Source of the DNA: a bacterium
GTDB lineage: Bacteria > Patescibacteriota > Minisyncoccia > Phycocordibacterales > UBA2100
Direction of reading: 5' to 3'
Assembly: GCA_021781955.1 (NCBI GenBank)
Contig: JAJXVV010000001.1
Span: 95,519 to 159,518 of the forward strand
Length of the DNA stretch: 64,000 nucleotides
In this document: one piece after another, positions 1 to 64,000 of the stretch
Layout of the letters: every line of letters begins with the position of its first letter
Position numbering within the stretch: position 1 is the stretch's first letter
Program-made: the position numbers and the translations under genes
Notes under the pieces: generated by a model
Told to the model about the DNA's origin: nothing
The model's database searches: none
What the model saw: the letters and a program-made list of their open reading frames with translations, nothing else

Positions 1-797
1 CGCAGGTCATCGGCAGCGCAGGCGGTCTCGCCGGGCTCGGGCAATCGAACGGCGGGCCCTCGTACCTCGCCGCCATCGCGCAGCAATCATCGTCCGGTCT
101 CAGCAACGTCGTCGCGAATGCCGTGCTGCAAAACCTCAATGGCTTGCTGCAGAGCGAGAACCAGTTCCTGAACTCGATCAGCAGCATCGCCTCCTCGCTC
201 CAGCAGAGCGAAGGGTCGCTGCGCAGCGCCGAGAGCCAATGCTGGACCCAGATAATCGCGCAGGCGTGCTCGAGCCAGCTCTCGGCCAATAACACCTGCA
301 CCGCCTCGAGCAGCGTCACGCTCAAGGTCGCCACTTCGACCGCGTTCTCCGATGCGGTCATCAACTCGCAGATAGCCCCGGCCGCAGCGGCCGCAACGAC
401 CTCGATGGCGCAATCGCAGGCGGGACTGCAGTACATAAACGACCTCGCTCAAGCCATGGCCTCCGGCAATATGAGCTCGCAGAACATTGCCTCGGCGCTG
501 GCCGATCAGCTTGTCGCCTCCTCTTCTGAAGCGCAATATGCCCAGACGGGCGTCCCGGTCGCGGGCGGGGGTATCGTACACTCCCAAAACCAGGTGAGGA
601 CGGCGCAATCCCAGCAGAGCGCGGTATCCGATCAGATGCAGACGCTCCTATCGAACACCGCCAACACGTGGGGCGGTCTCGGTACCGACGGCTCGAGCAA
701 CATCCCGTGGGACGGCACGACGAACCCCGGCAACGGCTGGTGCAACACGAGCAACCCCGCGACCATCACCGCATGGCAGCAGAAGTGGAAACAATAG
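1..797 (+). CDS. Secreted Ser/Ala/Gln-rich protein, 5'-partial; reading frame open from window start; first gene of the T4SS-like operon
   Basis: Frame 3 open from nt 3 to stop TAG 795-797; low-complexity S/A/Q/N-rich sequence with Cys pairs; stop 2 nt before next ATG (800), so translationally coupled. Confidence 0.5.
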   Translation, partial: QVIGSAGGLAGLGQSNGGPSYLAAIAQQSSSGLSNVVANAVLQNLNGLLQSENQFLNSISSIASSLQQSEGSLRSAESQCWTQIIAQACSSQLSANNTCTASSSVTLKVATSTAFSDAVINSQIAPAAAAATTSMAQSQAGLQYINDLAQAMASGNMSSQNIASALADQLVASSSEAQYAQTGVPVAGGGIVHSQNQVRTAQSQQSAVSDQMQTLLSNTANTWGGLGTDGSSNIPWDGTTNPGNGWCNTSNPATITAWQQKWKQ

Positions 798-799
798 TT

Positions 800-3328
800 A
801 TGAGTTATTTTTCATTAAAAAAGGGGCTGTTGATGCTCGTGTTTGTCTTGAGTGCGGCCGCAATGCTACCGACATTCGCTTCGGCGGACACGCTTACGAC
901 TACCGACCTGCAGAAATTCTGCATTCTCGGACAAGACGTAAATGGTTGTAATTATATTATGTTCAACGATCAGGGTCAGCAGTGTTTTATGCCGGGCGAT
1001 AACACTCCTGGCCCTTCCGCAACGAACGTTGCGGACGCAAACACTTTGTATGCTCAAGGCTGTACTCATACCTTGAAGGGAGAAGTAGCAAAACGACAGC
1101 TGTCTTCATGCTACGACGGCTCAATTCTCTTGAGCGGCTGGGAATGTATTTGGTACGACATTGTCGCCAGCGTAGCCGCGCTCTTTATCTCTATTGCAGC
1201 ATGGTTGCTTGCGCTCGCCGGCTTCCTCTTCAACTGGCTCATGGACAACACCGTGATCTTGTTCGCCACTTCGATATATGGCAAAGCGGGGCCGGCGGTA
1301 GAATCCGCCTGGGCCGCATTCCGCGACATCGCCAACATCCTCATCATTGGCATCTTCACTTTCATCGCGATATCCATCATTCTCGGCCTAGAAGAATTCG
1401 GACAGAAAAAGCTCATCGCCCGCGTGCTTATCGTCGCGGTACTCATCAACTTCAGCCTCCTGTTCTCCAAAATGGCAATCGATGCGTCCAATTACCTTTC
1501 ATTGCAAATCTATTCCGCGAGCACGGGGCGTAGCGCCAATGATGCGCTCAACGACGTGAACGGCAACAACACCGTCGGCCAGAGCGGCGTCAATCCGTTC
1601 AACGGGTATGCCGATTCCGGCATCGCGGGCGCGTTCGTCGGGATTATGGGCGTGACCGGTATCACCGATGCGACACGAGCGCTTGTTATTCTCGCGGAAG
1701 AGCGAAACGGCGTCGGTGTGATGTTCGTGCACGGCCTACTCACCGCAGTGCTCTTCCTCGGTGCGGCTCTCGTGCTTTTGTACGGTTCGTTCTTGCTCAT
1801 CTCGCGCGCGATCATCCTCATTTTCTTGCTCGCCACCTCCTCAGTAGCGTTCGCCTCATACCTTATTCCCAAATGGGGGCACAGCAAGTTGGGCTGGGAC
1901 ACATGGACCCGATCGTTCATTTGGGCCGCGACGCTCGGCCCCATCCTTCTCCTGTTGCTCTGGATGACGCTCGACGTCGCCTACGCCATGCGCAGCAAAG
2001 TAGGTACCTTGGGCGACCTCACCACGAATCCCACGAACGGTGCCGACATGAGCGCGCTCTTCGTGTACCTCATTACGCTTGGTCTTCTGTTCATATCGTT
2101 CCGTGTCGCGAGCATGGCGGCAAACAAGGTCAGCGGATTCGACTTCGCCGCGATGGCGACGGTATTGCCGCTCACGCTCGGCTCCCGCATGGCCGGCTTC
2201 GCACTGCGCCAAACCGCTGGCTGGGCCGGGTACGGGTACCAAAAGAGTCAGACCGCTCAGGCGCAATCTGACCGTGACAGAGCGATGCGTGCCAGGATGC
2301 AAGAACAAGCTGCCCTTAATCGAGGCGATGCGCGGTACGCCAAGAAATTTGGTGACCTCGCTGCTGGATACGAGAAACGCGCAGCGGGCCGCCTGAAGAA
2401 CGCCGCCCGTGGTGGCGCTATCGCGAGCAGCAAGTTCAACCTCATGAATACCGGGGCCGCACAACAAGCAATGAAGGCGGCGGGCGTCTCCGGGTTTGCG
2501 ACAGGGGCGAGCTCAAAGGGAGCGAAGAGCTATGCTGACCGCGTCAAAGCTGATGCTGACGCGATCGAAAAGCAAACTCGCGCTGCGGCCGCCGGGGTTA
2601 ATGAAGGTGATATTCGTAAACAAACAGAGAGCAAAGTGCGCGAAGAGCGTGAACGTGCCCGGAAAGAGGCGGACGCGCGACGGGATGATGCGAAGAATCA
2701 GGTCGACGCTATCCGCAATGCGGCGGAACAAGAAAAAGAAGGCCTGAAAGACGGCATCCAGAAATTGAGTGAAGACCTCAAGGCAGCGCAGTCCGCGCCG
2801 AACGCGGCTGAGGCAAGACGCGCGAACGAACTAAGAGACGCGGCAGATCGCAACGCAGGGGCCAATGAGATCATGCGAATAAAAGCTCGGCACGAAAGTG
2901 AGATGTACCAAGAGAAAGCGAAGATCGAGCAGGTAAAGAAGAACATCGAAGAAGAACAGCGACGCATCCAACCCGATCTGGCCGCCATAGACGCCAAGTA
3001 TGCCTCTAGTTTGAAGAAGGCGACGGATGCGCTCGACGATCTCGACAGCCAAGTCAAAAGATTCAGTAAAGATTCGGCCGAATCGAAAGAACTCATAAAG
3101 CAGGCCGGTGACGCATCGATCAACGCGGCTCGGCAGACCGTCCAGAATATCGCCTCAGGCGTAAGGCATGGTGTTTTGCGAAATCCGATGGAAAGGGAGC
3201 TCGTCGCGAAGGAAGTTCGAGGTCGGTATAAGTCGAGTGCCGAAAAATCGAGCGTTCTGAAGACAATCGAAGAGGCGACTAAGGCCACAGAAAAGCCTGC
3301 CGCTCCGGCAGCTGAACAGGGAAAATAG
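800..3328 (+). CDS. VirB6/TrbL-like polytopic membrane protein with long C-terminal charged coiled-coil extension
   Basis: N-terminal signal peptide MSYFSLKKGLLMLVFVLSAAAMLPTFASA; Cys-rich periplasmic segment; at least 6 predicted TM helices (residues ~110-520); C-terminal ~330 aa rich in A/E/K/R/Q heptad-like repeats; position directly upstream of PrgI-like and VirB4 genes. Confidence 0.55.
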   Translation: MSYFSLKKGLLMLVFVLSAAAMLPTFASADTLTTTDLQKFCILGQDVNGCNYIMFNDQGQQCFMPGDNTPGPSATNVADANTLYAQGCTHTLKGEVAKRQLSSCYDGSILLSGWECIWYDIVASVAALFISIAAWLLALAGFLFNWLMDNTVILFATSIYGKAGPAVESAWAAFRDIANILIIGIFTFIAISIILGLEEFGQKKLIARVLIVAVLINFSLLFSKMAIDASNYLSLQIYSASTGRSANDALNDVNGNNTVGQSGVNPFNGYADSGIAGAFVGIMGVTGITDATRALVILAEERNGVGVMFVHGLLTAVLFLGAALVLLYGSFLLISRAIILIFLLATSSVAFASYLIPKWGHSKLGWDTWTRSFIWAATLGPILLLLLWMTLDVAYAMRSKVGTLGDLTTNPTNGADMSALFVYLITLGLLFISFRVASMAANKVSGFDFAAMATVLPLTLGSRMAGFALRQTAGWAGYGYQKSQTAQAQSDRDRAMRARMQEQAALNRGDARYAKKFGDLAAGYEKRAAGRLKNAARGGAIASSKFNLMNTGAAQQAMKAAGVSGFATGASSKGAKSYADRVKADADAIEKQTRAAAAGVNEGDIRKQTESKVREERERARKEADARRDDAKNQVDAIRNAAEQEKEGLKDGIQKLSEDLKAAQSAPNAAEARRANELRDAADRNAGANEIMRIKARHESEMYQEKAKIEQVKKNIEEEQRRIQPDLAAIDAKYASSLKKATDALDDLDSQVKRFSKDSAESKELIKQAGDASINAARQTVQNIASGVRHGVLRNPMERELVAKEVRGRYKSSAEKSSVLKTIEEATKATEKPAAPAAEQGK

Positions 3329-3329
3329 T

Positions 3330-3878
3330 ATGGGACCGCAAGAACAGAGCGTTGACCAGCAATTAGCGGAGCAGTTCAAGGGGCTGCCGCCGGTGGTGCA
3401 GAACGCCATCACATCCGCCGACGTGCAGAAACACCTGCGCGACCTCGCGAATACCCACAAGCTCCACCTCGATCAATGGCAATTGCTCGAGAACGAGGTC
3501 ATGCTGACCTTGCTCGGCATCCAACCCATCGAGAACCTCGAACAAAACATCAAGAACGAGGTCGGCGTGCCTGCGGAAGACGCCAAGGCGCTTGCCGAGG
3601 ACATCTCCACAATAGTCTTCGAGCCGATCCGCGAAGAACTCGAGCGCGCGCTCAACAATCCCGACGCGAAGGCTGCGGCGGAAAGCGATGTCGAGGCCGC
3701 GCGGACGCAGGCGCTCGCCGCAGAACGCGCGGCGGCGGTCGCGCCGGCGACGCCGCCGCCTCCGCCGCCCGAGCAGAAAGCCGAACGCGCGCAGATCTCG
3801 CAGGCATACGCGTCGGGGGAGAGCTCGACCGCGCGCAAGAACATCCACGACGACCCCTATCGCGAGACGCCGCAGTGA
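3330..3878 (+). CDS. Hypothetical soluble protein with Pro/Ala-rich C-terminus (T4SS operon member)
   Basis: ORF starts 1 nt after upstream stop; no TM segments; PPPPPP tract; no recognisable family. Confidence 0.45.
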   Translation: MGPQEQSVDQQLAEQFKGLPPVVQNAITSADVQKHLRDLANTHKLHLDQWQLLENEVMLTLLGIQPIENLEQNIKNEVGVPAEDAKALAEDISTIVFEPIREELERALNNPDAKAAAESDVEAARTQALAAERAAAVAPATPPPPPPEQKAERAQISQAYASGESSTARKNIHDDPYRETPQ

Positions 3879-3901
3879 GTGGACGCTGATATAATAGGCG
3901 C

Positions 3902-4402
3902 ATGCAGTTCCAGGTGCCGCAGTTCATTGAGGTCGAGGACAAAATCTTCGGCCCGCTCACGTTCAAGCAGTTTATCTACATCGGCGGCGGCTTGGGCGCG
4001 AGCTATTTGCTCTGGCGCCTATTGCCCGTCTATCTCGCAAGCCCCTTGATTGCGATCATCGTCGGATTCGCGGCAGGGCTCGCGTTCTTCCAGTTCAACG
4101 GCCGTCCGCTCATTATCGCGGTCGAGCACGCTTTTTTCTTCTTCATGCACGGCAAGCTCTACCTCTGGGACAACACGCGCAAGGTGAAACGGCTTCCGGA
4201 AATGATCAAAGCTTCGCCGCTCGCCTCGAGCGTATACGTGCCGCACCTCTCGGAGAGCCGCCTCCACGAGCTCGCGTGGAGCCTCGACATCAAGGAACGT
4301 ATCGCGGCCGGGGTCGCCGGCGAGGACGAGAAGCGGCTAGCGCGCACGCAAGATCGCCTCGTCGAGCCGATGCGCACCGCGCGCGAAGCGCTCGGGCACT
4401 GA
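3902..4402 (+). CDS. PrgI/VirB3-like small two-TM membrane protein
   Basis: N-terminus MQFQVPQFIEVEDKIFGPLTFKQFIYIGGG followed by two hydrophobic helices; this motif and its position immediately 5' of VirB4 are typical of Gram-positive-type T4SS PrgI/VirB3-like proteins (from memory of the family, not searched). Confidence 0.5.
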   Translation: MQFQVPQFIEVEDKIFGPLTFKQFIYIGGGLGASYLLWRLLPVYLASPLIAIIVGFAAGLAFFQFNGRPLIIAVEHAFFFFMHGKLYLWDNTRKVKRLPEMIKASPLASSVYVPHLSESRLHELAWSLDIKERIAAGVAGEDEKRLARTQDRLVEPMRTAREALGH

Positions 4403-4412
4403 TCAAGAACGT

Positions 4413-5075
4413 ATGCCCCCTGCCCAAAACACCGCGCGCGCCTCGAGTCGTTCCACCCAAGACTTTTTGCCGGTCTCGGAAGTGCGCGACGGCATCGTGG
4501 TGCTCAAAGACGGCGGCCTGCGGGCGATACTGCTCGCCTCATCGCTCAACTTCGCCCTCAAAAGCGAGGATGAGCAGACCGCGTTCATCGTACAGTTCCA
4601 GAACTTCCTCAATTCGCTCGACTTCTCCTGCCAGATATTCGTGCAGTCTCGCATGCTCGACATACGCCCCTATGTTGCCACGCTCGAGGTCGCGTACAAG
4701 AACCAGCTCGATGACCTCATGCGCACCCAAATACGCGAATATATCGAGTTCGTGAAAAGCTTCACGGAAGCTGCCAATATCATGACCAAGAATTTCTTCG
4801 TGGTCGTTCCATACTCGCCGGCTCTCGCTTCCGCGCAAAAAGGGCCGCTCTCGCTCTTGCCGTTCGGCGGTAAACCGCAGAATCCCGAGGACGCGAACCG
4901 CACGTTCGAAGAACAGACTTCCCAGCTCGAGCAGCGCATCTCTATCGTGCAGCAAGGCCTGGTGCGCACCGGCGTGCGCACCGTGCAGCTCGGTACTGAA
5001 GAGGCGATCGAACTGCTCTACAAAATGTTCAATCCCGGCGAGGAGGGGAAACCGATGCCGCTCGATAGTCAGTAG
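4413..5075 (+). CDS. VirB4/TrbE N-terminal domain encoded as a separate ORF
   Basis: N-terminus FLPVSEVRDGIVVLKDGGLRAILLASSLNFALKSEDEQTAFIVQFQNFLNSL resembles the conserved start of Gram-positive VirB4/TraE-family ATPases; 220 aa + 634 aa downstream ORF equals normal VirB4 length; different reading frame from the downstream ORF. Confidence 0.5.
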   Translation: MPPAQNTARASSRSTQDFLPVSEVRDGIVVLKDGGLRAILLASSLNFALKSEDEQTAFIVQFQNFLNSLDFSCQIFVQSRMLDIRPYVATLEVAYKNQLDDLMRTQIREYIEFVKSFTEAANIMTKNFFVVVPYSPALASAQKGPLSLLPFGGKPQNPEDANRTFEEQTSQLEQRISIVQQGLVRTGVRTVQLGTEEAIELLYKMFNPGEEGKPMPLDSQ

Positions 5076-5157
5076 GCGGGGACATCTCGCACCTGCCGCG
5101 CGGAAAAACACGATACAATGTGAGGACGTACCGGACACTGCGTACGGCACTTTACGT

Positions 5158-7062
5158 ATGGCGCTCAGCGATTTCCTTCCGTTCGGCAAGAAAACAGACG
5201 CGAACCCGCCGATGCTGCCCGTGCTGCCCGAAGAGATATACAAGTCGGGCGTGCTCGATCTGCAAGACGTCATCGCGCCGCACGCGCTGAAAGTCAACCC
5301 GCGCGAGCTCGACTTGGGCGAGCGTATCGCCCGCACCTTTTTCGTCATTTCCTACCCGCGATTCCTCACCACCGGATGGTTCGCGCCCATCATCAACATG
5401 GACAAGATCATCGACATATCTATTTTCGTCCACCCGATGGATACCAACGAGATGCTCCGCAAGTTCCAGAAGAAGGTCGCCGAGGTGCAGAGCCAGATCT
5501 CGCAGCGCGAGCAGAAGGGGATGGTGCGCGATCCGATGCTCGACACCGCCTACCAAGATCTCGAACAGCTGCGCGACAACCTCCAGCAAGCGCAGGAACG
5601 CATGTTCGACGTGGGACTCTACCTCACGATCTACGGCAACACGCGGGAGGAAATCGACAAAGTAGAGACCGAGGTGCGTTCCATTCTCGAATCCCGCCTC
5701 GTTTACATCCGCCCCGCGCTCTTCCAGCAAGAGCAGGGCTTCCGCTCGGTCTTGCCGCTCGGGAACGATGAGCTCGATGTGCACACGAAACTCAATTCCG
5801 CGCCGCTCTCCTCCATTTTCCCGTTCATATCCTTCGACCTCACCTCTGATCGCGGCATCCTCTACGGCATCAACCGCCACAATTCCTCGCTCATCCTCTT
5901 CGATCGATTCTCGCTTGAGAACTACAACTCTGTGACCTTCGCTAAGTCAGGCGCCGGCAAAAGCTACACGACGAAACTCGAGATCCTTCGCTCACTCATG
6001 TTCGACACCGAGGTCATCGTCATAGACCCCGAACGCGAATACGAATACTTGGCGGAGATGGTCGGCGGCCGCTACTTCAACATCTCGCTTTCTTCGGAGC
6101 ACCATATCAACCCCTTCGACCTTCCCATTCCGCGCGAGGACGAGAGCCCCTCGGACGTGCTTCGCAACAACATCATCACGCTTGTCGGACTCTTCCGCAT
6201 CATGCTCGGAGGCCTCACACCCGAAGAAGACGCCATCATCGACAAGGCCATCACGGAAACATACGCGCTCAAGGACATCACCGCCGACGTCAACTTCGCT
6301 GCGGTCGAGCCCCCGCTCCTTTCCGACTTCGAGCTCGTGCTCTCTGGCATGGAGGGGAGCGAATCGCTCGTGCAGCGACTCTCGAAGTACACCAAGGGCA
6401 CGTGGTCGGGCTTCATGAACCGGCCGACGAATGTGGACATGAACAAGAAGCTCGTCGTTTTCTCGGTGCGCGATATGGAAGACGACCTCAAGCCGGTCGC
6501 CATGTACATCATCACGCACCACATCTGGAACGCGGTGCGCAAAGAGCTGCGCAAGCGACTCCTCGTCATCGACGAGGCGTGGTGGATGATGCGTTCCGAG
6601 GACACAGCATCGTTCCTCTTCGGAATCGCGAAACGCGGCCGCAAGTACTACCTCGGGATATCGACGATAACGCAGGACGTGTCCGACTTCCTCAATTCAC
6701 CGTACGGCGTGCCGATGATCACCAACTCATCGATCCAGATGCTCTTGCGCCAGTCGCCGACCTCGGTCGACCTCGTGCAATCCACCTTCAAGCTCTCCGA
6801 CGAAGAGAAGTACCTGCTCCTTGAGAGCGATGTGGGGGAGGGGATCTTCTTCGCGGGACTAAAGCATGTCGCCATCAAGGTCATCGCTTCGTACACCGAG
6901 GATCAGATCATCACGTCCGATCCGTCCCAGATCCTCGCCATCAAAAAAGCGAAGCAGGAACTGGCGAATGCCGAGCCGGAAAGCGTTCCAACGGCTGCTG
7001 CGCACTCCGCTCCGGGGGAGGACACCCAGCCGATCGGCGCTTCACCTTTTGCCTCTGTATGA
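5158..7062 (+). CDS. virB4: VirB4/TrbE/CagE-family T4SS ATPase (C-terminal ATPase part)
   Basis: Walker A FAKSGAGKSYTTK, Walker B LLVIDEAWWMM, downstream GISTITQDVSDF motif typical of VirB4/TraC/TrsE ATPases. Confidence 0.8.
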   Translation: MALSDFLPFGKKTDANPPMLPVLPEEIYKSGVLDLQDVIAPHALKVNPRELDLGERIARTFFVISYPRFLTTGWFAPIINMDKIIDISIFVHPMDTNEMLRKFQKKVAEVQSQISQREQKGMVRDPMLDTAYQDLEQLRDNLQQAQERMFDVGLYLTIYGNTREEIDKVETEVRSILESRLVYIRPALFQQEQGFRSVLPLGNDELDVHTKLNSAPLSSIFPFISFDLTSDRGILYGINRHNSSLILFDRFSLENYNSVTFAKSGAGKSYTTKLEILRSLMFDTEVIVIDPEREYEYLAEMVGGRYFNISLSSEHHINPFDLPIPREDESPSDVLRNNIITLVGLFRIMLGGLTPEEDAIIDKAITETYALKDITADVNFAAVEPPLLSDFELVLSGMEGSESLVQRLSKYTKGTWSGFMNRPTNVDMNKKLVVFSVRDMEDDLKPVAMYIITHHIWNAVRKELRKRLLVIDEAWWMMRSEDTASFLFGIAKRGRKYYLGISTITQDVSDFLNSPYGVPMITNSSIQMLLRQSPTSVDLVQSTFKLSDEEKYLLLESDVGEGIFFAGLKHVAIKVIASYTEDQIITSDPSQILAIKKAKQELANAEPESVPTAAAHSAPGEDTQPIGASPFASV

Positions 7063-8120
7063 GATACCCGTTCACGTTCGCCTTGCTCACGCTTTTCCTT
7101 TCTGCCGCGCCGACGCTCGCGAGCGCGCAACTCCTCACGGCGAGCGGGTTCGGCACGAATCTCTCCATCGCGCTTTCACCGCAGAGCCCGCGCCCAGGAC
7201 AGCAGGTGCTCCTCACCGCGCAAGGCGTCGGCATCGACCTCCAGGGCAGTTCCATCGTCTGGCACGCGGGCGGAAACATCATCGCGCAGGGAGTCGGCGC
7301 GAACACCGCAACCCTGACGGCGGGCGCGCTTGGAAGCGTGGTTCCGATCGAGGTCGACGTCGCGACGCAAGGCGGCGGCACCTACTCCGCGCAGGCGACC
7401 ATCGCACCGACAACGCTCGACCTCCTGGTGAGCTCGGACTCATACGTGCCGCCCTTCTTCCGTGGCCGCGCATTTCCGAGCGCGGGCACCGATCTCCTCG
7501 TTCAGGCCGTCCCTACGTTCGTGCGCGCTGATGGCAGCACCATCCCGGTATCATCGATCACGTTCACCTGGAAAAAGGACGGCCAAGTGCTCGGCGCGCT
7601 CTCGGGAGCCGGGCGATCGCTGGCGGTCATACCGATCGAACACGTGTACGGCAACAATACCGTGACCGTGACCGCGGTCTCATCGGACGGTTCGCTTTCG
7701 GGCGAAGCGACGGTGTCGCTCCCGACCACAAACCCGGTACTCGACCTCTACGAGGATCATCCGCTGTACGGCATCCTGTTCAATAACGCGCTCTCGCCCC
7801 TCTCGACCATCGGCGAGAACGAAGTGACGTTCGCTGCCATACCGTACTTCATGCAGGCACAGAGCACTGCGGACCGGCAGCTCGCCTACCGCTGGAGCGT
7901 CAACGGCAACACCGTTGACGTGAGCCCTTCGGATCCGAACGAGATAACCGTGAACGCGAACAATTCCAGCGGACAAGCGGCCATCGCGCTCGACCTCACG
8001 CATTCTGGAAACTTCTACCTCGAACCGAGCGGCACCTGGAACATCACCCTCTCAGCGAACGGCTCCGGCAGCGGCTCCGGGGGCGGCAGCACGACCAGCC
8101 CATTCGCCAGTCCGCACTGA
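7059..8120 (+). CDS. Secreted beta-rich protein with repeated domains (T4SS operon member)
   Basis: ATGA overlap with the virB4 stop; signal peptide MRYPFTFALLTLFLSAAPTLASA; repeated ~90 aa T/S/V-rich beta-type segments; GSGSGSGGGS tail. Confidence 0.5.
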   Translation: MRYPFTFALLTLFLSAAPTLASAQLLTASGFGTNLSIALSPQSPRPGQQVLLTAQGVGIDLQGSSIVWHAGGNIIAQGVGANTATLTAGALGSVVPIEVDVATQGGGTYSAQATIAPTTLDLLVSSDSYVPPFFRGRAFPSAGTDLLVQAVPTFVRADGSTIPVSSITFTWKKDGQVLGALSGAGRSLAVIPIEHVYGNNTVTVTAVSSDGSLSGEATVSLPTTNPVLDLYEDHPLYGILFNNALSPLSTIGENEVTFAAIPYFMQAQSTADRQLAYRWSVNGNTVDVSPSDPNEITVNANNSSGQAAIALDLTHSGNFYLEPSGTWNITLSANGSGSGSGGGSTTSPFASPH

Positions 8121-8125
8121 ACACG

Positions 8126-9340
8126 ATGCGTATGAACGTGCAAAAATTCGTCCAGTACCTCCTGATCGCGATCCTTGTGATCGTCCTCGGCGCGCTCGCC
8201 GGTTGGTACCTGTTCTTGCACGCGCAGAGCATCAAGAACCAAGCGCTGAGCACCGATCTCGGGCTTGGCGCACCAGCCCCCTTTGGAACGACGCAGGGCA
8301 CGAGCGGCGGATTCAGCACCATGAGCGCGAGCACAAGCACGGGAACGGGCGGGAGCGCACAGCCGCCGCAATTATGGCACGTGACGACCGCGCCGATCGC
8401 TGGTTTTGCGTTCGCCTCATCAACCGACGGCATGGTCGTGCGCTATGTCGAGCGGGCCACCGGCTACGTGTTCGAGGCGAACCTCACGACCGGCACCATC
8501 GTCCGCCTCACCAATACGCTCTCTCCAAAAATATATGAGGCGCAGTTCGCCCCTCCCGACCGGGTCGCGGAACGCTCCATCGACAATGGGGGGAACATAA
8601 CGACGTTCGCGGGGCTCTACGGCGTCGGGACATCGTCGGCGCTCACCGGCACCTCGTTCGCCGCCAACATCGAAGCGCTCGCGGCCGACCCATCATCGAA
8701 CAACGTCTTCTCGCTCATCGACAAGGGAAGCGGGGTCGTCGGCGTCATTTCCGGGTGGGACGGATCGAAGCCGAAGCAAGTGTTCAGCTCCGGCGTACCT
8801 GGCTGGCGCGCATGGTGGCTCCCCGACGGACGTATCGTACTCGAGCAAAACGCGGCCGATTCCGTGCTCGGCTACAGCTACGTGCTCAGGAACGGGGCGC
8901 AAACACCGCTCATCGATCCGCTTCCCGGACTCACCGCGATCCCTCAATCCGGCTCGGCCGCGCTTCTCTACAGCACCTCGCAGAACGGCGCGCTCTCGCT
9001 CTATGTTCGGCCTGCGGGGAGCAGCACGCCGCTCCAACTCCCGCTCGCGACGCTCGCCGATAAGTGCGCGTGGGCGCCGAACAGCCCGACCGTCTACTGC
9101 GGCGCACCGCAGACGACGCCTGGAGCGGACTTCCTCGACGCATGGTACCGTGGCGAGGCGCACAGCGCCGATGCCATGTGGAGTATCGACACATCCTCCG
9201 GAAAAGCCGCCCAAATATTCGCACCGAGCTCAAGCGCGGCGCTCGACGTCGACGAACCGTCGGTCGACGGCAGCGGTTCGTACTTCGGCTTCATCAACGC
9301 ATCCGACCTTTCGCTCTGGGTCCTGCGGCTCGGCCGATAA
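8126..9340 (+). CDS. N-terminally membrane-anchored periplasmic/extracellular protein, possibly beta-propeller-like (T4SS operon member)
   Basis: Single N-terminal TM segment (QYLLIAILVIVLGALAGWYLFL); G/T/S-rich linker; ~330 aa with TolB/WD-like repetitive character; 5 nt after upstream stop. Confidence 0.5.
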   Translation: MRMNVQKFVQYLLIAILVIVLGALAGWYLFLHAQSIKNQALSTDLGLGAPAPFGTTQGTSGGFSTMSASTSTGTGGSAQPPQLWHVTTAPIAGFAFASSTDGMVVRYVERATGYVFEANLTTGTIVRLTNTLSPKIYEAQFAPPDRVAERSIDNGGNITTFAGLYGVGTSSALTGTSFAANIEALAADPSSNNVFSLIDKGSGVVGVISGWDGSKPKQVFSSGVPGWRAWWLPDGRIVLEQNAADSVLGYSYVLRNGAQTPLIDPLPGLTAIPQSGSAALLYSTSQNGALSLYVRPAGSSTPLQLPLATLADKCAWAPNSPTVYCGAPQTTPGADFLDAWYRGEAHSADAMWSIDTSSGKAAQIFAPSSSAALDVDEPSVDGSGSYFGFINASDLSLWVLRLGR

Positions 9341-9346
9341 CATCGT

Positions 9347-9784
9347 ATGCGGAACTTCTCTCGCGTGAACACCGTACTCGGTCTCGTACTGCTAAGCGCG
9401 ACGCTCGCGCCAATGCTCGCGCTCGCGCAGCAGAACTGCACGACAGCAAGCGGTTTCGTGCAGCTCGCATGCACGCCCTCTGGCGCACTAAGCAACCTCT
9501 ATAGTTCGCAAGGGGACCTGAGCTCGTTCATCAACTCGCTCTTCAAATTCGCCATCGCGATCGGCGCCATAGGCGCCGTACTGCGGCTCGTGTACGCCGG
9601 ATATCTCTACATGGGTTCGGACCTCTGGAACAAGAAAAGCCAAGCAAAACAGATCATGAGCGACGTCACGATTGGCCTTCTGCTCCTCTTGGGCATCTGG
9701 CTCATTCTCTACCAGATCAACCCTGACATCGTCAGCCTGAGCGCGCTCAAGACCATCACGCCTCCGCAAACACAGTCGCAGTAA
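9347..9784 (+). CDS. TrbC/VirB2-like T4SS pilin
   Basis: Long signal peptide, mature N-terminus with 2 Cys, then two hydrophobic helices separated by a short charged loop (GSDLWNKKSQAKQ); the classic VirB2/TrbC architecture; ~145 aa. Confidence 0.5.
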   Translation: MRNFSRVNTVLGLVLLSATLAPMLALAQQNCTTASGFVQLACTPSGALSNLYSSQGDLSSFINSLFKFAIAIGAIGAVLRLVYAGYLYMGSDLWNKKSQAKQIMSDVTIGLLLLLGIWLILYQINPDIVSLSALKTITPPQTQSQ

Positions 9785-9810
9785 CACGTGCTCGACAATA
9801 TCCGCTGCGC

Positions 9811-10290
9811 TTAGTCCGCAGCGTACTTGATGACGACCCGCCGGTTGCGGCCTTCGCCCTGCGATTCGGTCTTGATGTGAGGCGCGTCGTGAAGCGTCGT
9901 ATGGACGATGAGGCGCTCGTACGCGGTCATGGGGGAGAGCTCGACGTCGTACTGGAACGAGCGCGCCCGCTCCGCCATCATGAATGCTTTGGTCTGTAGT
10001 TCTTTGATCTGCTTCGTCCGATAGTCGTTGACGTCAACGAGGAACAGCGCCCCGCCATGCTTCTCGTCCGCATCCGCTCCTTCGGGAGGCGGGTTGCGTC
10101 GCTCATATATCTTTTTCACGAGCAAGTCTATCGCATGAATGGTGTCGCCGTGGCCTCCGATGAGGGTCCGCGCGTCATCGGTCCGTATCGAGTATATCTC
10201 CTGACCAGCTAACACCTCCTTCTCGACGGAGGAGTACGCCATGCCGCTGGAATCGAGCAGTTCTTTGATGATAGCCTCAGGAGAATTCAT
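9811..10290 (-). CDS. khpB: Jag/KhpB R3H-domain RNA-binding protein
   Basis: R3H signature HGDTIHAIDLL and KH-like N-terminus; located downstream of yidC as in the conserved rpmH-rnpA-yidC-jag operon. Confidence 0.8.
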   Translation of the reverse strand: MNSPEAIIKELLDSSGMAYSSVEKEVLAGQEIYSIRTDDARTLIGGHGDTIHAIDLLVKKIYERRNPPPEGADADEKHGGALFLVDVNDYRTKQIKELQTKAFMMAERARSFQYDVELSPMTAYERLIVHTTLHDAPHIKTESQGEGRNRRVVIKYAAD

Positions 10291-10341
10291 GGAGTGACTC
10301 TACCACAGAGCGTCCCAGGTTCCAAAAAACGCGCAGAACGC

Positions 10342-11079
10342 TTACTGTTTCGGCCGAAAACGCCTCCCTGCGAGGAGTTCTTGCCCGATCATGAAAACAT
10401 TGCTCGTGACCCAATAGAGCGGCGCGGCCGCGGCAACGGTATAGCCGATGACTCCGATCATCGCGGGCAGGACGTAGCGAGCCTGAAGATCGAAGCTCCT
10501 CGCCATGTCCCCCGAGAGCGAGGCCTCCACCGGGGTCGATTCCGGAACTTTCTCGCGCGGCCCCATGGAGAGCCTCGTGTAGGTGAACTGCGTCGCCGCC
10601 GCAAGGAGCGCAAGGAGCGCGCTGCGCGCGCTCATGTCGATGAGCCCCAAGAAATGCATGTTTATAGACGCTGGCACGTGAACGAACGAATAGAGCAGAT
10701 TTGCGTGCACGTCGGGAAACCCACTCCGGTAAAAGACCCAGTAGAGCGCGATCAGAATGGGGAACTGTATGAGCACGAGGCCGAAGCTCGCGAACGGGTG
10801 TATGCCGCGCTCTTTATAGAGCGCAAAAACCGCCTGGCTTTGCTCCGGCGAGTTCTTCTTGTATTTTTTCTTCACTTCCTCGACCTCCGGCGCGATCTTC
10901 TTCATCGCCAATTGCGCTTCGACTGCCCGACGTGAAAGCGGGTAGAGAATGACGCGCACAACGACAGTGAGCGCTACCACCGCGAGCCCCATATCATGAT
11001 AGGGGAGGATGCCGACCAAAAAAACGAGCCCGTTGTAGAGCGGGTTGTAGATAAGCGTCGAAAACAAGGCCGAAAGCAT
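10342..11079 (-). CDS. yidC: YidC/SpoIIIJ membrane protein insertase (short Gram-positive-like form)
   Basis: Multi-TM 245 aa protein with motifs LVLIQFPILIALYWVF and YPLSRRAVEAQ; conserved operon context. Confidence 0.85.
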   Translation of the reverse strand: MLSALFSTLIYNPLYNGLVFLVGILPYHDMGLAVVALTVVVRVILYPLSRRAVEAQLAMKKIAPEVEEVKKKYKKNSPEQSQAVFALYKERGIHPFASFGLVLIQFPILIALYWVFYRSGFPDVHANLLYSFVHVPASINMHFLGLIDMSARSALLALLAAATQFTYTRLSMGPREKVPESTPVEASLSGDMARSFDLQARYVLPAMIGVIGYTVAAAAPLYWVTSNVFMIGQELLAGRRFRPKQ

Positions 11080-11085
11080 GCCGTG

Positions 11086-11439
11086 TTATTGTAGCGCGCT
11101 GTCACCCTTGGCGCCAACGACGCCGGACCGCTCGGCAAGCGACCGCAGATCTTCCTTGAGCGCCGCGAACGACGCATCAGCGGCGCTTCGCTTCGCATGG
11201 AAGATGAGTGCGATCGGCGCGCGGCTATTCTGCAGGAGCGGAGCGAGCACTGCGCGGGCTCGCCTCTTCACGAGATTACGCGAAACCGCTTTTGCGGAGG
11301 CCTTTTTTGATACAACGCATGCCCACTTAATGCCGTCCCCACATCGGGCGACCGAGAGAGAGAAGTGCGCACCATACACCCGTCTCAGCGGTTGCAGTGA
11401 CTTGAAATCATCGCTTGAGAGGCGTTGGGAATGTGCCAT
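11086..11439 (-). CDS. rnpA: Ribonuclease P protein component
   Basis: 117 aa basic protein, motif VSRNLVKRRARAVL; immediately downstream of rpmH. Confidence 0.8.
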   Translation of the reverse strand: MAHSQRLSSDDFKSLQPLRRVYGAHFSLSVARCGDGIKWACVVSKKASAKAVSRNLVKRRARAVLAPLLQNSRAPIALIFHAKRSAADASFAALKEDLRSLAERSGVVGAKGDSALQ

Positions 11440-11441
11440 CG

Positions 11442-11576
11442 CTACACCGAGAGTTTCGCGCGGCCCTTGCGGCGGCGGCGCTGGAGCACGCGGCGCCCGG
11501 TGGGGGAAGCGCTACGCTTCAAAAAACCGTGCGTGCGGGCTCGCTTGCGTTTCTTTGGCTGCCACGTGCGTTTCAT
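11442..11576 (-). CDS. rpmH: 50S ribosomal protein L34
   Basis: Hand-translated minus-strand ORF absent from the track (44 aa): [44 protein letters not shown], canonical L34. Confidence 0.85.
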
Positions 11577-11705
11577 GCGCACAACTATACCTATTTTCCG
11601 CTCAGGCACAAGAGCGACTAATGCTCGCCGCCAATCCCCACACTATCCACACCTTATACACTCACGCGGCATGCACTTCGAACACTTCCCTTGTATGGCG
11701 GCGCG

Positions 11706-11711
11706 CGTATA
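11706..11711 (+). promoter_or_regulatory. TATAAT -10 element upstream of dnaA; DnaA-box-like CTATCCACA at ~11643-11651
   Basis: Perfect TATAAT 32 nt upstream of the dnaA start; 8/9 match to TTATCCACA in the rpmH-dnaA spacer. Confidence 0.35.
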
Positions 11712-11742
11712 ATGGGGAACTCCGTATGAATTTTCGCTCCGT

Positions 11743-13104
11743 ATGACGATGACGACGATGAGCAATAGAGAGTTGTGGCAGAACGCCCTCGTACAGATCG
11801 AGCTCGGCACTTCACAGGCTTCGTTCCGAACCTGGTTCAAGAACACCGACATCACGAGCCACAACGGCGGAACAGTGCAGATAGCCGTACCGTCGAAGAT
11901 CGTGAAGGAGTGGCTTATGGACAAACACCACAAGCTTATTTTGCGCGCGCTGCGCTCCCTCGACGACACTATCCGTACCGTCGAATACTCGGTCCACCGC
12001 ACCGCCATACCCACTGAGCGCAAACCGGTCCGCGAACCCATTCCCGAGAACGCGTCCCTCGACCTCGGTTCGCTCTATATAGATAAACGGGATAATCTGA
12101 ACCCGCGCTACACATTCGACACTTTCGTCGTCGGCCCTTTTAATGAGCTCGCGCATGCGGCGGCACAGGCGGTCCTTGAACGTCCCGGCCTTATGTACAA
12201 TCCGCTTTTCATTTATGGAGCGACGGGACGAGGCAAAACACACCTCATTCAGGCGATCGGCAACTACTTCAAGAAGACCCGCACCAACAAGAAGGTGCTC
12301 TACGTGACCTCCGAGCGGTTTTCCGTAGACTACATCAATGCGGTGCGCGCCGGACACGCAAACAACTTCAAGGATCAGTACCGCCAGTACGACGTGCTCA
12401 TCATGGATGATGTCCAATTCATCGCGAACACGGAAAAGACCCAGGAAGAACTCTTTCACCTCTTCAATGTGATGCGCGATAACAACAAACAGATCGTGTT
12501 CTCCTCCGATAAACACCCCGCGCTTCTTCCGGGGCTCGAGGAACGCCTTAAGGGACGCTTCGCCTCTGGTATGATCGCCGAAATACCGGAACCGGACCTT
12601 GAATCGCGCCTCTCGATCATTCGGGCGAAACTTGAAAGCCACGGCTTCTCGCTCCCGGAGGACATAATCACGTACATTGCCGAAAACTTACGCGGCAACA
12701 TCAGGGAGATCGAGGGCGTGCTTAATATGATCGTCTGTAAATCACAACTCAAAGGCCGCGGGGTCTCGCACGCCGACGTCCGCACCCTTATCAAACACAA
12801 CATCAAGCCGAACAGGGGGGTTTCGATTGATGAGGTAGTGCGTCGTATCGCGCAATACTACGAGATCGCAGAAAAGAGCATCTACGAAAAAACGAGAAAA
12901 AAGGAGGTGGTGAAGCCGCGCCAAATCATCATGTATATCCTGCGAGAGGAATTTAATGTGTCGTACCCGACGATCGGCGAGAAACTCGGAGGCAGAGACC
13001 ACACAACCGTCATCCACTCATGTGAAAAAATAAAAGAGGAAGTGAAATCAAACCCGTCGCTCGAACAAGAGCTTGATTATATCCGCACCATTATCCATGC
13101 ATAA
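11743..13104 (+). CDS. dnaA: Chromosomal replication initiator DnaA
   Basis: AAA+ motifs GATGRGKTHLIQAIGNYF, box VII, C-terminal DNA-binding helix; 453 aa. Confidence 0.95.
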   Translation: MTMTTMSNRELWQNALVQIELGTSQASFRTWFKNTDITSHNGGTVQIAVPSKIVKEWLMDKHHKLILRALRSLDDTIRTVEYSVHRTAIPTERKPVREPIPENASLDLGSLYIDKRDNLNPRYTFDTFVVGPFNELAHAAAQAVLERPGLMYNPLFIYGATGRGKTHLIQAIGNYFKKTRTNKKVLYVTSERFSVDYINAVRAGHANNFKDQYRQYDVLIMDDVQFIANTEKTQEELFHLFNVMRDNNKQIVFSSDKHPALLPGLEERLKGRFASGMIAEIPEPDLESRLSIIRAKLESHGFSLPEDIITYIAENLRGNIREIEGVLNMIVCKSQLKGRGVSHADVRTLIKHNIKPNRGVSIDEVVRRIAQYYEIAEKSIYEKTRKKEVVKPRQIIMYILREEFNVSYPTIGEKLGGRDHTTVIHSCEKIKEEVKSNPSLEQELDYIRTIIHA

Positions 13105-13325
13105 GATGTGGATACTCACTTAGTAGAATGTGAGTATGTGTATCAATAAAACAACCGAACCAGCAAAAAAATCACTGTCCACACACTCGCCAATACTTCA
13201 TCAAGAACATTTCCACACACACCACCCGCAAAAAAAACATCATTCTTCAACCTAAAATCAACTTCTCCACACTATCAACACCCCTAATAGTAATAATAGG
13301 ATTTTTAATAAAAAAGATATCCACT
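13105..13325. promoter_or_regulatory. Candidate oriC: AT-rich dnaA-dnaN spacer with a DnaA-box cluster and DNA unwinding element
   Basis: Local AT-rich island in a ~62% GC window; five motifs matching TTATCCACA at 7-8 of 9 positions in one orientation (TGTGGATAC 13107-13115 on the opposite strand, CTGTCCACA, ATTTCCACA, TTCTCCACA, ATATCCACT); AT tract aatagtaataataggatttttaataaaaaag at 13285-13315. Confidence 0.55.
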
Positions 13326-14423
13326 ATGAAGATGAAGATCCGGGTTGAAAAACTCCTTGGTGCGGTACTCCTCGCGGAGCGAGTGGTGGGCAAGAAGGAA
13401 TCACTTCCAATACTTTCCTGTATTCTCATCGAGGCACGTAAAAATAATGTTCGCGTGAAAGCGACGAATCTTGAGTCCGGTTTAGAGATCGTTATACCGG
13501 GAGATGTTGGTGTGGATGGTGTGGTGGCGGTACCGGCCGCTATCTTATCGCAAACACTCAGGTCTATTTCTGGGGAGATGGTCGAGTGCTCGGTTGAAGA
13601 GGGGAATCTCGCGATAAACACAAAAAAAACAAAAACCCTCATAAAGGCGGTACCTCACGACGAGTTCCCATTACTCCTAAAAACAACAGAAGAAGGTGGT
13701 GTTAGTATTCCCAAACAAGAGCTAATCAAAATCATACAGTCGGTTTCCTACGCGGCATCCCCATCCATGGTTCGGCCAGAGCTCGGCAGCATCTTCATTT
13801 CCATGAATGCGAGCTCGATGCTCTCGGTCGCGACCGATTCGTTCCGGTTGGCTGAAAAGGCCATTCCCATGCATGGGAAGGGTTCGGTCGAACTTTTGAT
13901 ACCACTTAAACATGCCCAGGAGCTTGCGCGTATACTCGAATATGTCGTTGCGGAGACGGTATCCATGTTCGCAGGGGATTCACAGGTGGTGGTGCGCGCC
14001 GATGGTGTGTCATACGTCTCCCGTGTTATTGAGGGTAATTTCCCAAACTACAAAGAGATCCTACCGAAGAGTTTCATGACGGAAGCCACACTCCTTAAGG
14101 GTGAATTCGCGGACATGCTGCGTAAGGCGCGGGTGTTCGCTGGGTCCGATCAACACGTCGGGCTTCATGTGTACCCAAAACGGAAGGTTTTTAGCGCGAC
14201 CGCACACAATACTGAGGTTGGTGAGATGTCGGACGTGATCGATGCCGCGCTCACGGGTGAGGATATCGATATTAATTTCCACATAGGCTATCTTGGCGAC
14301 TGTCTCGCTTCGATCGAGGCTGACTCCATCACCCTCGGCTTCTCCGGCGCGGGGAAACCTCTCGTGATGCGAGGCGCGTCGGACGCATCGTTCACCTACC
14401 TGGTGATGCCGCTCAATCGGTAA
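13326..14423 (+). CDS. dnaN: DNA polymerase III beta sliding clamp
   Basis: 365 aa; three-domain clamp-like sequence; canonical position after dnaA. Confidence 0.9.
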   Translation: MKMKIRVEKLLGAVLLAERVVGKKESLPILSCILIEARKNNVRVKATNLESGLEIVIPGDVGVDGVVAVPAAILSQTLRSISGEMVECSVEEGNLAINTKKTKTLIKAVPHDEFPLLLKTTEEGGVSIPKQELIKIIQSVSYAASPSMVRPELGSIFISMNASSMLSVATDSFRLAEKAIPMHGKGSVELLIPLKHAQELARILEYVVAETVSMFAGDSQVVVRADGVSYVSRVIEGNFPNYKEILPKSFMTEATLLKGEFADMLRKARVFAGSDQHVGLHVYPKRKVFSATAHNTEVGEMSDVIDAALTGEDIDINFHIGYLGDCLASIEADSITLGFSGAGKPLVMRGASDASFTYLVMPLNR

Positions 14424-16874
14424 TTATTGGACCGCGAAGGTCACACTAGCGACACTTGTTGAGCCATCAGGATGGAAACCGACCGCGCGCAAGGTCATGG
14501 CGCCCGGTGATCGAGGTGTGAAAGGAATTTCATAGGGTGAAGCGGTGGAGCCGATGAGCGACCCGTTCAGGTAGTAGGAGATGGTAGTGATAGGCGCATT
14601 CGATGTTTGGGTCGATTTGAGGATGATGGTCGTCCCAATCGGGATGATGGCGCCCGCTTGCGGCGAAGTAATATGAATATCTGGTTGCGCGACTGGCGCT
14701 TGAGTGGGCGACGCGGATTGCGAGGGGGTGTTGATTGGTGAGTTGAGCCCGGCTCCCGTGGTCAGGCCAGGGTTCTCCTCCGCCCAGAGTTTCACGGGGT
14801 ATTCCCAGTAAGTGAACTGCGGATCGCTCTCAGGGTTGGTTGGTTGGCCGCCGAGCGGGTTATTTTTGTTGATCCAGTAGAGGATGCTGTGCACGCCTTG
14901 CGCGGGGTCGGTGTTCCAGTTCCCGGTCAAGACCGGCGGCAGGGAAGCGAGGTTGGGGTTTGGCGCGGGAGGCGGGAAGGTATCGGTAGGGGAGGAATAT
15001 TTCTGGAGCGCCTGCATCATGAAGTCGTGCCACATCGGCGCGATGATGAACGCGGAGATCTTCTTCGCCATCGGCGTGTTGTCATTGTTGCCGGCCCACG
15101 CACCAACCGCGATTGATGGCGTATAGCCTAAGACCCACACGTCGCGGAAGTCGTTGGTCGTTCCGGTTTTATCAGCAACGTCGTAGCCATCGAACTGGAG
15201 CGGGCTCTCCAGTCCGAAATCAGGCTCGCGCGCGGTGTTATCGGAGAGCATGTCATTGATCTGCCGCGCGATTTGCCGATCGAGTACCTGCTGGGGCTGT
15301 TGTTGGTAGCTCTCGAGCACCTTGCCGGTATTATCGGTCACCTGAAGAACGCCGGTCGGCGGATTCTTCACGCCGTCGTTGGCGAACACGGCATAGGCGC
15401 CGGTCATCTCGAGAAGGTTTACCTCGCCGCCGCCTAAAACGAGCGTGAGGCCGTATTTGCTCGGGTCGCCGAGGGTGGTGATGCCGAGTGATTGCGCGGT
15501 CGCGAGCGAATCGTTGATGCCGGCCAGGTAAAGCACTTTGACGGCCGGGACATTCTCCGATTGCGCGAGCGCGTCGCGGAAGCTCATTGGCCCCTTGAAC
15601 TTGCCGTTAAAATTGACGGGCGCGTAACAGGGCGGCGTACTGTTTGTCGTATCTTGCGGAGAACAGGCGGTGGAGAATTGGGTCGGCAGGTCGAAGACGA
15701 CCGTGTCCGGCGTGTAGCCTTTCTCGAGGGCGGTCGCGTACACGAACGGCTTGAACGACGAGCCCGGTTGCCGCAACGCAAGCGTCACATTAACCTGTCC
15801 ATCGATCGCGTTGTTGAAGTAGTCGCGCGATCCGACCATCGCGAGGATCTGACCGGTCTTCGGGTCGATGGCGACAATGCCCTCATTGCTCGCATTGAAA
15901 TCTTGCTGCATTTTATCGCCCCACTTCGCGACTGTCGCTTCCGCTTTCTGCTGGAGATCGTAGTCGAGTGTCGTGATGACGCGCAGTCCTCCGTTTTCGA
16001 CCGCATCGGTCCCATACTTTTGTTCGAGATAGTCGAGGACGTAAAAGACGAAGTGCGGGGCTTTGATCCCGGCATTACTCGGCGGCTTGAACTGCACTTG
16101 CTCGCCGATGGCCTGGTTGTACTCGTCCTGCGTGATGAAACCGAGGTCTTTCATGCGACCCAGAATGTAGTTCTTGCGCGCGTCGAGATCGGATCTATGG
16201 TTACCGTAGGGTGAATAGTAGGTAGGTGCCTGCGGCAGCGCGGCAATGTAGGCGGATTGCGCGAGATCGAGATCCTTGGCATCGACCCCGAAAAAGGCTT
16301 GGCTCGCCTCCTGTACGCCGTAGATAGTGCCGCCGTACGGCGTTTCATTAAGGTAGGCATTGAGGATGTCGTTCTTCGAATACGTTTGCGTGAGGCGGAG
16401 CGCGAGGATGATCTCCTCTATCTTGCGGGGGATAGTTTTGTCCTGCGTCAAGAGCGCGTTCTTTACGACTTGCTGCGTGATGGTCGAACCACCTTGCGCA
16501 TAGGAGTGTGTAAAGAGATCGATGAATGCCGCGCGCAAAAAGGAAAGCGGACGGAAACCGGCATTGGTATAGAAGGTGTCGTCCTCGGTCGCGATGGTCG
16601 CCTCCTGAACGTAGGAGCTTATCTCGTTGAGCGGGACCGAGGTGCGCCGTACGCTGCCGCTCATGTCGTAAAGAACGATGTTGCCGGTGCGATCGTAGAT
16701 CTTGGTCGATTGTGCGACCTGGCGGTTCTCGAAGTTGTTGATGGCCGGTATCGGCGTGAATGTCGCCCAGAGCACGGTTGCCCCGAGAATGAGGAAGACG
16801 ATCGCTCCAATCACGAGCAAGCTGACCTCAAGCCACGCGGGGACCCTGCGCCGCATTTTTCGCAGCGATTTCAT
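14424..16874 (-). CDS. mrcA: Class A penicillin-binding protein (bifunctional transglycosylase/transpeptidase) with C-terminal Ig-like extension
   Basis: N-terminal TM anchor; GT51 motifs EDDTFYTNAGF and GGSTITQQVVKN; transpeptidase domain; 816 aa. Confidence 0.9.
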   Translation of the reverse strand: MKSLRKMRRRVPAWLEVSLLVIGAIVFLILGATVLWATFTPIPAINNFENRQVAQSTKIYDRTGNIVLYDMSGSVRRTSVPLNEISSYVQEATIATEDDTFYTNAGFRPLSFLRAAFIDLFTHSYAQGGSTITQQVVKNALLTQDKTIPRKIEEIILALRLTQTYSKNDILNAYLNETPYGGTIYGVQEASQAFFGVDAKDLDLAQSAYIAALPQAPTYYSPYGNHRSDLDARKNYILGRMKDLGFITQDEYNQAIGEQVQFKPPSNAGIKAPHFVFYVLDYLEQKYGTDAVENGGLRVITTLDYDLQQKAEATVAKWGDKMQQDFNASNEGIVAIDPKTGQILAMVGSRDYFNNAIDGQVNVTLALRQPGSSFKPFVYATALEKGYTPDTVVFDLPTQFSTACSPQDTTNSTPPCYAPVNFNGKFKGPMSFRDALAQSENVPAVKVLYLAGINDSLATAQSLGITTLGDPSKYGLTLVLGGGEVNLLEMTGAYAVFANDGVKNPPTGVLQVTDNTGKVLESYQQQPQQVLDRQIARQINDMLSDNTAREPDFGLESPLQFDGYDVADKTGTTNDFRDVWVLGYTPSIAVGAWAGNNDNTPMAKKISAFIIAPMWHDFMMQALQKYSSPTDTFPPPAPNPNLASLPPVLTGNWNTDPAQGVHSILYWINKNNPLGGQPTNPESDPQFTYWEYPVKLWAEENPGLTTGAGLNSPINTPSQSASPTQAPVAQPDIHITSPQAGAIIPIGTTIILKSTQTSNAPITTISYYLNGSLIGSTASPYEIPFTPRSPGAMTLRAVGFHPDGSTSVASVTFAVQ

Positions 16875-16910
16875 GTTGAATCGCAGTATAGCGCTTCTCT
16901 CGGCTTTCTC

Positions 16911-17390
16911 CTACCGCTCATACGCGAGACATGTCACGCCGACCGCGATCGCGTCGTACTCGTCGTCGAGCATGCCGCGTTTCTCAATGCTCAATAGCGC
17001 ATGCAGCATTTTGGCGACCGCACGCTTATCGGCCGAGCCGAAGCCGGCTGCGGCGCTTTTGATCTGTCCAGGCGTGTATTCGAACACCGGGAGATTCGCC
17101 TGCGCGGCGACGTTCAAGAGCGCGCCGCGCACCTCGGCGACGCGCATCGCGGTCTTTTGATTCTTTTGGAAAAAGAGACGTTCCATCGCGAGCGCGTTCG
17201 GCCCATATGTCTCAATGAGCCGCACGCACGCGTCGGTGACGGCCGCGAGGCGCTCCGGAAAGTCGTCTTTCGCGGATGTTTCGATGCAATCAGAATGCAC
17301 GAGCCTATCCCTGCCGTTCGTTTTCTCGACCACCGCCACCCCGCAGCGGCCGTATCCAGGATCGATCGCGAGCACTTTCATGCTCGGCAT
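16911..17390 (-). CDS. ruvC: Holliday junction resolvase RuvC
   Basis: MKVLAIDPGYGRCGVAVVE start; 159 aa RuvC fold signature. Confidence 0.9.
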   Translation of the reverse strand: MPSMKVLAIDPGYGRCGVAVVEKTNGRDRLVHSDCIETSAKDDFPERLAAVTDACVRLIETYGPNALAMERLFFQKNQKTAMRVAEVRGALLNVAAQANLPVFEYTPGQIKSAAAGFGSADKRAVAKMLHALLSIEKRGMLDDEYDAIAVGVTCLAYER

Positions 17391-17400
17391 TGTACCGCGC

Positions 17401-17931
17401 TCATTCCGCGTTCGCGTGAACGCTCTCGACGTCGTCGTGGTCGTCGATTTTCTGCAAGATCTGCATGAGTTTGTCGTTGTCGTCGCTCGAAAGCGGTACG
17501 GTGGTTTTGGCCTCCCATCCCTCCGCCGTTTTTTCGAATGCCCAGAGCGCCGAGCCGGGGGAGGCGAGCGAAAGCCCCTGCTCGGAGAGCAGGTGTTTGA
17601 TCTCCTGCGCGGTTCGATTTCGGCTGTCGGTCAACGCCTCGATAATGATGGCGGAGCCGCCGGGACCATAGGTTTCGTAGGTGACGGCCTCGAGCGCTGC
17701 CGCATCGGCCGCGATGCCTTTGGCGACCGCGCGCTCGATCGTGTCTTTGGGCATGTTCGCTTTCTTCGCCGTCTCAATGACGGTTCGAAGCGTTGGCGAG
17801 TTGACGTCGCCGCCAGCTTTTTTGCTCTCGACCGAGATGCGCTTGCCGAGCTTGCCCCAGAGGTTGCTTTTGGCGGCATCCGCCGCGCCTTTCTGCCGCT
17901 TTATTTGTGCCCACTTATTATGACCTGACAT
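17401..17931 (-). CDS. yebC: YebC/PmpR-family transcriptional regulator (shortened, 176 aa)
   Basis: N-terminus MSGHNKWAQIKRQKGAADAAKSNLWGKLGKRI is canonical YebC; ~70 aa shorter than the usual 240-250 aa. Confidence 0.85.
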   Translation of the reverse strand: MSGHNKWAQIKRQKGAADAAKSNLWGKLGKRISVESKKAGGDVNSPTLRTVIETAKKANMPKDTIERAVAKGIAADAAALEAVTYETYGPGGSAIIIEALTDSRNRTAQEIKHLLSEQGLSLASPGSALWAFEKTAEGWEAKTTVPLSSDDNDKLMQILQKIDDHDDVESVHANAE

Positions 17932-18005
17932 AATCCATCTGCGTGCTTAGCCTCCAGGGTATAGGGAATAAGAAAATAATGCAAAGACACAGATTCGCGC
18001 ACAAG

Positions 18006-18050
18006 TTATCCACATAGGTATCCACCGTTATTCGCACGAGAAATCCACGG
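18006..18050 (+). promoter_or_regulatory. Array of DnaA-box-like motifs at helical spacing (TTATCCACA, GTATCCACC, TTATTCGCA, AAATCCACG)
   Basis: Perfect TTATCCACA at 18006-18014 followed by three xxATCCAC variants spaced 10-13 bp apart, same orientation; upstream of the yebC-ruvC operon and of the terminator-flanked non-coding stretch. Confidence 0.35.
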
Positions 18051-18342
18051 TTTCGCTGCCCGACGAGCACGCGGCGTTCATGAGGAATGCCGTACCATCA
18101 AGGGTCTGATGCGCCTTACCGTGCGTCAGCATCGCCAGCGAATCGCGCGCAAGCGCGAGGAGGAAGCGGTCGCTCCGTGAGTCTGTCCCGACGAATGTCG
18201 GGAGACACTGCGGGAGCAGTCGGCCAGAAGTGGTGGGATTGGTGCGGGAGCGAGGCCACATGCATCGCTTTCGGGCTCGCGCGTAGAGATCGTATCGAAG
18301 CGCGCGACCGCGCCTGCCGTAGATCCAAAATGGCCGAAACGA

Positions 18343-18371
18343 AAACGCCTCCCTTTTGGGGAGGCGTTTTC
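18343..18371. terminator. Bidirectional rho-independent terminator AAAACGCCTCCC-TTTT-GGGGAGGCGTTTT
   Basis: Perfect 8-9 bp GC-rich stem, 4 nt loop, flanked by A4 and T4 tracts. Confidence 0.7.
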
Positions 18372-18477
18372 GATACCGTGCGCTACGCGTATTCTTGCAC
18401 AACAAATCGCACACAAGCGCGTTATCCCCATGTTGCTATACTGCGGGGGAGGGGTCGTTAATAGATCACCTTCATGT

Positions 18478-18924
18478 ATGAAGTCGTTCATTAATCGCAC
18501 GAGCAGATACTTTAAAAATCATCATGTCGGTCTGTTGCTCATCCGCGTCGGCACCGGCCTGGTCTTTTTCATGCACGGCTGGAGCAAGGTCAGCAACATT
18601 CCCGGCGTCGAGGGCATGTTCCTCCACATGGGCTTAGGCGCGGGCACGGGCATCTTCATCGCGTGGCTCGAAGTGATTGGCGGGCTCGCGCTCATCCTGG
18701 GCATCGCGACGCGCTTCTTCGCCGCCGCTTTCGCAATCGAAATGCTGGTCGCCATTTTCGTGACCGGCGGCATCGGCGCCGGCTACCATCCGCACGAACT
18801 CGAACTCTACCTCATGCTCGTCTCGGGCGGCATCGCGCTTTCAGGCAGCGGCCGCTACGCGCTCTTCTCCCTCGAGTGCGCCGAATGCGGCGGCTGGTTG
18901 TGCGAGGATCATTATAAGAAATGA
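18478..18924 (+). CDS. DoxX-family membrane protein
   Basis: Motif LLLIRVGTGLVFFMHGWSKV, 4 TM helices, ~150 aa; start chosen at MKSF (alternative ATG 18430). Confidence 0.6.
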   Translation: MKSFINRTSRYFKNHHVGLLLIRVGTGLVFFMHGWSKVSNIPGVEGMFLHMGLGAGTGIFIAWLEVIGGLALILGIATRFFAAAFAIEMLVAIFVTGGIGAGYHPHELELYLMLVSGGIALSGSGRYALFSLECAECGGWLCEDHYKK

Positions 18925-18931
18925 CCAAAAA

Positions 18932-19966
18932 TCATAAAAGCTTTTCCTGCGTGTGGGGCAGGTCAGCGCCGATGTGAGAATGGCCTTTTTTCGTGACGGC
19001 GCGGCCGCGGGGGGTGCGCTCCAAGAGCCCGATCTGCATGAGATAGGGCTCGTTCACCTCTTCGATGGTCGCTTCTTCTTCCGAAAGAGCTGCCGCGATG
19101 GTCTTGAGCCCCACCGGGCCGCCGCCGAATTTTTCCACGACCACCGTGAGGATGTCGCGATCGGTTTGATTGAGGCCGAGTTCATCTATCTCCAAAAGCG
19201 CGAGCGCCTTTTTCACGGTCTTGAGGTCGAGCTGTTCGTCGTTCACGTCGGCGAAGTCGCGCGCGCGCTTCAGTAAGTAGTTGGCGGTGCGCGGCGTGGC
19301 GCGCGAGCGGCGCGCTATTTCCATGAGCGTCGCGCCGTCGACGGCTATTCCTAGAATGTCGGCGGAACGTTTGAGTATTTCCGCTATCTCCTCGTCGGTG
19401 TAGTAGTTGAGGCGGAACGTGCCGCCCGAAAAACGCGAGCGCAGCGGCGCGGAAAGCATCGAAATGCGCGTCGTGGCGGCGATCAGCGTGAAGGGCGGCA
19501 GTTCAAGCTGCACCGTGCGCGCGGCAGGGCCTTTGCCGATGACTATGTCGAGCACGCCCGCCTCCATCGCCGGGTAGAGCACCTCTTCGATGGTGCGGTT
19601 GAGGCGATGGATCTCATCGATGAAGAGCACGTCGCCGGGCGAGAGGTTGGTGAGGATGCTCGCGAGGTCGCCGACGCGCTCGATGGCGGGGCCGGAGGTC
19701 GAGCGCATGGAGGCCCCGATCTCTTTAGTCATCAAATTCGCGAGTGTCGTCTTGCCCAGGCCAGGCGGGCCGTACAAAAGCACGTGCTCGGGCTGGTGAT
19801 TGCGGCCTTTGGCGGCCGTGAGGAGGATGCGGAGATTCTCTTTGATGCCGGTTTGGCCGACGTACTCGCGCCAGTCGGCAGGACGCAGCGCTGCGTCGAG
19901 CGAACGAGGCGTTTTTTCTATATGTTTTTGATCTTTGTTGGTCATACGAGGCTCGGCGGCTGCCAA
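18932..19966 (-). CDS. ruvB: Holliday junction branch migration ATPase RuvB
   Basis: LLYGPPGLGKTTLANLMTKE Walker A, FIDEIHRL Walker B, sensor and winged-helix regions. Confidence 0.95.
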   Translation of the reverse strand: MAAAEPRMTNKDQKHIEKTPRSLDAALRPADWREYVGQTGIKENLRILLTAAKGRNHQPEHVLLYGPPGLGKTTLANLMTKEIGASMRSTSGPAIERVGDLASILTNLSPGDVLFIDEIHRLNRTIEEVLYPAMEAGVLDIVIGKGPAARTVQLELPPFTLIAATTRISMLSAPLRSRFSGGTFRLNYYTDEEIAEILKRSADILGIAVDGATLMEIARRSRATPRTANYLLKRARDFADVNDEQLDLKTVKKALALLEIDELGLNQTDRDILTVVVEKFGGGPVGLKTIAAALSEEEATIEEVNEPYLMQIGLLERTPRGRAVTKKGHSHIGADLPHTQEKLL

Positions 19967-19996
19967 GAATGGAGGCGCGAAGGCTCAGAAAATGGC

Positions 19997-20024
19997 TTGA
20001 CAACTCATTTTAATATGCTATACT
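19997..20024 (+). promoter_or_regulatory. Near-consensus sigma70-type promoter TTGACA-N16-TATACT
   Basis: TTGACA 19997-20002, 16 nt spacer, TATACT 20019-20024; no protein-coding gene downstream on this strand. Confidence 0.45.
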
Positions 20025-20030
20025 CTCCTC

Positions 20031-20245
20031 CAGTTGGTTCCGCCGCATGCGGACTCTTCGCTCAGGGAGTCTGCAGGCGCACAGTACCGGGCAATGGTGG
20101 CTTCTCCAAGGACGAGACGGCGATGCTATCTCTATCCTCAGGATCATGTCGCAACTTTTCTACAAAAGCATTGCCCGGTACTGCGCACCTACTCCTAGCG
20201 GCCACGATAGCATCTCATTACCCCCGCGCAACGGGGGTTTGTGGT
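20031..20245 (+). ncRNA. Candidate structured small RNA (~215 nt, 6S-like long hairpin?) between ruvB and pilB
   Basis: Starts just downstream of the promoter above; ends at hairpin CCCCCG-CGCAA-CGGGGG + TTTGTGGTGT (20221-20247); internal long-range inverted repeat GCGCACAGTACCGGGCAATG (20078-20097) and CATTGCCCGGTACTGCGCAC (20169-20188); no credible ORF. Confidence 0.25.
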
Positions 20246-20303
20246 GTAAAACTTCGTGCCGCGCCTTCCCGGATATGTTTTGAGAGCGGTGTTTCCCACG
20301 TGT

Positions 20304-22007
20304 TCACGTGATCGTCTCGAGCGTCACGTTGTCCGTGAGGTCGACCACGCGGCCGAGCTCCTCGAGCGCGGTGACGCCTTGCAAGACCTTCACCGCGCCG
20401 TCCTGCGCCATGCGGCGGATATTCTGGTGCTTTGCCGCCGCCCATATCTCACGCTCGGAGGAGGTGTGGCGCACGCACTCCTCTATCGCGTGGTCCATGA
20501 GTATCACCTCGACGACCGCGATGCGGCCCTTGTAGCCCAAGCCGCCGCATTTCTCGCAGCCTTTGGGCAGCCACATGATGTCGCGATTGGCCGGCAGCTC
20601 GTCGGCGTGCGGAATGGCGCGGAGAAGCGGCTCCATAAGCTTGCGCGAGGCGTCATCGATCGGCGTCGGCATGCGGCAGTGCGGGCACAAGCGGCGCACG
20701 AGGCGCTGCGCCATCGCCACGGTCACTGAAGCGCCCAAAATATCGGCGTTGACTCCCATATCTATCAGGCGAGGGAAGGTGCCGGCGGCGTCATTGGTGT
20801 GGAGCGTGGAGAACACGAGGTGGCCGGTGAGCGAGGCGTGCACGGCCGTCGAGGCGACTTCGGCATCGCGGATCTCGCCGACCATGATGACGTCCGGGTC
20901 TTGGCGCAAGGTGCTGCGCAAACCGGAGGCGAACGTGTAGTCCTTCGAGACTTGCGTCTGGACGATGCCGGCGAGGTGGTACTCGATCGGGTCCTCGATA
21001 GTGATGACCTTGATCTGCGGCGAGGCGACGTGCGAGAGGAAGGCGTAGAGCGTCGTTGTTTTTCCGGAGCCGGTCGGACCGGTGTTGAGTATCATGCCGT
21101 TCGGCTTCGCGATTTCATGATCGAAAATCTCCATGAGGTATTTGTCGAATCCGAGCGCGTCCATGGGGAGCGATATTGTCGTCGGATCGAGCACGCGCAT
21201 GACGATGGTCTCCGCATAGGAGCCGGGAAGCACGGAGGTACGTATTTCGATCTCTTTTTGATTGACCACGATAGAGAAGCGGCCGTCCTGCGCGGCGTTC
21301 TTGATGTTGAGCTTGAGGCCCGAGAGCAGCTTGATGCGGGAGGAGACGAGCGCGTACGTGGGCGGATCGAACATGGTGGCTTCGACCAAAACGCCGTCGA
21401 GGCGGTAGCGCATACGGACGCCCGCGTCCTCAGGTTCCAGGTGGATGTCTGAGGCACTGAGCGCGAGTGCGCCGCTCATCATGATTTCGAGCACGCGCGA
21501 GATGCGATGTGTGTCTTTCGAGCCCGCATGCGACCCGATCTCGGCTTTCACATCGGCGAGCGTTCGCAGCTTGCCGAGCATCTCTTGGATGGTCTCGTTG
21601 GAGAGCGTGAGGACGCCTGCCTCGGTCTCGGTCGCGTATGAAATGTCGCGATAGCGGTCCCATGCATGCTCAAGCGAGGCCTTCGAGACGATGAAGCGGT
21701 GCGGACGATAGCCCAAGCGCTCGAGGTCGGCCAGGGCCTGGAGCGCATCGGGCCGCTCCGGCGCGCGCATCGCGAGGAACACGTCCTTATTGACCTTATG
21801 GAAGGCGGCGACTTCGGCCGGACGGGCCCGCTTCTCGTCGACGAGGCGAAGCGCGTCGGTGTCGATCGATCTTGAGGTGAGGTCGACGTACTCGACGCCA
21901 TACTTGTGCGAGAGCATCTCCGCGAGCTGCTCTTCTTCGCGCGCGCGGAGCTCGCTCAACCGCTCCTGCGATTTCTTGTCATTGAACTGCATCGCCATTC
22001 CCTCCAT
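20304..22007 (-). CDS. pilB: Type IV pilus assembly / type II secretion ATPase PilB/GspE
   Basis: Walker A NTGPTGSGKTTTLYAF, Asp/His boxes, C-terminal tetracysteine CPHC...CEKC zinc motif; 567 aa. Confidence 0.9.
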   Translation of the reverse strand: MEGMAMQFNDKKSQERLSELRAREEEQLAEMLSHKYGVEYVDLTSRSIDTDALRLVDEKRARPAEVAAFHKVNKDVFLAMRAPERPDALQALADLERLGYRPHRFIVSKASLEHAWDRYRDISYATETEAGVLTLSNETIQEMLGKLRTLADVKAEIGSHAGSKDTHRISRVLEIMMSGALALSASDIHLEPEDAGVRMRYRLDGVLVEATMFDPPTYALVSSRIKLLSGLKLNIKNAAQDGRFSIVVNQKEIEIRTSVLPGSYAETIVMRVLDPTTISLPMDALGFDKYLMEIFDHEIAKPNGMILNTGPTGSGKTTTLYAFLSHVASPQIKVITIEDPIEYHLAGIVQTQVSKDYTFASGLRSTLRQDPDVIMVGEIRDAEVASTAVHASLTGHLVFSTLHTNDAAGTFPRLIDMGVNADILGASVTVAMAQRLVRRLCPHCRMPTPIDDASRKLMEPLLRAIPHADELPANRDIMWLPKGCEKCGGLGYKGRIAVVEVILMDHAIEECVRHTSSEREIWAAAKHQNIRRMAQDGAVKVLQGVTALEELGRVVDLTDNVTLETIT

Positions 22008-22150
22008 TGTATCGCAAAAACAAAACGCTCCGCAGAAAACGGCGGAGCGCGACAGCGCAAACCACGAACGGTTTAGTACCGAACACCAGCTCGCCTAGGA
22101 GGCCCCCTGCCACAGGTTGCTGGCTGTATCCAACTTGCTACGATGCGCGC

Positions 22151-22630
22151 ATGCAGGTGCGGTCGCTCGCCGAGTTTGAGGCCGAAGCTGTGCGGTTCGC
22201 CCGCACGCTCTCGCCGCGCGAGAGCGGCGCGACGGTCGTGACGCTGTCGGGAGAGCTTGGGGCGGGGAAGACGACGTTTGTGCAGACGCTGGCGCACGCG
22301 TTCGGGGTGGCCGGGCAGGTGACGAGCCCCACCTTCGTCATCGAGAAGGCATATGCGCTCACCGGCCAGGCGTTCGCCCGGCTCGTCCACATTGACGCGT
22401 ATCGCTTGGAGGACGCACCTCAGCTCGAGGTTTTGGGCTGGAACGAGATGATCGCTGACGCGGGTAATCTCATCGTGCTCGAGTGGCCGGAAAAAGTTGC
22501 CGCTGCCATTCCGCAAAGCGCTATCCGGCTCCGCTTCGATATCGAAGGCGACGCGCGGACCATACGCGAGAAGCGGGAACAAGCTCAAGATCGAGAAACG
22601 CTACGGACACGCCCCGATCGGACAGCCTGA
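22151..22630 (+). CDS. tsaE: tRNA threonylcarbamoyladenosine biosynthesis protein TsaE
   Basis: P-loop LSGELGAGKTTFVQ and TSPTF motif typical of TsaE/YjeE. Confidence 0.8.
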   Translation: MQVRSLAEFEAEAVRFARTLSPRESGATVVTLSGELGAGKTTFVQTLAHAFGVAGQVTSPTFVIEKAYALTGQAFARLVHIDAYRLEDAPQLEVLGWNEMIADAGNLIVLEWPEKVAAAIPQSAIRLRFDIEGDARTIREKREQAQDRETLRTRPDRTA

Positions 22631-22729
22631 CGCCAATTACGTTCTCGATGATCCCGCTGAGCCTGAGTCTCAGCGGGGCACTCTCTTTCTCGTTCGACAT
22701 TGCGAGCAGAGGGCGTATCATCGTGGGTG

Positions 22730-25120
22730 ATGGCAGCGCGCAAGAAGACGTTATTGCTTCTCGATTCCAACGCGATCGCGCACCGCGCCTACCACGCGAT
22801 ACCCGACCTCACGTCGAGCGACGGAGCGCCGACCGGCGCGCTCTACGGGCTCGCCTCCATGCTTCTCAAGACGATAGCCGACCTCAAGCCGGACTACATC
22901 GTCGCTACGCGCGATCGCGCCGAGAAAACGCACCGGCATGAGACATATGAGGACTACAAAGCGACGCGCGCGAAAACAGACGAGTTTTTGATCGAGCAGC
23001 TGAAGCGGATGCCGGAAGTTTTTGACGCGTTCGGCATCCCGGTCATCGATAAAGCGGGGTATGAGGCCGACGATATCATCGGCACGATCGCCGAGCAGGC
23101 CAAGCAGCAGCGCGACCTCTTCACCATTATCGTCACCGGCGACATGGACATGCTGCAGCTTATCGATGACGGCAAGGTCACGGTGTATCGCTTGCTCACC
23201 GGCATCTCCAACATGAAGTTCTTCGACGAGGCGGCGGTCAAAGAGCGCTACGGATTTGGTCCGGAACACGTGACCGACTACAAGGGGATGCGCGGCGACC
23301 CGTCGGACAATATCAAGGGTATCAAAGGCATCGGTGAGAAGACCGCGACCGAGCTCATTCAAAAGTTCGGTTCGATCGAGGAAATCTACCGTACCCTCAA
23401 AAATGATCCCGACGCGCTCACGAAGAACGGGGTGCGACCGCGCACGGCCCTGCTGCTCGCGGAAGGCGAGAAAGATGCGATTTTCTCGAAAGATCTCGCG
23501 ACCATCCGGCGCGATGCGCCCGTCTCCTTCGATCTGCCAGATCACCCGTGGCGACTCAGCGATCATGCCGAGGGCATCGGAGCGCTCTGCGATAAGCTTG
23601 AGTTCCACTCGCTCAGGGATCGGCTCGCGGCGCTCACGGGGAAGGGGCACAAAGACGCAGACCCTCGCGGCGAGAACTCGGAGCCCGATGACGCACCCGT
23701 CGATCCGCAGACTCTCGCGGAAACGTCCATCGCGCTGTGGCTTCTCCACTCCGACATGACCGCGCCCTCTCTCATGGAAATCGAAGAGTACGCGAAGACC
23801 AAGGACCTCGCGAAAGCGCACGCGACGGTACTTGCCGAACTCGAGAGAACCGGCCATCTCCAGCGCGTTTTTGACGAGATAGAGAAGCCGCTTATTCCAA
23901 TCATCGCGCGCATGAATGAGACCGGTATAGCGATCGATACCGCACGGCTCCAGACGCTTTCGCGTGAGTACGGCACGGAGTTGAGCGTGATCGCGGCGCG
24001 TATCTACCGGCAGGCGGGGCACGAGTTCAACATCAATTCGCCCAAGCAGCTCGCGGTCGTGCTCTACGATGAGCTCAAGCTTCAGCCGGAAAAGCAGAAG
24101 CGCACCGCGACCGGCGCGCGCACGACGCGCGAGGAAGAGCTCGCGAAGTTCGCCGGAGCGCATTCTGTCGTCGCCGACGTGCTCGCGTACCGCGAACTGC
24201 AAAAGCTCCTTTCGTCGTACGTGAATAAGATGCCCGCGCTCGTCGGTGGCGATGGCAGGCTCCGCGCGAAGTTCATGCAGGCGGGTACGACGACTGGCCG
24301 CATGTCGAGCCAAGACCCGAATTTGCAGAACATTCCCATCAAGACCGAGTACGGGCGGCGTATCCGCGACGCGTTCGTCGCGCAGCCCGGCTCCGTGCTC
24401 GCAGCGCTCGACTACTCGCAGATAGAGCTACGCATCGCGGCGGCGCTCTCCGGCGACGAAAAGCTCATCGCCTCGTTCGTGCGCGGCGCGGACATCCATG
24501 CAGTGGTGGCCGCCGAAGTGTTCGGCGTGTCTCAAGACAAGGTGGATCACGAGATGCGTCGCCGCGCGAAGGTCGTCAACTTCGGCATTCTCTACGGCAT
24601 GGGCGTCAATGCGTTGCGCGCCACGCTCGGACCGAACGTCTCTCGCGCCGACGCAGCGGAGTTCCTCGAGCGCTACTTCGAGCGGTTCCCGAAGTTGCGT
24701 GACTACGTCGAGCGCACGAAACGCGATGCCGCAAAACACGGCTACACTGAAACGCTCTTCGGACGGCGGCGCTATTTCAGCGGGTTCAAGTCGTCGCTCC
24801 CGAATCTGCGCGCGCAGGCCGAGCGGATGGCGATCAACGCGCCGATACAGGGGACGCAAGCCGATGTCATCAAGCTCGCGATGGTGCGCGCTGACGCGCT
24901 CATCGAGGAGAGGGGGTGGCGTGAGCGAGTGCATCTCGTGCTGCAGGTGCACGACGAACTCGTGTATGAGCTCGACAGCACGATCGCCCACGAGGCGGCG
25001 CGTGCGATACGTGACGTGATGGAGCACGCGGTGCCCAACGATAAGCTCTCCGGCGTGCCAATCATTGCCGAGGTCGAGGTGGGGGAGCGATGGGGCGACA
25101 TGGAACAGCTCAAGCGCTGA
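22730..25120 (+). CDS. polA: DNA polymerase I (5'-3' exonuclease + polymerase domains; compact, ~797 aa)
   Basis: 5' nuclease N-terminus (LLLLDSNAIAHRAYHA, GYEADDIIGT), polymerase motifs A/B/C (DYSQIELR, RRRAKVVNFGILYG, VHDELV); alternative TTG start at 22700. Confidence 0.9.
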   Translation: MAARKKTLLLLDSNAIAHRAYHAIPDLTSSDGAPTGALYGLASMLLKTIADLKPDYIVATRDRAEKTHRHETYEDYKATRAKTDEFLIEQLKRMPEVFDAFGIPVIDKAGYEADDIIGTIAEQAKQQRDLFTIIVTGDMDMLQLIDDGKVTVYRLLTGISNMKFFDEAAVKERYGFGPEHVTDYKGMRGDPSDNIKGIKGIGEKTATELIQKFGSIEEIYRTLKNDPDALTKNGVRPRTALLLAEGEKDAIFSKDLATIRRDAPVSFDLPDHPWRLSDHAEGIGALCDKLEFHSLRDRLAALTGKGHKDADPRGENSEPDDAPVDPQTLAETSIALWLLHSDMTAPSLMEIEEYAKTKDLAKAHATVLAELERTGHLQRVFDEIEKPLIPIIARMNETGIAIDTARLQTLSREYGTELSVIAARIYRQAGHEFNINSPKQLAVVLYDELKLQPEKQKRTATGARTTREEELAKFAGAHSVVADVLAYRELQKLLSSYVNKMPALVGGDGRLRAKFMQAGTTTGRMSSQDPNLQNIPIKTEYGRRIRDAFVAQPGSVLAALDYSQIELRIAAALSGDEKLIASFVRGADIHAVVAAEVFGVSQDKVDHEMRRRAKVVNFGILYGMGVNALRATLGPNVSRADAAEFLERYFERFPKLRDYVERTKRDAAKHGYTETLFGRRRYFSGFKSSLPNLRAQAERMAINAPIQGTQADVIKLAMVRADALIEERGWRERVHLVLQVHDELVYELDSTIAHEAARAIRDVMEHAVPNDKLSGVPIIAEVEVGERWGDMEQLKR

Positions 25121-25126
25121 ATCCCT

Positions 25127-25759
25127 ATGCTCTACCTCTTGCTCGGCACTGACAAAACGAAAGCACGCGAAGCGGCGCGCAAGCTCGGCAAGGGCGCGGA
25201 AGAGTTGCGCATCAACGATGCGAGCGGCGTCCAGGACCTCGAGGCCGCCTTGCGGGGCGGCGGACTTTTTGGCAGCAAGCATCTCGTGCTCTTGGAAGGC
25301 ATCTTAGCCAACGAAGACATGCGCGTCTTTCTCGAGCGCTCGATCGACGTGCTCGGCGATTCGCCGGATACCTTTTGTGTGCTTGAGGACAAGCTGGACG
25401 CGGCGACCCGGAAGCGTTTCGAAAAATACACGCAGAAGACCGAGGTATTCGATCTACCGATGAACAAAGCGGCGCACGACGATAATTTTTTCGCGCTCGC
25501 GAACGCGCTGCGCGCGGGGTCGAAGAAAGACCTCTGGCTCGTCCTCGAGCGGGAGCTCTTGGGCGGCAAGGCGCCGGAAATGCTCCACGGCTCGCTCTTT
25601 TGGGCGGCAAAACAGATGGTGCTGAAGCCTCGGAAGGCGGCTGATAGGGAGCGCGGCAAGCGCCTCGTGGAGGCGCTTGCCGCGCTCCCGCACGAAGCCC
25701 GCCGCCGGGGCGAGGAGCTGGATTATGCACTGGAGCGGTTTGCGCTCTCCGGAATATGA
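25127..25759 (+). CDS. Possible DNA polymerase III delta subunit-like protein (HolA N-terminal-like), short
   Basis: MLYLLLGTD... resembles the HolA N-terminus (YLLLG); immediately follows polA; only 210 aa, so the assignment is weak. Confidence 0.3.
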   Translation: MLYLLLGTDKTKAREAARKLGKGAEELRINDASGVQDLEAALRGGGLFGSKHLVLLEGILANEDMRVFLERSIDVLGDSPDTFCVLEDKLDAATRKRFEKYTQKTEVFDLPMNKAAHDDNFFALANALRAGSKKDLWLVLERELLGGKAPEMLHGSLFWAAKQMVLKPRKAADRERGKRLVEALAALPHEARRRGEELDYALERFALSGI

Positions 25760-25772
25760 TACTATTTTCTGC

Positions 25773-27125
25773 ATGAACTACCTGCGTTTTGTCGCCGCGT
25801 TTATCATCGCGTCGATTACTTTAGCAGTGCCACTGTCGGCGTATGCGGTCGGAGTCGCGGCCGACGCGTACTGTAAATCGACGTGCACCAACCTAATCCA
25901 ACAAGCGCAGGCGACCGGGAACGCGGCGGTGGTTCAACAAGCAATCGCAAAGTGTCAGGCGACCGTCTGTACCGACGTCACGAGCAGCCTTACGACGACC
26001 GGCACCTGCACCTATCCGGCGATGGAGTGTCAAGGGAAGAGCTCAAGTGGCGGCGCCGGCAACAGCGGCGGATTGCTTGACTCCTCCAGTCTCAGCGGAC
26101 TCGGCACGGTCTTGGGCATGCTTCTCGGCAAACTCATGCAAGGGCAGCCGGGAGGCGGGAGCGGGTCAGCAGCGGGCTCGATGCCGTACACGACCGCCGG
26201 CACGACCGGTTGCACCGGTTCGTACTTCCAGACGTCCGATATTTCGCAACTCTCCAACCCCTGCGCGATGTATTCGCCCTCGACGACCAGCAATTCTCCA
26301 GCCAGCACTCTCGCGACGGGCACCACCGGGAGCACCTGTGACGCGCTGAGCCAGCTCCTTGGCACCTGCAATTCGTCGAACGCCACGAGCACTGGATCGC
26401 CGGTCACCATCACCAACAACAACGTCAACACGAATACCAACGCGACCCCGAGCACGTCGCTCACGACGGTCCAAGGGACGACGACCGCGAGCACGACGTC
26501 CGGTCTCGGCACGCCTGCGGTCCTCGGGCCGCAGAGCCAGTCGGGAAACATCCTCTTCACCACCAACGGAGCGACCATCGTCGGCAGCTTGCTCAACCTG
26601 CCCAATAACTCGACCATCGCCGGCTTTTATGGCGGCGATTCGTTCAGCAACGGCAAGCCGCAGGGCATCGCGGCGTCGTTGTGTCAGTCGCGTCCGTGGG
26701 CCAACAGTTTCGTCTCCGCGCTCATTCCTTCGAGCTTCTTCGACAACCTCTGCTCCTCCAACGGCTACCAGGTAGGCGCGCCGCCCGCGCCCCAGGTCCA
26801 ACTCCAGCAAACGCCCGCGAGTACGCCGAAACCGGCCGCTCCTGCGGCGGCGACCACGGCCGCGACCTCGTCCGTGCCAGCCGTTGTCCAGGTTTGGGCC
26901 GTTCCCGCCTCCGTGCCGCTCGACACGCGTACCGAAGTGTATTGGGCGACCCAGGGCGTGACCCAGTGCAATGTGGCCTCGCCTGACGGCCAGTTCAACG
27001 AGAACACGCTCTCCGGCGGAGCAGCCACGGTGCCGCTCACAGGCGCGACCACCTTCACCATCTCGTGCACCGATTCTTCCGGCAACCCCATCACCAACTA
27101 CGTCACGGTCAACATCTCTTCGTAG
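25773..27125 (+). CDS. Secreted Thr/Ser/Gly-rich low-complexity protein with C-terminal 2-Cys Ig-like domain
   Basis: Signal peptide MNYLRFVAAFIIASITLAVPLSAYA; Cys-pair modules; C-terminal ~80 aa domain (WATQGVTQCNV...TISCTDSSG...VTVNISS) resembling the C-termini of the 42944..45022 protein. Confidence 0.6.
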   Translation: MNYLRFVAAFIIASITLAVPLSAYAVGVAADAYCKSTCTNLIQQAQATGNAAVVQQAIAKCQATVCTDVTSSLTTTGTCTYPAMECQGKSSSGGAGNSGGLLDSSSLSGLGTVLGMLLGKLMQGQPGGGSGSAAGSMPYTTAGTTGCTGSYFQTSDISQLSNPCAMYSPSTTSNSPASTLATGTTGSTCDALSQLLGTCNSSNATSTGSPVTITNNNVNTNTNATPSTSLTTVQGTTTASTTSGLGTPAVLGPQSQSGNILFTTNGATIVGSLLNLPNNSTIAGFYGGDSFSNGKPQGIAASLCQSRPWANSFVSALIPSSFFDNLCSSNGYQVGAPPAPQVQLQQTPASTPKPAAPAAATTAATSSVPAVVQVWAVPASVPLDTRTEVYWATQGVTQCNVASPDGQFNENTLSGGAATVPLTGATTFTISCTDSSGNPITNYVTVNISS

Positions 27126-27174
27126 CGCGCTCGGCGCGTGAAAGAAGCGACTCAAGCCGGTGTATCACCGGCAT

Positions 27175-28404
27175 ATGAACCCCTTTGAACAATCGCAGCT
27201 CCAGTTCTCGCGCGCGCTGGCGGTGCAGGACATATCCGAAGAATTGCGCGCGCGACTTTCCGAGCCCGAGCGTCAGATTACTGTCGCGATACCGGTTCGC
27301 ATGGACGATGGCTCGGCCCGCATCTTCGAAGGGTACCGCGTGCAGTACTCGAGCCTGCGCGGGCCCTACAAAGGCGGCATCCGCTACCATCACGACGCCG
27401 ATCTCAACGAGGTGAAAGCGCTCGCGTTCTGGATGACGCTCAAGTGCGCGGTCGCGAATATCCCGATGGGCGGAGGCAAGGGCGGGATCGCTGTCGATCC
27501 GAAAAAGCTCTCCAAACGCGAGCTTGAGGAGCTCTCGCGCGGACTAGTCCGTGCGCTGTACCCGGTCTTGGGTCCCGAGCGCGATGTTCCTGCGCCCGAC
27601 GTGAACACGACGCCCGAGATCATGCGTTGGATGGCCGACGAGTACCAAAAGCTCACGGGCGACAAGCGCAATGCCACCTTCACCGGCAAACCGATCGATT
27701 ACGGCGGTTCCGAGGGCCGTGGCGAGGCGACCGGTGCGGGCGGATTTTACGTGTTCCAAGCGCTGCACGACGAGCTCAAGCTTCCGAAAAAGATCTCGGT
27801 CGCCATCCAGGGCATGGGCAACGTCGGCGCCAACGCGGCACACATTTTTACCAGGGCGGGGCATACGGTGGTCGCGATGTCAGACTCAAAGAGCGGCGTC
27901 TACGCGCCCGGGGGGCTCGACCCGCATGCGGTCGAACGCTACAAGAAAGAGCACGGGTCGCTCGCCGGGTTCCCCGACGCGAAGCAGGTGTCCAACAACG
28001 AGCTGCTCGAGCTGCCGTGCGATGTGCTCATTCCCGCAGCGCTCGAAAATCAGATCACGCACCAAAACGCTCCACATATCCGCGCGAAAGCCGTGCTCGA
28101 GCTCGCGAACGGCCCGACCTCTCCGGAGGCCGACGACATTCTCTTCAAGAAAGGCATTCACGTCATACCCGACATCCTCGCCAACTCCGGCGGCGTGGTC
28201 GTGTCCACCTTCGAGTGGGAGCAGAATCTGAAAGGGGAGCGCTGGAGCGAGAAAGCGGTGCACGAAAAATTGCACACGCTTCTCACCCGCGAATCGAAGC
28301 ACATTTGGGAAAAAGCTCGTAAGCTCAAGACCGACTTGCGCCGCGCCGCGTTCGTCATCGCCCTCGAGCGGCTTGAGGAGGCGCGCAAGGCGGCTGAACG
28401 CTAG
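27175..28404 (+). CDS. gdhA: NAD(P)-dependent glutamate dehydrogenase
   Basis: Glu/Leu/Phe/Val dehydrogenase motif GGGKGGIAVDPKKLS, Rossmann GMGNVG. Confidence 0.9.
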   Translation: MNPFEQSQLQFSRALAVQDISEELRARLSEPERQITVAIPVRMDDGSARIFEGYRVQYSSLRGPYKGGIRYHHDADLNEVKALAFWMTLKCAVANIPMGGGKGGIAVDPKKLSKRELEELSRGLVRALYPVLGPERDVPAPDVNTTPEIMRWMADEYQKLTGDKRNATFTGKPIDYGGSEGRGEATGAGGFYVFQALHDELKLPKKISVAIQGMGNVGANAAHIFTRAGHTVVAMSDSKSGVYAPGGLDPHAVERYKKEHGSLAGFPDAKQVSNNELLELPCDVLIPAALENQITHQNAPHIRAKAVLELANGPTSPEADDILFKKGIHVIPDILANSGGVVVSTFEWEQNLKGERWSEKAVHEKLHTLLTRESKHIWEKARKLKTDLRRAAFVIALERLEEARKAAER

Positions 28405-28428
28405 CGTCTCGGCCCCCTTCGTTGCAGT

Positions 28429-29493
28429 GTGGTATCCTGCCGATACATGGAAACGGTGTTCCTCATGCTGCTCGCGTTCGTGCCGATCACGCTCGGCGCG
28501 CAGCTTGCGGGGATCGCGCCTGCGTACCTCTTCTTCCTCTCCGCGTTCGCCATCGTGCCGCTCGCCAAGTACATCGGCGAAGCGACCGAAGAGCTCGCTG
28601 CGCGCAGCTCGCCCGCGATCGGCGGGCTCTTGAACGCGACCTTCGGCAACGCGACCGAGCTCATCATCGGCGTGCTCGGCTTAAGCGCCGGGCTCATCGA
28701 GGTGGTGAAAGCGTCGATCACCGGCTCCATCATTGGCAACTTGCTGCTCGTGCTCGGGTTCTCAATGTTCCTCGGCGGCTGGAGGCGGGAGAAGCAGACA
28801 TTCAACAGGACCGCGATGCTCGCGAGCGCCTCAGCGCTTTTTCTCGCGGTCATCGCACTCGTCATGCCCGCGCTTTTCTCAAGCACGGTTCCCGATGCCG
28901 CGCCGAATGTCGTCGAATCGCTGAGCGTGCTCGTCTCGCTCGTCCTGCTCATCGTGTACGCAGCCGGCCTGTGGTTCTCGCTGCGCACGCACAAGCATCT
29001 CTACCTCGAGGAAGTGGGGAAGTACGAAGCGCGGTGGGGCGTGGCTCGGGCGCTTACGGTCCTCACGGCCGCGACGCTTTCGGTCGCGGTCATGAGCGAT
29101 ATTTTGGTGAACTCGATCCGACCGCTCGTGTCCGACCTCGGCTGGACCCAGCTTTTCATCGGCGTCATTTTCGTCGCTATCGTCGGCAACGCGGCCGAGC
29201 ACGTTTCCGCGCTCACGACCGCCCGCAAGAATCGCATGGACCTTTCGCTCCAGATATCCATCGGCTCGGCGACACAGATCAGCATGTTCGTCGCGCCGCT
29301 CCTGGTGCTCGCGAGCGTGCTCGTCGGGCAGCCGATGAGCCTCGTGTTCAACGCCTTCGAGCTCGCCGCGATGGTGTTGTCGGTGGTCATCGTCTATTTC
29401 GTCATCGCCGACGGCGAGAGCAACTGGCTCGAAGGCGCGCAGCTTCTGGCCGCCTATGCCATCATGGCCGCCGCATTCTTCTTTCATCCGTAG
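28429..29493 (+). CDS. Ca2+/H+ (cation/proton) antiporter, CaCA family
   Basis: Two alpha-repeat motifs GNATELIIGVLGL and GNAAEHVSALTTA; ~11 TM helices; possible alternative start at 28447. Confidence 0.85.
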   Translation: MVSCRYMETVFLMLLAFVPITLGAQLAGIAPAYLFFLSAFAIVPLAKYIGEATEELAARSSPAIGGLLNATFGNATELIIGVLGLSAGLIEVVKASITGSIIGNLLLVLGFSMFLGGWRREKQTFNRTAMLASASALFLAVIALVMPALFSSTVPDAAPNVVESLSVLVSLVLLIVYAAGLWFSLRTHKHLYLEEVGKYEARWGVARALTVLTAATLSVAVMSDILVNSIRPLVSDLGWTQLFIGVIFVAIVGNAAEHVSALTTARKNRMDLSLQISIGSATQISMFVAPLLVLASVLVGQPMSLVFNAFELAAMVLSVVIVYFVIADGESNWLEGAQLLAAYAIMAAAFFFHP

Positions 29494-29616
29494 CGAAATC
29501 GCGCTATATTCTCAACATTCGCCCCGCTCCTGGCGGGGGAATACCACCGCCCATATATTCATATGGACGGGGCAGTCGGAGGGAATGAAAACTCGCTTTC
29601 ATTTCGCTCCTCCTTA

Positions 29617-29689
29617 CCGCCCATAGCTCAGTCGGTAGAGCAGCTCCCTTTTAAGGAGATGGTCGCAGGTTCGATCCCTGCTGGGCGGA
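29617..29689 (+). tRNA. tRNA-Lys (anticodon UUU)
   Basis: Cloverleaf folded by hand: acceptor CCGCCCA/TGGGCGG, D-arm GCTCAGTCGGTAGAGC, anticodon loop CTTTTAA, T-arm GCAGGTTCGATCCCTGC; CCA not encoded. Confidence 0.85.
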
Positions 29690-29734
29690 CAAACGAGATG
29701 TTATGCTAATGCGCGTTACGCCAGAAAAGCGCCT

Positions 29735-30766
29735 ATGAGATCCACCATTGAAAAGCCGCTCACGTACGCGGACATGCAGGAGCAGACGGGGCTCACCATT
29801 ACCTACGCGCCGCGCCCGGACGGCTCCGTTGAGTTGAAAGCGATCGGTGATGGCGTCGATATCGCCACGATAGTGCCAGCCGACCGCCTCGATGAGGCGC
29901 ACATCCTCTACATGGAGGCGACGGAGTTGTTGCGCGCGCGCGCGAAGATCGGACAAACGCACGACGAGATCCGACGCGCGGAGGAAACGCTCTTCGCGCT
30001 CTTCCGGGGCGAGAAGATGTCGGCGGAACAGCTCGCGTCCGTCAACGTCGCGCGGCCATCGTCGCCTGATACGGCGCCGGTCAACAAACCCATCGAGGTC
30101 GATGGCGGGCGCTATGATCGCCTGCTCGTGAAAACGCGTCTCATTACGATGGTCGACGATGACCTCCTGCCCCTCATCGAAGAATATGCGGGACCGCACC
30201 TCAAGCCGGGCGATATGCTTTTCGTGAGCGAGAAGGCGCTGTGCATCGCTCAGCAGCGGGTCGTCGACATGAGCGTCATCAAACCGACCTGGCTCGCGCG
30301 CCTCTTCGCACGCAATGTGAGCAACTTCTACGGCACCGAGGATTTCCGCGGCTTCGGCCATGGCACCGCGCTCGCGATGCAGCTTTTCATCGAAGAAGCC
30401 GGCTACCCGCGCGCTTTTTTCGCGGCGGCAGTATCCGCGCTCACGCGCCCTTTGGGCATCCGTGGCGCGTTCTACTACCTCTGCGGCAAGCAGGCGAAGT
30501 CGGTCGACTTGCCGATGTCGTTCCTCATCCTCGAGTATGCGCACTCTGCCAAGCTCGCGCCCCGCGATCCGAGCGGCTTCGCGAAACGTGTGAAGTCGAA
30601 ACTCGGCTGCGAGACGATCGTGCTCGACGCCAACTATCGCGGCGCGTTCAGCTTGGGAAAATCGACGCGCACCGTCACGGAATCTTTCATCGGCAAGCTC
30701 TTCCGCGATAATCCGATGGGGCAGTCTGACGAAATGACGCCGTTTTGCATCGTGCGCAAAGCGTGA
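29735..30766 (+). CDS. CofE-like (F420-0:gamma-glutamyl ligase family) domain protein; function uncertain
   Basis: Segment LKPGDMLFVSEKALCIAQQRVV resembles the CofE-family core; weak, from memory. Confidence 0.35.
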   Translation: MRSTIEKPLTYADMQEQTGLTITYAPRPDGSVELKAIGDGVDIATIVPADRLDEAHILYMEATELLRARAKIGQTHDEIRRAEETLFALFRGEKMSAEQLASVNVARPSSPDTAPVNKPIEVDGGRYDRLLVKTRLITMVDDDLLPLIEEYAGPHLKPGDMLFVSEKALCIAQQRVVDMSVIKPTWLARLFARNVSNFYGTEDFRGFGHGTALAMQLFIEEAGYPRAFFAAAVSALTRPLGIRGAFYYLCGKQAKSVDLPMSFLILEYAHSAKLAPRDPSGFAKRVKSKLGCETIVLDANYRGAFSLGKSTRTVTESFIGKLFRDNPMGQSDEMTPFCIVRKA

Positions 30767-30781
30767 GGAATCGCAGAGGTC

Positions 30782-31186
30782 TTACAGAGGCAGGTCGAAG
30801 GCGAACGCGCCTGCGCCGGTCGCGATGAGCGCGAGAGAGATGACGGCGATCAGCGCGTAGGCGGTGCCACCGAGCGGGAAGAAACGCGGGTAGCGGCGGT
30901 GCCACACGAGCGCTTTGAGCGAAAGCAGCGCACCCACGATGGCCGCAGCTTGCGTGTAGAATCCAACGACGAGCAGTACGCCGAGACCCAGGTTGACGGC
31001 CGCGGCGAGGAGTGGTATCCATGAGCCGCTGCCGATCACGATGAACGTGATTTGCGACAACTCAGCGCGCCCTTTCACGAGCATCCAGGCTGCGCACAGG
31101 AACACCACGCCGGCGGCAACGCGCAGCAGCGCAATGGCAAGCGGCGTCAGGAAAAAGAGTTGCGGGAAGATGGAAAGCATGAGCAT
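30782..31186 (-). CDS. DoxX-like small membrane protein
   Basis: 4 hydrophobic helices; start placed at an internal Met to avoid overlapping the divergent methyltransferase gene. Confidence 0.45.
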   Translation of the reverse strand: MLMLSIFPQLFFLTPLAIALLRVAAGVVFLCAAWMLVKGRAELSQITFIVIGSGSWIPLLAAAVNLGLGVLLVVGFYTQAAAIVGALLSLKALVWHRRYPRFFPLGGTAYALIAVISLALIATGAGAFAFDLPL

Positions 31187-31196
31187 AGTGTACCCC

Positions 31197-31664
31197 ATGG
31201 GACGAAAAATTGCAGTACTGCTGCACGACGTTCGCAGCGCGCACAATGTGGGGTCTATTTTCCGCACGGCGGACGCGGCGGGCGTGGAGAAGATATACCT
31301 CACCGGCGTGACGCCGGCGCCGAGCGACCGTTTCGGGCGACCGCAGAAAGATATCGCGAAGGTAGCGCTAGGAGCCGAAGCTTACGTGCCGTGGGAGTAC
31401 GTGAGGTCGCCGTATACGGTTGCGCGCGCACTGCGTGCCGAAGGGTGGCATGTCGCCGCGATAGAGCAGCACGCCGATTCTATCGACTACCGTTCGTTCG
31501 AACTGGGGAAACCCACGCTTTTCATTCTCGGCAGCGAGGTGGACGGCGTCCCGGGGCGCATGCTCTCGATCTGCGATGCTGTCCTGGAGATACCGATGCG
31601 CGGCCGCAAAGAATCGCTCAACGTCTCCGTCGCCGCAGGGATAATTTTGTTTTCGGTAAGGTGA
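31197..31664 (+). CDS. SpoU/TrmH-family RNA 2'-O-methyltransferase
   Basis: SPOUT motifs VLLHDVRSAHNVGSIFRTADAAGV and LFILGSEVDGVP...EIPMRGRKESLNVSVAAGIILF. Confidence 0.8.
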   Translation: MGRKIAVLLHDVRSAHNVGSIFRTADAAGVEKIYLTGVTPAPSDRFGRPQKDIAKVALGAEAYVPWEYVRSPYTVARALRAEGWHVAAIEQHADSIDYRSFELGKPTLFILGSEVDGVPGRMLSICDAVLEIPMRGRKESLNVSVAAGIILFSVR

Positions 31665-31719
31665 AGTTGAGGGGCGCGGCTCTGCGCGTCCCCGTCCTCC
31701 CGCAGTCCTCGCGTGCTGC

Positions 31720-32727
31720 TCAGTAGCTCAGCACGTCAACGACGCGCTCCTGGTCGTCGAGCAGGCGGATGACGTCGTGCGAAGTATTCCAGAGCTTGTG
31801 CGTGAGCCCGAAGTAGAGCCGCCATGCGGGAAGCGCGAAGCCGCTCCGCGACTGATACATTTGAACGCACCCATTGTAGGAGAGACTGGTCGCCAGGTAC
31901 GAGCCGCACACTTTTGAGATATCGGACGGCAAATTCGCTCCGGGAAAGTAGCAGCTCGGGAGCGTGTTGAGGTAATCGAAACATGCATTGCCATACAGGC
32001 GGAGGTTGCCAGCGGTCTGCGGGAGCACTTCGTTCGGAGCGGGGCACGAGCTCGCGAGTCGAGGGGAGAAGGACTGAAGCTGGTTCAAGTACCCGGTGCA
32101 GTTGTTCTCGCGGAGCGAGACGCCGACGGGCGATGCGGCGGTCGTGATGATGGCGCTCCCGCCCGGCGGGAGCGTGACGGGCCGCACGGTGTTGACGATG
32201 CCGCCGATGAACGGGTCTGCCGCCTGCGGAATGACCGCGTATGTGCCTGAGACTGCGCTTTGCAGCACCCAGCCGCTGATCGTCACGGGTGACGGCGCGT
32301 CGGAAGATGCCCGTATCTCGATGTATTCCTGAGAGGGGTCGGAGGCGGCCACGTTGTTGCCCGTTATCGTCACTTCGCCGGCATAGGGAGAGGGAGTGCC
32401 GTATTGCGCGAGATTCGACGACGATGACCCGGGCCAGTTGCCCGGTGACGAACCGCCCAAGCCGGCATTTTGTTCTGCCGCGGTCACGTAGCCGGAGATG
32501 TCCGGCCCGCGCGGCGCGGTTATCTGCCAGGGGAGCGTGATGCCGGTCGACGTGGTCGTCCCGCTGTCGAAGATCGCGCCGACCGGGTTCGTGAAGTACC
32601 CGCCCGCTTGCCACGCTTTTTGCGGCCCACCGGTCACGAACCAGTAAAAGAGCAGCCCGAGCCCGAGCAGTATGAGTACCGTGACGAGGATCGTCCGTAT
32701 TTTCCCGCCGCTGCCGTGCGAAGACAT
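31720..32727 (-). CDS. Membrane-anchored secreted hypothetical protein
   Basis: N-terminal TM (IRTILVTVLILLGLGLLFYWFV); G/S/P-rich; an overlapping alternate-frame 356 aa ORF judged spurious. Confidence 0.55.
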   Translation of the reverse strand: MSSHGSGGKIRTILVTVLILLGLGLLFYWFVTGGPQKAWQAGGYFTNPVGAIFDSGTTTSTGITLPWQITAPRGPDISGYVTAAEQNAGLGGSSPGNWPGSSSSNLAQYGTPSPYAGEVTITGNNVAASDPSQEYIEIRASSDAPSPVTISGWVLQSAVSGTYAVIPQAADPFIGGIVNTVRPVTLPPGGSAIITTAASPVGVSLRENNCTGYLNQLQSFSPRLASSCPAPNEVLPQTAGNLRLYGNACFDYLNTLPSCYFPGANLPSDISKVCGSYLATSLSYNGCVQMYQSRSGFALPAWRLYFGLTHKLWNTSHDVIRLLDDQERVVDVLSY

Positions 32728-32729
32728 AT

Positions 32730-33983
32730 CTAAGTATACCGCGCGACGAGAAGCTCAACCTCCTCGCGGGCGACATCGGGGTCGTTCCATGGCACTTTCG
32801 ACCCATGATCGTTCGTTATCTCGGTATCGATGCCCATGCCGGTGATGAGTACGGCGACCTCCTCGGGGCGTTCGTGCTGCTCGGCGAGCTCCAGCGCGCG
32901 GCGTATCGCGGCGCGGCGATCAGCAATGATCTCCGGTCGTTTGATCTTCATGCCGCGCGCGATGTCCGCGATGATCGCCTGCGGGTTCTCGTCGTAGGCG
33001 ATGTCGTTGGTGAGGATGATCGATTCGCAGTAGCGGTCGGCGACCTCGCCCAAGATCGGCCGCTTCCATTTGTCGCGGCCGCCGCCGGCCGATCCGAACA
33101 CCGCTATCTTTTTCTTGTCCGCAAAGGTCTTGTACAAAAGCTGAAGCGCGTCTGGCGTAAGCGCATAGTCGACGATGACTTGGAATTTCTGTCCCGCTTC
33201 TATCGGCTGCATACGGCCGGGTATGGCGCGCACGCGCTCAATGCCGCGTTTGATGGTCTCTGGCGCGATGCCCATCGCGCGCGCGAGTTCGGCCGCCGCA
33301 AGCGCGTTCTGCACATAAAAGATGCCGGGCAGGTGTACGTCGATATCGATGCCGCCGAAGTGAAGCGCCCCGCCCCGTGCGCCTTCCGGCACGAGGAACC
33401 CGATCGTTTTCTCGACCGGGAGCGCGAGATAGCGCGCGCCCTGCGCATCGGCGGCGTTCGCGACCATGATGCGCGGCCGCTTCGACGAGCGAACGAGTGA
33501 GAGGCCGAGCGCGTACTTCGCGTCCGCGTACGCCTCGTACGAGCCGTGCGATTCGATGTGCTCTGGCGCGAGGTTCAAGAAGACGAGCGCGTCGAGTTCG
33601 ATGCCGCGATGGCGGTGCTGCGCCGCCCCCTCCGACGTCATCTCAATGAGCGCTATCGTGCAGCCTGCATCGACCGCCTCGCGCAGAAAGCGTTGGATAA
33701 AAAAGCGGCCCGGCATCGAACGGCCGGTCGCGGCGTGCGAGCCGCCGGCGACCTTCACGCGCACCGAGCTCGAGAGCGCGGTTTTGCGCCCGGCTTCCTC
33801 GAGAATAGCGTTGATGAACTCGACGGTCGACGATTTGCCGTTGGTGCCGGTAATGCCGATGACCGTCAATGTGCGAGAGGGGAAGCCGTAGCGCCATGCG
33901 CCGAGGTAGGCGAGGCAGAAATGGTAGGCTGAGAGAAGCGGTAGGGGAACGGCGGAACGAACGGTGTTCTTGAGCGAGGACAT
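32730..33983 (-). CDS. Mur ligase family protein (MurE/MurT-like), short form
   Basis: P-loop GITGTNGKSST ~45 aa from the N-terminus, NLAPEHIESHGSYEAY and DYALTPDAL (cf. the MurE DYAHTPDAL motif). Confidence 0.7.
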   Translation of the reverse strand: MSSLKNTVRSAVPLPLLSAYHFCLAYLGAWRYGFPSRTLTVIGITGTNGKSSTVEFINAILEEAGRKTALSSSVRVKVAGGSHAATGRSMPGRFFIQRFLREAVDAGCTIALIEMTSEGAAQHRHRGIELDALVFLNLAPEHIESHGSYEAYADAKYALGLSLVRSSKRPRIMVANAADAQGARYLALPVEKTIGFLVPEGARGGALHFGGIDIDVHLPGIFYVQNALAAAELARAMGIAPETIKRGIERVRAIPGRMQPIEAGQKFQVIVDYALTPDALQLLYKTFADKKKIAVFGSAGGGRDKWKRPILGEVADRYCESIILTNDIAYDENPQAIIADIARGMKIKRPEIIADRRAAIRRALELAEQHERPEEVAVLITGMGIDTEITNDHGSKVPWNDPDVAREEVELLVARYT

Positions 33984-33984
33984 G

Positions 33985-34560
33985 TCAGGAGTCTGAAGAT
34001 CCCAAGACGCGAAGCGCTTCGCGCAAGCGGGCCGAGCTGCCCTCGATGGTCGCAGGGACTTTTTTCAGCGCTTCGCGCGCCTCCGCTTGCGAATAACCGA
34101 GCGCGCGCATCGCCTCAAGCGCCTCCTCATCGCCCTTGAGCGACGCGCTTTGCTGATCGGGCGCGCCGACCTTGTCTTTCAGTTCGAGTACGATCTTCGC
34201 GGCGGTCTTCTTGCCGATGCCGGAGACGTTGGTGAGGTATCCCGCGTTCCCTGCAGCGATCGCTGCGCGCAGCGTGCCGATTGAAGCGGTGTCGAGGGTC
34301 GCGAGCGCTGATTTTGGGCCGATGCCCGGTACGGTGAGCAATAACTCGAAGAAGTGCAACTCCTCCTGCATGGAGAATCCATACAGATCGAGCGCATCTT
34401 CGCGCACCGCAAGGTGCGTCCAGAGCGACGCAGAGGCGCCTGGCTTGAGCGAGGCAAGCGTTTCGCGCGTGGTGGCTACCTTGTAGCCAACGCCGCCGAT
34501 CGAGATAATGGTTGCGCCCGCGTGCGCGCTATGCACGACCCCTTCCAGATGTCCGATCAT
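33985..34560 (-). CDS. ruvA: Holliday junction DNA helicase RuvA
   Basis: MIGHLEGVV start, HhH motifs LLTVPGIGPKSA and VSGIGKKTAAKI. Confidence 0.9.
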   Translation of the reverse strand: MIGHLEGVVHSAHAGATIISIGGVGYKVATTRETLASLKPGASASLWTHLAVREDALDLYGFSMQEELHFFELLLTVPGIGPKSALATLDTASIGTLRAAIAAGNAGYLTNVSGIGKKTAAKIVLELKDKVGAPDQQSASLKGDEEALEAMRALGYSQAEAREALKKVPATIEGSSARLREALRVLGSSDS

Positions 34561-34616
34561 GCCCGTATAGTACCTCGGTTGCGAACAACACGCATTTCGT
34601 GTACTATCCGCCCGTT

Positions 34617-34880
34617 ATGGCCAATACGTCTTCTGCGAAGAAAGCCCAACGTGTCGCGCTCCGCCGCGCGGTGTATAACGCGCGGCGCAAGAAGGCAGCC
34701 AAGGACGCGGTGAAGGGCATGATGAAGGCTATCAGCGCAAAGAAGAAAGATGCCGCGAGCAAGCTGCCCGAGCTTCAGCAGGCGATCGACAAGGCAGTGA
34801 AGGGGCACACGATGCATAAGAATACGGCAGCCCGCATCAAATCGAAGCTCGTCAAGCGTATCGCTGCGCTGTCGAAATAA
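34617..34880 (+). CDS. rpsT: 30S ribosomal protein S20
   Basis: MANTSSAKKAQRVALRRAVYNARRK... canonical S20. Confidence 0.9.
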   Translation: MANTSSAKKAQRVALRRAVYNARRKKAAKDAVKGMMKAISAKKKDAASKLPELQQAIDKAVKGHTMHKNTAARIKSKLVKRIAALSK

Positions 34881-35120
34881 CAAAATCCAAAGAACACCGG
34901 CCGAGAGGAAGTATCGGCCAGTGTTCTCGCATGCTTCTTCCCGGGGTACGGCACCAGCCCCCATCCATGGAGCATCACGCGAGCGCTGCAAACGCAACTC
35001 AAGAAAATAATTTATTCCTGGCCGGTTCCTGCGAGTGCGATGCGCACAGGCATATCCGGCAGGGTTCATGCTCGCGCCGACACGATCGGGCCGCGATGAA
35101 AGAGATTTGTACTTTTTGGA

Positions 35121-35192
35121 TGCTCCCGGCAGGAATCGAACCCACATCACGGCCTTAGAAGAGCCTTGCTCTATCCATTGAGCTACGGGAGC
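35121..35192 (-). tRNA. tRNA-Arg (anticodon UCU)
   Basis: Plus strand carries GGAATCGAACC (complement of T-loop); folded minus strand: acceptor GCTCCCG/CGGGAGC, D-arm GCTCAATGGATAGAGC, anticodon loop CTTCTAA. Confidence 0.8.
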
Positions 35193-35246
35193 CGAAGGGA
35201 ACAGGATCAGAATAGCGCATTACCTGCGTTTTCACGAGAACTCCTC

Positions 35247-35579
35247 TTACCGACTCGGGTCGGGTATGGCCGGCACGGGCTCAGTGCTCAAGGTCTCGAA
35301 CTGCGATTGCCGAGTCTCGAATTGCTGTACAAGCGCTTGCACGGTCGCGGGATCGACGCTCGGCGCAGGTAGAGAAACGGTGTTCGTCGCGCCCGCGAGC
35401 GTCTTGGCGACGCTGATCACGCTCGACACGCCATACCAGAGCGCGCCGATCACGACGATAAGCACGAATGAGAGCAGGATCCGCCAGTAAAGCATCGCGA
35501 GGGGGCGTACGCCTTCAGGCGTTCTCCGCGCCGCGTATTGTTCGCGAATCCGTGTCCATGTGCCGGTAAGATAGTTCAT
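35247..35579 (-). CDS. Small membrane protein, last gene of the pilMNO operon (PilP-like?)
   Basis: ATGA overlap with the upstream gene; single TM; 110 aa. Confidence 0.4.
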   Translation of the reverse strand: MNYLTGTWTRIREQYAARRTPEGVRPLAMLYWRILLSFVLIVVIGALWYGVSSVISVAKTLAGATNTVSLPAPSVDPATVQALVQQFETRQSQFETLSTEPVPAIPDPSR

Positions 35580-36157
35580 GAAGAAGGCGCGCCATTAGTA
35601 ATGACGTGCACCAGGACGGTCATGTGCCACGAGCCGTTATGCGGAGCGCCCGATGCGGTCGGCAGGACGTTGGCGACCTGCAGGTCGACTTGCCCGATCG
35701 ACGACGGGATCGGCAAAGTGGCGAAAAGCTGCAGAGCATGCATGAGGGAGGCGAAACTGCCGTCGGCCTCAAGCGCGAAGTCGATGGTTTGGAACGTGGC
35801 GCCGGAAGGGGTCTCGGCGCTCATGCTAGGGGTTGCGCTGTCGATCTTCACGGCAACGCCGGATGCCGTACCAGCCTTCTGTAAGAGCGTCGCCACTGAA
35901 ACGACGTCTACTGAAATCAGTTGATCGAGCGAGGCGCGGTCGTTCTCGGTCGCGAGCAGGACCGCGTGCGTTTGCTCGGATGAGCTTTGCAGGATTGCGG
36001 CACGCTGCGCGGCTTGCAATTGTGTAACGAGCATATTTTCATCATTACTAATCCAGGTCGCGAAGAGGGCGACCATGGCCCACAGAGCGAGAGCGATCAC
36101 CAGTGCTCCCCAAGCGCGAATACGCGAAGCGTGTTGCATATGTTCAGTACGTGCCAC
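35576..36157 (-). CDS. pilO: PilO-like type IV pilus assembly protein
   Basis: N-terminal TM anchor then periplasmic domain; gene order pilM-pilN-pilO. Confidence 0.45.
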   Translation of the reverse strand: MARTEHMQHASRIRAWGALVIALALWAMVALFATWISNDENMLVTQLQAAQRAAILQSSSEQTHAVLLATENDRASLDQLISVDVVSVATLLQKAGTASGVAVKIDSATPSMSAETPSGATFQTIDFALEADGSFASLMHALQLFATLPIPSSIGQVDLQVANVLPTASGAPHNGSWHMTVLVHVITNGAPSS

Positions 36158-36656
36158 TCACCGTGAGCGTGAACTGTCCATTCCCCGCGCCAGCGAGCTG
36201 ATCGATGGGGACGGAGGCCGCGGTGAACCGTGAATTCGCTCTGAGCGCCATTTGGTACGCGTTCAACGTTTGTGTGTCGGAAGCCGTGCCCGAAAGTACG
36301 AGCGAAGCGGGCGAGCCGGCAGTGTACGTCAAGTGCGTGATCACGATACCCGCCGGCTTGTTCGCGAGCGCTGCGGTCATAGCATCCACCGGCGATGAGC
36401 TTGCCGCGAGCGGCGAGAGCGTGGTGACGAGCACTTTCAGATGCGCCATCGCGATGCCGTCTTGCGCGGCGCTCGGCGTCGAGGTGGCCGGAACGAGCGA
36501 CCCTTCGTCGACCCGAAGTGCCAGGTAGCTTGGTACGAGCGCGACGAGCGCGACGAGCGCGACGAGACTCGCGACGATCGAGCCGACCAGTACGAAACGT
36601 GCGCGGTACTCGTGCCATACCGCTTTTTGCGAACTGTTCGGGAGGACGTTGCTCAT
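36144..36656 (-). CDS. pilN: PilN-like type IV pilus assembly protein
   Basis: Short cytoplasmic N-terminus, single TM (VLVGSIVASLVALVALVALV), periplasmic domain; ATGA overlap with the pilM stop. Confidence 0.5.
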   Translation of the reverse strand: MSNVLPNSSQKAVWHEYRARFVLVGSIVASLVALVALVALVPSYLALRVDEGSLVPATSTPSAAQDGIAMAHLKVLVTTLSPLAASSSPVDAMTAALANKPAGIVITHLTYTAGSPASLVLSGTASDTQTLNAYQMALRANSRFTAASVPIDQLAGAGNGQFTLTVSGTY

Positions 36657-37786
36657 ATGAACGCGCGCAATGCCAGTCCGATCGCGGTCGCGTACTGGAG
36701 CGACGTGCGCCGGTCGATCGGCGGAATGTACTCGTTGTAATCGCATACGCGGCGCCAGACGTCGCCCCGGTACGTTGGCGCTTGGACCCGGCCCGCGATG
36801 TAATCGGTGAGTCCGCTCAAATTGGAGCTGCCGCCGACCAACACAACGCGCGACACCGGCGTCATGCGATCGCCGCGATCATTGCGCCGCGTGTCCCAGT
36901 AGTGAAAGTGGCGCGCGACCTCGTCGCCGAGTGCGGAGGCGGTCGCGACCATCATCTCCATGCCCGGTGTCTTGTTGCCGTCTTCGGGATAGAGCCCCTC
37001 TTCGTTCTTGAGGTGGGTCGCCTGCGCTACCGAAAGACCGAGCTTCTCTTGCAGGGCCTTATCGATTGCGTTGCCGCCCACTTCGACGGTCGACGAGAAA
37101 ATGGGAATGCCGTTCTTGAGAACGGCGAAACCGCTTCGGGCGCGCCCGAAGTCGACGAGAAGCGTAATGAGCGGATCTCCGTTGTCGCAAATGGTGCGCG
37201 CGATCGAGCGCGATTCTATCTCGAGCGACAAGAGCGTCATGCCGGCGGTAGCGAATACGTCGGCGTAGCTTTTCGCGAGGTCGCGCGGGAAGACCGACAC
37301 CCCGATCTGCATATCCTTTTCATCATACTCGATACTGTCGTAGTCGAAGACCGAGATATCGGGCGATATCGGTACGCGCCCCTCGAACTCGAATTCGATG
37401 AGTTTCATTACCTGATCGCGCGGCGTCCCTTTCGGCACTCGCATCTCAAAAATGTACGCCGGCTCCTCAGGCAGCGCCGCATGCGCGCATGCGATGCCGC
37501 CCAGGTTCTCGCGCATTTTGCGTAAGGCCTCGGCGAGCGCGGCCGGATCCTTGATGACGCCATTCTCGACGATGCCCGGCGCGAGCGGCTCCTCGCCGAA
37601 GAGCGCGACTCGGAGCCCTCGCCCATATGACGCGCGCTCAAGCACGAGCCATTTGATGGATGCGTCGGAGATATCGACGCCTGCGGAGGGCGGCAAAAGA
37701 TACGAGGGCGTGGGGAACGCGTGCGACAGGGCGTCCGAGACGCTGCGCGCGTACCCGCCGAGCGCAGTTTGCATCGACGAACTCAT
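36653..37786 (-). CDS. pilM: Type IV pilus assembly protein PilM (actin-like ATPase fold)
   Basis: N-terminus VDISDASIKWLVLE and overall actin/FtsA-like fold signature typical of PilM; 377 aa. Confidence 0.75.
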   Translation of the reverse strand: MSSSMQTALGGYARSVSDALSHAFPTPSYLLPPSAGVDISDASIKWLVLERASYGRGLRVALFGEEPLAPGIVENGVIKDPAALAEALRKMRENLGGIACAHAALPEEPAYIFEMRVPKGTPRDQVMKLIEFEFEGRVPISPDISVFDYDSIEYDEKDMQIGVSVFPRDLAKSYADVFATAGMTLLSLEIESRSIARTICDNGDPLITLLVDFGRARSGFAVLKNGIPIFSSTVEVGGNAIDKALQEKLGLSVAQATHLKNEEGLYPEDGNKTPGMEMMVATASALGDEVARHFHYWDTRRNDRGDRMTPVSRVVLVGGSSNLSGLTDYIAGRVQAPTYRGDVWRRVCDYNEYIPPIDRRTSLQYATAIGLALRAFI

Positions 37787-37826
37787 GGCAACAGTATACC
37801 GCGATTGCGCGGCCTCGAGCGGGTTC

Positions 37827-38180
37827 TCAGCGCAGCGGCGTGCCTGGAGGGAGCGGGCGTTCTGATTTCAGGAGCGCGACGCCGTTCCCATCGCTTGCCG
37901 CGAGCAACATGCCCTGGCTTTCGATGCCGCGCAGCATGCGCGGCACAAGATTGACGACGTACGGGAGCTGCTTGCCGACGAGTTCGTCCGGCGATTTCCA
38001 CTGCGCGATACCGGAAACGATCGTACGATGCCCCAGTTCTCCGAAATCGATCGTACATTTGATGAGCTTGTCGGTCTCCGGCACGAGCTCGGCAGCAAGC
38101 ACGGTTCCGATGCGTATGTCGAGCTTCGAGAAATCAGCGTAGGGCACCTGTTCTTTCATGGCGTCTTGCATACCGGTCAT
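37827..38180 (-). CDS. csaA: tRNA-binding domain protein (CsaA/Myf-type)
   Basis: DIRIGTVLAAELVPETDKLIKCTIDFGELGHRTIVSGIAQ is the OB-fold tRNA-binding domain found in CsaA and the MetRS C-terminus. Confidence 0.7.
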   Translation of the reverse strand: MTGMQDAMKEQVPYADFSKLDIRIGTVLAAELVPETDKLIKCTIDFGELGHRTIVSGIAQWKSPDELVGKQLPYVVNLVPRMLRGIESQGMLLAASDGNGVALLKSERPLPPGTPLR

Positions 38181-38181
38181 T

Positions 38182-38571
38182 CTACGCCCTCGCCCGCACA
38201 TCGAGAAATCGCTGGAGAATGATGGCGGCGGCAGCAGCGTCGTCGTGGCCTTTGCCTTCGGGGGCATAGCGGGAGGCCTCAATCGAGCTCCATGCCTCGA
38301 AGGCGCGGGAAAGCGGTACGCCGCTTTCCCGCGCGAGAGACTCTGCAAAGGCATCCGCCTCTTGCGTCACCGGATTCTCCGCGCCGGACAGCGCGCGCGC
38401 GTCCCCGACGACGACGTGGCCGACCTTTTCGTCGGTTATCAATCGAGCGAGCGCTCGCATGAGCGCCGCGTCGTTGGGCAATACCATTCGCGGGAACGCG
38501 ATAACGCCACGTTCATCGGAAATAGCGACCCCCATCCGCTTGCTTCCGTAGTCGATGCCGAGGTACTTCAT
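38182..38571 (-). CDS. ruvX: RuvX/YqgF putative pre-16S rRNA nuclease (Holliday junction resolvase-like)
   Basis: MKYLGIDYGSKRMGVAISD start characteristic of YqgF. Confidence 0.85.
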   Translation of the reverse strand: MKYLGIDYGSKRMGVAISDERGVIAFPRMVLPNDAALMRALARLITDEKVGHVVVGDARALSGAENPVTQEADAFAESLARESGVPLSRAFEAWSSIEASRYAPEGKGHDDAAAAAIILQRFLDVRARA

Positions 38572-38684
38572 GAAAAGAGTATCGCCCGGAAAGCCCTGAT
38601 ATGCAAAACGGCCGGAGCGGGGTCTTGCTCTGGCCGATTGCACTAGCTACTACAGCGCGCCTTTAAGATTTCTTTCATCGCGGA

Positions 38685-39389
38685 TCACGGCGATGCGTAC
38701 TCATCGATCTCCCGCACCCCGAAGGCCCGCACGGTGCCGCTCGCGTTCGTGTCGCCGATAACGACGACACGCTCGCCCACCTTGAAGTTGCTCCCGTACG
38801 GCAAGCGCGTACGCGGGGTTATCACGAACGTGGTCGTCCCCACCCGACCTTCGTCCGAGAGGGTGAACGTGCTGGGACCAACGTCCACGATAGTGCCGCG
38901 GTAGAGATCGGGAGGCGGCGGAGGCGCGAACAGCATTTCGAACGGCGCCGGCAATTGCCCATGCCGCGCGGAGAACATGAACCCTCGATGCAGAGGCGTC
39001 AGCGAGATGAACACGCCCGCCACAACGATGAACGTGAGGATGGCGAGGCTCGAGGTGAGCAGCGGCTTCTTGTATACAAACGCGAAACGCCGGACCAGTA
39101 CCTCGAGCGCGACAACGAAGACAAGAATGAAGAGGAACAAGAACCACGGCAGCATGCGGAGCAATTCGAACCAGCCGCGCTGGCCGAAATCGGTCGCGAA
39201 CAACGCTCCTGAGTCGCGAAGAAGGAATACCGCGAGGGAGGTCGCGTACAGCAAGGTGAGGCCCACGATCACCACCCCGCTCACCGTGAGCGTGGTGAGG
39301 AGCGCGAAGTGCCATCGCGGGCGCATGCGCACCTCGCCTTTCTTTATGGCGTTCATGATCCTTATTTCGAGCGGTTCATGTTCATTCAT
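38685..39389 (-). CDS. Membrane protein, candidate anti-sigma factor cognate to the upstream ECF sigma
   Basis: 4-nt overlap with the sigma gene; several TM helices then a ~90 aa C-terminal soluble domain; no family signature. Confidence 0.45.
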   Translation of the reverse strand: MNEHEPLEIRIMNAIKKGEVRMRPRWHFALLTTLTVSGVVIVGLTLLYATSLAVFLLRDSGALFATDFGQRGWFELLRMLPWFLFLFILVFVVALEVLVRRFAFVYKKPLLTSSLAILTFIVVAGVFISLTPLHRGFMFSARHGQLPAPFEMLFAPPPPPDLYRGTIVDVGPSTFTLSDEGRVGTTTFVITPRTRLPYGSNFKVGERVVVIGDTNASGTVRAFGVREIDEYASP

Positions 39390-39949
39390 ACGAGATCTGT
39401 GTGCGATGCGGAGAAACGCTGCAGCGCCGTACGGGCGCGCGCGAGCCGGACGCCGACGGTCGAGACGGGAATGTGGAGCACTTCGGATATCTCTCGGTAG
39501 TCCATCCCCTCAAGGTAATACAAAATGACCGGTTCGCGGTATTTCGCGCCCAGCTTCTCCAGGTGTTTCTCGAGGGTCGCCCGCAGATCGCGTTCGAGCG
39601 CGGCGCTGTCGGCCGTTTCAGGCGCTGCCAGGTGCGGTACGAGCGTGTCGAGATCGAAAGCAAAGATCGTGCGGCTCGCCGTGCGCTTCTTGAGCGCGTT
39701 CACGAATTCGTTGTGCGCGATGCGGTAGATCCATGGTGAGAACTTGCGCGAGGGGTCGAAGCTTTGGATGTTCTCGTACGCCTTGATGAAGACGTCTTGC
39801 ACGACATCGGCCGCATCGTCGAGGTCGAAGAGGAACTTGCGCGCGTAGCGCGAAAGTTTCGCCTGGTAGCGCTCGATCAGCACGCCGAAGAGATCGCTCT
39901 CTCCTTGTTGCACGCGTACCGCGACCTGTTCATCCGTTCCTTCCGCCAT
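39386..39949 (-). CDS. ECF-family RNA polymerase sigma factor
   Basis: Sigma-70 region 2 ([39 protein letters not shown]) and region 4 ([20 protein letters not shown]). Confidence 0.85.
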
Positions 39950-40349
39950 AGAGCTTCGATGTTTTATAGATCTCGGGCTTGAACGGCGCAAGGCGAACGA
40001 CCCTACAGGTGACGCCTGCGGCCGCGAGGTCGCGCTCCAGATCGTCCACGTACTCACCGTGCTGGTCGTAGCCGAGCGCGATGATGTCCGGTTTGGCCGC
40101 CATGACGTGCGACAGGTAGCCGACCTCGTCGCCCAAGACCGCTTCGTCGACCAGGGGATGTGCCGCGATGTCGGCCAGGCGCGCGGCTTCGTCGTACCGC
40201 GGGCGGAAACCGCGGTGCCGCGACGCGGCGCTGTCCCGCGCCACCGACACAATGAGGTGCGGCTCGGGGCCGATCGAGCGTGCCTGCCGGAAGAAGTCCT
40301 CGTGCCCGGGATGGATCATGTCGAACGTTCCGAAGACCATGATGCGCAT
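39930..40349 (-). CDS. Cytidylyl/nucleotidyltransferase-family protein (RibL-like FMN adenylyltransferase candidate)
   Basis: [20 protein letters not shown] (GTFD..H.GH nucleotidyltransferase motif); ~139 aa, the size of archaeal RibL; near a standalone riboflavin kinase. Confidence 0.55.
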
Positions 40350-40382
40350 AGCCTGAAGCGTACACGCATTTAGCGCCCCGCG

Positions 40383-41339
40383 CTACGATCGGGTTTCTTC
40401 GGCAAGGACTTCGCGGTTGACGCGCGAGAGCATGAACATCGCGATGAGGAGGAGCGCCGTGCCGACCCATTGGCCGACGTAGAGTCCGAGGTACGCGCCA
40501 GAGACTTGGTTGCCCGGGATAAAGTAGGCGTTGACGAAGACAGCCGCGAGCGGAAAGCCGAGTTCGGCGATGGTCGCGATCGACGCGCGGGTGAATTGAA
40601 GTCCATAGTAGTAGAGGAAGAGCGAAAAAACGCCGGAAGTGAATGCGATGATGACGATGAAGAGCACGTCGGTCTCGGTGATCGTGCTGGCGGCCGGGAA
40701 CGTGCCTTGCGCAGCGTTCAAGAGCACGAGGAACATGAGCCCGACGACGAACCGCAGCGACGTGAGCGTCTGGAACGCAGTATCGCGCAGCACATACTTG
40801 CCGAAGACGGTCGAAGCACCCCAAAGCGTGGCCGCCGCGAGCGCGAGCGCGGCGCCCATAAGGTCGGGATTGAAAGTTTCTCCCGCGTAGGTCTGCGGGA
40901 CGAGCGACGGGAAGCTCACGAGGTACGCGCCGAAGAGCGCGAGCAGGGTCCATGTCCAGAAATTCTTGTGGAGCGGCTCGCCCAAAAGCACCCATGCGAG
41001 CACGATCGCGATCAGCGGCTGCACCTTCTGGAGCAGAATGGAGACCGACGGATTGACGTAGTGGAACGATTCCGTGAACGCGACCGCGGCGAGGGCCGAG
41101 CCGCACACGCCGATGAAGAGAATGGCGAGCCACTCGCGGCCCGATATCTTTTTGAGATCGCCCCAGTTGTAGAGGAGAATGGGCACCGCGACGACGCAGG
41201 AGACAAGATGTTCACCGAGCACGATGAAGGTCGAGGCGAGTCCTTGCGTGAGGTGGACGCGGAACGGCGCGTCGGTCGCCCAGAGCGCCGCAGCGACAAA
41301 AACGAGCAGTGGCCCCCAAAGGGCGATGGTCTTTTGCAT
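40383..41339 (-). CDS. DMT/EamA-family transporter
   Basis: 10 TM helices, two EamA-like halves; 318 aa. Confidence 0.8.
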   Translation of the reverse strand: MQKTIALWGPLLVFVAAALWATDAPFRVHLTQGLASTFIVLGEHLVSCVVAVPILLYNWGDLKKISGREWLAILFIGVCGSALAAVAFTESFHYVNPSVSILLQKVQPLIAIVLAWVLLGEPLHKNFWTWTLLALFGAYLVSFPSLVPQTYAGETFNPDLMGAALALAAATLWGASTVFGKYVLRDTAFQTLTSLRFVVGLMFLVLLNAAQGTFPAASTITETDVLFIVIIAFTSGVFSLFLYYYGLQFTRASIATIAELGFPLAAVFVNAYFIPGNQVSGAYLGLYVGQWVGTALLLIAMFMLSRVNREVLAEETRS

Positions 41340-41349
41340 GGAGCGTATT

Positions 41350-41703
41350 CTAGCGCACGCGCGCGAAGTATGCTCGTGCCGCAGAAAGGTCCTTCGCGAT
41401 GGCTTTCTTGAGCGCCTCGTCATCGGCGAAGCGTTTCCCTTCGCGCAACCTCTTGAGGAGCGTCACCACCACGTTCCATCCATAAAGATCGGCGGAGAAG
41501 TCCAGGAGGTGCGCTTCAAGCAGGCGGCGGCGCTCATCGGCATAACAGACCGCGTCGAATTCTTCCTTGTCAACCTTCACGCGTGCGGCGTAAATACCAG
41601 AAAGTGCCGGATTCTCAAGCGGAATGTTTATCGTCGGGAACCCGAGCGCGCTCCCGCGTTTCTCGCCTTTTTGGACGATACCGGTATACGTATGTTGTTG
41701 CAT
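41350..41703 (-). CDS. Standalone riboflavin kinase (RibF C-terminal-domain type)
   Basis: GIVQKGEKRGSALGFPTINI matches the flavokinase GxVxxGxxxGRxLGFPTxN motif; no N-terminal FAD synthetase domain. Confidence 0.7.
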   Translation of the reverse strand: MQQHTYTGIVQKGEKRGSALGFPTINIPLENPALSGIYAARVKVDKEEFDAVCYADERRRLLEAHLLDFSADLYGWNVVVTLLKRLREGKRFADDEALKKAIAKDLSAARAYFARVR

Positions 41704-41770
41704 CCGCACCAGTATACACGCAGGCACTATTGCAAATACAGCGCGTTTCTGTAGAGTTCAGTTTGTCGCT

Positions 41771-42493
41771 ATGATCCCTCTTTTGCTCGGTTTCGCCGCC
41801 TTTTGCGCAACGATGCTCGGCGGCTCGCTCGCGCTCAAGCTGAGCGACCGGCTGCACGTCATCCTCGGCTTCAGCGCCGGTGCCGTTATCGCGGTTGCCT
41901 TTTTCGACCTCATGCCCGAGGCGCTTAATCTTGCCGGCAAAATGCACGCGCTCTCGACCGTCGTCGCCTTCACCGCGCTCGGTTTTCTCCTCTACCTTGT
42001 ACTCGATCGCGTCATTTTGCTCCACAACCACGGCGACGAAGAGCACGGGCATGCCGCCGAGACGCGCGGCAACGTACGCGCCGGCTCGCTCTCGATCCAC
42101 TCGTTCCTCGACGGGCTCGGGATCGGGCTGGCGTTCCAGGTCTCCGCAGCGGTCGGCGCCATCGTCGCTGCGGCCGTGCTCGCGCACGATTTCAGCGATG
42201 GCATCAATACGGTCAATGTGGTCGTGCGGCACGGCGGCAAGTATAAGGAAGCTTTGCGCTGGCTCGTCGTCGACGCGACCGCGCCGGTGCTCGGCGTCGT
42301 GGTGACGCTCTTTTTCGCGGTTTCGGAGGATTCGCTCGGTCTTTTGCTCGCGATGTTCGCGGGCTTCTTCCTCTACATCGGCGCCTCCGACCTCATACCC
42401 GAAAGCTACCACCAGCACCCAAAATTTCTCACGACCGCGATGACCGGGCTCGGCATGGCCGTCCTCTACCTCGCGATCCATTTCGCGGGGTAA
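41771..42493 (+). CDS. zupT: ZIP-family zinc transporter ZupT
   Basis: HNHGDEEHGH loop, HSFLDGLGIG and HDFSDG signature helices; 8 TM. Confidence 0.85.
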   Translation: MIPLLLGFAAFCATMLGGSLALKLSDRLHVILGFSAGAVIAVAFFDLMPEALNLAGKMHALSTVVAFTALGFLLYLVLDRVILLHNHGDEEHGHAAETRGNVRAGSLSIHSFLDGLGIGLAFQVSAAVGAIVAAAVLAHDFSDGINTVNVVVRHGGKYKEALRWLVVDATAPVLGVVVTLFFAVSEDSLGLLLAMFAGFFLYIGASDLIPESYHQHPKFLTTAMTGLGMAVLYLAIHFAG

Positions 42494-42585
42494 TCCGTAT
42501 TCCCCAAAATACAAAAACAAGGGTGGCCGGACAGCCGCCCCCATGAAGCATGATCACGCCTGTTGCGTTACTCGCTGCACACGTG

Positions 42586-42657
42586 TGCGCGCTGAGGGAT
42601 TCGAACCCCCGACCTTTGCTGTGTAAAAGCACTGCTCTACCGCTGAGCTAAGCGCGC
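42586..42657 (-). tRNA. tRNA-Val (anticodon UAC)
   Basis: Minus-strand fold: acceptor GCGCGCT/AGCGCGC, D-arm GCTCAGCGGTAGAGC, anticodon loop TTTACAC, T-arm GGGGGTTCGAATCCCTC. Confidence 0.8.
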
Positions 42658-42738
42658 TTGGCGTACCCTCACGATAGCGCACCCACCCGGGCGAGGCAAC
42701 ACAAAATCTTCCTGAAACTGACCTTTGTACTTTTTGGG

Positions 42739-42810
42739 TGCCCTCGGCAGGAATCGAACCTACATTACATCCTCCGCAAGGATGCGTCCTATCCATTGAA
42801 CGACGAGGGC
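42739..42810 (-). tRNA. tRNA-Arg (anticodon GCG; unusual, ACG is the bacterial norm)
   Basis: Minus-strand fold: acceptor GCCCTCG/CGAGGGC, D-arm GTTCAATGGATAGGAC, perfect anticodon stem CATCC/GGATG with loop TTGCGGA, T-arm GTAGGTTCGATTCCTGC. Confidence 0.7.
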
Positions 42811-42865
42811 TCTGGAAACCTCCAGAGGATACTACAGATTTGGCATTTCTTCGAGTGCTGCGAAC

Positions 42866-42884
42866 ACAGAGGACGGTCCTCTGT
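42866..42884. repeat. 19 bp palindrome ACAGAGGACGGTCCTCTGT (copy 1 of 2)
   Basis: Near-perfect palindrome; exact reverse-complement copy at 52421-52439. Confidence 0.6.
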
Positions 42885-42943
42885 AAGAATGATTGTCCAC
42901 ACGTTCGGGAGAGTTGAGTGCAAACGTGTGCGATGATGGCTGC

Positions 42944-45022
42944 ATGAAGCTGCAAGGTTTCCGACCGCTCGATCGCGGCGAACTCTCAATTCTCGCCGCA
43001 CTCGTCTTGGTCGCCGTCTTGGGCGCGACCGGCCTCTTCCTGCAAGCCGTCGGCCCGACGTCGGTCTCCCAAACCGCTACGGCGGCAAGTCCTGAAGGCT
43101 CCAATCTGTACGGCGGTTTGCCCATCACCACAGGTCTTACACCAAGCCAAAATGTTTTGAGCATTGCACAACAAACCAAGCAAGCGCAAGGTCAAGAATC
43201 AACCGAGTGCACAACCCAGCAGAACAACGCCGCCGCTGCGGGCGCGGACCAACCCGATCCTAATCATCCGCTGGTGCAGCAGATCGACCAAGGCGGGTAC
43301 ACGATCGAATCGAACAAGTGCGTCGGCGCGATGTTCGACAGCACTAACCCGGTAGTGCAAAAAGATCAGCAGGCGGGCAGCGATCCCAAAAAAGATCCGA
43401 AGGCGTATAAGTGTGTCGGCGAAAAGACCCAGGTGTGGTTGGGGTCGGCACTATCAGGAACGATCCATTCAAGCGTAAATACGGATACGTCTGCAAACAA
43501 CAAAGTGGGTACGTGCCAGGTGACCTACTGCGATGCCAGCGGAAAAAATTGCACGGCGACTGCCGCCGCGGTCTTGGGCGGGCAATCGCTCAGCCAGTGG
43601 GCTGCAAGCCCGAGCGTCGCGTCTTCGATCAACTTCGGCAGCCTGCCGCCGACCATGCAGAATAATTTGCAGGACATGGTGCAGGACCAGCAGGTGGCGA
43701 ACCAGGACGCGCAGAACGCACTCAATAATGCGGTGAAAACCTGCCCAACCTGTTCGACCGTCAGCATCAACCAGCAAATAGCCAATGCTGCAGGTTTGTC
43801 GTCATCGTGCGCGCCGAGCAGCGCCCCGGGTATGTGTGACGTGAACGCTGCGGGGGCGAATATGCAGATTCAACAACAACAACAGCAATTAAATCAAGAG
43901 ATGCAGCAATTGGAGAAAGCGGCGGTACCCCTTTCTTCCGCAGGCGGGTTCCAGGGCCCATGTCCAGCGGGGCAAACGAACAACGACGCTGGCTGTGCCC
44001 CCTCGAGTCCTGGACCAGCCGCTGGTCCTGCGAACGCTCAGAATCCTTACAATTCAGGCGGTACCTTCGGCGGCGCTGGCGCTAGCGGCGCTTTGAGCGG
44101 TCTACTGAACGGACTTGGGCGCGGTTTGGCAATGAGCATGATGATGCCGCAAGCGTCGATGATGCAGGCTGCGCCCGCGCAGATGTGTTCGACCGATCCA
44201 AACATCTACGCCCAGCAGCAGCAGCAATACCAGCAGCAAATGCAGCAGTATAACTATCAAATGCAGATGCAGCAGTATATGCAAATGCAGCAGTACAACC
44301 AGATGCAGATGAATCCGTACAACGCGCAGATGTACGGCGGATACATGTACTCGCCGCAAATGTCGTACATGCCGACCGCGTGCATGCCCTCAACCCAGTC
44401 ACAGTGCTCGATGCAGCCGCAGCAGCCCGACCCTTCGCAGTGCTCGGGCGGTTCGTGGCAGCCGACCTACTCCGGCAACTGTATCGTCAACTGGCAGTGC
44501 GGCGGGTCGACCGCCTCGCAGCTTGGCCCGCAGATATCTTGTCAGCCTCAGCTCGCCGACGTGGGGATGAATGTCGCGATTGCCTACTCCTGCGCGGCAG
44601 GCACCGCCACGAGCACTGGGTTCACCGCTTCCGGCCAGAGCGGGACCACGACCGTCATCATCGCTAAGCCGCCTGCGGGCAATAACACCGTCACCTACGG
44701 CCTCACCTGCGTGGCCGGTTCGGCAACGGCCGGTGCGCAATGCTCGATACAGATCGAGCAGCCGACGATCACGCTCGTCGCAAATCCGGCGACCATCAGC
44801 GCCGGAGGCACGTCGCAGTTGGGATGGATCACGAGCGGCATCCAGTCGTGCGTCATCTCGTCGCCCGACGACGCGACTTTCACGCAACAGAATTCGAGCA
44901 ACACGAGCGCCAATGGTACCGCGCAGACGCTCGCGGCGGCGACCACGGAATCCTATGCGCTCGATTGCACCACCTATGCGGGCGGCTCGCTCTCGGCGTC
45001 GACGACCGTGTCGGTCCAGTAG
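42944..45022 (+). CDS. Large secreted protein with Gln/Met/Tyr-rich prion-like low-complexity core and C-terminal 2-Cys Ig-like domains
   Basis: Signal/anchor MKLQGFRPLDRGELSILAALVLVAVLGA; QQQYQQQMQQYNYQMQMQQYMQMQQYNQMQMNPYNAQMYGGYMYSPQMSYMP tract (nt ~44210-44390); two C-terminal ~90 aa Cys-containing beta domains. Confidence 0.65.
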   Translation: MKLQGFRPLDRGELSILAALVLVAVLGATGLFLQAVGPTSVSQTATAASPEGSNLYGGLPITTGLTPSQNVLSIAQQTKQAQGQESTECTTQQNNAAAAGADQPDPNHPLVQQIDQGGYTIESNKCVGAMFDSTNPVVQKDQQAGSDPKKDPKAYKCVGEKTQVWLGSALSGTIHSSVNTDTSANNKVGTCQVTYCDASGKNCTATAAAVLGGQSLSQWAASPSVASSINFGSLPPTMQNNLQDMVQDQQVANQDAQNALNNAVKTCPTCSTVSINQQIANAAGLSSSCAPSSAPGMCDVNAAGANMQIQQQQQQLNQEMQQLEKAAVPLSSAGGFQGPCPAGQTNNDAGCAPSSPGPAAGPANAQNPYNSGGTFGGAGASGALSGLLNGLGRGLAMSMMMPQASMMQAAPAQMCSTDPNIYAQQQQQYQQQMQQYNYQMQMQQYMQMQQYNQMQMNPYNAQMYGGYMYSPQMSYMPTACMPSTQSQCSMQPQQPDPSQCSGGSWQPTYSGNCIVNWQCGGSTASQLGPQISCQPQLADVGMNVAIAYSCAAGTATSTGFTASGQSGTTTVIIAKPPAGNNTVTYGLTCVAGSATAGAQCSIQIEQPTITLVANPATISAGGTSQLGWITSGIQSCVISSPDDATFTQQNSSNTSANGTAQTLAAATTESYALDCTTYAGGSLSASTTVSVQ

Positions 45023-45028
45023 CGATGT

Positions 45029-45502
45029 CTACAAGCCGAAGAACTCTAGCACCTTGTGCGCGACGGGTTCCTTCATCGGCACTTCTTTTACTTCGCGTGC
45101 TTGCAGGTACTCGCGCACGTCATGCGGATCGACGCCCTCGAGCGGGATGATGAGGTTGGGCGCCATGAACTTCGTCGTGTCCACGAGCAGAAGCGGTCGC
45201 TCGATGCCGCGGTCCTCGACCCAGAATGAAATGATCTCCTCGTACCGGTGCATCGTGTCGCCCGTGCGGATGCCGCGATGGGAGAGCTCGAACTCGACGG
45301 GCTCCGGCTGCGTACGGGCATGGAGCGCGAGCGTCGTCGCGGCGAGCACGATCAAGATGGCGAAGAGCACATCGTGGAAAAGGATGCTGACGAGCGCGGC
45401 GCACGCGGCGATGATGCCGAGCGCCCAAAACCAATCGCCGCTGCGCTCGATCCGCTCGTGCTCATAGGCGCTCCAGCGCACTGTACTGCGTGCAGAAGGC
45501 AT
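45029..45502 (-). CDS. Hypothetical two-TM membrane protein
   Basis: 157 aa, two adjacent hydrophobic helices, C-terminal soluble domain. Confidence 0.5.
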
Positions 45503-45568
45503 GATGTATCATTGTACTCCCTCGCGTGATGCTCTCGCGCCCTGCGCGTGGTACAACTGGGGGCACGG

Positions 45569-45653
45569 GGAGGGGTGGCGGAGTGGTCTAACGCACCTGT
45601 CTTGAAAACAGGAGTGTCGCAAGGCACCGTGGGTTCGAATCCCACCCCCTCCG
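45569..45653 (+). tRNA. tRNA-Ser (anticodon UGA), type II with long variable arm
   Basis: Acceptor GGAGGGG/CCCCTCC, anticodon stem CCTGT/ACAGG with loop CTTGAAA, 16 nt variable arm, T-arm GTGGGTTCGAATCCCAC. Confidence 0.85.
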
Positions 45654-45793
45654 CATTGACGGCTCTTCATTTGCATGTCATCACAATGCCGGGGGTTTAT
45701 CAGGCATTAGCTAATCGAGAGCTCCTCACAATTGCGCTTCGTACGTGTCTCGGCAGCAGCGCTTTGCGCAAAGTTGTGTTCCCGCTGCAAGGA

Positions 45794-45802
45794 TGCTATA
45801 GT
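45794..45802 (+). promoter_or_regulatory. Extended -10 promoter element TGcTATAGT upstream of rplS
   Basis: TGNTATAGT at 45794-45802, 11 nt before the rplS ATG region. Confidence 0.3.
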
Positions 45803-45812
45803 CCCGCGACGT

Positions 45813-46247
45813 ATGGCAGTCGCAATTTCGCCGGTCAATATCGCGCAGCGCAAAGAACTCGACCTTCGGGTGGGGGATACGGTGCGTGTGTGGCAGAAGA
45901 TCGAGGAAGGGAAGGGAAAATTCCGTCTCCAGGCGTTCGAAGGCCTCGTCCTCGCGCGCAAGCATGGAGCGGAGGCAGGTGCGACCTTCACGGTCCGCCG
46001 TGTCGCCTCGGGCGTGGGGGTCGAGAAGATATTCCCGCTCTACTCGCCGATGATCGACAACATCGAGATCACCAAGCGTTCTCGCGTGCGCCGCGCCAAG
46101 CTCTACTACATCCGCGAGAAGGTTTCGCGCGAAGCGCGCCGGCAGCTCCGCCGCTCGAAGCTCGTGAACATCGAGATGAGTTCCGGCGAACCCGCTGAAA
46201 CGGAGGCCACGGTTCCCGCAGCGGAGGCTGGCGAGAAAACAGAATAG
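45813..46247 (+). CDS. rplS: 50S ribosomal protein L19
   Basis: [40 protein letters not shown]...EKIFPLYSP...RRAKLYYIR canonical L19. Confidence 0.9.
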
Positions 46248-46266
46248 CGCATACAATGGCGCGTGC

Positions 46267-46350
46267 GCGCAGGTGGCGAAATTGGTAGACGTACTACCTT
46301 GAGGTGGTAGCGCCCGCAAGGGCATGGGAGTTCGAGTCTCCCCCTGCGCA
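46267..46350 (+). tRNA. tRNA-Leu (anticodon GAG), type II
   Basis: Acceptor GCGCAGG/CCTGCGC, anticodon stem CTACC/GGTAG with loop TTGAGGT, long variable arm, T-arm GGGAGTTCGAGTCTCCC. Confidence 0.85.
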
Positions 46351-46394
46351 CTTTCAGATCAGGCTCCCGTCCCTGACACGGGTATGATACCGAT

Positions 46395-47504
46395 ATGCCG
46401 CGGCCCCGATTGCCGAAGAACGTAGAGGAACTCGTGCACTGGTACGAGCGTTTTATTTCACCTCTGTCGCTCATCGCAGGCTTCATTGCCGACAATCTTT
46501 TCCTCACGCGTCGAGTCGACCTTTGGCAAACAAATGCGCTCCTGCTGACCTATCTTGCCGTCGCGGCGATAGCGATTGCGCTGATCCATCTCGTCGAGAC
46601 CGGGCGGATAACGGAACCATCGGTGCTGCGCGCGGCTCCGCTCGTGCCGGTCGTGATGCAGTTCAGTATCGGTGGCCTCCTTTCCGGTTTCCTGTCGCTT
46701 TACAGCCGGAGCGCGGGTTTTGCGGCGAGCTGGCTTTTCGTCATCGTCGTTGCGATGCTGTTGATAGGCAACGAACGCTTCCTGCGGTTCTACACGCGAC
46801 TGCCGTTCCAAATGGGGATTTACTACTTCACACTCTTCTCGTTCCTCATTTTCTTTTTGCCGGTCGTCTTCCATGCGATAGGGCCGATGATGTTTGTGAG
46901 CGCCGGAGTAACGAGCCTGGTTACGTTCGCGGCGTTATTCGCGCTCCTCGCCGTGCTCGTACCTGAGACCGTGCGCCGCGAGCGCGCGCGTGTGTGGCCC
47001 GTCGTCGTCGGCGTGTTCTTCGTGCTCAACGCGCTGTACTTCGGCGGATTTTTCCCGACATTGCCTCTGGCGCTCAAGAACGCAGGCGTCTATCACTCGT
47101 TCGCGCTTGAGGGTGCCGACATACACCTCGGCGCCGAGCAGGGGTGGTGGTACGCGCCGATCCTGTCGCTCTTCTCGTACTCGACGACCTTCCATACCGC
47201 CGCGGGCGGGACCGCATACGTATACAGCGCGATCTTCGCGCCGACCGGCCTTACGACGACGATCGTCAACGAGTGGCAGCGCTACGACGCCGGACAGGGC
47301 GCATGGGTGACGGTCGCCGACATTCCGTACGATATCGTCGGCGGGAGCGAAGGGGGGTATCGCGGCTACACGTATGATTCCAACCTCACGCCGGGCCGCT
47401 GGCGGGTGAATATCGAGACGAGCTACGGCCAGATCATCGGCCGCGTATACTTCACGGTCGATACCTCGCCGGGCGCCTATCCACTCTTAGATGTGATGCG
47501 CTGA
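46395..47504 (+). CDS. Hypothetical polytopic membrane protein with C-terminal extracellular beta domain
   Basis: ~8 TM helices over 250 aa, then a ~110 aa soluble tail; no family signature. Confidence 0.5.
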   Translation: MPRPRLPKNVEELVHWYERFISPLSLIAGFIADNLFLTRRVDLWQTNALLLTYLAVAAIAIALIHLVETGRITEPSVLRAAPLVPVVMQFSIGGLLSGFLSLYSRSAGFAASWLFVIVVAMLLIGNERFLRFYTRLPFQMGIYYFTLFSFLIFFLPVVFHAIGPMMFVSAGVTSLVTFAALFALLAVLVPETVRRERARVWPVVVGVFFVLNALYFGGFFPTLPLALKNAGVYHSFALEGADIHLGAEQGWWYAPILSLFSYSTTFHTAAGGTAYVYSAIFAPTGLTTTIVNEWQRYDAGQGAWVTVADIPYDIVGGSEGGYRGYTYDSNLTPGRWRVNIETSYGQIIGRVYFTVDTSPGAYPLLDVMR

Positions 47505-47544
47505 TATCGCGCGGCGGCTTTTTTTGCTATAACTACGGTTCGAT

Positions 47545-47617
47545 GGCGATCGTGGTGTAACGGTCAACACTGGAGCTTGTGGAGCTCTCAATCCGGGTTC
47601 GATTCCCGGCGATCGCC
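47545..47617 (+). tRNA. tRNA-His (anticodon GUG) with genomically encoded G-1
   Basis: 8 bp acceptor stem GGCGATCG/CGATCGCC including G-1:C73; anticodon stem GGAGC/GCTCT with loop TTGTGGA; T-arm CCGGGTTCGATTCCCGG. Confidence 0.85.
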
Positions 47618-47675
47618 CAGATTTTCCACTCTTGTAGTATCCTCGCGTGGGTCGCATTAGACGGATGCGTCGCGC

Positions 47676-48422
47676 TCATGCCGAGCCGGCGCGAATGTCC
47701 GTGTGCTTCAATGTGAACGGCTTGCCGAGAAATATCATGGAGAAAAAGTTGATCGTATAGCGGAAGCCGGCCGTGAACATGCCTTCTTCGATAAGGCGGC
47801 GGCCAGACGTGTACATGGGGAGCGCGAAGGTCCACTTCACGCGACCGACTTTCGCGAGGCGCCGCGCGGTGTCGGTGTCGTCGCCGTAGAATTCGATCGC
47901 CGTGTTGTGGCCGCCGATCTTCTCAAGCGCGCTGTGCCGCACGACGAAGTTACCGCCCTGCATGACCGCTCCGGTGCGCAGCACGTACTGCATGAGCAGG
48001 TTCATCGGCAGGTAGGTCGAGAGGAATACGCGAACGAGCGCGCGCTGCCAGAGCGGGAGGTCGTAGTAGATGAAGGGACCGGAGACAGCGACGATGCGCG
48101 GGTCGCCGTCGAGGATGCGCACGGCGGCCGTGAGCCAGCCTTCGGGAACGATGGTGTCCGCGTCGATGTTCGCGCTCAATTCGCCCGAAGAGGCGCGAAA
48201 GCCGGCTTCGCGTGCGCGGTTCGATCCTTTGCGGCGCTCCTCGACGACGCGCACGCCCGGGTAGCTGCCCGCGACATCTTTCGTGCGGTCGGTGGAATCG
48301 TTATCGGCGACGATGATCTCGCACTCGTAGCCGCTGCGCGCGATCTCGCGCAGCGCCGACTCGATGCAATTGCCGATGAGTTTCTCTTCGTTGTAGGCGG
48401 GAATGACGAAGCTGACTTTCAT
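47676..48422 (-). CDS. Family 2 glycosyltransferase (copy A)
   Basis: MKVSFVIPAYNEEK..IIVADNDSTDRT...DADT: GT2 DxD architecture; 248 aa. Confidence 0.85.
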   Translation of the reverse strand: MKVSFVIPAYNEEKLIGNCIESALREIARSGYECEIIVADNDSTDRTKDVAGSYPGVRVVEERRKGSNRAREAGFRASSGELSANIDADTIVPEGWLTAAVRILDGDPRIVAVSGPFIYYDLPLWQRALVRVFLSTYLPMNLLMQYVLRTGAVMQGGNFVVRHSALEKIGGHNTAIEFYGDDTDTARRLAKVGRVKWTFALPMYTSGRRLIEEGMFTAGFRYTINFFSMIFLGKPFTLKHTDIRAGSA

Positions 48423-48443
48423 AGAGGCGCCGCGTCGTCATCG

Positions 48444-49184
48444 CTACTCCGAACGCACGTCGATCTGGCGTACGACGAGCGGTTTGCGGGTGAGCATGCC
48501 CCAGAGGTAGCTGAAGCCGTAGAAGAGCTCGACGCGCACGATGCCCTCGTGCGCGAAGCGCCGGCCCGAAGAGTACATGGGGAGATCGAACGTCCATTTG
48601 ATGTCGCCGAGCGGATTGAGCCGCTTTGCGATGTCGACGTCCTCGCCGAAGAACTTGATATCGACGTTGTATCCGCCGATCATCTCCAGCGCGCCGCGCC
48701 GCACGACGTAGTTGCCTCCCTGCAAGAGCGATCCTTTGCGCAAAATGAAGCGGTTCACGAAGTATCCGATGTAGCCGATCGCGTACGACAAGCGGGTGAA
48801 CGCGCGTTGCGACCACGGAAGGTCGTAGTAGATGAAGGGGCCGCTCAGCGCGACCAGCCGGTCGTTGCGGTCGAATTCCTTGAGCACGCGAGCGATCCAG
48901 CCGCGGGGCATGAGGGTGTCGGCGTCGATGTTGGCGATGAGCTCGCCGCCGGAGGCGCGGAAACCCGCTTCGCGCGCGCGCGAGAGTCCCTTGAGCGGTT
49001 CGTCGACGACGCGCACGCCGGGGAGCGCGGAAGCGATCTCCTTGGTGCGGTCGGTCGACGCATTGTTCACGACGATGATCTCCGCCACGACGGGGGTGCG
49101 GGCGAGATCGGCACGCACCGCCTCGACGCATCGAGCGACGCGTTTCTCCTCGTTATACGCGGGGATGACCACGCTCAATTTCAT
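48444..49184 (-). CDS. Family 2 glycosyltransferase (copy B, tandem paralog)
   Basis: MKLSVVIPAYNEEK..IIVVNNASTDRT..DADT; roughly 55-60% identical to copy A by eye; the ORF track's N-terminal extension to 49871 judged spurious. Confidence 0.85.
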   Translation of the reverse strand: MKLSVVIPAYNEEKRVARCVEAVRADLARTPVVAEIIVVNNASTDRTKEIASALPGVRVVDEPLKGLSRAREAGFRASGGELIANIDADTLMPRGWIARVLKEFDRNDRLVALSGPFIYYDLPWSQRAFTRLSYAIGYIGYFVNRFILRKGSLLQGGNYVVRRGALEMIGGYNVDIKFFGEDVDIAKRLNPLGDIKWTFDLPMYSSGRRFAHEGIVRVELFYGFSYLWGMLTRKPLVVRQIDVRSE

Positions 49185-49222
49185 TGAGCCTAGTATACCA
49201 CGCAGTGGGCTACGCGGCTTGT

Positions 49223-49819
49223 CTAGAGGTCTTCCTGGACGAACCGGGCGTAGAGATAGCGCACGAAGGCGATAAAGGCCGCCGTGGCCAGGACGAAGAG
49301 TCCGAGCACTGACAGCTTGCCGAGGACGCCGTTGACCTGGTCGTAGAGCTGGCTGAAGAGGATGCCGATGCCAATGAGCGATCCCGTCCAGATGCCTTCG
49401 CCGATCGCGTTGAAGAGCACGTAGCGTGAGAACGAAATGCGCGACAGGCCGGCGGTGAAGAGCGTGACAACGGCAAGGCCGAGGCCGTTCGTCACTTTGG
49501 AGAGGATGAGGATGCGGCTGTCGTGGCGGTTGAATATGTGCTTGACCGTCTCGATCTTCGCTTCGGTCATGCCGAAGTAGCGGCCGAAGCGGCGCGCGAA
49601 GCGGTCGCCGAAATGGTAGCCGATGTAGTACCACATGATATCGCCAAGGACGGCGCCGCTGACGACTGCGAGGTAGGCGGGGAGGAGATCGAAGTAGCCG
49701 TAACGGATGAGGACGCCGGTCAGGAGCGCGACGGCCGGTTGCGTAATGAACGCGAGCGGGACGAGCGCGGCGTAGCGGTACTGCAGGATGAGCGCTGCCA
49801 GGTGTGACGACGGGACCAT
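49223..49819 (-). CDS. DedA/SNARE-associated (VTT-domain) membrane protein
   Basis: Motifs LIRYGYFDLLPAYLAVVSGAVLGDIMWYYIGYHFG and FNRHDSRILILSKVTNGLG typical of DedA. Confidence 0.75.
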   Translation of the reverse strand: MVPSSHLAALILQYRYAALVPLAFITQPAVALLTGVLIRYGYFDLLPAYLAVVSGAVLGDIMWYYIGYHFGDRFARRFGRYFGMTEAKIETVKHIFNRHDSRILILSKVTNGLGLAVVTLFTAGLSRISFSRYVLFNAIGEGIWTGSLIGIGILFSQLYDQVNGVLGKLSVLGLFVLATAAFIAFVRYLYARFVQEDL

Positions 49820-49838
49820 GTTCCGATAGTATACTACC

Positions 49839-50549
49839 TTGCATCCCTCTGCCATGAACGCTTCCGACCAATCGCCCGCCCGTGGATCATTCGTACGCGA
49901 ATTCGCTGCGCGGTATAGCGCGGCCTTTTCCCGGCGAGGCTTCGTGAGCGATCTTGCGGTCGCCATGCTCGGCTTTTGTGCGGCGGTCGTCATCTCGTTC
50001 TACGCGATCGCCTACGCGACTGAGCGTGCGAGCAACCCCGTCACCGACATCGTCCTCTCCAATACGCCCACCGTGAACCTCGACGGCGTGTTCGCGGTTG
50101 CGACCCTGCTCCTCATTACGAGTGTGGTCGCCGTACTGTTGTACGATCCGAAACGCATCCCGTTCTCGCTCAACGCGCTCACGCTCTTCTTCATTATCCG
50201 CTCGGGGTTCATCTCGCTCACGCACATCGGCCCCTACCCGTCGCTGCCGCCCGACGAGAATTGGAGCGGGCTCACGCGTCATTTCCTGTTCGGCGGCGAC
50301 CTGTTCTTCTCGGGGCATGTCGGTACGCCGTTCTTGCTCGCGCTCATGTTCTGGCGGCAACGCACGGTGCGCGTATTCTTCCTCACCTGGTCGGTCGTCA
50401 TGGCGGTCATCGTGCTTTTGGGTCACCTGCACTATTCGATCGATGTCGCCTCCGCCTACTTCATCACGTATACCATCTTCGTGCTCGCCGAGCGTTTTTT
50501 CCCGGACACCCGGGCCCTTTTCTTTGGCGGGACGGTTCCCGCGAAATAG
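49839..50549 (+). CDS. PAP2-superfamily-like integral membrane protein
   Basis: FSGHVGTPFLL and HYSIDVASAY resemble the PAP2 C2 (SGH) and C3 (SRxxxxxHxxxD) motifs; 6 TM. Confidence 0.5.
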   Translation: MHPSAMNASDQSPARGSFVREFAARYSAAFSRRGFVSDLAVAMLGFCAAVVISFYAIAYATERASNPVTDIVLSNTPTVNLDGVFAVATLLLITSVVAVLLYDPKRIPFSLNALTLFFIIRSGFISLTHIGPYPSLPPDENWSGLTRHFLFGGDLFFSGHVGTPFLLALMFWRQRTVRVFFLTWSVVMAVIVLLGHLHYSIDVASAYFITYTIFVLAERFFPDTRALFFGGTVPAK

Positions 50550-50552
50550 CAT

Positions 50553-51041
50553 ATGGAGGCGAGAGAGCCGAAGGTCGAACGTGGGCTGTACGAGCTTTTC
50601 GAGATCAGCGTCATTCTGAAGGGGCTGGACGCGCTTTTGGAGATTGTCGTAGGCATCGCGCTCTTTTTCGTGAATATACCCAACCTTGTGCAGTCGCTCG
50701 TGCAAACCGAGATCATTGAGGACCCCAACGATTTCATTGCGACGCACATCCAGGCGCTCGCTGGCACGCTCTCGCCGCAAGTGCAGACCTACGGCGCGCT
50801 CTACCTGCTCGCGCACGGCGTCATCAAAGTGGTCGTTGTGATCGGGCTCCTGCGCCGCTCCCGCTGGGCTTACCCGGCCGCGCTCGCGGTCTTCGCGCTC
50901 TTCATCGCGTATCAGACCATCAAGTTCATCGGCACGCATTCCATTCCGCTCCTCCTGCTCGACATCTTCGATATCCTGCTCGTGTGGCTCGTGTACCACG
51001 AATACCGCCGCATGACGCGCGAAGGCGGGTTTCGCCGCTGA
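50553..51041 (+). CDS. DUF2127-like small membrane protein
   Basis: 4 TM helices; pattern recalled from the DUF2127 family (uncertain). Confidence 0.45.
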   Translation: MEAREPKVERGLYELFEISVILKGLDALLEIVVGIALFFVNIPNLVQSLVQTEIIEDPNDFIATHIQALAGTLSPQVQTYGALYLLAHGVIKVVVVIGLLRRSRWAYPAALAVFALFIAYQTIKFIGTHSIPLLLLDIFDILLVWLVYHEYRRMTREGGFRR

Positions 51042-51063
51042 CGCGGTCTGGTACACTACGAGC

Positions 51064-51447
51064 ATGGACGCGCTTGATTCGAACTTGCAAATGGCATCTG
51101 TTCCAGCGACCTGTCCCACATGCCATCGACCGGTCGAGCCGACCTTCTACTTCTGCCCGAATTGTGGCACCTCGCTCAAGCCCGCGCCGCTGCCTACGAC
51201 GCCGCTCGCGCAGACGCTCGTGTACGCGCACAGCGTCGCTTTGCCGATGTTGCTTTTCATTACGATAGGGCAGTGGCGCGGGCATCGCTACTACAAATCG
51301 GCCGACGACACCGAGCACGCGATCGGCGTCGTCGCCTGGACGCTCCTCATCCTCTCGACCGTCCTCAGCATCTGGCTCGCCTGGGTCGGCACCCAGATGG
51401 CGATACAGTCTTCCGTCGCGCAGATCAACGCGGACATGTCGATCTAG
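51064..51447 (+). CDS. Zinc-ribbon-containing small membrane protein
   Basis: CPTCHRPVEPTFYFCPNCG zinc ribbon followed by two TM helices. Confidence 0.5.
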   Translation: MDALDSNLQMASVPATCPTCHRPVEPTFYFCPNCGTSLKPAPLPTTPLAQTLVYAHSVALPMLLFITIGQWRGHRYYKSADDTEHAIGVVAWTLLILSTVLSIWLAWVGTQMAIQSSVAQINADMSI

Positions 51448-51515
51448 CGCGGGCCCCCAGTTAGGGGTGTATACTTTCCCTAAGCATTACCAGACCCACA
51501 TCTCGTTAGCGTTCT

Positions 51516-52394
51516 ATGGATATCGAGAAAAAGGAATTGCATATCGTTCCGCCGCGGCGGATCGAGCAGGCTGCGATCTTCGCGCTCATCATGCTCGGCG
51601 TGTTCCTCGTCAGCCTCACGATTGGGCAGATCAAGGGGCTTGCCTACATCGGTGCCGGCATCGCGCCGACCAACACCGTCTCCGTGTCCGGCGAGGGTGA
51701 CATCTTCGCCATTCCGGACACGGCCACCTTTACCTACGCGGTGACCGAGAACGCGAAGGACGTGACGGGTGCGCAGACCGCCGCAGCGAACGCGAGCAAC
51801 GCCATTATCGGCTACCTCAAGGGGCAGGGCATCGCCGACACCGACATTCAAACGATCGACTACAGCATTTCCCCGCACTACGACTACCAAGGCGGCGTGT
51901 GTGCGCCGCAGCCGCTCATGTACAACGGCGCGAGCGCGAGCGTTTCTGGCAGCGCGAATTCCGTGGTGGTACCTAGCACCATATCCTGCCCGCCGGGCAA
52001 GCAGGTCATCACCGGCTACGACGTGTCGCAGACGGTCTCGGTAAAAGTGCACGACCTCACCAAAGCGGGGGACATCCTCACCGGCGTCGGCAGCAAGGGC
52101 GCGACCAGCGTGAGCGGGCTTTCGCTCGCCGTCTCCAATCAAGACGCGCTCACCATTCAGGCGCGCACCAAAGCGATCACCGACGCGCAGAACAAAGCGC
52201 AGGAGCTCGCCAAAGAGCTCGGCGTGCGCCTTGGCCCCATCGTTGGTTACAGCGAGGGCGGTGGCGGGCCGATCTACTACGCCAAGGCGATGAGCATGGC
52301 AGCCGGCTCGTCAGCAATCGCGCCCTCGCCCGCGATTCCCGCCGGCCAAAACAAGATCACCTCCACGGTGACCATCACGTACGAAATAGAGTAA
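51516..52394 (+). CDS. SIMPL-domain (DUF541) periplasmic protein
   Basis: N-terminal TM anchor; overall SIMPL-like pattern (GEGDIFAIPDTATFTYAV...; C-terminal TSTVTITYEIE). Confidence 0.65.
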   Translation: MDIEKKELHIVPPRRIEQAAIFALIMLGVFLVSLTIGQIKGLAYIGAGIAPTNTVSVSGEGDIFAIPDTATFTYAVTENAKDVTGAQTAAANASNAIIGYLKGQGIADTDIQTIDYSISPHYDYQGGVCAPQPLMYNGASASVSGSANSVVVPSTISCPPGKQVITGYDVSQTVSVKVHDLTKAGDILTGVGSKGATSVSGLSLAVSNQDALTIQARTKAITDAQNKAQELAKELGVRLGPIVGYSEGGGGPIYYAKAMSMAAGSSAIAPSPAIPAGQNKITSTVTITYEIE

Positions 52395-52420
52395 GCGGTG
52401 TTGGTTATCCACAGATTTTT

Positions 52421-52439
52421 ACAGAGGACCGTCCTCTGT
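52421..52439. repeat. 19 bp palindrome ACAGAGGACCGTCCTCTGT (copy 2 of 2), 26 nt after the SIMPL gene stop; possible terminator hairpin
   Basis: Exact reverse complement of 42866-42884; followed by ATTTGAGG; preceded by a perfect TTATCCACA at 52406-52414. Confidence 0.6.
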
Positions 52440-52536
52440 ATTTGAGGGGCGCTTGACTTCCGGCCGAAGCGGAGTACGATGCTCTCCATCACCGCCGCGA
52501 GGCGGTTTTAAAATGGCTAATTTAGAGTGATATCGT

Positions 52537-52881
52537 ATGGCAGGCATCGGACAGTACCTCAAAGAGACCCGCGCCGAACTCCGGCATGTCGCGTGGCCGA
52601 CCCAAACACAGACCATCGTCTACACGGTCCTCGTCGCAGCGATCTCGATCGGCGTCGCCGTCTACCTCGGCCTCTTCGACTTCATCTTCACGACCGGCCT
52701 CACGCGCCTCATCTCCGCGATGCCGCAGGGCGCGAGCGCGCCTGCCACGCTGCCCGTATCGAGCACGGGCAACACGACCGGAAGCTCGAACGCTCCGCTG
52801 ATCCAAGGCGCGCCGATCCAGATCGTTCCGACCGCTCCCTCGACGAACTCGTCGCAAGGGGGTTCAACGAATACCAAATAA
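52537..52881 (+). CDS. secE: Preprotein translocase SecE with an extended low-complexity C-terminal tail
   Basis: Single TM (TQTIVYTVLVAAISIGVAVYLGLFDFIF) preceded by the amphipathic KETRAELRHVAWPT; unusual ~50 aa S/T/P/G-rich extension; upstream of nusG. Confidence 0.8.
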   Translation: MAGIGQYLKETRAELRHVAWPTQTQTIVYTVLVAAISIGVAVYLGLFDFIFTTGLTRLISAMPQGASAPATLPVSSTGNTTGSSNAPLIQGAPIQIVPTAPSTNSSQGGSTNTK

Positions 52882-52886
52882 ACCAT

Positions 52887-53429
52887 ATGAAACAAACGCA
52901 CGGTTCAGAACGACAGTGGTATGCGGTGCACACGTACTCGGGCTACGAGGATGCGGTCGCGCGCAATCTCAAGCAGCGCATCGATTCGTTCGGCATGAAA
53001 GACAAGGTCTTCCAGGTGGTCGTGCCGGTCGAGAAGAAGATTAAAATAAAGAATGGCCGCAAGACCGAGGTGCGCGAGAAGACTTTTCCCGGCTACGTGC
53101 TTGTGGACATGATCGCGTCCGACGACGCGTGGAGCGTCGTGCGCAACACGCCGCAAGTTACCGGGTTTGTCGGAACCGCCAATCAGGCAGTGCCGCTTTC
53201 GCAGGATGAGGTGGACAAGATCCTCAAGCGCGCCGGCGGCGACACCGTGCGCCACGCCATCGATCTCGGCGAGGGCGACGCGGTCATCATCGTCGACGGC
53301 CCCTTCAAAGATCTCGAGGGAAAGGTGGGGGAGATTGACGAAGAGCGCGGAAAGGTTAAGGTATTAGTCCCGATGTTCGGCCGCGAAACTCCGGTCGAGC
53401 TCGAGGCTGACCAAGTGCAGCGAGTCTAA
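52887..53429 (+). CDS. nusG: Transcription termination/antitermination factor NusG
   Basis: [14 protein letters not shown] (NGN) and KOW domain [22 protein letters not shown]. Confidence 0.9.
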
Positions 53430-53470
53430 CCTTTACCCCAACATCTTTAACCGGTAATCTATCTCTACGT

Positions 53471-53893
53471 ATGGCAAAAGAAATCACCAAGATGATCAAA
53501 TTGCAGATTGCGGCAGGTGCCGCGACGCCGGCGCCGCCAGTGGGTACCGCGCTCGGTCCTGCGGGAGTCAACATCGGCGAGTTCGTGAAGCAGTTCAACG
53601 ATCAGACGCGTCCCCTGATGGGCAACACGTTGCCGGTGGTGCTCACCGTCTACAAGGATCGCTCGTTCACGTTCATCGTGAAGAAGCCGCCGGCCTCGCG
53701 CGCTATCTTGAAGAAGCTCGGCATCGAGAAAGGATCCACCAAGCCGCAGAACAAGGTCGCCAAACTCTCCAAGCAGCAGCTTACGGAGCTCGCGCAGGAA
53801 AAAATGGAGGACCTCAACACGCCGGATCTCGAGAAAGCGAAGAAGGTCATCGCCGGCACTGCGCGTTCTATGGGCATCGACGCAGAAATGTAA
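53471..53893 (+). CDS. rplK: 50S ribosomal protein L11
   Basis: [43 protein letters not shown] canonical L11. Confidence 0.95.
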
Positions 53894-53918
53894 TTCTCGC
53901 AAATAAGGAAAAAGAAAA

Positions 53919-53950
53919 GCGGCCGCGTCATACGCGGCCGCTTTTGTATT
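53919..53950 (+). terminator. Rho-independent terminator after rplK (GCGGCCGCG-TCATA-CGCGGCCGC + TTTTGTATT)
   Basis: Perfect 9 bp GC stem, 5 nt loop, U-rich tail. Confidence 0.75.
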
Positions 53951-53969
53951 AGGTGCGCCGCGCGGTACT

Positions 53970-55652
53970 ATGTCTCGCATGGATATCCGATGGCGATTGC
54001 GGGAAGCGCTCGAAAATGCGCTGCGTGATGTGGGTCTCGATATGCCGTTGATCCACATTCCGACACTTGAGCATCCCGCTGAACTCGCTCACGGTGACTA
54101 TTCGTCCAATGTTGGTTTACAGTATGCTAAGGACGCAAAAGCATCGCCAAGTACTCTCGCGGCGAAGCTCGTTGCGGCGTTCGGTGCGATCGAGGGCATA
54201 TCAAAAATTGAGATTGCCGGACCCGGGTTCATCAACTTCTACTTGGCGCCAGAAACCATCGCCGCATCCATAGAACAGGCACGCAGCGATGAGAAATGGG
54301 GGAGCAACATTGCGCTGAAAGATATTAGAATAATGGTCGAGTACACCGACCCCAATCCGTTCAAGGAGTTCCACATCGGCCATCTCATGAGCAACGCGAT
54401 AGGAGAGTCCATTTCGCGCCTGCTTGAATATTCCGGTGCCGATGTGAAGCGCGCCAACTATCAGGGCGACGTGGGTCCGCACGTCGCGAAAGCGATTTGG
54501 GGAATACGAAAGCTGAATGCGGACCCGCATGATCCGTCGCAGCTTGGCCGCGCGTATGCGATCGGCGCGCAAGCGTACGAGAACGACCCTGCGGCGGAAG
54601 CGGACGTCGACGCTATCAACGCGAAAGTCTATGACCGCTCCGATACTGCGATAAACGAATTGTATGCCGCAGGTCGTGCCGCGTCGCTTGAGCATTTCGA
54701 AGAGCTGTATCGTACGCTCGGGACGAGATTCGACCGCTACTTTTTTGAGAGCGAAACAGGCCCGCGCGGCATCGCGCTCGTGCAAGCGCACCCAGAAGTG
54801 TTCGAGAAAAGCGACGGCGCGATCGTGTACAAGGGCGAGAAGGCCGGTCTGCACACACGCGTGTTCGTCACCTCGAAAGGGCTGCCGACGTACGAAGCGA
54901 AAGAGCTTGGCCTCGCCGAGTTGAAGCTGGAGGCGTGGCCTGCCGACGAGTCGATAACGGTGACCGCGCACGAGCAGTCGGACTACTTCGCGGTCGTCGT
55001 TGCGGCGATGAAAGAATTCATGCCCGATGTCGCGAAGCATATTCATCATGTGCCGCACGGCATGATGCGGTTCGCGAGCGGCAAGATGTCGTCGCGCACC
55101 GGCGACGTGATAACGGGCGAATCATTGCTCAACGAATTGCAGGCGACCGCCAAAGAGCGCGCGGCGGAGAGTCGCGCGGACGATATCGGAAAGCTCTCGG
55201 AGCAGATCGCGGTCGCGGCCATCAAGTATCAGGTGCTGCGGCAGGCATCGCACAAGGACATCATCTTCGATCGCGAACGCGCGCTATCGCTTGAGGGCGA
55301 CTCCGGACCGTACCTGCAGTATGCGCACGCACGCGCGTGTGCGGTAGCGGCGAAAGCACAGGAGCAGAGCGTCGAACCAAGGGCGAGCGGAGGAGTAGAG
55401 CCAAGCCATCTCGCGCGGCTGATCCAGCGCTTTCCTGAAATAGTCGAGTACTCAGCTTCGGAACTTGAGCCGCACCTCGTGACCACCTACCTGCTCGAGA
55501 TCGCCTCAGCGTTCAATAGCTGGTACGCGCAGGAGCAGATCGTGGACGGCACCCCGGCGGCGGCGCACAAGGTCGCGCTTACCGAAGCGGTGCGTCGCAC
55601 GCTCAAGAACGGACTTTGGGTACTTGGGATTCCTGCGCCGGAGAAGATGTAG
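53970..55652 (+). CDS. argS: Arginyl-tRNA synthetase
   Basis: Class I HIGH motif HIGHLMSN, anticodon-binding C-terminus ending ...SWYAQEQI; 560 aa. Confidence 0.9.
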   Translation: MSRMDIRWRLREALENALRDVGLDMPLIHIPTLEHPAELAHGDYSSNVGLQYAKDAKASPSTLAAKLVAAFGAIEGISKIEIAGPGFINFYLAPETIAASIEQARSDEKWGSNIALKDIRIMVEYTDPNPFKEFHIGHLMSNAIGESISRLLEYSGADVKRANYQGDVGPHVAKAIWGIRKLNADPHDPSQLGRAYAIGAQAYENDPAAEADVDAINAKVYDRSDTAINELYAAGRAASLEHFEELYRTLGTRFDRYFFESETGPRGIALVQAHPEVFEKSDGAIVYKGEKAGLHTRVFVTSKGLPTYEAKELGLAELKLEAWPADESITVTAHEQSDYFAVVVAAMKEFMPDVAKHIHHVPHGMMRFASGKMSSRTGDVITGESLLNELQATAKERAAESRADDIGKLSEQIAVAAIKYQVLRQASHKDIIFDRERALSLEGDSGPYLQYAHARACAVAAKAQEQSVEPRASGGVEPSHLARLIQRFPEIVEYSASELEPHLVTTYLLEIASAFNSWYAQEQIVDGTPAAAHKVALTEAVRRTLKNGLWVLGIPAPEKM

Positions 55653-55668
55653 GTGATACACTTTCGCG

Positions 55669-57267
55669 ATGCGGCAGGACGAAGCGCTCGAAATTCTCAA
55701 GACCGGCCTCAACGTATTCCTCACGGGCGAGCCGGGCGCCGGCAAGACGCACACGATCGACCGCTACGTACAGTGGTTGCGCGAGCGCGGCGTCGAGGTC
55801 GCCGTTACCGCCTCGACCGGCATCGCGGCCTCGCATCTGGGCGGCATGACCATCCATTCCTGGAGCGGCATCGGGGTAAAGCGCGACGTATCCGACTACG
55901 ATATCGAGCTTATCCGGAGCAAAGAGAAGGTCGCGCGGCGCATCGTCGCCGCGAAAGCACTCATCATCGACGAGATCTCGATGCTCGACGCGTGCACGCT
56001 CGACTCGGTCGATCGCGTATTGCGCACGCTGCGTCGTCGGCCGCTCATGCCGGAGGAGCCCTTCGGGGGCTTGCAGGTCGTCTTCGTCGGAGATTTTTTC
56101 CAGTTGCCGCCGGTCTCGAAAGGGGAACGGCTCGAGTTCGCGTTCACCTCGCGCGCGTGGAAGGAGGCGCGCCCCATCATCTGTTACCTTGCGGAACAAC
56201 ATCGGCAAGAGGACGCTGAATTCCTCGATCTCCTCTCCGCGATGCGGCACGGCACGCTCACGCCGCGACATCGCGCGCGTTTGCGGTCGCGCATGCAGGC
56301 CGACGCTCCCGCCACGGGCGCGGCCAGGCTTTTTACGCACAATGAGAACGTGGATCGCATCAACGCGCAGGCGCTCGGCAAGCTTTCGACGCCGCTCCAC
56401 GTGTTCTCGATGACTGCCCGCGGCCCCAAACAGTTGGTCGAACCGCTCAAGGCGCAATGTCTTTCGCCGGAGGCGCTCGAGCTCAAGGAGGGCGCTGCGG
56501 TCATGTTCACCCGTAATAATTTCGATGCGGGCTATGTGAACGGCACGCTCGCCGAGGTGACCGGCTTCTCCGCGCTCGGCGCGCCGATTGTTCGTACGCG
56601 TGACGGCCGTACGATAGAGGTCGAGCAGGCGGAATGGTCCATACAAGATGGTTCGAGACTGCTCGCGCGGCTCACCCAAGTGCCACTGCGCCTCGCTTGG
56701 GCCATTACCGTGCACAAGAGCCAGGGGCTCTCGCTCGACGCGGCGGTTATCGATCTTTCGCAAGCCTTTGAGTACGGCCAGGGCTATGTAGCGCTCTCGC
56801 GCGTGCGCTCGCTCGAAGGCCTCTACCTCGAAGGTCTCAACGAACGTGCGCTCGAATTGCACCCCACGGTCGCCGCAGCCGACCGGCATTTCCGCGCGTA
56901 TTCCGAGACCGCCCGCAACAAGTTCGCCGCATTGCCACGGGCCGAGAAGGACAAGCTCCACCGGAATTTCTTGCGCGCTATCGAGGCGAAGGAGCCGCCA
57001 CCGACCTCGGGCGGGCACATCAATGTGCCCAAACGGACACTCGATGAACTGAAGGCGAAGCACCCGAACGCGGGTAAAGCGTGGAACAAGGAGGACGACG
57101 AAACATTGCGCCGATTGTTCGCCGATGGCACGGCCCACAAGGACATCGCCAAACATTTCGGCCGCAAGCCGTCGGCCATCCGCGCGCGCCTCGGCCACCT
57201 CGGACTCGTTGAGGACTACTGGGCGAAGAAACGGAAGCGCGACGCATCGCGCCTATCGGCGAGGTGA
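55669..57267 (+). CDS. PIF1/RecD-like superfamily 1 DNA helicase with C-terminal basic/HTH-like tail
   Basis: Walker A LTGEPGAGKTHTI, motif LIIDEISMLD, QFFQLPPV, ITVHKSQGLSLD (PIF1/RecD2 motifs). Confidence 0.75.
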   Translation: MRQDEALEILKTGLNVFLTGEPGAGKTHTIDRYVQWLRERGVEVAVTASTGIAASHLGGMTIHSWSGIGVKRDVSDYDIELIRSKEKVARRIVAAKALIIDEISMLDACTLDSVDRVLRTLRRRPLMPEEPFGGLQVVFVGDFFQLPPVSKGERLEFAFTSRAWKEARPIICYLAEQHRQEDAEFLDLLSAMRHGTLTPRHRARLRSRMQADAPATGAARLFTHNENVDRINAQALGKLSTPLHVFSMTARGPKQLVEPLKAQCLSPEALELKEGAAVMFTRNNFDAGYVNGTLAEVTGFSALGAPIVRTRDGRTIEVEQAEWSIQDGSRLLARLTQVPLRLAWAITVHKSQGLSLDAAVIDLSQAFEYGQGYVALSRVRSLEGLYLEGLNERALELHPTVAAADRHFRAYSETARNKFAALPRAEKDKLHRNFLRAIEAKEPPPTSGGHINVPKRTLDELKAKHPNAGKAWNKEDDETLRRLFADGTAHKDIAKHFGRKPSAIRARLGHLGLVEDYWAKKRKRDASRLSAR

Positions 57268-57451
57268 AATTTTTCTTGGATGTGGTGTGTATATCTGGTA
57301 TCCGCTCATCGAGAAACCGCAGTGAAGGGAGTAGGTAAAGTGGACGCTGACACAAGAAGAAAGATCGGAACTCTGCCCGCCAACGCCACTCATTGAAATG
57401 CTCCCCGTTCTTCAAACGGCGGCGTAAGCTTTCACAGAAACGGAGGTTCGA

Positions 57452-57691
57452 ATGGATCCGAAAAAAGCACGGCAATTCCAGCTGCTCGCAGAAATGAAAG
57501 GCTTGTACGCGAAGTGCGGCCCAGACGAGGATAGGACGGTCCGCATCTTGCAAACAGGCGGTAAGGTTTTCGCGAGCGTATCACAAGCGGCAGGCGGCAC
57601 ATTCGAGATCGTGATCGGAAACAAAACGCATACGGAACCAGACTTTCCCAAGTGTTTTGACAAGCTCTGCGACGCGCTCGACGGTTTTTAG
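57452..57691 (+). CDS. Small hypothetical protein (79 aa)
   Basis: Good SD GGAGG 7 nt upstream of the ATG; no family signature. Confidence 0.4.
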   Translation: MDPKKARQFQLLAEMKGLYAKCGPDEDRTVRILQTGGKVFASVSQAAGGTFEIVIGNKTHTEPDFPKCFDKLCDALDGF

Positions 57692-57893
57692 AGCACGCGG
57701 TCGTTCTTTCGGAACCTGCTGCGGATGATTCCGTGGCAGGTTTTCTTTTCGCATACCTCTTGGCGGTTTGTGACGTATCCGGGGGAACGCGTCTTGCCCG
57801 ACGAGCTCGATCGAGATCATCGAGGCCAGACGTCGAAAGGTCGGGCGTGCTCCCGCGCTGTGATTTTATGGCCGAAGTGCTATAGTTTTGCGC

Positions 57894-60716
57894 ATGTCGG
57901 ATACACCGCATTCGCATACAGCCCCCGGCTCTGGTCCCGTAAAGAGCGAGGTCGCGCTGCGCGAAGAAGCGATACAGACTTTCTGGCGGGAACGCGGCAT
58001 TTTCCAAAAAACGCTCGAGAAAAAGAGCCAGAAGGGCGAGTTCGTTTTCTACGAGGGTCCGCCGACCGCCAACGGTCGCCCTGGCATCCACCACCTCGAG
58101 AGCCGAGCGTTCAAGGACGCCATCCTCCGCTATCGCGTCATGTGCGGCTACCATGCGCGCCGCAAGGGCGGCTGGGACACGCACGGGCTGCCCGTCGAGC
58201 TCGAAGTCGAGAAAGAGATCGGCAGCAAAAGCAAAAAAGACATCGAAGCGTACGGCATCGCCAAGTTCAACGCCAAGTGCAAGGAGAGCGTGCTGCGCTA
58301 CATCGACGAGTGGCAGACGTTCTCCGATCGCATCGCGTTCTGGAATCACGACGCGTATTTCACGTTCGACAATGACTACATTGAATCGGTGTGGAATATT
58401 CTGAAGACCGCGCACAGTCGCTCGCTCATCGAGAAGGACTACAAGGTCGTGCCGTGGTGCCCGCGCTGCGGGACCGCTCTCTCTTCGCACGAGGTCGCGC
58501 AGGGATACGCCGAGGCGAAGGACCCGGCTGTGTACGTGAAGTTCAAGGTCGCCGACAAGTCCGACGAGTACATCCTCGCGTGGACGACGACGCCGTGGAC
58601 CTTGCCGGGCAACGTCGCGCTCGCGGTCGGCGCGGACATCGAGTACGTAAAAGTGCGCGAAGGCCGCGACATGCTCTGGCTCGCCAAAGCGCGGCTCGCG
58701 GCGGTCTTGCCCGATGCGCGCGTCATTGCCGAGAAGAAGGGGAGCGAGCTCGTGGGCATGGCGTACGAACCGCTCTACCCCTTCCTCAGGGACACGGCGC
58801 CCGCGTCGCAGCGTACCGCGTTCGAGAAGGCGTATCAGGTGTATGCGGCCGAATTCGTTTCCACTGAAGATGGGACGGGCATCGTGCACACCGCGGTCAT
58901 GTATGGGGCTGACGACTTCGAGCTTGGTTCGAGGCTCGGGCTTCCGAAGCACCACGTGGTCAACGAGGACGGCACGTTCTCGCACCATGCGGGCCCCTTT
59001 GCGGGGCTCTTCGTGAAGAAGGCCGACGGTCCGATCATGGAAGACCTTCGCGCGCGCGGTCTTCTCTACAAGCATGAAACGATCGAGCACACGTACCCCT
59101 TCTGTTGGCGCTGCAAGACGCCGCTCCTCTATTATGCGCGCGACTCGTGGTACATCCGCATGTCGTCGCTCAAACAAGACCTCATTCGCGAGAACCAAAA
59201 GATACATTGGGAACCGGAGCACATCCGCGACGGCCGTTTCGGCGAGTGGCTCAAAGACCTCAAGGATTGGGCGATATCGCGGAATCGTTACTGGGGTACG
59301 CCGCTGCCGTTTTGGGAGTGCGGGACCTGCAAGCAGTTCACCGTGCTCGGGAGCATGCAAGAGCTCAAGGAGCGATCGCGCGAGCGCGTGCCGGACAACC
59401 TCGATCTGCACCGACCCTTCGTCGACACGTACACCATTGATTGTGCGTGTGGCGGAGTCATGCGACGCGTGCCGGAGGTGCTCGACGTGTGGTTCGATTC
59501 CGGCGCGATGCCGTTCGCGCAGGACCACTATCCTTTTGCGACGAACGAGCCGCGCTACCCCGCCGATTACATCTGCGAAGCGATCGACCAGACCCGCGGC
59601 TGGTTCTACACGCTGCACGCGGTCGGCTGTCTCATGGGCCGCGGCCGCGCGTTCAACAACGCTATCTGTCTCGGCCACATCCTCGACTCGAAAGGCAAGA
59701 AGATGTCGAAGTCGATCGGCAACGTTGTTGTGCCGCAGGTCGCCATCGATAAGTACGGCGTCGACGCGCTGCGATACTTCATGTACACGGTCAACGCGCC
59801 GGGCGAGAGCAAGAATTTCGATGAGCGCCTGGTGGACGAGATCGTGAAGAAGCACCTCGGTCGTCTCAACAACGTGCTTTCGTTCCTCAAGCTCTACGAT
59901 GATGGCGCATCGCGCGGTGCCGCGAGCGCACACGTGCTCGATCGCTGGATACTCGCTCGGCTCGAAGAGCTGACGGAAGAAATGACCCGTAGCTTCGAGC
60001 GCTACCAGCTCGATGCCGCGATGCGGCCGCTCGCCGCGTTCATCGACGACCTGTCGGTGTGGTACCTGCGCCGCTCGCGCGATCGCTTCAAGGGAGAGGG
60101 GAGCGGCAAGCAAGCCGCGCTCGCGACGCTGCGCCATGTGCTCTACACTACCGCGCTCCTCATGGCGCCCGGGATGCCGTTCTACGCCGAACACCTCTTC
60201 CAGGCCGTCCGTGGCGCGGACGATGCGGAGAGCGTGCATCTTGCGGCATGGCCCGCTACTCGAAAAAAAAGCTCTTGGTTCGGGAAATTACTCGGGAAAA
60301 AAGATGACGTACTCACTGACATGAAAGCGGCTCGGCTTATCGTGACGCAGGCGCTCGAGGCGCGCGATAAGGCCGGTATTAAAGTGCGTCAGCCGCTCGC
60401 GCTCCTCACCGTTCCGGCGAGCTCGGCGCTTTCGCAGGAGTATCTCGATATCATCGCTGACGAGGTGAACGTGAAGAAAGTCGAGAAGAAAAGCGATGCG
60501 GTGGCGCTCGATACGAGCATGACCGAAGCGCTCAAAGCGGAAGGCGTCGTGCGCGATTTCGTGCGCGAGGTGCAGGCGTACCGCAAGGCGCAGAAATTGA
60601 AGCCCGGCGAGCCGACGATCTACGAGGCGAGCGTTTCGCCCGAAAAGCGCGCGGTCATCGAGCGGGAGCTCGACGCTATCCAAAAGGCCACGCACACGAC
60701 CATCGAACTTACCTAG
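57894..60716 (+). CDS. ileS: Isoleucyl-tRNA synthetase
   Basis: HIGH-region PPTANGRPGIHH, editing CP1 domain, KMSKSIGN, WISRNRYWGTPLP-type motif; ~941 aa. Confidence 0.95.
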   Translation: MSDTPHSHTAPGSGPVKSEVALREEAIQTFWRERGIFQKTLEKKSQKGEFVFYEGPPTANGRPGIHHLESRAFKDAILRYRVMCGYHARRKGGWDTHGLPVELEVEKEIGSKSKKDIEAYGIAKFNAKCKESVLRYIDEWQTFSDRIAFWNHDAYFTFDNDYIESVWNILKTAHSRSLIEKDYKVVPWCPRCGTALSSHEVAQGYAEAKDPAVYVKFKVADKSDEYILAWTTTPWTLPGNVALAVGADIEYVKVREGRDMLWLAKARLAAVLPDARVIAEKKGSELVGMAYEPLYPFLRDTAPASQRTAFEKAYQVYAAEFVSTEDGTGIVHTAVMYGADDFELGSRLGLPKHHVVNEDGTFSHHAGPFAGLFVKKADGPIMEDLRARGLLYKHETIEHTYPFCWRCKTPLLYYARDSWYIRMSSLKQDLIRENQKIHWEPEHIRDGRFGEWLKDLKDWAISRNRYWGTPLPFWECGTCKQFTVLGSMQELKERSRERVPDNLDLHRPFVDTYTIDCACGGVMRRVPEVLDVWFDSGAMPFAQDHYPFATNEPRYPADYICEAIDQTRGWFYTLHAVGCLMGRGRAFNNAICLGHILDSKGKKMSKSIGNVVVPQVAIDKYGVDALRYFMYTVNAPGESKNFDERLVDEIVKKHLGRLNNVLSFLKLYDDGASRGAASAHVLDRWILARLEELTEEMTRSFERYQLDAAMRPLAAFIDDLSVWYLRRSRDRFKGEGSGKQAALATLRHVLYTTALLMAPGMPFYAEHLFQAVRGADDAESVHLAAWPATRKKSSWFGKLLGKKDDVLTDMKAARLIVTQALEARDKAGIKVRQPLALLTVPASSALSQEYLDIIADEVNVKKVEKKSDAVALDTSMTEALKAEGVVRDFVREVQAYRKAQKLKPGEPTIYEASVSPEKRAVIERELDAIQKATHTTIELT

Positions 60717-60719
60717 TGC

Positions 60720-61295
60720 ATGTACCAGAAGTACCAAACCGAGGCGCTGGTCTTGGGAAGCCGCGAGCGAGGCGAAGCGGATCGCGTGTACACGCTCTAC
60801 ACGCAGGATTTCGGACTCGTACGTGCCCGCGCGAGCGCGGTGAGGCGCGAATCTTCGAAGATGCGGTACGCGCTTCAGCACTGCTCGCGCGCCATGGTGG
60901 CGCTCGTAAAAGGGAAGCACGGCTGGCGCGCGGCGGGCGCGAGCGCCGCCGCAACGCTTGGCGGCGGCGATGCCGGCACTGCCGCGTTCGCGCGCATCGC
61001 ATCGCTGGCGCTCCGCCTCGTGCAGGGGACCGAGCGCAACGACTACCTCTTTGCCGCGCTTTCCGAGGCGCACGAAGCGCTGCGCACGGCGGGGGACCAG
61101 TCGATTGCCGGCACGATAGAGGTCGTGTGCGTCGCGCGCGTGCTCTACGCGCTCGGATACCTATCCACGGAAGCGCTCTCCACCGCGCTCTTTACCCACA
61201 CCGCTTACACCGGGGAGTCGCTCCTCGAGGCGGAGACGCTCAAGGACAAGTTGCTCGTATCCATCAACAAGGCGATTGCGGAAACGCAACTCTAA
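60720..61295 (+). CDS. recO: DNA repair protein RecO (short form, 191 aa)
   Basis: N-terminal OB-fold signature YQTEALVLGSRERGEADRVYTLYTQDFGLVRARA. Confidence 0.65.
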   Translation: MYQKYQTEALVLGSRERGEADRVYTLYTQDFGLVRARASAVRRESSKMRYALQHCSRAMVALVKGKHGWRAAGASAAATLGGGDAGTAAFARIASLALRLVQGTERNDYLFAALSEAHEALRTAGDQSIAGTIEVVCVARVLYALGYLSTEALSTALFTHTAYTGESLLEAETLKDKLLVSINKAIAETQL

Positions 61296-61309
61296 GGTAG
61301 GCTGATAGC

Positions 61310-61744
61310 ATGGTCACCGTCGGACGGATCACGACGCCGCAGGGCATCGCTCTTGAGGATATCGCCGCGCTCCTCTCGCAACTGAGGCGCTCGCCGGGCG
61401 ATTGGAACGGCACCAAAGAGGATGTAGAACGCGCGATTAACGACACGCGCACTATTTTTATCGTTGCGCGTGACGGAAGCAAGGTCGTCGGCATGGGCAT
61501 GGTATTTATGGCGCCAAAATTCGGTGAAGCTCTTGGGTTTGTCGAAAATATCGTGGTGCTCGATTCGTACCGGAGCAAAGGCCTGGGGCGCACGATCATG
61601 GAACTGGTGATCGACGAATCCCGGAAGGCTGGCGTCACCAGGCTCGACCTTACCAGTAATCCGAGCCGCGTCGCCGCGAATGCGTTGTACCAGAGTCTGG
61701 GTTTTGAGAAACGGGATACCAACGTCTATCTTTTACACGTGTAA
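61310..61744 (+). CDS. GNAT-family N-acetyltransferase
   Basis: Acetyl-CoA binding motif VVLDSYRSKGLGRTIMELVI and C-terminal YQSLGFE. Confidence 0.8.
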   Translation: MVTVGRITTPQGIALEDIAALLSQLRRSPGDWNGTKEDVERAINDTRTIFIVARDGSKVVGMGMVFMAPKFGEALGFVENIVVLDSYRSKGLGRTIMELVIDESRKAGVTRLDLTSNPSRVAANALYQSLGFEKRDTNVYLLHV

Positions 61745-61764
61745 GCAGTGGTAGAATTACGGCC

Positions 61765-63747
61765 ATGGAAGGCTCCGAGCATGATGCGGAGAAGATAGAG
61801 CGTCTGCGCCGCGCGATGTACTCGCGCGCCCTCTCAGAGAATCTCCAAGACAAGCCGCGGCGCGAGCTCGATGCCGAGGGCGCTCAGGTGCCGGAGGATT
61901 TCGTACGAGAGGCGGATGCGGGTTCGCCGCAAACTATCGTCGCGCCGCGCGCGATCGGCATCGTGCGTGCGGCGCTCTGGTGGCTGCTCGCGGCAGCGCT
62001 CGTGTTCTTCTTGGCCTCGCTCGCGTTCTTCGGGTACTACTTTTTCTTCGGTCCGGGGAGTGGCGACGCCTCGTCGTCCAATATCGATATCGCCATTTCT
62101 GGCCCGCCGCAGGTAGAGGGAGGCGCGCCCGCCGAGTTCCAGATATCGGTCGGCAATCGGAACAAGGTGCCCATCGAACTCGCCGACCTTGTCATTACGT
62201 ACCCAGACGGCACGCGCTCGCCAGCCGACTACGTAACGTCGCTCACGAATCAGCGCATCCCGCTCGGCACGATCGAGAGCGGCGGCGTGCGACAGGGGAC
62301 CGTCTCTGCAGTGCTTTCCGGCACTGCGGGGCAGACCGCCGATATCAAGGTCGAACTCGACTACCACATCGGCGGTTCGAGCGCGATATTCACTGCCAAT
62401 ACCGATTACACGGTGACCTTCAGTTCGGCGCCGCTCGGCATCTCCGTCGACGGCAACTCGGAAGCGATATCCGGCCAGCCGGTGCAACTCGCGGTGACGG
62501 TATCTTCCAACACCGACGCGCCGGTCAAGGACGTGCTTTTGAGCGCGACGTATCCATTCGGCTTCAAGTTCAACTCCTCGGTGCCCGCGCCGACGCAGAA
62601 CGGCATCTGGGCGATCGGCGACCTCAACCCCGGCGACAAAAAGATCGTGACCATCAACGGCACGCTCACCGGCACGAAAGGCGACCAGCGCGTCTTTCGC
62701 TTCGACGCCGGCACGCGGGTCGACTCCGCTTCTTCCACGATCAGCACGCAGCTCGCCGATCTTGCGTACACGACGACCATTACGCAGCCGTTCCTCGATC
62801 TCACGAGCGTGGTCAACGGTTCTCCGGGCACCGTCGTTCTCTCGCCAGGCGATAGCGTGACCGTCACGATCGGTTGGCAGAATAACCTCTCGACCCCGAT
62901 CACGAGCGCCGCTATCGTCGCGCAGCTCACGGGTCTCCAAATTGACGGCACGACCGTGAAAGCGACCAATGGTTTCTACCGTTCGACACAAAATGTCGTC
63001 TTATGGGACAAGTCGACCGATCCGGACCTCGCGACCATCGCGCCCGGAGCGAAAGGCACCGTTTCGTTCTCGTTCCAGGTGCCGACGAGCGGTCAGCTCG
63101 CGTCGACAACGAGTCCGCATCTCGATATATCGGTGAATGTCGCGGGCAACCGCTTGTCGGAGAGCGGCGTACCCGAGAACCTGCAATCGGCAGTGAGCCA
63201 GGAGATCGCGATCGCGAGCGACCTGCAGCTCGCGGCGCAGGGTCTCTACTACACCAATCCGTTCGGCACGAGCGGTCCTATACCGCCCAAAGCCGGCAGC
63301 GAGACCAATTACGCGATACTCTTCACGCTCACCAACTCGACCAACCAGATAACCAACGGGCAGGTCACGGCCTCGTTGCCGCCCTATGTTCGTTGGGTCG
63401 GTATCTACAGTCCCAATACCGAGAAAGTATCCTTCGATCAGGTGCGCGGCACCGTGACGTGGGATCTTGGCACGATCAACCCCGGGGCGGGGCTCAATGG
63501 CACGCCGTCGCGTCAGATGGCGATAGACATAGGCTTTACGCCCTCAACGAGCCAGATCGGCCAGCAGCCACCGCTCCTGCAGCAGATCACGTTCACGGGC
63601 ATCGATAGCTCCACCGGCGCTGCCATCAAGCGCACGACATCATCGGACGTGACCACCAATCTCCTCCAGGTTGCGAAGACGAGCAACGCGGTCGTGGTCG
63701 GCACGGATACGGGCTTTTCGGCGGCTAATGCGGACGTGGTAAAGTAG
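61765..63747 (+). CDS. Large membrane-anchored surface protein with repeated beta-sandwich (CARDB/DUF11-like) domains
   Basis: Cytoplasmic N-terminus, one TM ([26 protein letters not shown]), ~560 aa of repeated T/S/V/G-rich beta-type modules. Confidence 0.55.
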
Positions 63748-63751
63748 CGCC

Positions 63752-64000
63752 ATGCCGGAGGACCGAATGGAGAAGATCGTCTCGCTCGCGAAGCGCCGCG
63801 GCTTTATCTACCCCGGCTCCGAGATCTACGGCGGCTTCTCGGGTTTTTGGGACTATGGTCCGTACGGCATCGAGCTCAAGAACAACATCAAGCAACTCTG
63901 GTGGCGAATGTTTGTGCAGGAGCGCGAAGACATGTGCGGCGTCGATGCGGCCATCATCATGAATCCGGAGGCGTGGAAGGCGAGCGGGCACGTTGCCGGT
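63752..64000 (+). CDS. glyQS: Glycyl-tRNA synthetase (alpha2 dimeric type), 3'-truncated at the window edge
   Basis: [38 protein letters not shown] matches the class II GlyRS N-terminus. Confidence 0.85.

Follow-up and report, generated by a model that had tools for sequence, protein, structure and literature searches.

The nine co-directional genes at positions 1–9784 of the window—the 64,000-nucleotide stretch of DNA analyzed here—almost certainly encode the T4SS of Patescibacteria. We judge it probable overall that this origin-adjacent chromosomal system is a core trait descended from monoderm MPF-FATA conjugation machinery; a nonconjugative role at the host interface, argued by analogy, is slightly favored. 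The organism that carries it is a Kaiserbacteria-like member of Paceibacteria (Patescibacteria), and the locus is biologically important as a core trait of ultra-small episymbiotic Patescibacteria. An earlier note on this DNA had recognized a resemblance to T4SS-like machines of reduced-genome epibionts, and these prove to be the published Patescibacteria T4SS (PMC12102498, PMC10633639). The novelty that it implied was too high: The system was described in 2023–2025, and because the cluster matches the T4SS of Quinonero-Coronel et al. 2025 and Wang et al. 2023, there is little new in it as such.

Gene Layout and Chromosomal Setting

All nine genes lie on the + strand, in keeping with the co-directional layout described earlier:

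1–797, + strand: g1 (fragment), third cluster gene; 3′-terminal 264 codons for a secreted protein of 571 aa
800–3328, + strand: g2, VirB6/TrbL-like polytopic membrane protein, 842 aa
3330–3878, + strand: g3, soluble protein of no known family, 182 aa
3902–4402, + strand: g4, PrgI/VirB3-family membrane protein, 166 aa
4413–5075, + strand: g5, TrsD-like protein, 220 aa (VirB4 N-terminal domain as its own gene)
5158–7062, + strand: g6, VirB4-family ATPase, 634 aa
7059–8120, + strand: g7, secreted tandem-Ig protein, 353 aa
8126–9340, + strand: g8, bitopic beta-propeller membrane protein, 404 aa
9347–9784, + strand: g9, VirB2-like T4SS pilin, 145 aa

The genes had been described as separated by 1–6-nt spacers or overlaps. 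The junctions cited for this are exact (g1/g2, 2 nt; g2/g3, 1 nt; g6/g7, a 4-nt ATGA overlap; g7/g8, 5 nt; g8/g9, 6 nt), whereas g3/g4 (23 nt), g4/g5 (10 nt), and g5/g6 (82 nt) are wider. Two extra co-directional genes precede g1 on an identical contig (L002), and the cluster thus starts outside the window. The 6 kb upstream of the window, read from the same contig, carry, with increasing distance from g1, two bitopic proteins of the cluster and then KsgA and UvrD; inspection of this region had been set beforehand as a test, and it holds no relaxase, T4CP, or integrase.

The packed genes stand, as reported, beside a jag-yidC-rnpA-rpmH/dnaA block, whose members and dnaN were confirmed by Pfam:

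9811–10290, − strand: jag/R3H
10342–11079, − strand: yidC
11086–11439, − strand: rnpA
11442–11609, − strand: rpmH
11743–13104, + strand: dnaA
13105–13325, dnaA-dnaN spacer: probable oriC, AT-rich with DnaA-box-like sites

GC content falls to 37% at 13050–13349, one-mismatch DnaA boxes occur at 13107, 13263, and 11643, and cumulative GC skew reaches its minimum at ~13.2–13.5 kb. The oriC-like spacer and this skew minimum therefore place the end of the cluster ~3.3 kb from the origin. The genes identified downstream of the cluster all have housekeeping functions or belong to the type IV pilus (PilB-like, PilM).

Markers of mobile elements were searched across this setting. No integrase was found within the ~70 kb examined. 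The nearest tRNA in the window is at 29617, and the 6 kb upstream are free of tRNA genes. Relaxase domains were absent from the cluster genes, the 20 largest ORFs located between 16 and 64 kb, the origin-flank genes, and the 6 kb upstream; a Pif1-like helicase at 55669–57267 likewise has no relaxase domain. The composition of the cluster is native (GC 59.8% versus 61.0%, with GC3 alike). The claim that a coupling protein is missing holds for the locus, where no T4CP (VirD4/TcpA) was found within ~70 kb, and not for the genome: Most patescibacterial VirD4/T4CP homologues lie far from virB4 (PMC12102498), and another part of this genome may carry one.

T4SS Components

The VirB4-family ATPase assignment was upheld. 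The g6 protein matches the NCBIfam CD1110 family (6.1e-110; 368.6 bits versus a cutoff of 325) over profile positions 181–733, and it carries the Walker A (AKSGAGKS) and Walker B (LLVIDEAWWMM) motifs. It also matches Pfam P-loop_TraG (3.8e-24) and PDB 4ag5, the VirB4 C-terminal domain (1.7e-41); among solved structures, a Gram-positive VirB4 is closest to it. NCBIfam also gave a match to CedB that is weak and partial (3.2e-9). The N-terminal ~180 residues of a full-length VirB4 are missing from g6, and g5 matches CD1110 positions 8–119 together with NCBIfam VirB4_plasma (2.1e-9) and TrsD/TraD (6.6e-6); the database record of g5 lists the Pfam TraC-like family PF26593. This TrsD-like gene, overlooked in the earlier note and found by the NCBIfam search, is encoded apart from VirB4 in 79/79 related loci.

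The g4 protein belongs to the PrgI family as proposed (Pfam PF12666; E = 1.9e-9, 38.4 bits versus a cutoff of 27), with orthologues in 77 of 80 related loci; it does not stand directly 5′ of VirB4, since the 220-aa TrsD-like gene lies between them. The window copy of g2, previously called VirB6/TrbL-like, has no direct Pfam or NCBIfam family match. That label is supported indirectly, by Pfam TrbL (PF04610) matches in 10 of 56 syntenic orthologues (best E = 6.5e-7) and by a polytopic topology, with ~6–7 hydrophobic helices predicted from hydropathy within residues 1–440. The ~370-aa tail of g2 is basic and rich in Ala, Lys, Glu, and Arg; its PDB matches are of coiled-coil type only, and from its sequence it looks like a coiled coil of the "extended VirB6" type.

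The TrbC/VirB2-like pilin was corroborated by a match of g9 to Pfam T4SS_pilin (PF18895; 2e-6, 28.2 bits versus a cutoff of 26.6). Three hydrophobic segments are predicted in it, a signal peptide and two hydrophobic helices. Pilin orthologues were detected in 58 loci; gene order was scored in 56, and in 31 of these the pilin gene sits between those for g7 and g8. Among all cluster proteins, there were no sequence-level matches to VirB8-like (PrgL/TraM) or VirB1-like (PrgK/TraG) proteins.

Envelope and Family-Less Proteins

Three secreted or anchored proteins had been called beta-rich. AlphaFold2 bears this out for g7 and g8 only. In g7, a signal peptide precedes three Ig-like beta-sandwich domains in tandem, and the protein ends in a tail rich in Gly and Ser (model pLDDT 87.3, pTM 0.74). 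Its best Foldseek matches in the PDB are Hoc, NCAM Ig1–3, GhpA, and SbsB; Hoc is also matched at profile level (5e-4), and the orthologue alignment displays a threefold repeat in which W68, W171, and W279 are invariant. The g8 model (pLDDT 90.8, pTM 0.81) has an N-terminal helix including the membrane anchor (residues 5–44), a disordered linker (low confidence at 50–76), and an extracytoplasmic beta-propeller (strands at 83–401), with an invariant Cys314/Cys325 pair among orthologues. From these models, we assign the predicted tandem-Ig and propeller folds with confidence. Together with the secreted 571-aa protein and the two upstream bitopic proteins, g7 and g8 form a lineage-specific group of envelope proteins alongside the T4SS components.

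The propeller of g8 resembles that of TolB at both profile (1.4e-4) and fold (~1e-7) level. However, g8 is anchored by its N-terminal helix and lacks the N-terminal alpha/beta domain of TolB, and it comes from a monoderm organism, in which a Tol-Pal context is missing; WD40 and lectin propellers fit the fold equally well in the Foldseek search. Both the tandem-Ig protein and the anchored propeller are conserved in Paceibacteria, and neither is mentioned in the 2025 survey of Patescibacteria T4SSs, whose text contains neither "propeller" nor "TolB" (PMC12102498).

The full-length g1 gene (571 aa; 5181–6896 of the identical contig) encodes a protein with a signal peptide and conserved cysteines; Pfam and PDB searches returned no sequence match, and orthologues were detected in 28 loci, 27 of which were aligned. 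The g3 protein likewise had no match in Pfam or PDB searches. An alignment of 37 orthologues shows conservation of its N-terminal domain, followed by a linker rich in Pro and Ala and, at the C-terminus, an invariant D-P-Y-(R)-E motif.

Conservation and Relation to Known T4SSs

More than 570 VirB4 relatives were found in species genomes; the best 80 all belong to Patescibacteria and are 76–94% identical to g6, whereas the closest plasmid VirB4s, from Actinobacteria and Firmicutes, reach at most 36%. The order ksgA-cluster-jag-yidC-rpmH-dnaA-dnaN is kept in essentially all of the 80 related Paceibacteria loci, which answers the question, raised earlier, of whether the locus is core or accessory. 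In every locus with both genes, VirB4 shows stronger conservation than DnaA, DnaN, YidC, KsgA, UvrD, and PBP, although its apparent conservation is somewhat inflated by the selection of the 80 loci on VirB4 similarity. Judged from these comparisons of sequence and synteny, the cluster is a core, vertically inherited machine and no mobile element.

The closest described systems are those of Patescibacteria themselves. The common set of VirB4, TrsD, PrgI/VirB3, VirB6 (here a VirB6/TrbL-like protein), and PF18895 pilin recurs in the clade (PMC12102498; Southlakia SEML1_0006–0019, PMC10633639), where the genes are likewise chromosomal and without a relaxase. In Paceibacteria, the same component set lies near dnaA, dnaN, rnpA, ksgA, and rpmH (Quinonero-Coronel et al. 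2025, PMC12102498), as it does here. The present locus differs in having one pilin gene rather than the array of six in Southlakia epibionticum, in having no lysozyme or peptidase downstream of virB4, and in its Ig and propeller proteins. Epibiotic growth of Southlakia requires its T4SS genes, those for the pilins among them, and no coupling protein or relaxase is recognizable there (Wang et al. 2023, PMC10633639); this organism is a Saccharibacterium, of another class than Paceibacteria and with a differing gene set.

Compared with the monoderm MPF-FATA T4SSs pCF10 Prg/Pcf, pIP501 Tra, pGO1 Trs, and CTn2 CD1110, the cluster shares a VirB4 above the CD1110-family cutoff, PrgI, a separate TrsD-like N-terminal protein as in pGO1, and adjacent VirB6-like, VirB3-like, and VirB4 genes; VirB7, VirB9, VirB10, and VirB11 are absent. 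To our knowledge, monoderm T4SSs generally lack VirB11, and the significance earlier attached to its absence was therefore overstated. Unlike these systems, the present locus has no T4CP or relaxase and no recognizable VirB1 hydrolase or VirB8-like protein, is fixed in the chromosome and inherited vertically, and includes a VirB2-like pilin, which the Gram-positive systems are not known to have. Helicobacter pylori ComB is similarly chromosomal, without relaxase or coupling protein, and of nonconjugative use. ComB, however, belongs to a diderm and is built around a VirB7/9/10 core without forming a pilus, whereas the present cluster lacks VirB7/9/10, and related Patescibacteria import DNA via ComEC and type IV pili.

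Candidate Functions and a Working Model

A competence T4SS bringing in DNA from the environment or the host, like H. pylori ComB or Sulfolobales Ced, would account for the missing relaxase and coupling protein, and the VirB2/3/4/6 set without either at the locus fits it. The CedB match points the same way, although at 36 bits it falls far under the cutoff of 700, and so does the lack of nucleotide synthesis generally seen in Patescibacteria. The ABY1-class cluster, which adjoins comF, recG, and radA (PMC12102498), also fits uptake, yet no competence genes adjoin the present locus. Southlakia transformation, moreover, needs ComEC, whose deletion leaves viable cells without competence (PMC12857230), whereas the T4SS is essential there (PMC10633639). 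We consider DNA uptake unlikely on balance. Distinctly unlikely, in our judgment, is a machine that only assembles a surface appendage—a VirB2-like pilus put together by VirB4 and VirB6 and decorated with the Ig and propeller proteins, serving host adhesion and transporting nothing. The conserved pilin gene, the tandem Ig domains of g7 (an arrangement typical for adhesins and surface layers), a g8 propeller fold shared with some lectins, and the absence of a substrate-recruiting T4CP at the locus all suit such an appendage. Yet the window also has type IV pilus genes, and in Saccharibacteria pili of that kind give adhesion. The VirB4 ATPase is so extremely conserved as to suggest a role beyond pilus biogenesis, and in a relative, cryo-EM images suggest that tubes pass into the host through its envelope (bioRxiv 10.64898/2026.06.21.733656).

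An integrated conjugative element or its decayed remnant, near oriC by chance, is highly improbable. This VirB4 family is otherwise known from monoderm conjugative elements, and an ancestral horizontal origin is plausible (PMC12102498). But the flanks are housekeeping genes, all cluster genes are intact, and the cluster keeps its place, with ksgA on one side and jag/yidC/dnaA on the other, in essentially all 80 loci, across families whose VirB4s are far closer to one another than to plasmid copies; searches of the window and the 6 kb upstream turned up neither an integrase nor a relaxase nor a T4CP, and no tRNA flanks the cluster. The earlier judgment that a classical conjugative element is unlikely was sound, and conserved synteny, native composition, and missing mobility genes at the locus effectively refute such an element.

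The slightly favored host-interface role can be put as a working model drawn from general T4SS knowledge. At the membrane, VirB4 would dock onto VirB3 and VirB6, pull Sec-inserted pilin out of the bilayer, and drive its assembly into a wall-crossing tube or pilus, while the Ig and propeller proteins might scaffold the envelope structure or bind the host surface. Because neither VirB8 nor VirB1 has a recognizable counterpart in the cluster, an envelope-spanning architecture is conjecture. By analogy with Tn-seq results from Saccharibacteria and with cryo-EM in a cultivated relative, the machine may serve exchange with the host cell on contact, by exporting effectors or taking in host macromolecules and not by conjugation, and it may be needed for episymbiotic growth. 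A conduit hypothesis for the patescibacterial T4SS has been set out (PMC12857230), and for the cultivated relative, tubular structures where parasite and host meet are reported, as is uptake of host RNA (bioRxiv 10.64898/2026.06.21.733656).

Gene content and extent of the cluster

The ORF listing places nine co-directional plus-strand genes, g1–g9, at window positions 1–9784.

Genes of the cluster in the window (coordinates, strand, gene, product)
1–797, +, g1 (fragment), last 264 codons of a secreted-protein gene
800–3328, +, g2, VirB6/TrbL-like protein, 842 aa
3330–3878, +, g3, 182-aa protein
3902–4402, +, g4, PrgI/VirB3-like protein, 166 aa
4413–5075, +, g5, TrsD-like protein, 220 aa
5158–7062, +, g6, VirB4 ATPase, 634 aa
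7059–8120, +, g7, secreted three-Ig protein, 353 aa
8126–9340, +, g8, anchored beta-propeller protein, 404 aa
9347–9784, +, g9, VirB2-like pilin, 145 aa

The five junctions from which the earlier note argued for an operon are confirmed to the nucleotide: spacers of 2 nt (g1–g2), 1 nt (g2–g3), 5 nt (g7–g8), and 6 nt (g8–g9), and a 4-nt ATGA overlap of g6 with g7. The remaining junctions are wider, at 23 nt (g3–g4), 10 nt (g4–g5), and 82 nt (g5–g6). The last of these contains no structured RNA beyond shuffled controls (z-score −0.06) and no Rfam match. Promoter and terminator consensus scans of the cluster returned counts not above those of shuffled sequence and are uninformative on operon structure; operon status therefore rests on gene packing and conserved order.

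Upstream sequence was reached via the PrgI product, which is on record on contig L002. This contig is 100% identical to window 1–6656 and continues 6.1 kb further upstream; the MAG GCA_027352215.1 carries sequence of 100% identity. The upstream part of L002 shows that g1 encodes the C-terminal part of a secreted protein of 571 aa, preceded by genes for 264-aa and 313-aa proteins; the 264-aa and 571-aa genes share a 4-nt overlap, one upstream gap measures 148 nt, and a hydrophobic segment occurs at the N-terminus of the 313-aa protein. The earlier count of nine genes thus holds for the window, but the full cluster comprises eleven. The earlier note had treated a relaxase, coupling protein (T4CP), and integrase upstream as the sign of an ordinary integrated conjugative element; L002 carries none of these upstream of the cluster and no tRNA in its upstream 6 kb.

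Further upstream on L002 lie a divergent gene for a 168-aa secreted protein and then genes for KsgA and a UvrD/PcrA helicase. The 168-aa protein (2749–3255, minus strand, between ksgA and the cluster) is found in 25 loci at a median identity of 54%, above most cluster envelope proteins. None of the 571-, 264-, 313-, and 168-aa proteins has a Pfam or PDB sequence match; one orthologue of the 571-aa protein matched DUF4141 at 1.3e-5, too thin to use.

A VirB4 motor split over two genes

Family assignments for the cluster were made against Pfam and NCBIfam. The VirB4-family ATPase proposed earlier is borne out: g6 matches the CD1110 family at 6.1e-110 (368.6 bits; cutoff 325 bits) and Pfam P-loop_TraG at 3.8e-24, and carries the Walker A (AKSGAGKS) and Walker B (LLVIDEAWWMM) motifs. 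The PrgI/VirB3 and pilin assignments likewise pass their cutoffs—g4 with 38.4 bits against 27, and g9 with 28.2 bits against 26.6 for PF18895, together with a signal peptide and two hydrophobic helices.

The PrgI gene had been placed directly 5′ of virB4, but g5, a TrsD-like gene left undescribed, lies between them. The g5 product aligns with the N-terminal part of VirB4 models (VirB4_plasma, 2.1e-9; CD1110 positions 8–119) and with the TrsD/TraD family (6.6e-6), and g6 aligns to CD1110 from position 181 onward only. Together, therefore, g5 and g6 represent one VirB4 split over two genes. The two are never fused: they are separate ORFs in 79/79 loci among the best 80 of more than 570 relatives, which rules out a frameshift or pseudogene as the cause of the split. 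The nearest solved VirB4 to g6 is a Gram-positive Thermoanaerobacter protein (4ag5; 1.7e-41), and R388 TrwK is distant (4.7e-7).

For VirB6/TrbL the support is indirect and comes from orthologues: g2 itself has no direct match, but Pfam TrbL/VirB6 is hit by 10 of the 56 syntenic orthologues (best E 6.5e-7). In g2, a basic Ala/Lys/Glu/Arg-rich tail of ~370 aa comes after six to seven hydrophobic helices, a topology in keeping with the "extended VirB6" type of a 2025 review (PMC12857230). An exact look-up of the 842-aa product returned no identical entry on record.

Folds of the accessory envelope proteins

AlphaFold2 models were built for g7 and g8 from 39 and 83 database homologues, respectively. 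In the g7 model (pLDDT 87.3, pTM 0.74), a signal peptide precedes three Ig-like sandwiches in tandem, and the Gly/Ser tail is disordered; the threefold repeat is also visible in the aligned orthologues, with W68, W171, and W279 invariant. Its Foldseek matches are generic tandem-Ig surface proteins—phage Hoc, NCAM, the GhpA grappling hook, and S-layer SbsB—with no T4SS component among them, and a VirB9-like identity is unsupported.

The g8 model (pLDDT 90.8, pTM 0.81) has a long N-terminal helix that includes a membrane anchor, a disordered linker (50–76), and a beta-propeller (83–401) with invariant Cys314 and Cys325. Fold matches are to TolB, WD40, and lectin propellers, and the sequence profile matches TolB at 1.4e-4; because the match is confined to the propeller, TolB orthology is ruled out. 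No family was detectable for g3 in profile searches against Pfam and PDB sequences. This protein (3330–3878) has a variable Pro/Ala-rich linker and, after it, the invariant C-terminal sequence D-P-Y-(R)-E, which resembles a short docking motif.

In 31 loci the pilin gene sits between those for the Ig and propeller proteins, in 25 it follows the propeller gene, and gene order differs between clades (L028–L082 versus L003–L027, loci of related Paceibacteria). In more distant loci the pilin-matching ORF is often 200–400 aa, perhaps through fusion, an additional domain, or a wrongly placed start. In seven loci (L018, L024, L029, L040, L041, L044, and L077), tblastn matches to cluster proteins continue across an in-frame stop; possible causes are HSP run-through beyond the end of a gene, an assembly error, or a genuine disruption.

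Conserved placement beside the probable replication origin

Downstream of the cluster, Pfam confirms jag/R3H, yidC, rnpA, and rpmH (all minus strand), followed by dnaA, dnaN, and a class A PBP gene. In the dnaA–dnaN spacer (13105–13325), GC falls to 37% and DnaA-box-like sites occur, coinciding with the cumulative GC-skew minimum. With this spacer as the probable origin, the cluster ends ~3.3 kb away. The whole plus-strand cluster lies left of the probable oriC (window 1–13325), in the same orientation in all related loci (L003–L082); its transcription thus approaches the origin and meets the leftward replication fork head-on; jag–yidC–rnpA–rpmH is co-directional with that fork.

We scanned one genome per species for VirB4 and compared loci by tblastn of all cluster and flank proteins. 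The best 80 of the relatives are all Patescibacteria at 76–94% identity, named Kaiser-, Nomura-, Taylor-, Campbell-, Adler-, and Wolfebacteria or Paceibacterota. Among loci on contigs long enough, the order uvrD–ksgA–cluster–jag–yidC–(rnpA)–rpmH–dnaA–dnaN–PBP holds nearly everywhere, with a median distance of 5.3 kb from the VirB4 end to dnaA. Median identities are 78.9% for VirB4, 61.3% for the TrsD-like protein, 55.9% for DnaA, 50% for PrgI, 44.2% for YidC, and 39.7% for DnaN; cluster envelope proteins fall at 28–39%. In these loci, whose ranking by VirB4 similarity somewhat favours VirB4, its identity exceeds that of DnaA in 58/58 and that of DnaN, YidC, KsgA, UvrD, and PBP in every locus. 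These identities show a motor under strong purifying selection.

Composition is native, with a cluster GC of 59.8% against 61.0% for the rest of the window and matching GC3, and the best plasmid-borne VirB4s, from Actinobacteria and Firmicutes, reach ≤36% identity. Together with synteny and VirB4 conservation, these features exclude a recently acquired or mobile element. On the same evidence of synteny, composition, flanks, and distant plasmid copies, we reject an integrated element, and we regard a remnant of one as extremely improbable.

Relation to published systems and possible function

A large part of bacterial diversity belongs to the Patescibacteria, which live attached to other microbes; a central question is the source of what they cannot make. 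Their T4SS is a leading candidate for the host-interface machine and is essential in the sole species tested. That species is Southlakia epibionticum, in which T4SS genes and pilins are essential for epibiotic growth and neither a coupling protein nor a relaxase can be recognised (Wang et al. 2023; PMC10633639). A survey by Quinonero-Coronel et al. (2025; PMC12102498) described a monophyletic patescibacterial VirB4 clade related to MPF-FATA, with widespread TrsD and with PrgI/VirB3, VirB6, and VirB2-like pilins near virB4. Relaxases were almost always absent, T4CP homologues lay mostly far from virB4, and Paceibacteria and Microgenomatia clusters were close to dnaA, dnaN, rnpA, ksgA, and rpmH. 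The window cluster is well supported as a member of this already known system, and the interpretation in the earlier note is right. It provides a clean Kaiserbacteria-type example, from an uncultured organism. The tandem-Ig and anchored beta-propeller proteins are not mentioned in the survey. Confident folds for these two Paceibacteria-conserved proteins, the VirB4 split in 79/79 loci, and the greater conservation of VirB4 than of DnaA are minor increments that leave the published picture unchanged.

By established T4SS biology, VirB4 hexamers would dock on VirB3 and VirB6, pull the Sec-inserted VirB2-like pilin out of the membrane, and polymerise a tube, which the propeller and Ig proteins might scaffold in the wall or bring into contact with the host. 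Analogy with Saccharibacteria and strain OT8 suggests contact-dependent exchange with a host, not conjugation. The pilus has been proposed as a conduit (PMC12857230), and a 2026 preprint reports host-RNA uptake in a cultivated relative, with tubular structures at the interface that are possibly T4SS pili (bioRxiv 10.64898/2026.06.21.733656).

A more specific proposal, possible but doubtful, is that a lineage-specific extracytoplasmic module—the anchored beta-propeller, the three-Ig protein, the cysteine-containing 571-aa secreted protein, and two bitopic helical proteins—stands in for the absent VirB8, VirB1, and adhesin functions and, with the VirB2-like tube, forms an import conduit for host macromolecules (RNA or nucleotides). 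Such a T4SS "in reverse" would be a feeding organelle and would explain a motor more conserved than DnaA. Use of the cluster as a DNA uptake machine is unlikely in our judgment; comEC deletion abolishes competence and leaves viability unaffected (PMC12857230). An appendage serving adhesion only, to which generic tandem-Ig and lectin-like propeller folds would also be suited, is quite unlikely.

Other genes of the window

Among the 20 largest ORFs at 16–64 kb are housekeeping genes for RuvB, PolA, glutamate dehydrogenase, a Mur ligase, NusG, ArgRS, a class I tRNA synthetase, and a Pif1-like helicase, besides genes for PilB-like and PilM proteins and a few without assignment; none encodes a coupling protein, relaxase, or integrase. 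The type IV pilus genes are those for the PilB-like ATPase (20304–22007, minus strand) and PilM (36653–37786, minus strand), so within ~30 kb of its origin the organism has a type IV pilus as well as a T4SS. The PilB-like ATPase, at 567 aa with an MshEN domain, is a type IV pilus motor and not a displaced VirB11. ORFs at 25677–27125, 42893–45022, 47703–49187, and 49887–51119 (minus strand; 482, 709, 494, and 410 aa) lack any Pfam match at E ≤ 1e-5. The Pif1/RecD-like helicase (55669–57267; 532 aa) is without a relaxase domain, and the 660-aa protein at 61765–63747, with a DUF11 repeat, is probably a surface protein.

Follow-up and report, generated by a model that had tools for sequence, protein, structure and literature searches.

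A TrsD-like gene and a virB4 gene lacking the corresponding segment form a conserved pair in a chromosomal T4SS-like cluster of Candidatus Kaiserbacteria

Here, we present an analysis of a gene pair on contig JAJXVV010000001.1 (assembly GCA_021781955.1) from a member of Candidatus Kaiserbacteria (Patescibacteria/CPR, Paceibacteria), a group of ultra-small bacteria. All coordinates refer to the window, i.e., the whole stretch of 64,000 nucleotides that was analysed. The pair consists of ORF1 (4413-5075, plus strand, 220 aa), which ends with a TAG stop codon at 5073-5075, and ORF2 (5158-7062, plus strand, 634 aa), with a spacer of 82 nt on the same strand between them (5076-5157). A first-pass annotation, made from the sequence alone, had described the two as a VirB4 ATPase encoded in different reading frames. 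The ORF coordinates, the different frames (coordinates modulo 3 of 0 for ORF1 and 1 for ORF2) and the 82-nt separation are confirmed on the sequence, and the stop codon that had been placed in the gap is present as an additional TGA at 5121-5123 in the frame of ORF1. It is also true, as had been pointed out, that no Shine-Dalgarno sequence precedes the start at 5158. However, such a sequence is present in just six of the 57 long ORFs of the window; because starts without it are usual here, its absence is uninformative on ORF2, and we dropped it as an argument against the ORF2 start.

The pair is embedded in a cluster of plus-strand genes. The first gene of the cluster (668-3328) codes for a protein of 886 aa that is rich in hydrophobic segments and occupies the position expected of a VirB6-like channel protein; it has no Pfam match and only a subthreshold match in NCBIfam, and a large hypothetical protein is encoded at the matching position in a Pontibacillus plasmid cluster. 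It is followed by a gene for a 182-aa protein (3330-3878), which belongs to no Pfam family and is called at the same length in independent assemblies, and by a gene for a VirB3-like membrane protein of the PrgI family (3902-4402; PF12666, E 1.9e-9, above the cut-off), which is also present in relatives. Downstream from ORF2 are two genes for proteins of 353 and 404 aa (7059-9340) with N-terminal hydrophobic segments and no Pfam family; in relatives, genes for proteins of ~345 aa are found directly 3' of virB4. The last gene of the cluster (9347-9784) encodes a T4SS pilin-like protein (PF18895 T4SS_pilin, E 2e-6, above the cut-off). DnaA (11743-13104), DnaN (13326-14423) and YidC are encoded nearby. 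The Pfam scan, which covered 16 ORFs of the window, revealed no relaxase or coupling-protein family, and the Rfam search of the window gave six tRNAs, none of them at the locus.

ORF2 is a VirB4-family ATPase in which the RecA-like ATPase domain is preceded by only the second half of the N-terminal domain. It scores above the cut-offs of NF045971 conju_CD1110 (368.6 bits; cut-off 325) and PF19044 (85.5 bits; cut-off 25.8), it matches PDB 4AG5 with an E of 2e-41, and residues 113-553 align by sequence to residues 286-735 of TrwK, the VirB4 protein of R388. Both nucleotide-binding motifs are intact, with a Walker A motif (AKSGAGKS; residues 262-269, 5941-5964), identified from the translation and the alignment, and a Walker B motif (LLVIDE; residues 468-473, 6559-6576). 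The N-terminal domain of ORF2 is incomplete: the protein starts at approximately position 181 of the CD1110 model and residue 175 of TrwK, and the part it lacks is ORF1.

The reported likeness of ORF1 to the N termini of VirB4 proteins is real. ORF1 matches NCBIfam VirB4_plasma (E 2e-9) and TrsD/TraD (NF041427, E 7e-6; at 26.1 bits, this match is below the curated cut-off of 200), and its residues 22-131 match positions 8-119 of the CD1110 VirB4 model (E 2e-5). The Pfam-A scan gave no family for ORF1, and a sequence search against the PDB gave no match. PF26593 ("TraC-like") is nevertheless assigned in precomputed annotation to a protein identical to ORF1 and to all its close homologues, and our local copy of Pfam-A may lack this model. 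The AF2 model of ORF1 is confident (pLDDT 89.3, pTM 0.78), and in a Foldseek search against the PDB the top 14 matches were all TrwK/VirB4 (probability 1.0, TMq 0.52-0.59), with the next match at an E of 0.3. Because the Foldseek output gives no aligned TrwK range, we place ORF1 at the VirB4 N terminus based on the HMM coordinates and on the alignment to a fused homologue described below. These data support that ORF1 is a free-standing, independently folding version of the first ~200 residues, or first subdomain, of the VirB4 N-terminal domain.

ORF1 and ORF2 thus cover the CD1110 model in two complementary parts (positions 8-119 and 181-733, respectively, the latter matched by residues 28-572 of ORF2). 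ORF2 had been expected to carry the linker and the ATPase domain; the ATPase domain is indeed there, but the cut is not at the boundary between the N-terminal and ATPase domains. Rather, when compared with the domain boundaries, the junction is located within the canonical N-terminal domain (TrwK residues 15-400), at approximately residue 175, where the sequence forms a short, variable linker. In sister lineages, both pieces are encoded together as a single polypeptide. In the fused VirB4 protein P0270 of Candidatus Colwellbacteria (797 aa), ORF1 aligns to residues 8-210 (40% identity) and ORF2 to residues 225-796 (55% identity), colinearly, and a linker of 14 residues replaces the 11-aa tail of ORF1 and the 29-aa head of ORF2. 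Among the best 120 relatives of P0270, 118 are fused proteins of 775-807 aa, and the Colwellbacteria fusions carry PF26593 and the P-loop domains together. A structure model of the joined ORF1 and ORF2 proteins, built on an alignment of these natural fusions, superposes on full-length R388 TrwK (E 1e-28, TMq 0.61, TMt 0.65); its junction residues 228-251 have a pLDDT below 50, and with a pTM of only 0.59, the model does not predict the domain packing with confidence. The cut lies within a variable, disordered linker. TrwK/VirB4 of R388 (PDB 7O41, 7O43, 8RTD) is the only or best structural match of ORF1 alone and of the joined model; it belongs to a diderm system, is a single 823-aa chain and has a sequence identity of ~15-19%.

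Two explanations had been offered for this arrangement, namely, a true split of VirB4 in which the N-domain forms a subunit of its own, or damage to a single virB4 gene through a recent inactivating frameshift or an error of assembly, such that the locus would be a pseudogene or an artefact. Judging from the window alone, the latter would be feasible: the frame of ORF2 is free of stop codons upstream to 4783, such that one indel just before 5073 could have fused the ORFs. Moreover, true damage of this kind exists in one relative (L018), in which virB4 itself is interrupted, with residues 1-110 and 118-629 in different frames. It is solely the comparative evidence that excludes a single-indel origin of the split. 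Three independent assemblies (SRR13178628, SRR17201898 and GCA_027352215.1) agree at every position of a 136-nt stretch across the junction. Among 80 related loci of Candidatus Kaiserbacteria, one per GTDB species, the two genes are adjacent and co-oriented in 77 and fused in none; thus, the same split, for which the first-pass annotation had suggested inspecting orthologous loci, is present in these 77. All three relative frames occur in these 77 species (32, 23 and 22 species), and the gap between the genes ranges from 0 to 411 nt across relatives and is often only 1-5 nt in Kaiserbacteria. Consistent with the earlier impression that both termini look natural, the position of the ORF1 stop and Met1 of ORF2 are conserved among relatives, as are the C-terminal tail of ORF1 (NPGEEGKPMP) and the N terminus of ORF2 (MAL.D...PVLPEEIY). 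Strong purifying selection acts on both genes, as shown by median dN/dS values of 0.12 (ORF1) and 0.07 (ORF2), obtained with nearly saturated synonymous sites. Finally, ORF1 has thousands of stand-alone homologues of ~220 aa: at least 7,999 homologues were found, the best 120 are all 217-240 aa, and when the best 150 cluster representatives are considered, 149 stand alone. Taken together with the fold of ORF1 and the coverage of ORF2, these findings support the genuine split and leave a recent frameshift or assembly error with practically no probability. We conclude that the split is ancient and conserved.

A split at the level of the genes could still be undone during translation if programmed ribosomal frameshifting or stop codon read-through generated a full-length fused VirB4. 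In the window, a ribosome shifting by +1 close to the ORF1 terminus could reach ORF2 without encountering a stop codon, and in some relatives (e.g., L013, L039 and L040), the two ORFs are in the same frame and parted by a single stop codon plus 3 nt. We nevertheless reject recoding as highly improbable because the frames and gaps vary: relative frames 0, +1 and +2 are roughly equally common, and the spacers of many relatives are rich in stop codons in all frames or hold another gene. Also, no slippery site is conserved, the spacer shows no conservation at the protein level while the N terminus of ORF2 is conserved from exactly its ATG, and in one relative (L068), the two genes are in inverted orientation on opposite strands.

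Altogether, our findings make it very likely that ORF1 and ORF2 are genuine genes, each translated on its own, in a chromosomal, origin-proximal T4SS-like cluster of Candidatus Kaiserbacteria and that they encode a TrsD/TraD-like protein and the rest of VirB4, respectively. We suggest that ORF2 would be translated without a Shine-Dalgarno sequence, like nearly all genes here, from an operon transcript or from a transcript initiated in the spacer. The two proteins are predicted to reassemble noncovalently to form a VirB4-like protomer in which ORF2 would be the hexamerising ATPase motor. The N-terminal domain of R388 VirB4 functions in VirB3 binding and VirB4 dimerisation (PMC9259494), and by analogy, ORF1 may provide the surface for both; the VirB3 counterpart would be the PrgI-like protein encoded directly upstream of ORF1.

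Alternatively, ORF1 could descend from the VirB4 N terminus and now act independently, e.g., as an adaptor, regulator or membrane tether, instead of being a stoichiometric part of a reconstituted VirB4. The stand-alone homologues often have long, disordered, lineage-specific C-terminal tails, with total lengths of up to 300-443 aa; the TrsD homologues of Gracilibacteria are mostly encoded away from virB4 (PMC12102498); and the packing of the domains in the joined model is uncertain, as described above. However, the strict adjacency of the two genes with their often minimal gaps, the natural fusions in Colwellbacteria, the exact correspondence between the segment absent from ORF2 and what ORF1 supplies, and the superposition of the joined model on full-length TrwK all argue against an independent function, which we regard as unlikely.

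The 82-nt spacer itself contains an A-rich/TACAATG motif (5104-5120) immediately before the TGA at 5121-5123; this motif has no second copy in the window, where 0.09 occurrences would be expected by chance. Its 10-mers recur at only two single sites in the window. Scans of the spacer for promoter and terminator consensus sequences gave none, with counts equal to those in shuffled sequences, and the predicted RNA fold was not more stable than those of shuffled sequences (z-scores of -0.43 and -1.24). No inverted repeat was found in the spacer. In relatives, inverted-repeat hairpin cassettes are found at the junction of the trsD-like gene and virB4 and at other junctions of the operon. These cassettes have two forms, one of ~410-460 nt that carries a gene for a 23S-rRNA-intervening-sequence protein (bAvd-like, PF05635) and one of 70-98 nt without an ORF, and the sequences of their arms differ between species while complementarity is kept. 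The size of the spacer fits the 70-98-nt class, which we observed in 27 relatives. Because the spacer has neither an excess of folding stability nor an inverted repeat, this hairpin architecture is not demonstrable in the window. Mapping the presence of a spacer onto a protein neighbor-joining tree gave no signal (23 changes versus 23.1 with shuffled tips), an outcome to which poor resolution of the tree may contribute. We tentatively speculate that the spacer could be the decayed footprint of a cassette that acts in mRNA like an rRNA intervening sequence, its stem serving as an RNase III site at which the operon transcript would be cut between the trsD-like gene and virB4, uncoupling their expression, but we consider this possibility rather doubtful.

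The arrangement described here has counterparts in known systems. In staphylococcal pGO1/pSK41 plasmids (MPF-FATA, pGO1 subclass), a VirB3-like gene is followed, as in the window, by trsD for a protein of ~225 aa and a gene for a VirB4-type ATPase of ~670 aa; in pSK41, these are the trsC-like gene (25492-25899), trsD (25886-26569, 227 aa) and traE (26584-28602, 672 aa). ORF1 has the position of a trsD gene, i.e., it stands alone between prgI (VirB3-like) and the gene for the VirB4 ATPase. A profile of the ORF1 family aligns colinearly to TrsD of pSK41 from end to end (hhalign, E 2e-4), and the BLASTP comparison of ORF1 with this protein was not significant; by sequence, ORF1 is a remote TrsD homologue only. 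The plasmid pSK41 is conjugative and encodes both a relaxase and a coupling protein, while the cluster in the window is chromosomal and located beside dnaA. The Pontibacillus plasmid mentioned above shows the same split. That the module of VirB3, the VirB4 N-terminal domain and the ATPase tolerates fusion and fission at its linkers is shown by the VirB3-VirB4 fusion proteins of some conjugative systems, with none found in Patescibacteria (PMC12102498); those are, however, fusions, whereas the arrangement in the window is a fission.

Importantly, TrsD homologues beside virB4 were reported in Patescibacteria in 2025, and the feature is therefore already known, of which the first-pass annotation was unaware: the locus represents the combination of TrsD/TraD and VirB4 known from earlier work, and this two-gene arrangement is normal and ancient in this CPR group. 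In that study (PMC12102498, Microb Genom 2025), TrsD was the most abundant T4SS component in Patescibacteria, usually located beside virB4 (1,664 of 2,272 homologues adjoin it); it was listed as essential in Ca. Southlakia epibionticum ML1 and described as remotely homologous to the VirB4 N terminus and without an assigned function. The text of Guglielmini 2014 (PMC4027160) does not name "TrsD." The T4SS described for Patescibacteria shares with the window VirB4, a TrsD homologue, PrgI/VirB3 and a pilin, as well as the chromosomal location near dnaA, dnaN and yidC. The text of PMC12102498 is silent on the lack of the TrsD segment in the neighbouring VirB4 and on fused TrsD-VirB4 proteins, both of which are shown here.

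For annotation, these findings mean that the gene pair is neither a pseudogene nor to be merged, and we suggest naming ORF1 a TrsD-like VirB4 N-terminal subunit. A potentially new lead comes solely from the hairpin and intervening-sequence-protein cassettes found at operon junctions in relatives. As an incremental step beyond published work, TrsD can be assigned concretely: it is the first subdomain of the N-terminal domain of VirB4 in detached form, exactly the part missing from the neighbouring VirB4. Because the neighbouring VirB4 lacks exactly this piece and sister lineages encode both pieces as a fusion, an interaction between TrsD, VirB4 and PrgI is now directly testable.

The first-pass annotation described a VirB4 ATPase encoded by two ORFs in different frames, either as an authentic split or as the product of a frameshift or assembly error. 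The description is accurate: ORF1 (4413-5075, plus strand, 220 aa), a trsD-like gene, and ORF2 (5158-7062, plus strand, 634 aa), the virB4 ATPase gene, occupy different frames, with 82 nt between them. The stop codon noted in the gap is in the ORF1 frame, where it is the second stop (TGA at 5121-5123); the ORF2 frame is open upstream as far as 4783, and a start codon is absent from that extension. The lack of an SD motif before ORF2 is uninformative because only 6 of the 57 long ORFs in the window carry one. In addition, a −10-like box (TATAAT, TACAAT, TATACT, or TAGAAT) is located only 5-10 nt before many gene starts in the window, e.g., at 3885-3901 and upstream of 11079, 16874, 45502, and 61765. 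Because SD motifs are nearly absent and these boxes are close to the starts, the sequence suggests that many mRNAs of this genome have a very short leader or none. The window sequence by itself is compatible with a single indel; therefore, the question was settled by comparison.

The exact ORF1 protein is present on 16 contigs, and the 136-nt junction of the window is identical in loci from SRR13178628, SRR17201898, and GCA_027352215.1. Among at least 7999 database homologues of ORF1, lengths stay within 217-240 aa for the best 120 (80-100% identity); of the 150 best cluster representatives, which reach down to ~36% identity, 149 stand alone, with lengths of 146-443 aa. Searching one genome for each GTDB species, we found 293 relatives and kept 80 loci, mostly labeled Candidatus Kaiserbacteria or Paceibacterota. 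Of these loci, 77 have homologues of the two genes next to each other on the same strand, and none has them fused; of the other three, two are on contigs that stop at ORF1, and one (L068) has virB4 on the opposite strand. Across the loci, the relative frames of the two genes are distributed 32/23/22, the gaps range from 0 to 411 nt, and the ORF2 alignment begins at Met1 in nearly all cases. Moreover, the ORF1 tail (NPGEEGKPMP) and the ORF2 head (MAL.D...PVLPEEIY) are conserved as termini, and dN/dS has a median of 0.12 over 285 ORF1 pairs and 0.07 over 242 ORF2 pairs, with synonymous sites near saturation. The comparison thus refutes a frameshift or assembly error and supports an authentic split. 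By contrast, L018 (1009-2771) has a break within virB4 itself: aa 1-110 lie in one frame and aa 118-629 in another, through a genuine frameshift or an assembly error.

Two conserved polypeptides jointly cover one VirB4. ORF1 corresponds to the first ~120 positions of VirB4 models (CD1110 positions 8-119; VirB4_plasma, E 2e-9) and also matches the stand-alone TrsD/TraD family (E 7e-6), with an NCBIfam TrsD/TraD score far under the cut-off. Based on an alignment of 79 homologues, ORF1 is modeled as a compact alpha/beta domain (pLDDT 89.3, pTM 0.78), whose significant PDB neighbours are all TrwK, the VirB4 of plasmid R388 (14 chains, prob 1.0, TMq 0.52-0.59); the first match beyond TrwK/VirB4 has an E of 0.3. 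[quoted passage not shown] Both nucleotide-binding motifs are intact: Walker A is AKSGAGKS (aa 262-269), and Walker B is LLVIDE (aa 468-473). In some relatives, virB4 contains an intein (Intein_splicing and LAGLIDADG_3 homing endonuclease) directly after Walker A, at about aa 269 of ORF2, giving ORFs of 1261-1282 aa (L027:5400-9185; L028:6690-10538); virB4 of L068, in pieces on the minus strand (5240-4440 and 2720-1572), probably also has one. A joined ORF1+ORF2 model matches full-length TrwK (E 1e-28, TMq 0.61, TMt 0.65); however, pLDDT is below 50 at residues 228-251, directly past the junction, and the overall pTM is only 0.59, and therefore the packing of the two pieces is not confidently predicted.

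That the junction might fall at a domain boundary, as the first-pass annotation had considered, did not hold. The TrwK N-terminal domain spans residues 15-400 (PMC9259494), and the cut, near TrwK residue 175, is inside this domain and not at the ATPase-domain boundary. In R388, VirB3 wraps around this domain, and N-terminal domains alone make up the interface of the VirB4 dimer (PMC9259494). By analogy with this structure, ORF1 probably docks on the N-terminal region of ORF2 and would probably tie the ATPase to the VirB3-like PrgI-like membrane protein encoded 10 nt upstream (3902-4402).

A natural fused relative, P0270 (797 aa) of the Candidatus Colwellbacteria type, matches ORF1 with residues 8-210 (40% identity) and ORF2 with residues 225-796 (55% identity), and has a 14-residue linker in place of the 11-aa tail of ORF1 and the 29-aa head of ORF2. 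P0270 is no artefact, because 118 of its 120 best relatives, several named Candidatus Colwellbacteria, are fused proteins of 775-807 aa. The other two, P0289 (600 aa, 88% identity) and P0385 (601 aa, 77%), lack the N-terminal PF26593 part; they may have been split secondarily and independently, or their gene calls may be truncated. In other CPR lineages, three stand-alone TrsD-like proteins (P0153, P0171, and P0197) have low-complexity Pro/Ala/Gln-rich C-terminal tails of 130-230 residues beyond the conserved YNP that ends the domain; such tails could not be accommodated in a fused protein. The variable loop of ORF1 (LSLLPFGG, aa 146-153, 4848-4871, plus strand) and the head of ORF2 (LSDFLPFGKK, aa 3-12, 5164-5193, plus strand) also have a short motif in common, in which (P)FGKK comes after a hydrophobic stretch. 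A loose form occurs in 64/78 ORF1 loops and 50/71 ORF2 heads of relatives and only once in the fused Colwellbacteria protein. The motif might serve for docking or membrane contact, or it might stem from a duplication when the gene was split.

The spacer between the two genes is 0-21 nt in 46 loci (typically stop, 1-5 nt, ATG), 70-98 nt in 27 loci and the window, and 411 nt in three. In the 70-98-nt spacers, two to four tandem short species-specific units lie directly against the virB4 ATG, the 5' arm reads as their reverse complement, and the A-rich loop has an ATG at its centre; arm sequences vary between species while complementarity is kept. At least 10 long-range base pairs are present in 25 of the 28 spacers of 60-140 nt, with z below −3 in 14 of 28 and −7.6 for the most stable hairpin in relatives. 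Long-hairpin spacers include L061:1127-1202, L037:6646-6743, L056:6661-6757, L067:6655-6750, and L026:6649-6737, besides ~20 other loci. The 411-nt spacers have arms of the same kind enclosing a PF05635 23S_rRNA_IVP gene, and comparable cassettes, bounded by 22-42-nt inverted repeats, occur at other intercistronic junctions of the T4SS operon (loci of both kinds include L027:4989-5399, L032:6670-7080, L035:5375-5785, L037:4953-5324, L072:5002-5358, L080:4958-5326, L034:5074-5445, and L069:3604-3975 and 4556-4939). The 22 IVP ORFs, in 17 of 81 sources, are all co-oriented with the operon, and the window has none; the PF05635 proteins of the cassettes are weakly bAvd-like. L037 has two near-identical 98-nt copies without an ORF. 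The cassettes look IVS-like or MITE-like, and the 70-98-nt spacers look like ORF-less derivatives. On an NJ tree, no phylogenetic signal was found in long-spacer presence or absence. The window spacer (5076-5157) fits the 70-98-nt class in length and carries at its centre an A-rich/TACAATG motif that occurs only once in the 64 kb (chance expectation 0.09) and recurs in the spacers of L022, L030, and L037; folding and repeat searches found no significant hairpin or inverted repeat in it. We speculate that it may be a decayed cassette copy.

The staphylococcal conjugative plasmid pSK41 has the same gene order as the window, i.e., a VirB3-like gene, trsD (227 aa), and traE (672 aa). Its TrsD is colinear with the ORF1 family profile (19-213 versus 33-217, E 2e-4), while BLASTP of ORF1 against it is not significant. 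The two genes are likewise separate on a Pontibacillus megaplasmid, where they overlap by 11 nt. In Patescibacteria, TrsD is the most abundant T4SS component, with 2,272 homologues, of which 1,664 adjoin virB4 and one is listed as essential in Ca. S. epibionticum, and the T4SS clusters are sited near dnaA (PMC12102498, 2025). The window agrees with this placement: the T4SS pilin gene (9347-9784) is followed by jag (R3H), yidC, dnaA (11743-13104), and dnaN (13326-14423), together at 9811-14423. Because GC drops in this stretch (0.50 at 12001-14000 versus ~0.60 elsewhere), the replication origin is probably there, and the cluster thus has the origin-proximal placement reported for Paceibacteria. 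Altogether, ORF1 and ORF2 are a further example of the already known TrsD-like plus VirB4 arrangement of Patescibacteria. The text of PMC12102498 mentions neither the absence of the TrsD-equivalent segment from the adjacent VirB4 nor fused TrsD-VirB4 forms in the phylum, and our small additions to it are that this VirB4 is without that segment and that fused forms exist.

Follow-up and report, generated by a model that had tools for sequence, protein, structure and literature searches.

What occupies the 337 bp gap (19967-20303) that separates ruvB from a gene for a T2SSE/PilB-type ATPase (pilB) in the window, i.e., the whole 64-kb stretch of DNA analyzed here? Overlapping frames of 54 and 78 aa are listed in this region. 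The initial annotation had cited two overlapping plus-strand ORFs (19607-20311 and 20047-20283) and regarded neither as credible, proposing instead a structured sRNA of roughly 215 nt that has its own near-consensus promoter and intrinsic terminator. The gap has the length reported there, and the ORFs can indeed be set aside, since indels of 17, 2, and 1 nt among relatives break their frame and the substitutions found in the region are compensatory.

Predicted promoter, terminator, and transcript

The signals that would delimit the sRNA gene and the genes that flank it are the following:

18932-19945 (alternative TTG start: 19966), minus strand: ruvB, the divergent neighbour of the sRNA gene
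19997-20002, plus strand: -35 box TTGACA of the sRNA promoter, a perfect TTGACA in 86 of 90 homologous loci
20016-20024, plus strand: extended -10 TGcTATACT (TG 20016-20017, TATACT 20019-20024) after a 16-nt spacer, an extended -10 being present in 90 of 90 homologous loci
20031-20247, plus strand: predicted primary transcript, a structured sRNA of about 215 nt bounded by promoter and terminator
20221-20247, plus strand: predicted intrinsic terminator with a 6-bp GC stem (CCCCCG 20221-20226, loop CGCAA, CGGGGG 20232-20237, then UUUGUGGUGU to 20247)
20304-22007, minus strand: pilB, on the other flank of the gap

The promoter that had been noticed at 19997-20024 (TTGACA-N16-TATACT) scores 11/12 plus the extended -10 and recurs in relatives, where scores across the 90 homologous loci range from 11 to 13 out of 14. 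According to the scoring used here, no other site in the window, on the plus or the minus strand, scores 12/14 or more, and this one is predicted to be the best sigma-70 promoter match of the 64 kb. Its position would set the start of transcription at about 20031. The GC hairpin followed by a U-tract, also described initially, is found at 20221-20247, and it is absent from the list produced by a simple terminator scan. Terminators are found in the Kaiserbacteria copies of the gene: a hairpin of the same type as in the window, followed by UUUUGUGGUSU, occurs in L094, L092, L091, and L081, and L093 and L001 carry terminators of other kinds. Moreover, about 59 of 92 copies have a U-run immediately 3' of P1, the long helix that closes the fold. 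As far as these predicted signals go, the gap holds a free-standing gene that has its own promoter and intrinsic terminator, lacks coding potential, and is kept in relatives.

A conserved fold and its strand

Folding of the RNA, one of the checks suggested by the initial annotation, yields a minimum free energy (MFE) of -99.7 kcal/mol for the window copy in comparison with -71.3 +/- 4.9 for shuffled sequences (z = -5.75), none of the 200 shuffles being as stable. Since the reverse strand folds as stably (z = -5.71), folding energy alone has no power to assign the strand, which is assigned by the comparative data. The elements of the fold, all on the plus strand, are listed below:

20049-20074, plus strand: 5' leader hairpin GCGGACUCUU / GGGAGUCUGC (GGACUC...GAGUC), in which the MFE fold pairs 20049-20058 with 20065-20074
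20074-20096, plus strand: 5' strand of P1, the long closing helix; 19 of 22 P1 pairs are compensatory and 96.4% of cells pair in a 92-sequence alignment
20097-20101, plus strand: 5' strand of P2 (GUGGC), pairing with 20148-20152; 5 of 5 pairs are compensatory
20105-20143, plus strand: P3-P4 arm with a conserved core and a variable tip, AGGAC (20109-20113) and G20114 facing UAUCCU (20133-20138) across 1x2 internal loops
20148-20152, plus strand: 3' strand of P2 (GUCGC), pairing with 20097-20101
20155-20168, plus strand: P5 hairpin CUUUU-CUAC-AAAAG with a conserved CUUU/AAAG stem; 4 of 5 pairs are compensatory
20169-20191, plus strand: 3' strand of P1, pairing with its 5' strand
20204-20212, plus strand: 3'-tail motif ACGAUAGCA, restricted to Kaiserbacteria-type copies; A..AUA.CA.C is invariant in 7 Kaiserbacteria copies

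The long-range helix of roughly 20 bp that had been placed at 20078-20097 and 20169-20188 corresponds to 22-nt arms at 20075-20096 and 20169-20190, which are 91% complementary; the arm sequence occurs once in the window, where 0.01 chance matches would be expected. The 5' hairpin GGACTC-N10-GAGTC of the initial annotation is likewise part of the MFE fold, and in other Kaiserbacteria copies its place at the 5' end is taken by another hairpin, AGAAGCGG...CCGCUUUU.

Searches with two covariance models (CMs) recovered homologues at 27 Parcubacteria genome loci. With nhmmer and the first model (R1), every Kaiserbacteria locus yielded a copy, as did eight genome loci of more distant relatives (L096/L097, L015, L003, L008, L002, L067, and L013), and the second model (R2) added 13 Parcubacteria loci and found no copy in ruvB loci outside the Parcubacteria group. 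Over 20072-20218, R1 gives the window copy 144.9 bits and R2 gives it 101.3 bits. A DNA-pattern scan blind to gene order added at least 120 metagenome loci; the pattern contained ATCTCTAAG, AGGACG, and YATCCT, so the invariance of those positions in the metagenome set is partly imposed. One of its matches, L117, was discarded as a chance hit, as it lies inside a coding region, lacks the 3' arm, and gives no CM hit. The named taxa that carry the RNA comprise Kaiser-, Zambryski-, Ryan-, Sung-, and Nomurabacteria and Minisyncoccia, and the family is vertically inherited across the ultra-small Paceibacteria-type Parcubacteria.

The compensatory changes that the initial annotation had recommended looking for in relatives are abundant. 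They affect 23 of 57 pairs among 7 sequences, 37 of 46 among 9 sequences, and 36 of 46 in the 92-sequence alignment, the larger alignments being fitted to the structure of the model. In the last of these, 92.6% of cells pair, as against 43-49% with slid partners, and the covariation score is 0.400, as against 0.06-0.10; none of 500 shuffles matches the observed values. Furthermore, a mutual-information scan blind to the structure recovers P1, P2, P4, P5, and P1a, a small additional hairpin, and the same scan, when inspected for pseudoknots or tertiary covariation, returned only the known helices, P1a, and two further outer pairs of P1. Base pairs are thus kept by compensatory substitutions beyond both shuffled and slid controls, as in a structured ncRNA family, and the proposed sRNA of about 215 nt, whose promoter, fold, and terminator recur in relatives, is upheld and reinforced.

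The conserved fold consists of a near-perfect P1 of 22-25 bp, a multi-helix junction, a 5-bp P2, the P3-P4 arm, and the short P5. The junction is three-way in the window and the other Kaiserbacteria copies and four-way in most lineages, which add P1a. In the P3-P4 arm, two 1x2 internal loops break up the core AGGAC-G / Y-AUCCU, and a G-U/G-C pair step is nearly invariant; helix P4b covaries, and the tip accepts 17-nt insertions in relatives. Of the 27 genome-derived homologues, a set assembled independently of the motif, 22 carry AGGAC/AUCCU, and the five most distant copies (L014, L005, L038, L022, and L017) deviate from it. The loop of P5 varies in sequence and length.

Regarding the strand, paired cells of the 92-sequence alignment contain 480 G-U and 58 A-C combinations, and those of the Kaiserbacteria set 30 and 4, respectively. 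This excess of G-U identifies the RNA strand as the one opposite to ruvB. CM scores of the reverse strand are lower by about 24-90 bits, and RNAalifold energies differ only modestly between the strands and do not decide the matter. Taken together, the gap holds a structured ncRNA gene on the plus strand, reading away from ruvB.

The same data bear on the trivial explanation that the gap contains a DNA-level element, such as a MITE/REP mobile inverted repeat or a bidirectional terminator, or else a small protein gene. Such a reading would draw on the long inverted repeat in an intergenic gap and on the two overlapping ORFs. However, the G-U/A-C asymmetry is an RNA-level signature, the internal helices covary, and the indels break the reading frames; a MITE or REP is moreover rejected by the unique arm sequence, by the single copy in 64 kb, and by the one fixed locus, beside ruvB, in all genomes. 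The probability left to this explanation is negligible.

Comparison with known RNAs

The Rfam search that the initial annotation had named as a check (6S/SsrS, SRP, or others) matched no family. At gathering thresholds, neither the RNA in a search of the whole window nor the 137 kb of relatives' sequence gave a match; at E<=10, region 19900-20350 returned only a chance mir-1419 hairpin of 19 bits; and at E<=5, eight distant homologues matched no family. This RNA family is therefore one without any match in Rfam 15. Likewise, no description of it was found in the literature on CPR/Parcubacteria ncRNA, 6S, SRP, and ruvB-linked motifs, as covered outside subscription journals.

The resemblance to 6S RNA (SsrS, RF00013) initially suggested deserves consideration, as the RNA might be the 6S RNA of this lineage or a functional analogue that sequesters sigma-70 RNA polymerase by open-promoter mimicry. 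Both RNAs are encoded by free-standing, single-copy genes of about 200 nt (150-220 nt here) under a strong sigma-70 promoter, both pair their 5' and 3' parts into long helices, and a high abundance is probable here as well. P5 is placed like the 3'-side bubble hairpin of some 6S RNAs, and no Rfam 6S gene appears in the sequences scanned, which is weak evidence given that these are ruvB neighbourhoods. However, RF00013 found no match in the window at E<=10 or among the eight homologues at E<=5. P1 is followed by the covarying P2, P5, and, in most lineages, P1a, forming a closed three- or four-way junction instead of a rod with an open bubble; P2, which covaries at all of its five pairs, and P3 close the would-be central bubble, and P1 is a regular perfect duplex of 22-25 bp instead of a stem with irregularities and bulges. 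An internal-loop core whose primary sequence is strongly conserved, such as AGGAC/AUCCU, is not a 6S trait, and the obligatory linkage to ruvB further separates the two. The 6S resemblance is consequently not borne out, and a 6S function is very unlikely.

Without a central bubble and without an Rfam match, the RNA is not 6S, SRP RNA, or a riboswitch. SRP RNA (4.5S/ffs; RF00169 and RF01854) is also discarded by eye, the apical tip being variable and lacking a GGAA/AGCA motif, and none of RNase P, tmRNA, 5S, hammerhead, T-loop/tRNA-like, or S15-site RNAs fits the consensus by eye. The window segment CAAGGACGAGACGGCG resembles a segment of the guanidine-III riboswitch; it belongs to the variable P4b and lacks conservation. 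A retron msr-msd is discarded as well, as the neighbours are ruvB and the PilB-type ATPase, with no adjacent reverse transcriptase.

Other known systems resemble the locus in organization rather than in sequence. OLE RNA-oapA, Y RNA-rsr, and tmRNA-smpB share with it a conserved multi-helix architecture with a variable periphery, vertical inheritance, and constant adjacency to a protein gene; they differ in that no sequence or model similarity exists, the partner is here only a candidate, and the adjacency is more simply explained by overlapping promoters. OxyS-oxyR, GcvB-gcvA, IstR-tisB, and OhsC-shoB are divergently encoded sRNAs or type I antitoxin RNAs that lie head-to-head with one protein gene, with shared or overlapping promoters and sometimes a 5' antisense overlap. 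Nevertheless, those are short base-pairing hairpin RNAs beside a transcription factor or a toxin, whereas the ruvB-linked RNA has a complex covarying junction, a DNA-repair motor as neighbour, and no complementarity found beyond the physical overlap.

Linkage to ruvB and possible functions

The initial annotation included neither the obligatory head-to-head linkage to ruvB nor a probable opposite-strand promoter in the 3' part of the gene. In relatives, ruvB is adjacent and divergent at 27 of 27 genome loci and, among the matches listed, at 112 of 112 testable metagenome loci. It is the sole constant neighbour of the RNA gene, the remaining surroundings, pilB included, being variable. A reverse transcriptase gene occurs close to ruvB in just one contig of a relative, where it lies on the far side of ruvB.

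Furthermore, the two genes appear to be interlocked through their promoters. The -35 box of the sRNA overlaps the ruvB ATG in one fixed register at 51 of 82 loci. On the ruvB strand, the predicted promoter sites are TGCTATAAT or TGCTATCGT, and an extended -10 is located inside the sRNA leader, between the structure and ruvB, at 57 of 91 loci (TGCTATAAT in 43), with a predicted overlap of the two transcripts whose median and mode are 33 nt. At 12 of 91 loci, the predicted promoter on the ruvB strand is positioned between the two genes and no overlap results, and at 16 of 91 none was found, so convergent promoters are absent or undetected in 28 of 91 loci; the antisense overlap is thus not universal, whereas the fold is. 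The window itself has a different arrangement:

20204-20231, minus strand: promoter-like site directed toward ruvB (TTGCGC 20231-20226, 16 nt, TGC, TATCGT 20209-20204), a candidate promoter judged from the letters

This is the only ruvB-strand candidate that scores at least 9 in the window, L092, L091, and L094. The 3'-tail motif reads TGnTAT..T, an extended -10, on the opposite strand, and the terminator loop GCGCAA (ACGCAA in L091), kept in all five copies with a window-type terminator, is the reverse complement of the minus-strand -35. A promoter at this site would give ruvB a 5' UTR that is about 230-250 nt long and runs antisense to the sRNA, and on its minus strand the region may be part of a longer ruvB mRNA. 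A point against the plus-strand reading is that the opposite strand, equally stable as a fold, may also be transcribed in the window.

These observations bear on the proposal that the functional structure resides on the minus strand, as a riboswitch or protein-binding 5' leader of ruvB or as a pilB-ruvB intercistronic element. The stability of that strand, the promoter-like site that precedes the minus-strand structure in Kaiserbacteria-type loci, and the absolute linkage to ruvB, which is typical of leaders, are in keeping with it. However, reading the minus strand would turn the 480 G-U pairs into A-C mismatches, compared with 58 in the other direction, and a consensus promoter and a U-run or terminator are on the plus strand at nearly all loci. 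In most lineages, moreover, the ruvB-strand promoter falls between the structure and ruvB, which leaves the structure outside the ruvB mRNA, and pilB is not a constant neighbour. A ruvB riboswitch or leader was discarded on these grounds, and a function of the minus-strand structure is highly improbable.

On the basis of sequence comparison, the RNA is probably an abundant sRNA that binds protein and is transcribed from a promoter in competition with the ruvB promoter. The pattern of conservation would fit an RNA that is abundant, resistant to nucleases, bound to protein, and active in trans, a conserved core with a variable periphery being the pattern of housekeeping ribonucleoprotein RNAs. 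The junction, together with the internal loops conserved in P3-P4, would offer the recognition surface, and the variable tip, the loop of P5, and P1a, an optional element, would be periphery. P1 would also serve as the terminator stem in most lineages, with the U-run immediately 3' of it, and its perfect duplex of more than 20 bp would be a plausible substrate of RNase III. In most lineages, the sRNA promoter would interlock with ruvB, its -35 box lying over the ATG and a TGCTATAAT promoter of ruvB facing it from start sites about 33 bp apart; in the window, the ruvB-directed promoter would lie beyond the sRNA 3' end. With promoters interlocked in this way, firing of the strong sRNA promoter should hinder transcription of ruvB by competition and cover ruvB with antisense RNA, and the interlock would account for the fact that the two genes are never found apart. 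A comparable arrangement is found in coliphage 186 pR/pL, where a strong and a weaker promoter stand face to face with starts tens of bp apart (modal 33 bp here), such that polymerase footprints and transcripts must clash. It differs in that the strong arm yields here a conserved structured RNA instead of an mRNA, the interference is predicted from sequence, and the window has a longer convergent overlap, of about 165 nt or more, instead of 33 bp.

Cis-regulators are more typically tied to a single gene without exception than trans-acting housekeeping RNAs are, which counts against a role in trans. A possible though decidedly less favoured reading is that the primary function is to hold down or time ruvB expression in cis through promoter competition, polymerase collision, and 5'-end antisense, the folded body acting only as a strong terminator and stabilizer. 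Besides that linkage, the fixed -35/ATG register, the TGCTATAAT site opposing the sRNA promoter with its modal overlap, and the ability of P1 and the U-run to work as a terminator would suit such a function, as would the full antisense overlap expected in Kaiserbacteria-type loci, where the one good promoter candidate on the ruvB strand is located past the sRNA. However, a terminator or stabilizer needs no class-wide covarying junction with conserved internal-loop nucleotides, and the fold is present also at the loci with a non-overlapping promoter or none. In addition, the RNA is predicted by RNAduplex to pair with the ruvB translation start no better than shuffled sequences do (median z = -0.11; z < -2 in 2 of 31 loci).

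Structured RNAs are often encoded beside their own protein partner, and RuvB itself might be bound by the RNA as a scaffold, regulator, or decoy, an option that is compatible with a protein-binding sRNA in competition with ruvB and is, on its own, rather unlikely. It would be consistent with ruvB as the sole constant neighbour, with the four-way junction of most members, and with the fact that, in RNA-bearing lineages, ruvB is devoid of its operon partner ruvA and the RNA gene occupies the upstream slot, whereas ruvA-ruvB is intact in the RNA-less relatives L019 and L054. Nevertheless, interdigitated promoters suffice to explain the linkage, the Kaiserbacteria copies, including that of the window, form only a three-way junction, and we know of no RNA-binding role for bacterial RuvB. 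A replacement of RuvA by the RNA is rejected, as ruvA is present in the window at 34009-34560, 14 kb from ruvB. In a broader and tentative formulation, the RNA may represent a new, lineage-wide class of ribonucleoprotein RNA in Paceibacteria that is tied to Holliday-junction processing, either as a partner or regulator of RuvB in the ruvA slot or through reciprocal coupling to ruvB expression by way of the interlocked promoters. If the latter were true, the cell would have an uncomplicated means of switching from growth to DNA repair and back in a genome with few regulators.

The Candidate Phyla Radiation comprises a large share of bacterial diversity, with tiny genomes in which very few regulatory or structural RNAs have been described. 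An RNA kept across a class with reduced genomes, driven by the best predicted promoter of 64 kb and with its -35 box in the first codons of ruvB, likely matters to the cell. The finding adds a new RNA family for databases, and its inclusion would end the annotation of this gap as hypothetical ORFs. Moreover, the locus offers a testable natural case of gene order fixed by promoter interlocking and a candidate entry to the control of recombinational repair after the split of the ruvA-ruvB operon.

A predicted small RNA gene beside ruvB

The gap of 337 bp between ruvB and a gene for a T2SSE/PilB-type ATPase contains a promoter, a long-range helix and a terminator, each of which, like the gap itself, was found where the initial annotation had placed it.

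Features of the ruvB region in the window
18932-19945, minus strand: ruvB
19997-20002, plus strand: sRNA -35 box TTGACA, with a 16-nt spacer to the -10 box
20019-20024, plus strand: sRNA -10 box TATACT, with TG at 20016-20017 (extended -10)
20074-20096 with 20169-20191, plus strand: helix P1, 22 bp; 96% of cells pair across the family
20075-20096 and 20169-20190: inverted repeat, 22 nt, 91% complementary
20097-20101 with 20148-20152, plus strand: helix P2, 5 bp
20105-20121 with 20125-20143, plus strand: helix P3-P4; core AGGAC (20109-20113) and G20114 opposite UAUCCU (20133-20138)
20155-20159 with 20164-20168, plus strand: helix P5; CUUU/AAAG stem conserved, loop variable
20221-20237, plus strand: terminator hairpin, followed by UUUGUGGUGU
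20231-20204, minus strand: predicted promoter toward ruvB, TTGCGC-16-TGC-TATCGT
20304-22007, minus strand: T2SSE/PilB-type ATPase gene
34009-34560, minus strand: ruvA, 14 kb from ruvB

The sRNA promoter shows 11/12 matches plus the extended -10 and, when matches in the -35 and -10 boxes are summed with two points added for TG, is the sole site reaching at least 12/14 on either strand of the 64-kb window. The inverted repeat has no second copy in the window. A 217-nt stretch has a folding energy of -99.7 kcal/mol (z = -5.75), and the reverse complement folds equally stably (z = -5.71), so that the strand was settled by comparison with relatives. In the paired cells of the family, G-U pairs outnumber A-C mismatches by 480 to 58 (30 to 4 in the Kaiserbacteria set), which places the RNA on the strand opposite ruvB, since the ruvB strand would invert this ratio. 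A ruvB leader or riboswitch was rejected on this strand test, and a minus-strand leader, with which the equally stable reverse complement is compatible, is given small weight. Moreover, the two overlapping ORFs that the initial annotation had considered not credible indeed lack conservation, their frames being disrupted by indels of 17, 2 and 1 nt. Thus, strand test, promoter, terminator and broken ORFs together indicate that the feature, as read from the sequence, is a free-standing structured sRNA gene on the plus strand, whose transcription is predicted and whose expression level is probably high.

These signals recur across the family. An extended -10 lies upstream of P1 on the RNA strand in 90/90 loci, accompanied by a perfect TTGACA in 86/90, at 12-161 nt from P1 (median 83), and the leader in between usually contains a 5' hairpin. 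A U-run directly follows P1 in about 59/92 copies, where P1 itself would therefore be the terminator stem; Kaiserbacteria copies have instead a 3' tail plus a terminator distinct from P1, namely the hairpin first noted in the window.

Distribution, fold and covariation

The window RuvB has many relatives at 82-91% identity and is affiliated with Candidatus Kaiserbacteria (Parcubacteria). A gap homologue was detected by nhmmer in all Kaiserbacteria loci examined (L001, L081-L095), immediately upstream of ruvB and on the opposite strand. What lies on the far side varies: in some loci PilB alone, in others a Gp49/HTH toxin-antitoxin pair, a response regulator or small ORFs. L081-L084, in which an inserted Gp49/HTH_3 (HigB/HigA-like) pair (1305-1968) separates pilB from the sRNA gene, illustrate this variability on the pilB side. 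In one Kaiserbacteria contig, that of P0043, ruvB is followed closely by a 530-aa gene that combines reverse-transcriptase (RVT_1) and trypsin domains and may encode a defence-type reverse transcriptase; the window has no such gene.

The yebC-DoxX interval of the window (17932-18429) includes another non-coding block, about 400 nt long, that is conserved in the Kaiserbacteria loci L092, L091, L001, L093 and L094 (nhmmer E 1e-59 to 8e-13), with substitutions lacking 3-base periodicity (116/108/103). Within it lie a two-way terminator-like hairpin near 18342-18370, AAAACGCCUCCCC-AAAA-GGGAGGCGUUUU, DnaA-box matches at 18006 and 18422, and conserved stretches, GACGCACGGUAAAGCGCAUCAG among them. 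It has no Rfam match and a fold z-score of only -2.06, and could be either a further unannotated RNA or a regulatory region.

Covariance-model searches covered ruvB neighbourhoods. Model R1, built from seven copies, matched eight more distant genome loci (L096/L097, L015, L003, L008, L002, L067, L013) with weaker scores, in the same place and on the same strand. Model R2, from nine diverse copies, added thirteen (L011, L010, L004, L012, L006, L009, L016, L014, L007, L005, L038, L022, L017) from Zambryski-, Ryan-, Sung- and Nomurabacteria, Minisyncoccia and Paceibacterota; comparable matches were lacking in Buchananbacteria and three further CPR-labelled loci, as well as among the Firmicutes, Chloroflexi and other loci that were searched. 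Metagenome contigs, scanned with a DNA pattern that fixes three motifs and takes no account of gene order, yielded at least 120 loci. On one Parcubacteria metagenome contig, the ruvB-sRNA pair has a SAM-I riboswitch (L172, 3590-3697, plus strand) roughly 2 kb away.

The minimum-free-energy fold of the window RNA alone recovers P1, P2, P3-P4 and P5. The core strands of P3-P4 are separated by two 1x2 internal loops, beyond which follow four covarying base pairs, a near-invariant G-U/G-C step and then a tip that varies, carrying 17-nt insertions in relatives. AGGAC/AUCCU is present in 22/27 genome-derived copies, the departures being the five most distant. In most lineages, an additional hairpin, P1a, between P1 and P2 creates a four-way junction; Kaiserbacteria copies have no P1a.

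Seven sequences gave 57 pairs with compensatory changes in 23 (RNAalifold); nine diverse sequences gave 91.9% of cells paired and compensatory changes in 37/46 pairs, and 92 sequences gave 92.6% and 36/46. In the 92-sequence set, the covariation score is 0.400 versus 0.06-0.10 for controls, and 0/500 shuffles match any observed measure. Since the alignments were model-fitted and the metagenome set was chosen by pattern, two other measures are fairer: sliding partners by 1-3 columns lowers paired cells to 43-49% (92 sequences), and a structure-blind mutual-information scan ranks pairs of P1, P2, P4 and P5 highest, adding two outer P1 pairs and one covarying P1a pair. On this comparative evidence, the RNA structure is real.

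No family in Rfam 15 matches the window copy or distant copies, permissive thresholds included, so that neither 6S, SRP nor any other family was recovered. The 6S resemblance suggested by the rod-like pairing did not hold, as the covariance model gives no match and covarying helices close the defining central bubble; 6S RNA was rejected, and a 6S analogue is given little weight. SRP RNA was discarded for lack of its motifs, and a mobile repeat on copy number, which is one in the window. Separately, tRNA-Leu(gag) at 46267-46351 (plus strand), called by ARAGORN, is missing from the Rfam gathering search.

Interlocking of the RNA gene with ruvB

Among the 120 pattern matches listed, 112 have ruvB adjacent and divergent, 7 stop at a contig edge, and one, L117, falls by chance in a coding region and lacks the 3' arm; no true copy lies away from ruvB among these matches and the 27 genome loci. 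In L002, L003, L008 and L013, and in 51/82 loci overall, the -35 overlaps the ruvB start codon in a single fixed register, TTGACAT being the reverse complement of ATGTCAA, so that RuvB in these lineages starts with Met-Ser encoded by the promoter element. Moreover, an extended -10 on the ruvB strand occurs inside the sRNA leader in 57/91 loci (a perfect TGCTATAAT in 43), giving facing start sites whose implied overlap is exactly 33 nt, the median, in about half.

In the window and the other Kaiserbacteria-type loci, a distance of 30-50 bp separates the -35 from the ruvB start, and the only good ruvB-strand promoter is the one predicted within the sRNA gene. The conserved tail motif ACGAUAGCA, read as its reverse complement, forms the -10 of this promoter, and the conserved terminator loop GCGCAA likewise forms its -35. 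This predicted promoter would give ruvB a long leader to which the sRNA is antisense over its full length.

ruvA immediately precedes ruvB, in the same orientation, in ruvB loci outside the group, as it does in L019 and L054, two CPR loci that lack the RNA, and the operon is split exactly in RNA-carrying lineages; the RNA gene thus holds the slot of ruvA. Elsewhere in the window, a cumulative GC-skew minimum, a G+C dip (0.54), dnaN (13326-14423) and DnaA-box-like sites at 11046, 11643, 13107 and 13263 suggest a replication origin at about 11000-14500, some 7 kb from the sRNA gene.

Proposed role and novelty

The reading that we favour, with moderate confidence, combines a protein-bound stable RNA, a P1 clamp and promoter competition with ruvB. 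The conserved junction and internal-loop core, variable tips, optional hairpin and vertical inheritance in very small genomes would fit a protein-recognised stable RNA particle. P1 could act as terminator and end-protecting clamp and, exceeding 20 bp, would be a likely RNase III substrate. As the two promoters either overlap or lie opposed within a short distance, RNA polymerase at the strong sRNA promoter would have to interfere competitively with transcription of ruvB, whose leader would in part be overlain by antisense RNA; this interdigitation would be enough to explain why rearrangement never separates ruvB and the RNA. This arrangement would also suit cis-control of ruvB as the main purpose of the RNA unit, which we consider rather unlikely; complementarity to the ruvB translation start, assessed with RNAduplex, did not exceed chance. 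An RNA partner of RuvB, consistent with the constant adjacency, receives smaller weight.

Beyond its absence from Rfam 15, no account of this RNA was found in literature accessible without journal subscription. The family is new, while its general kind, a structured bacterial sRNA, is familiar; its unusual trait is the fixed-register overlap of a -35 box with a protein start codon.
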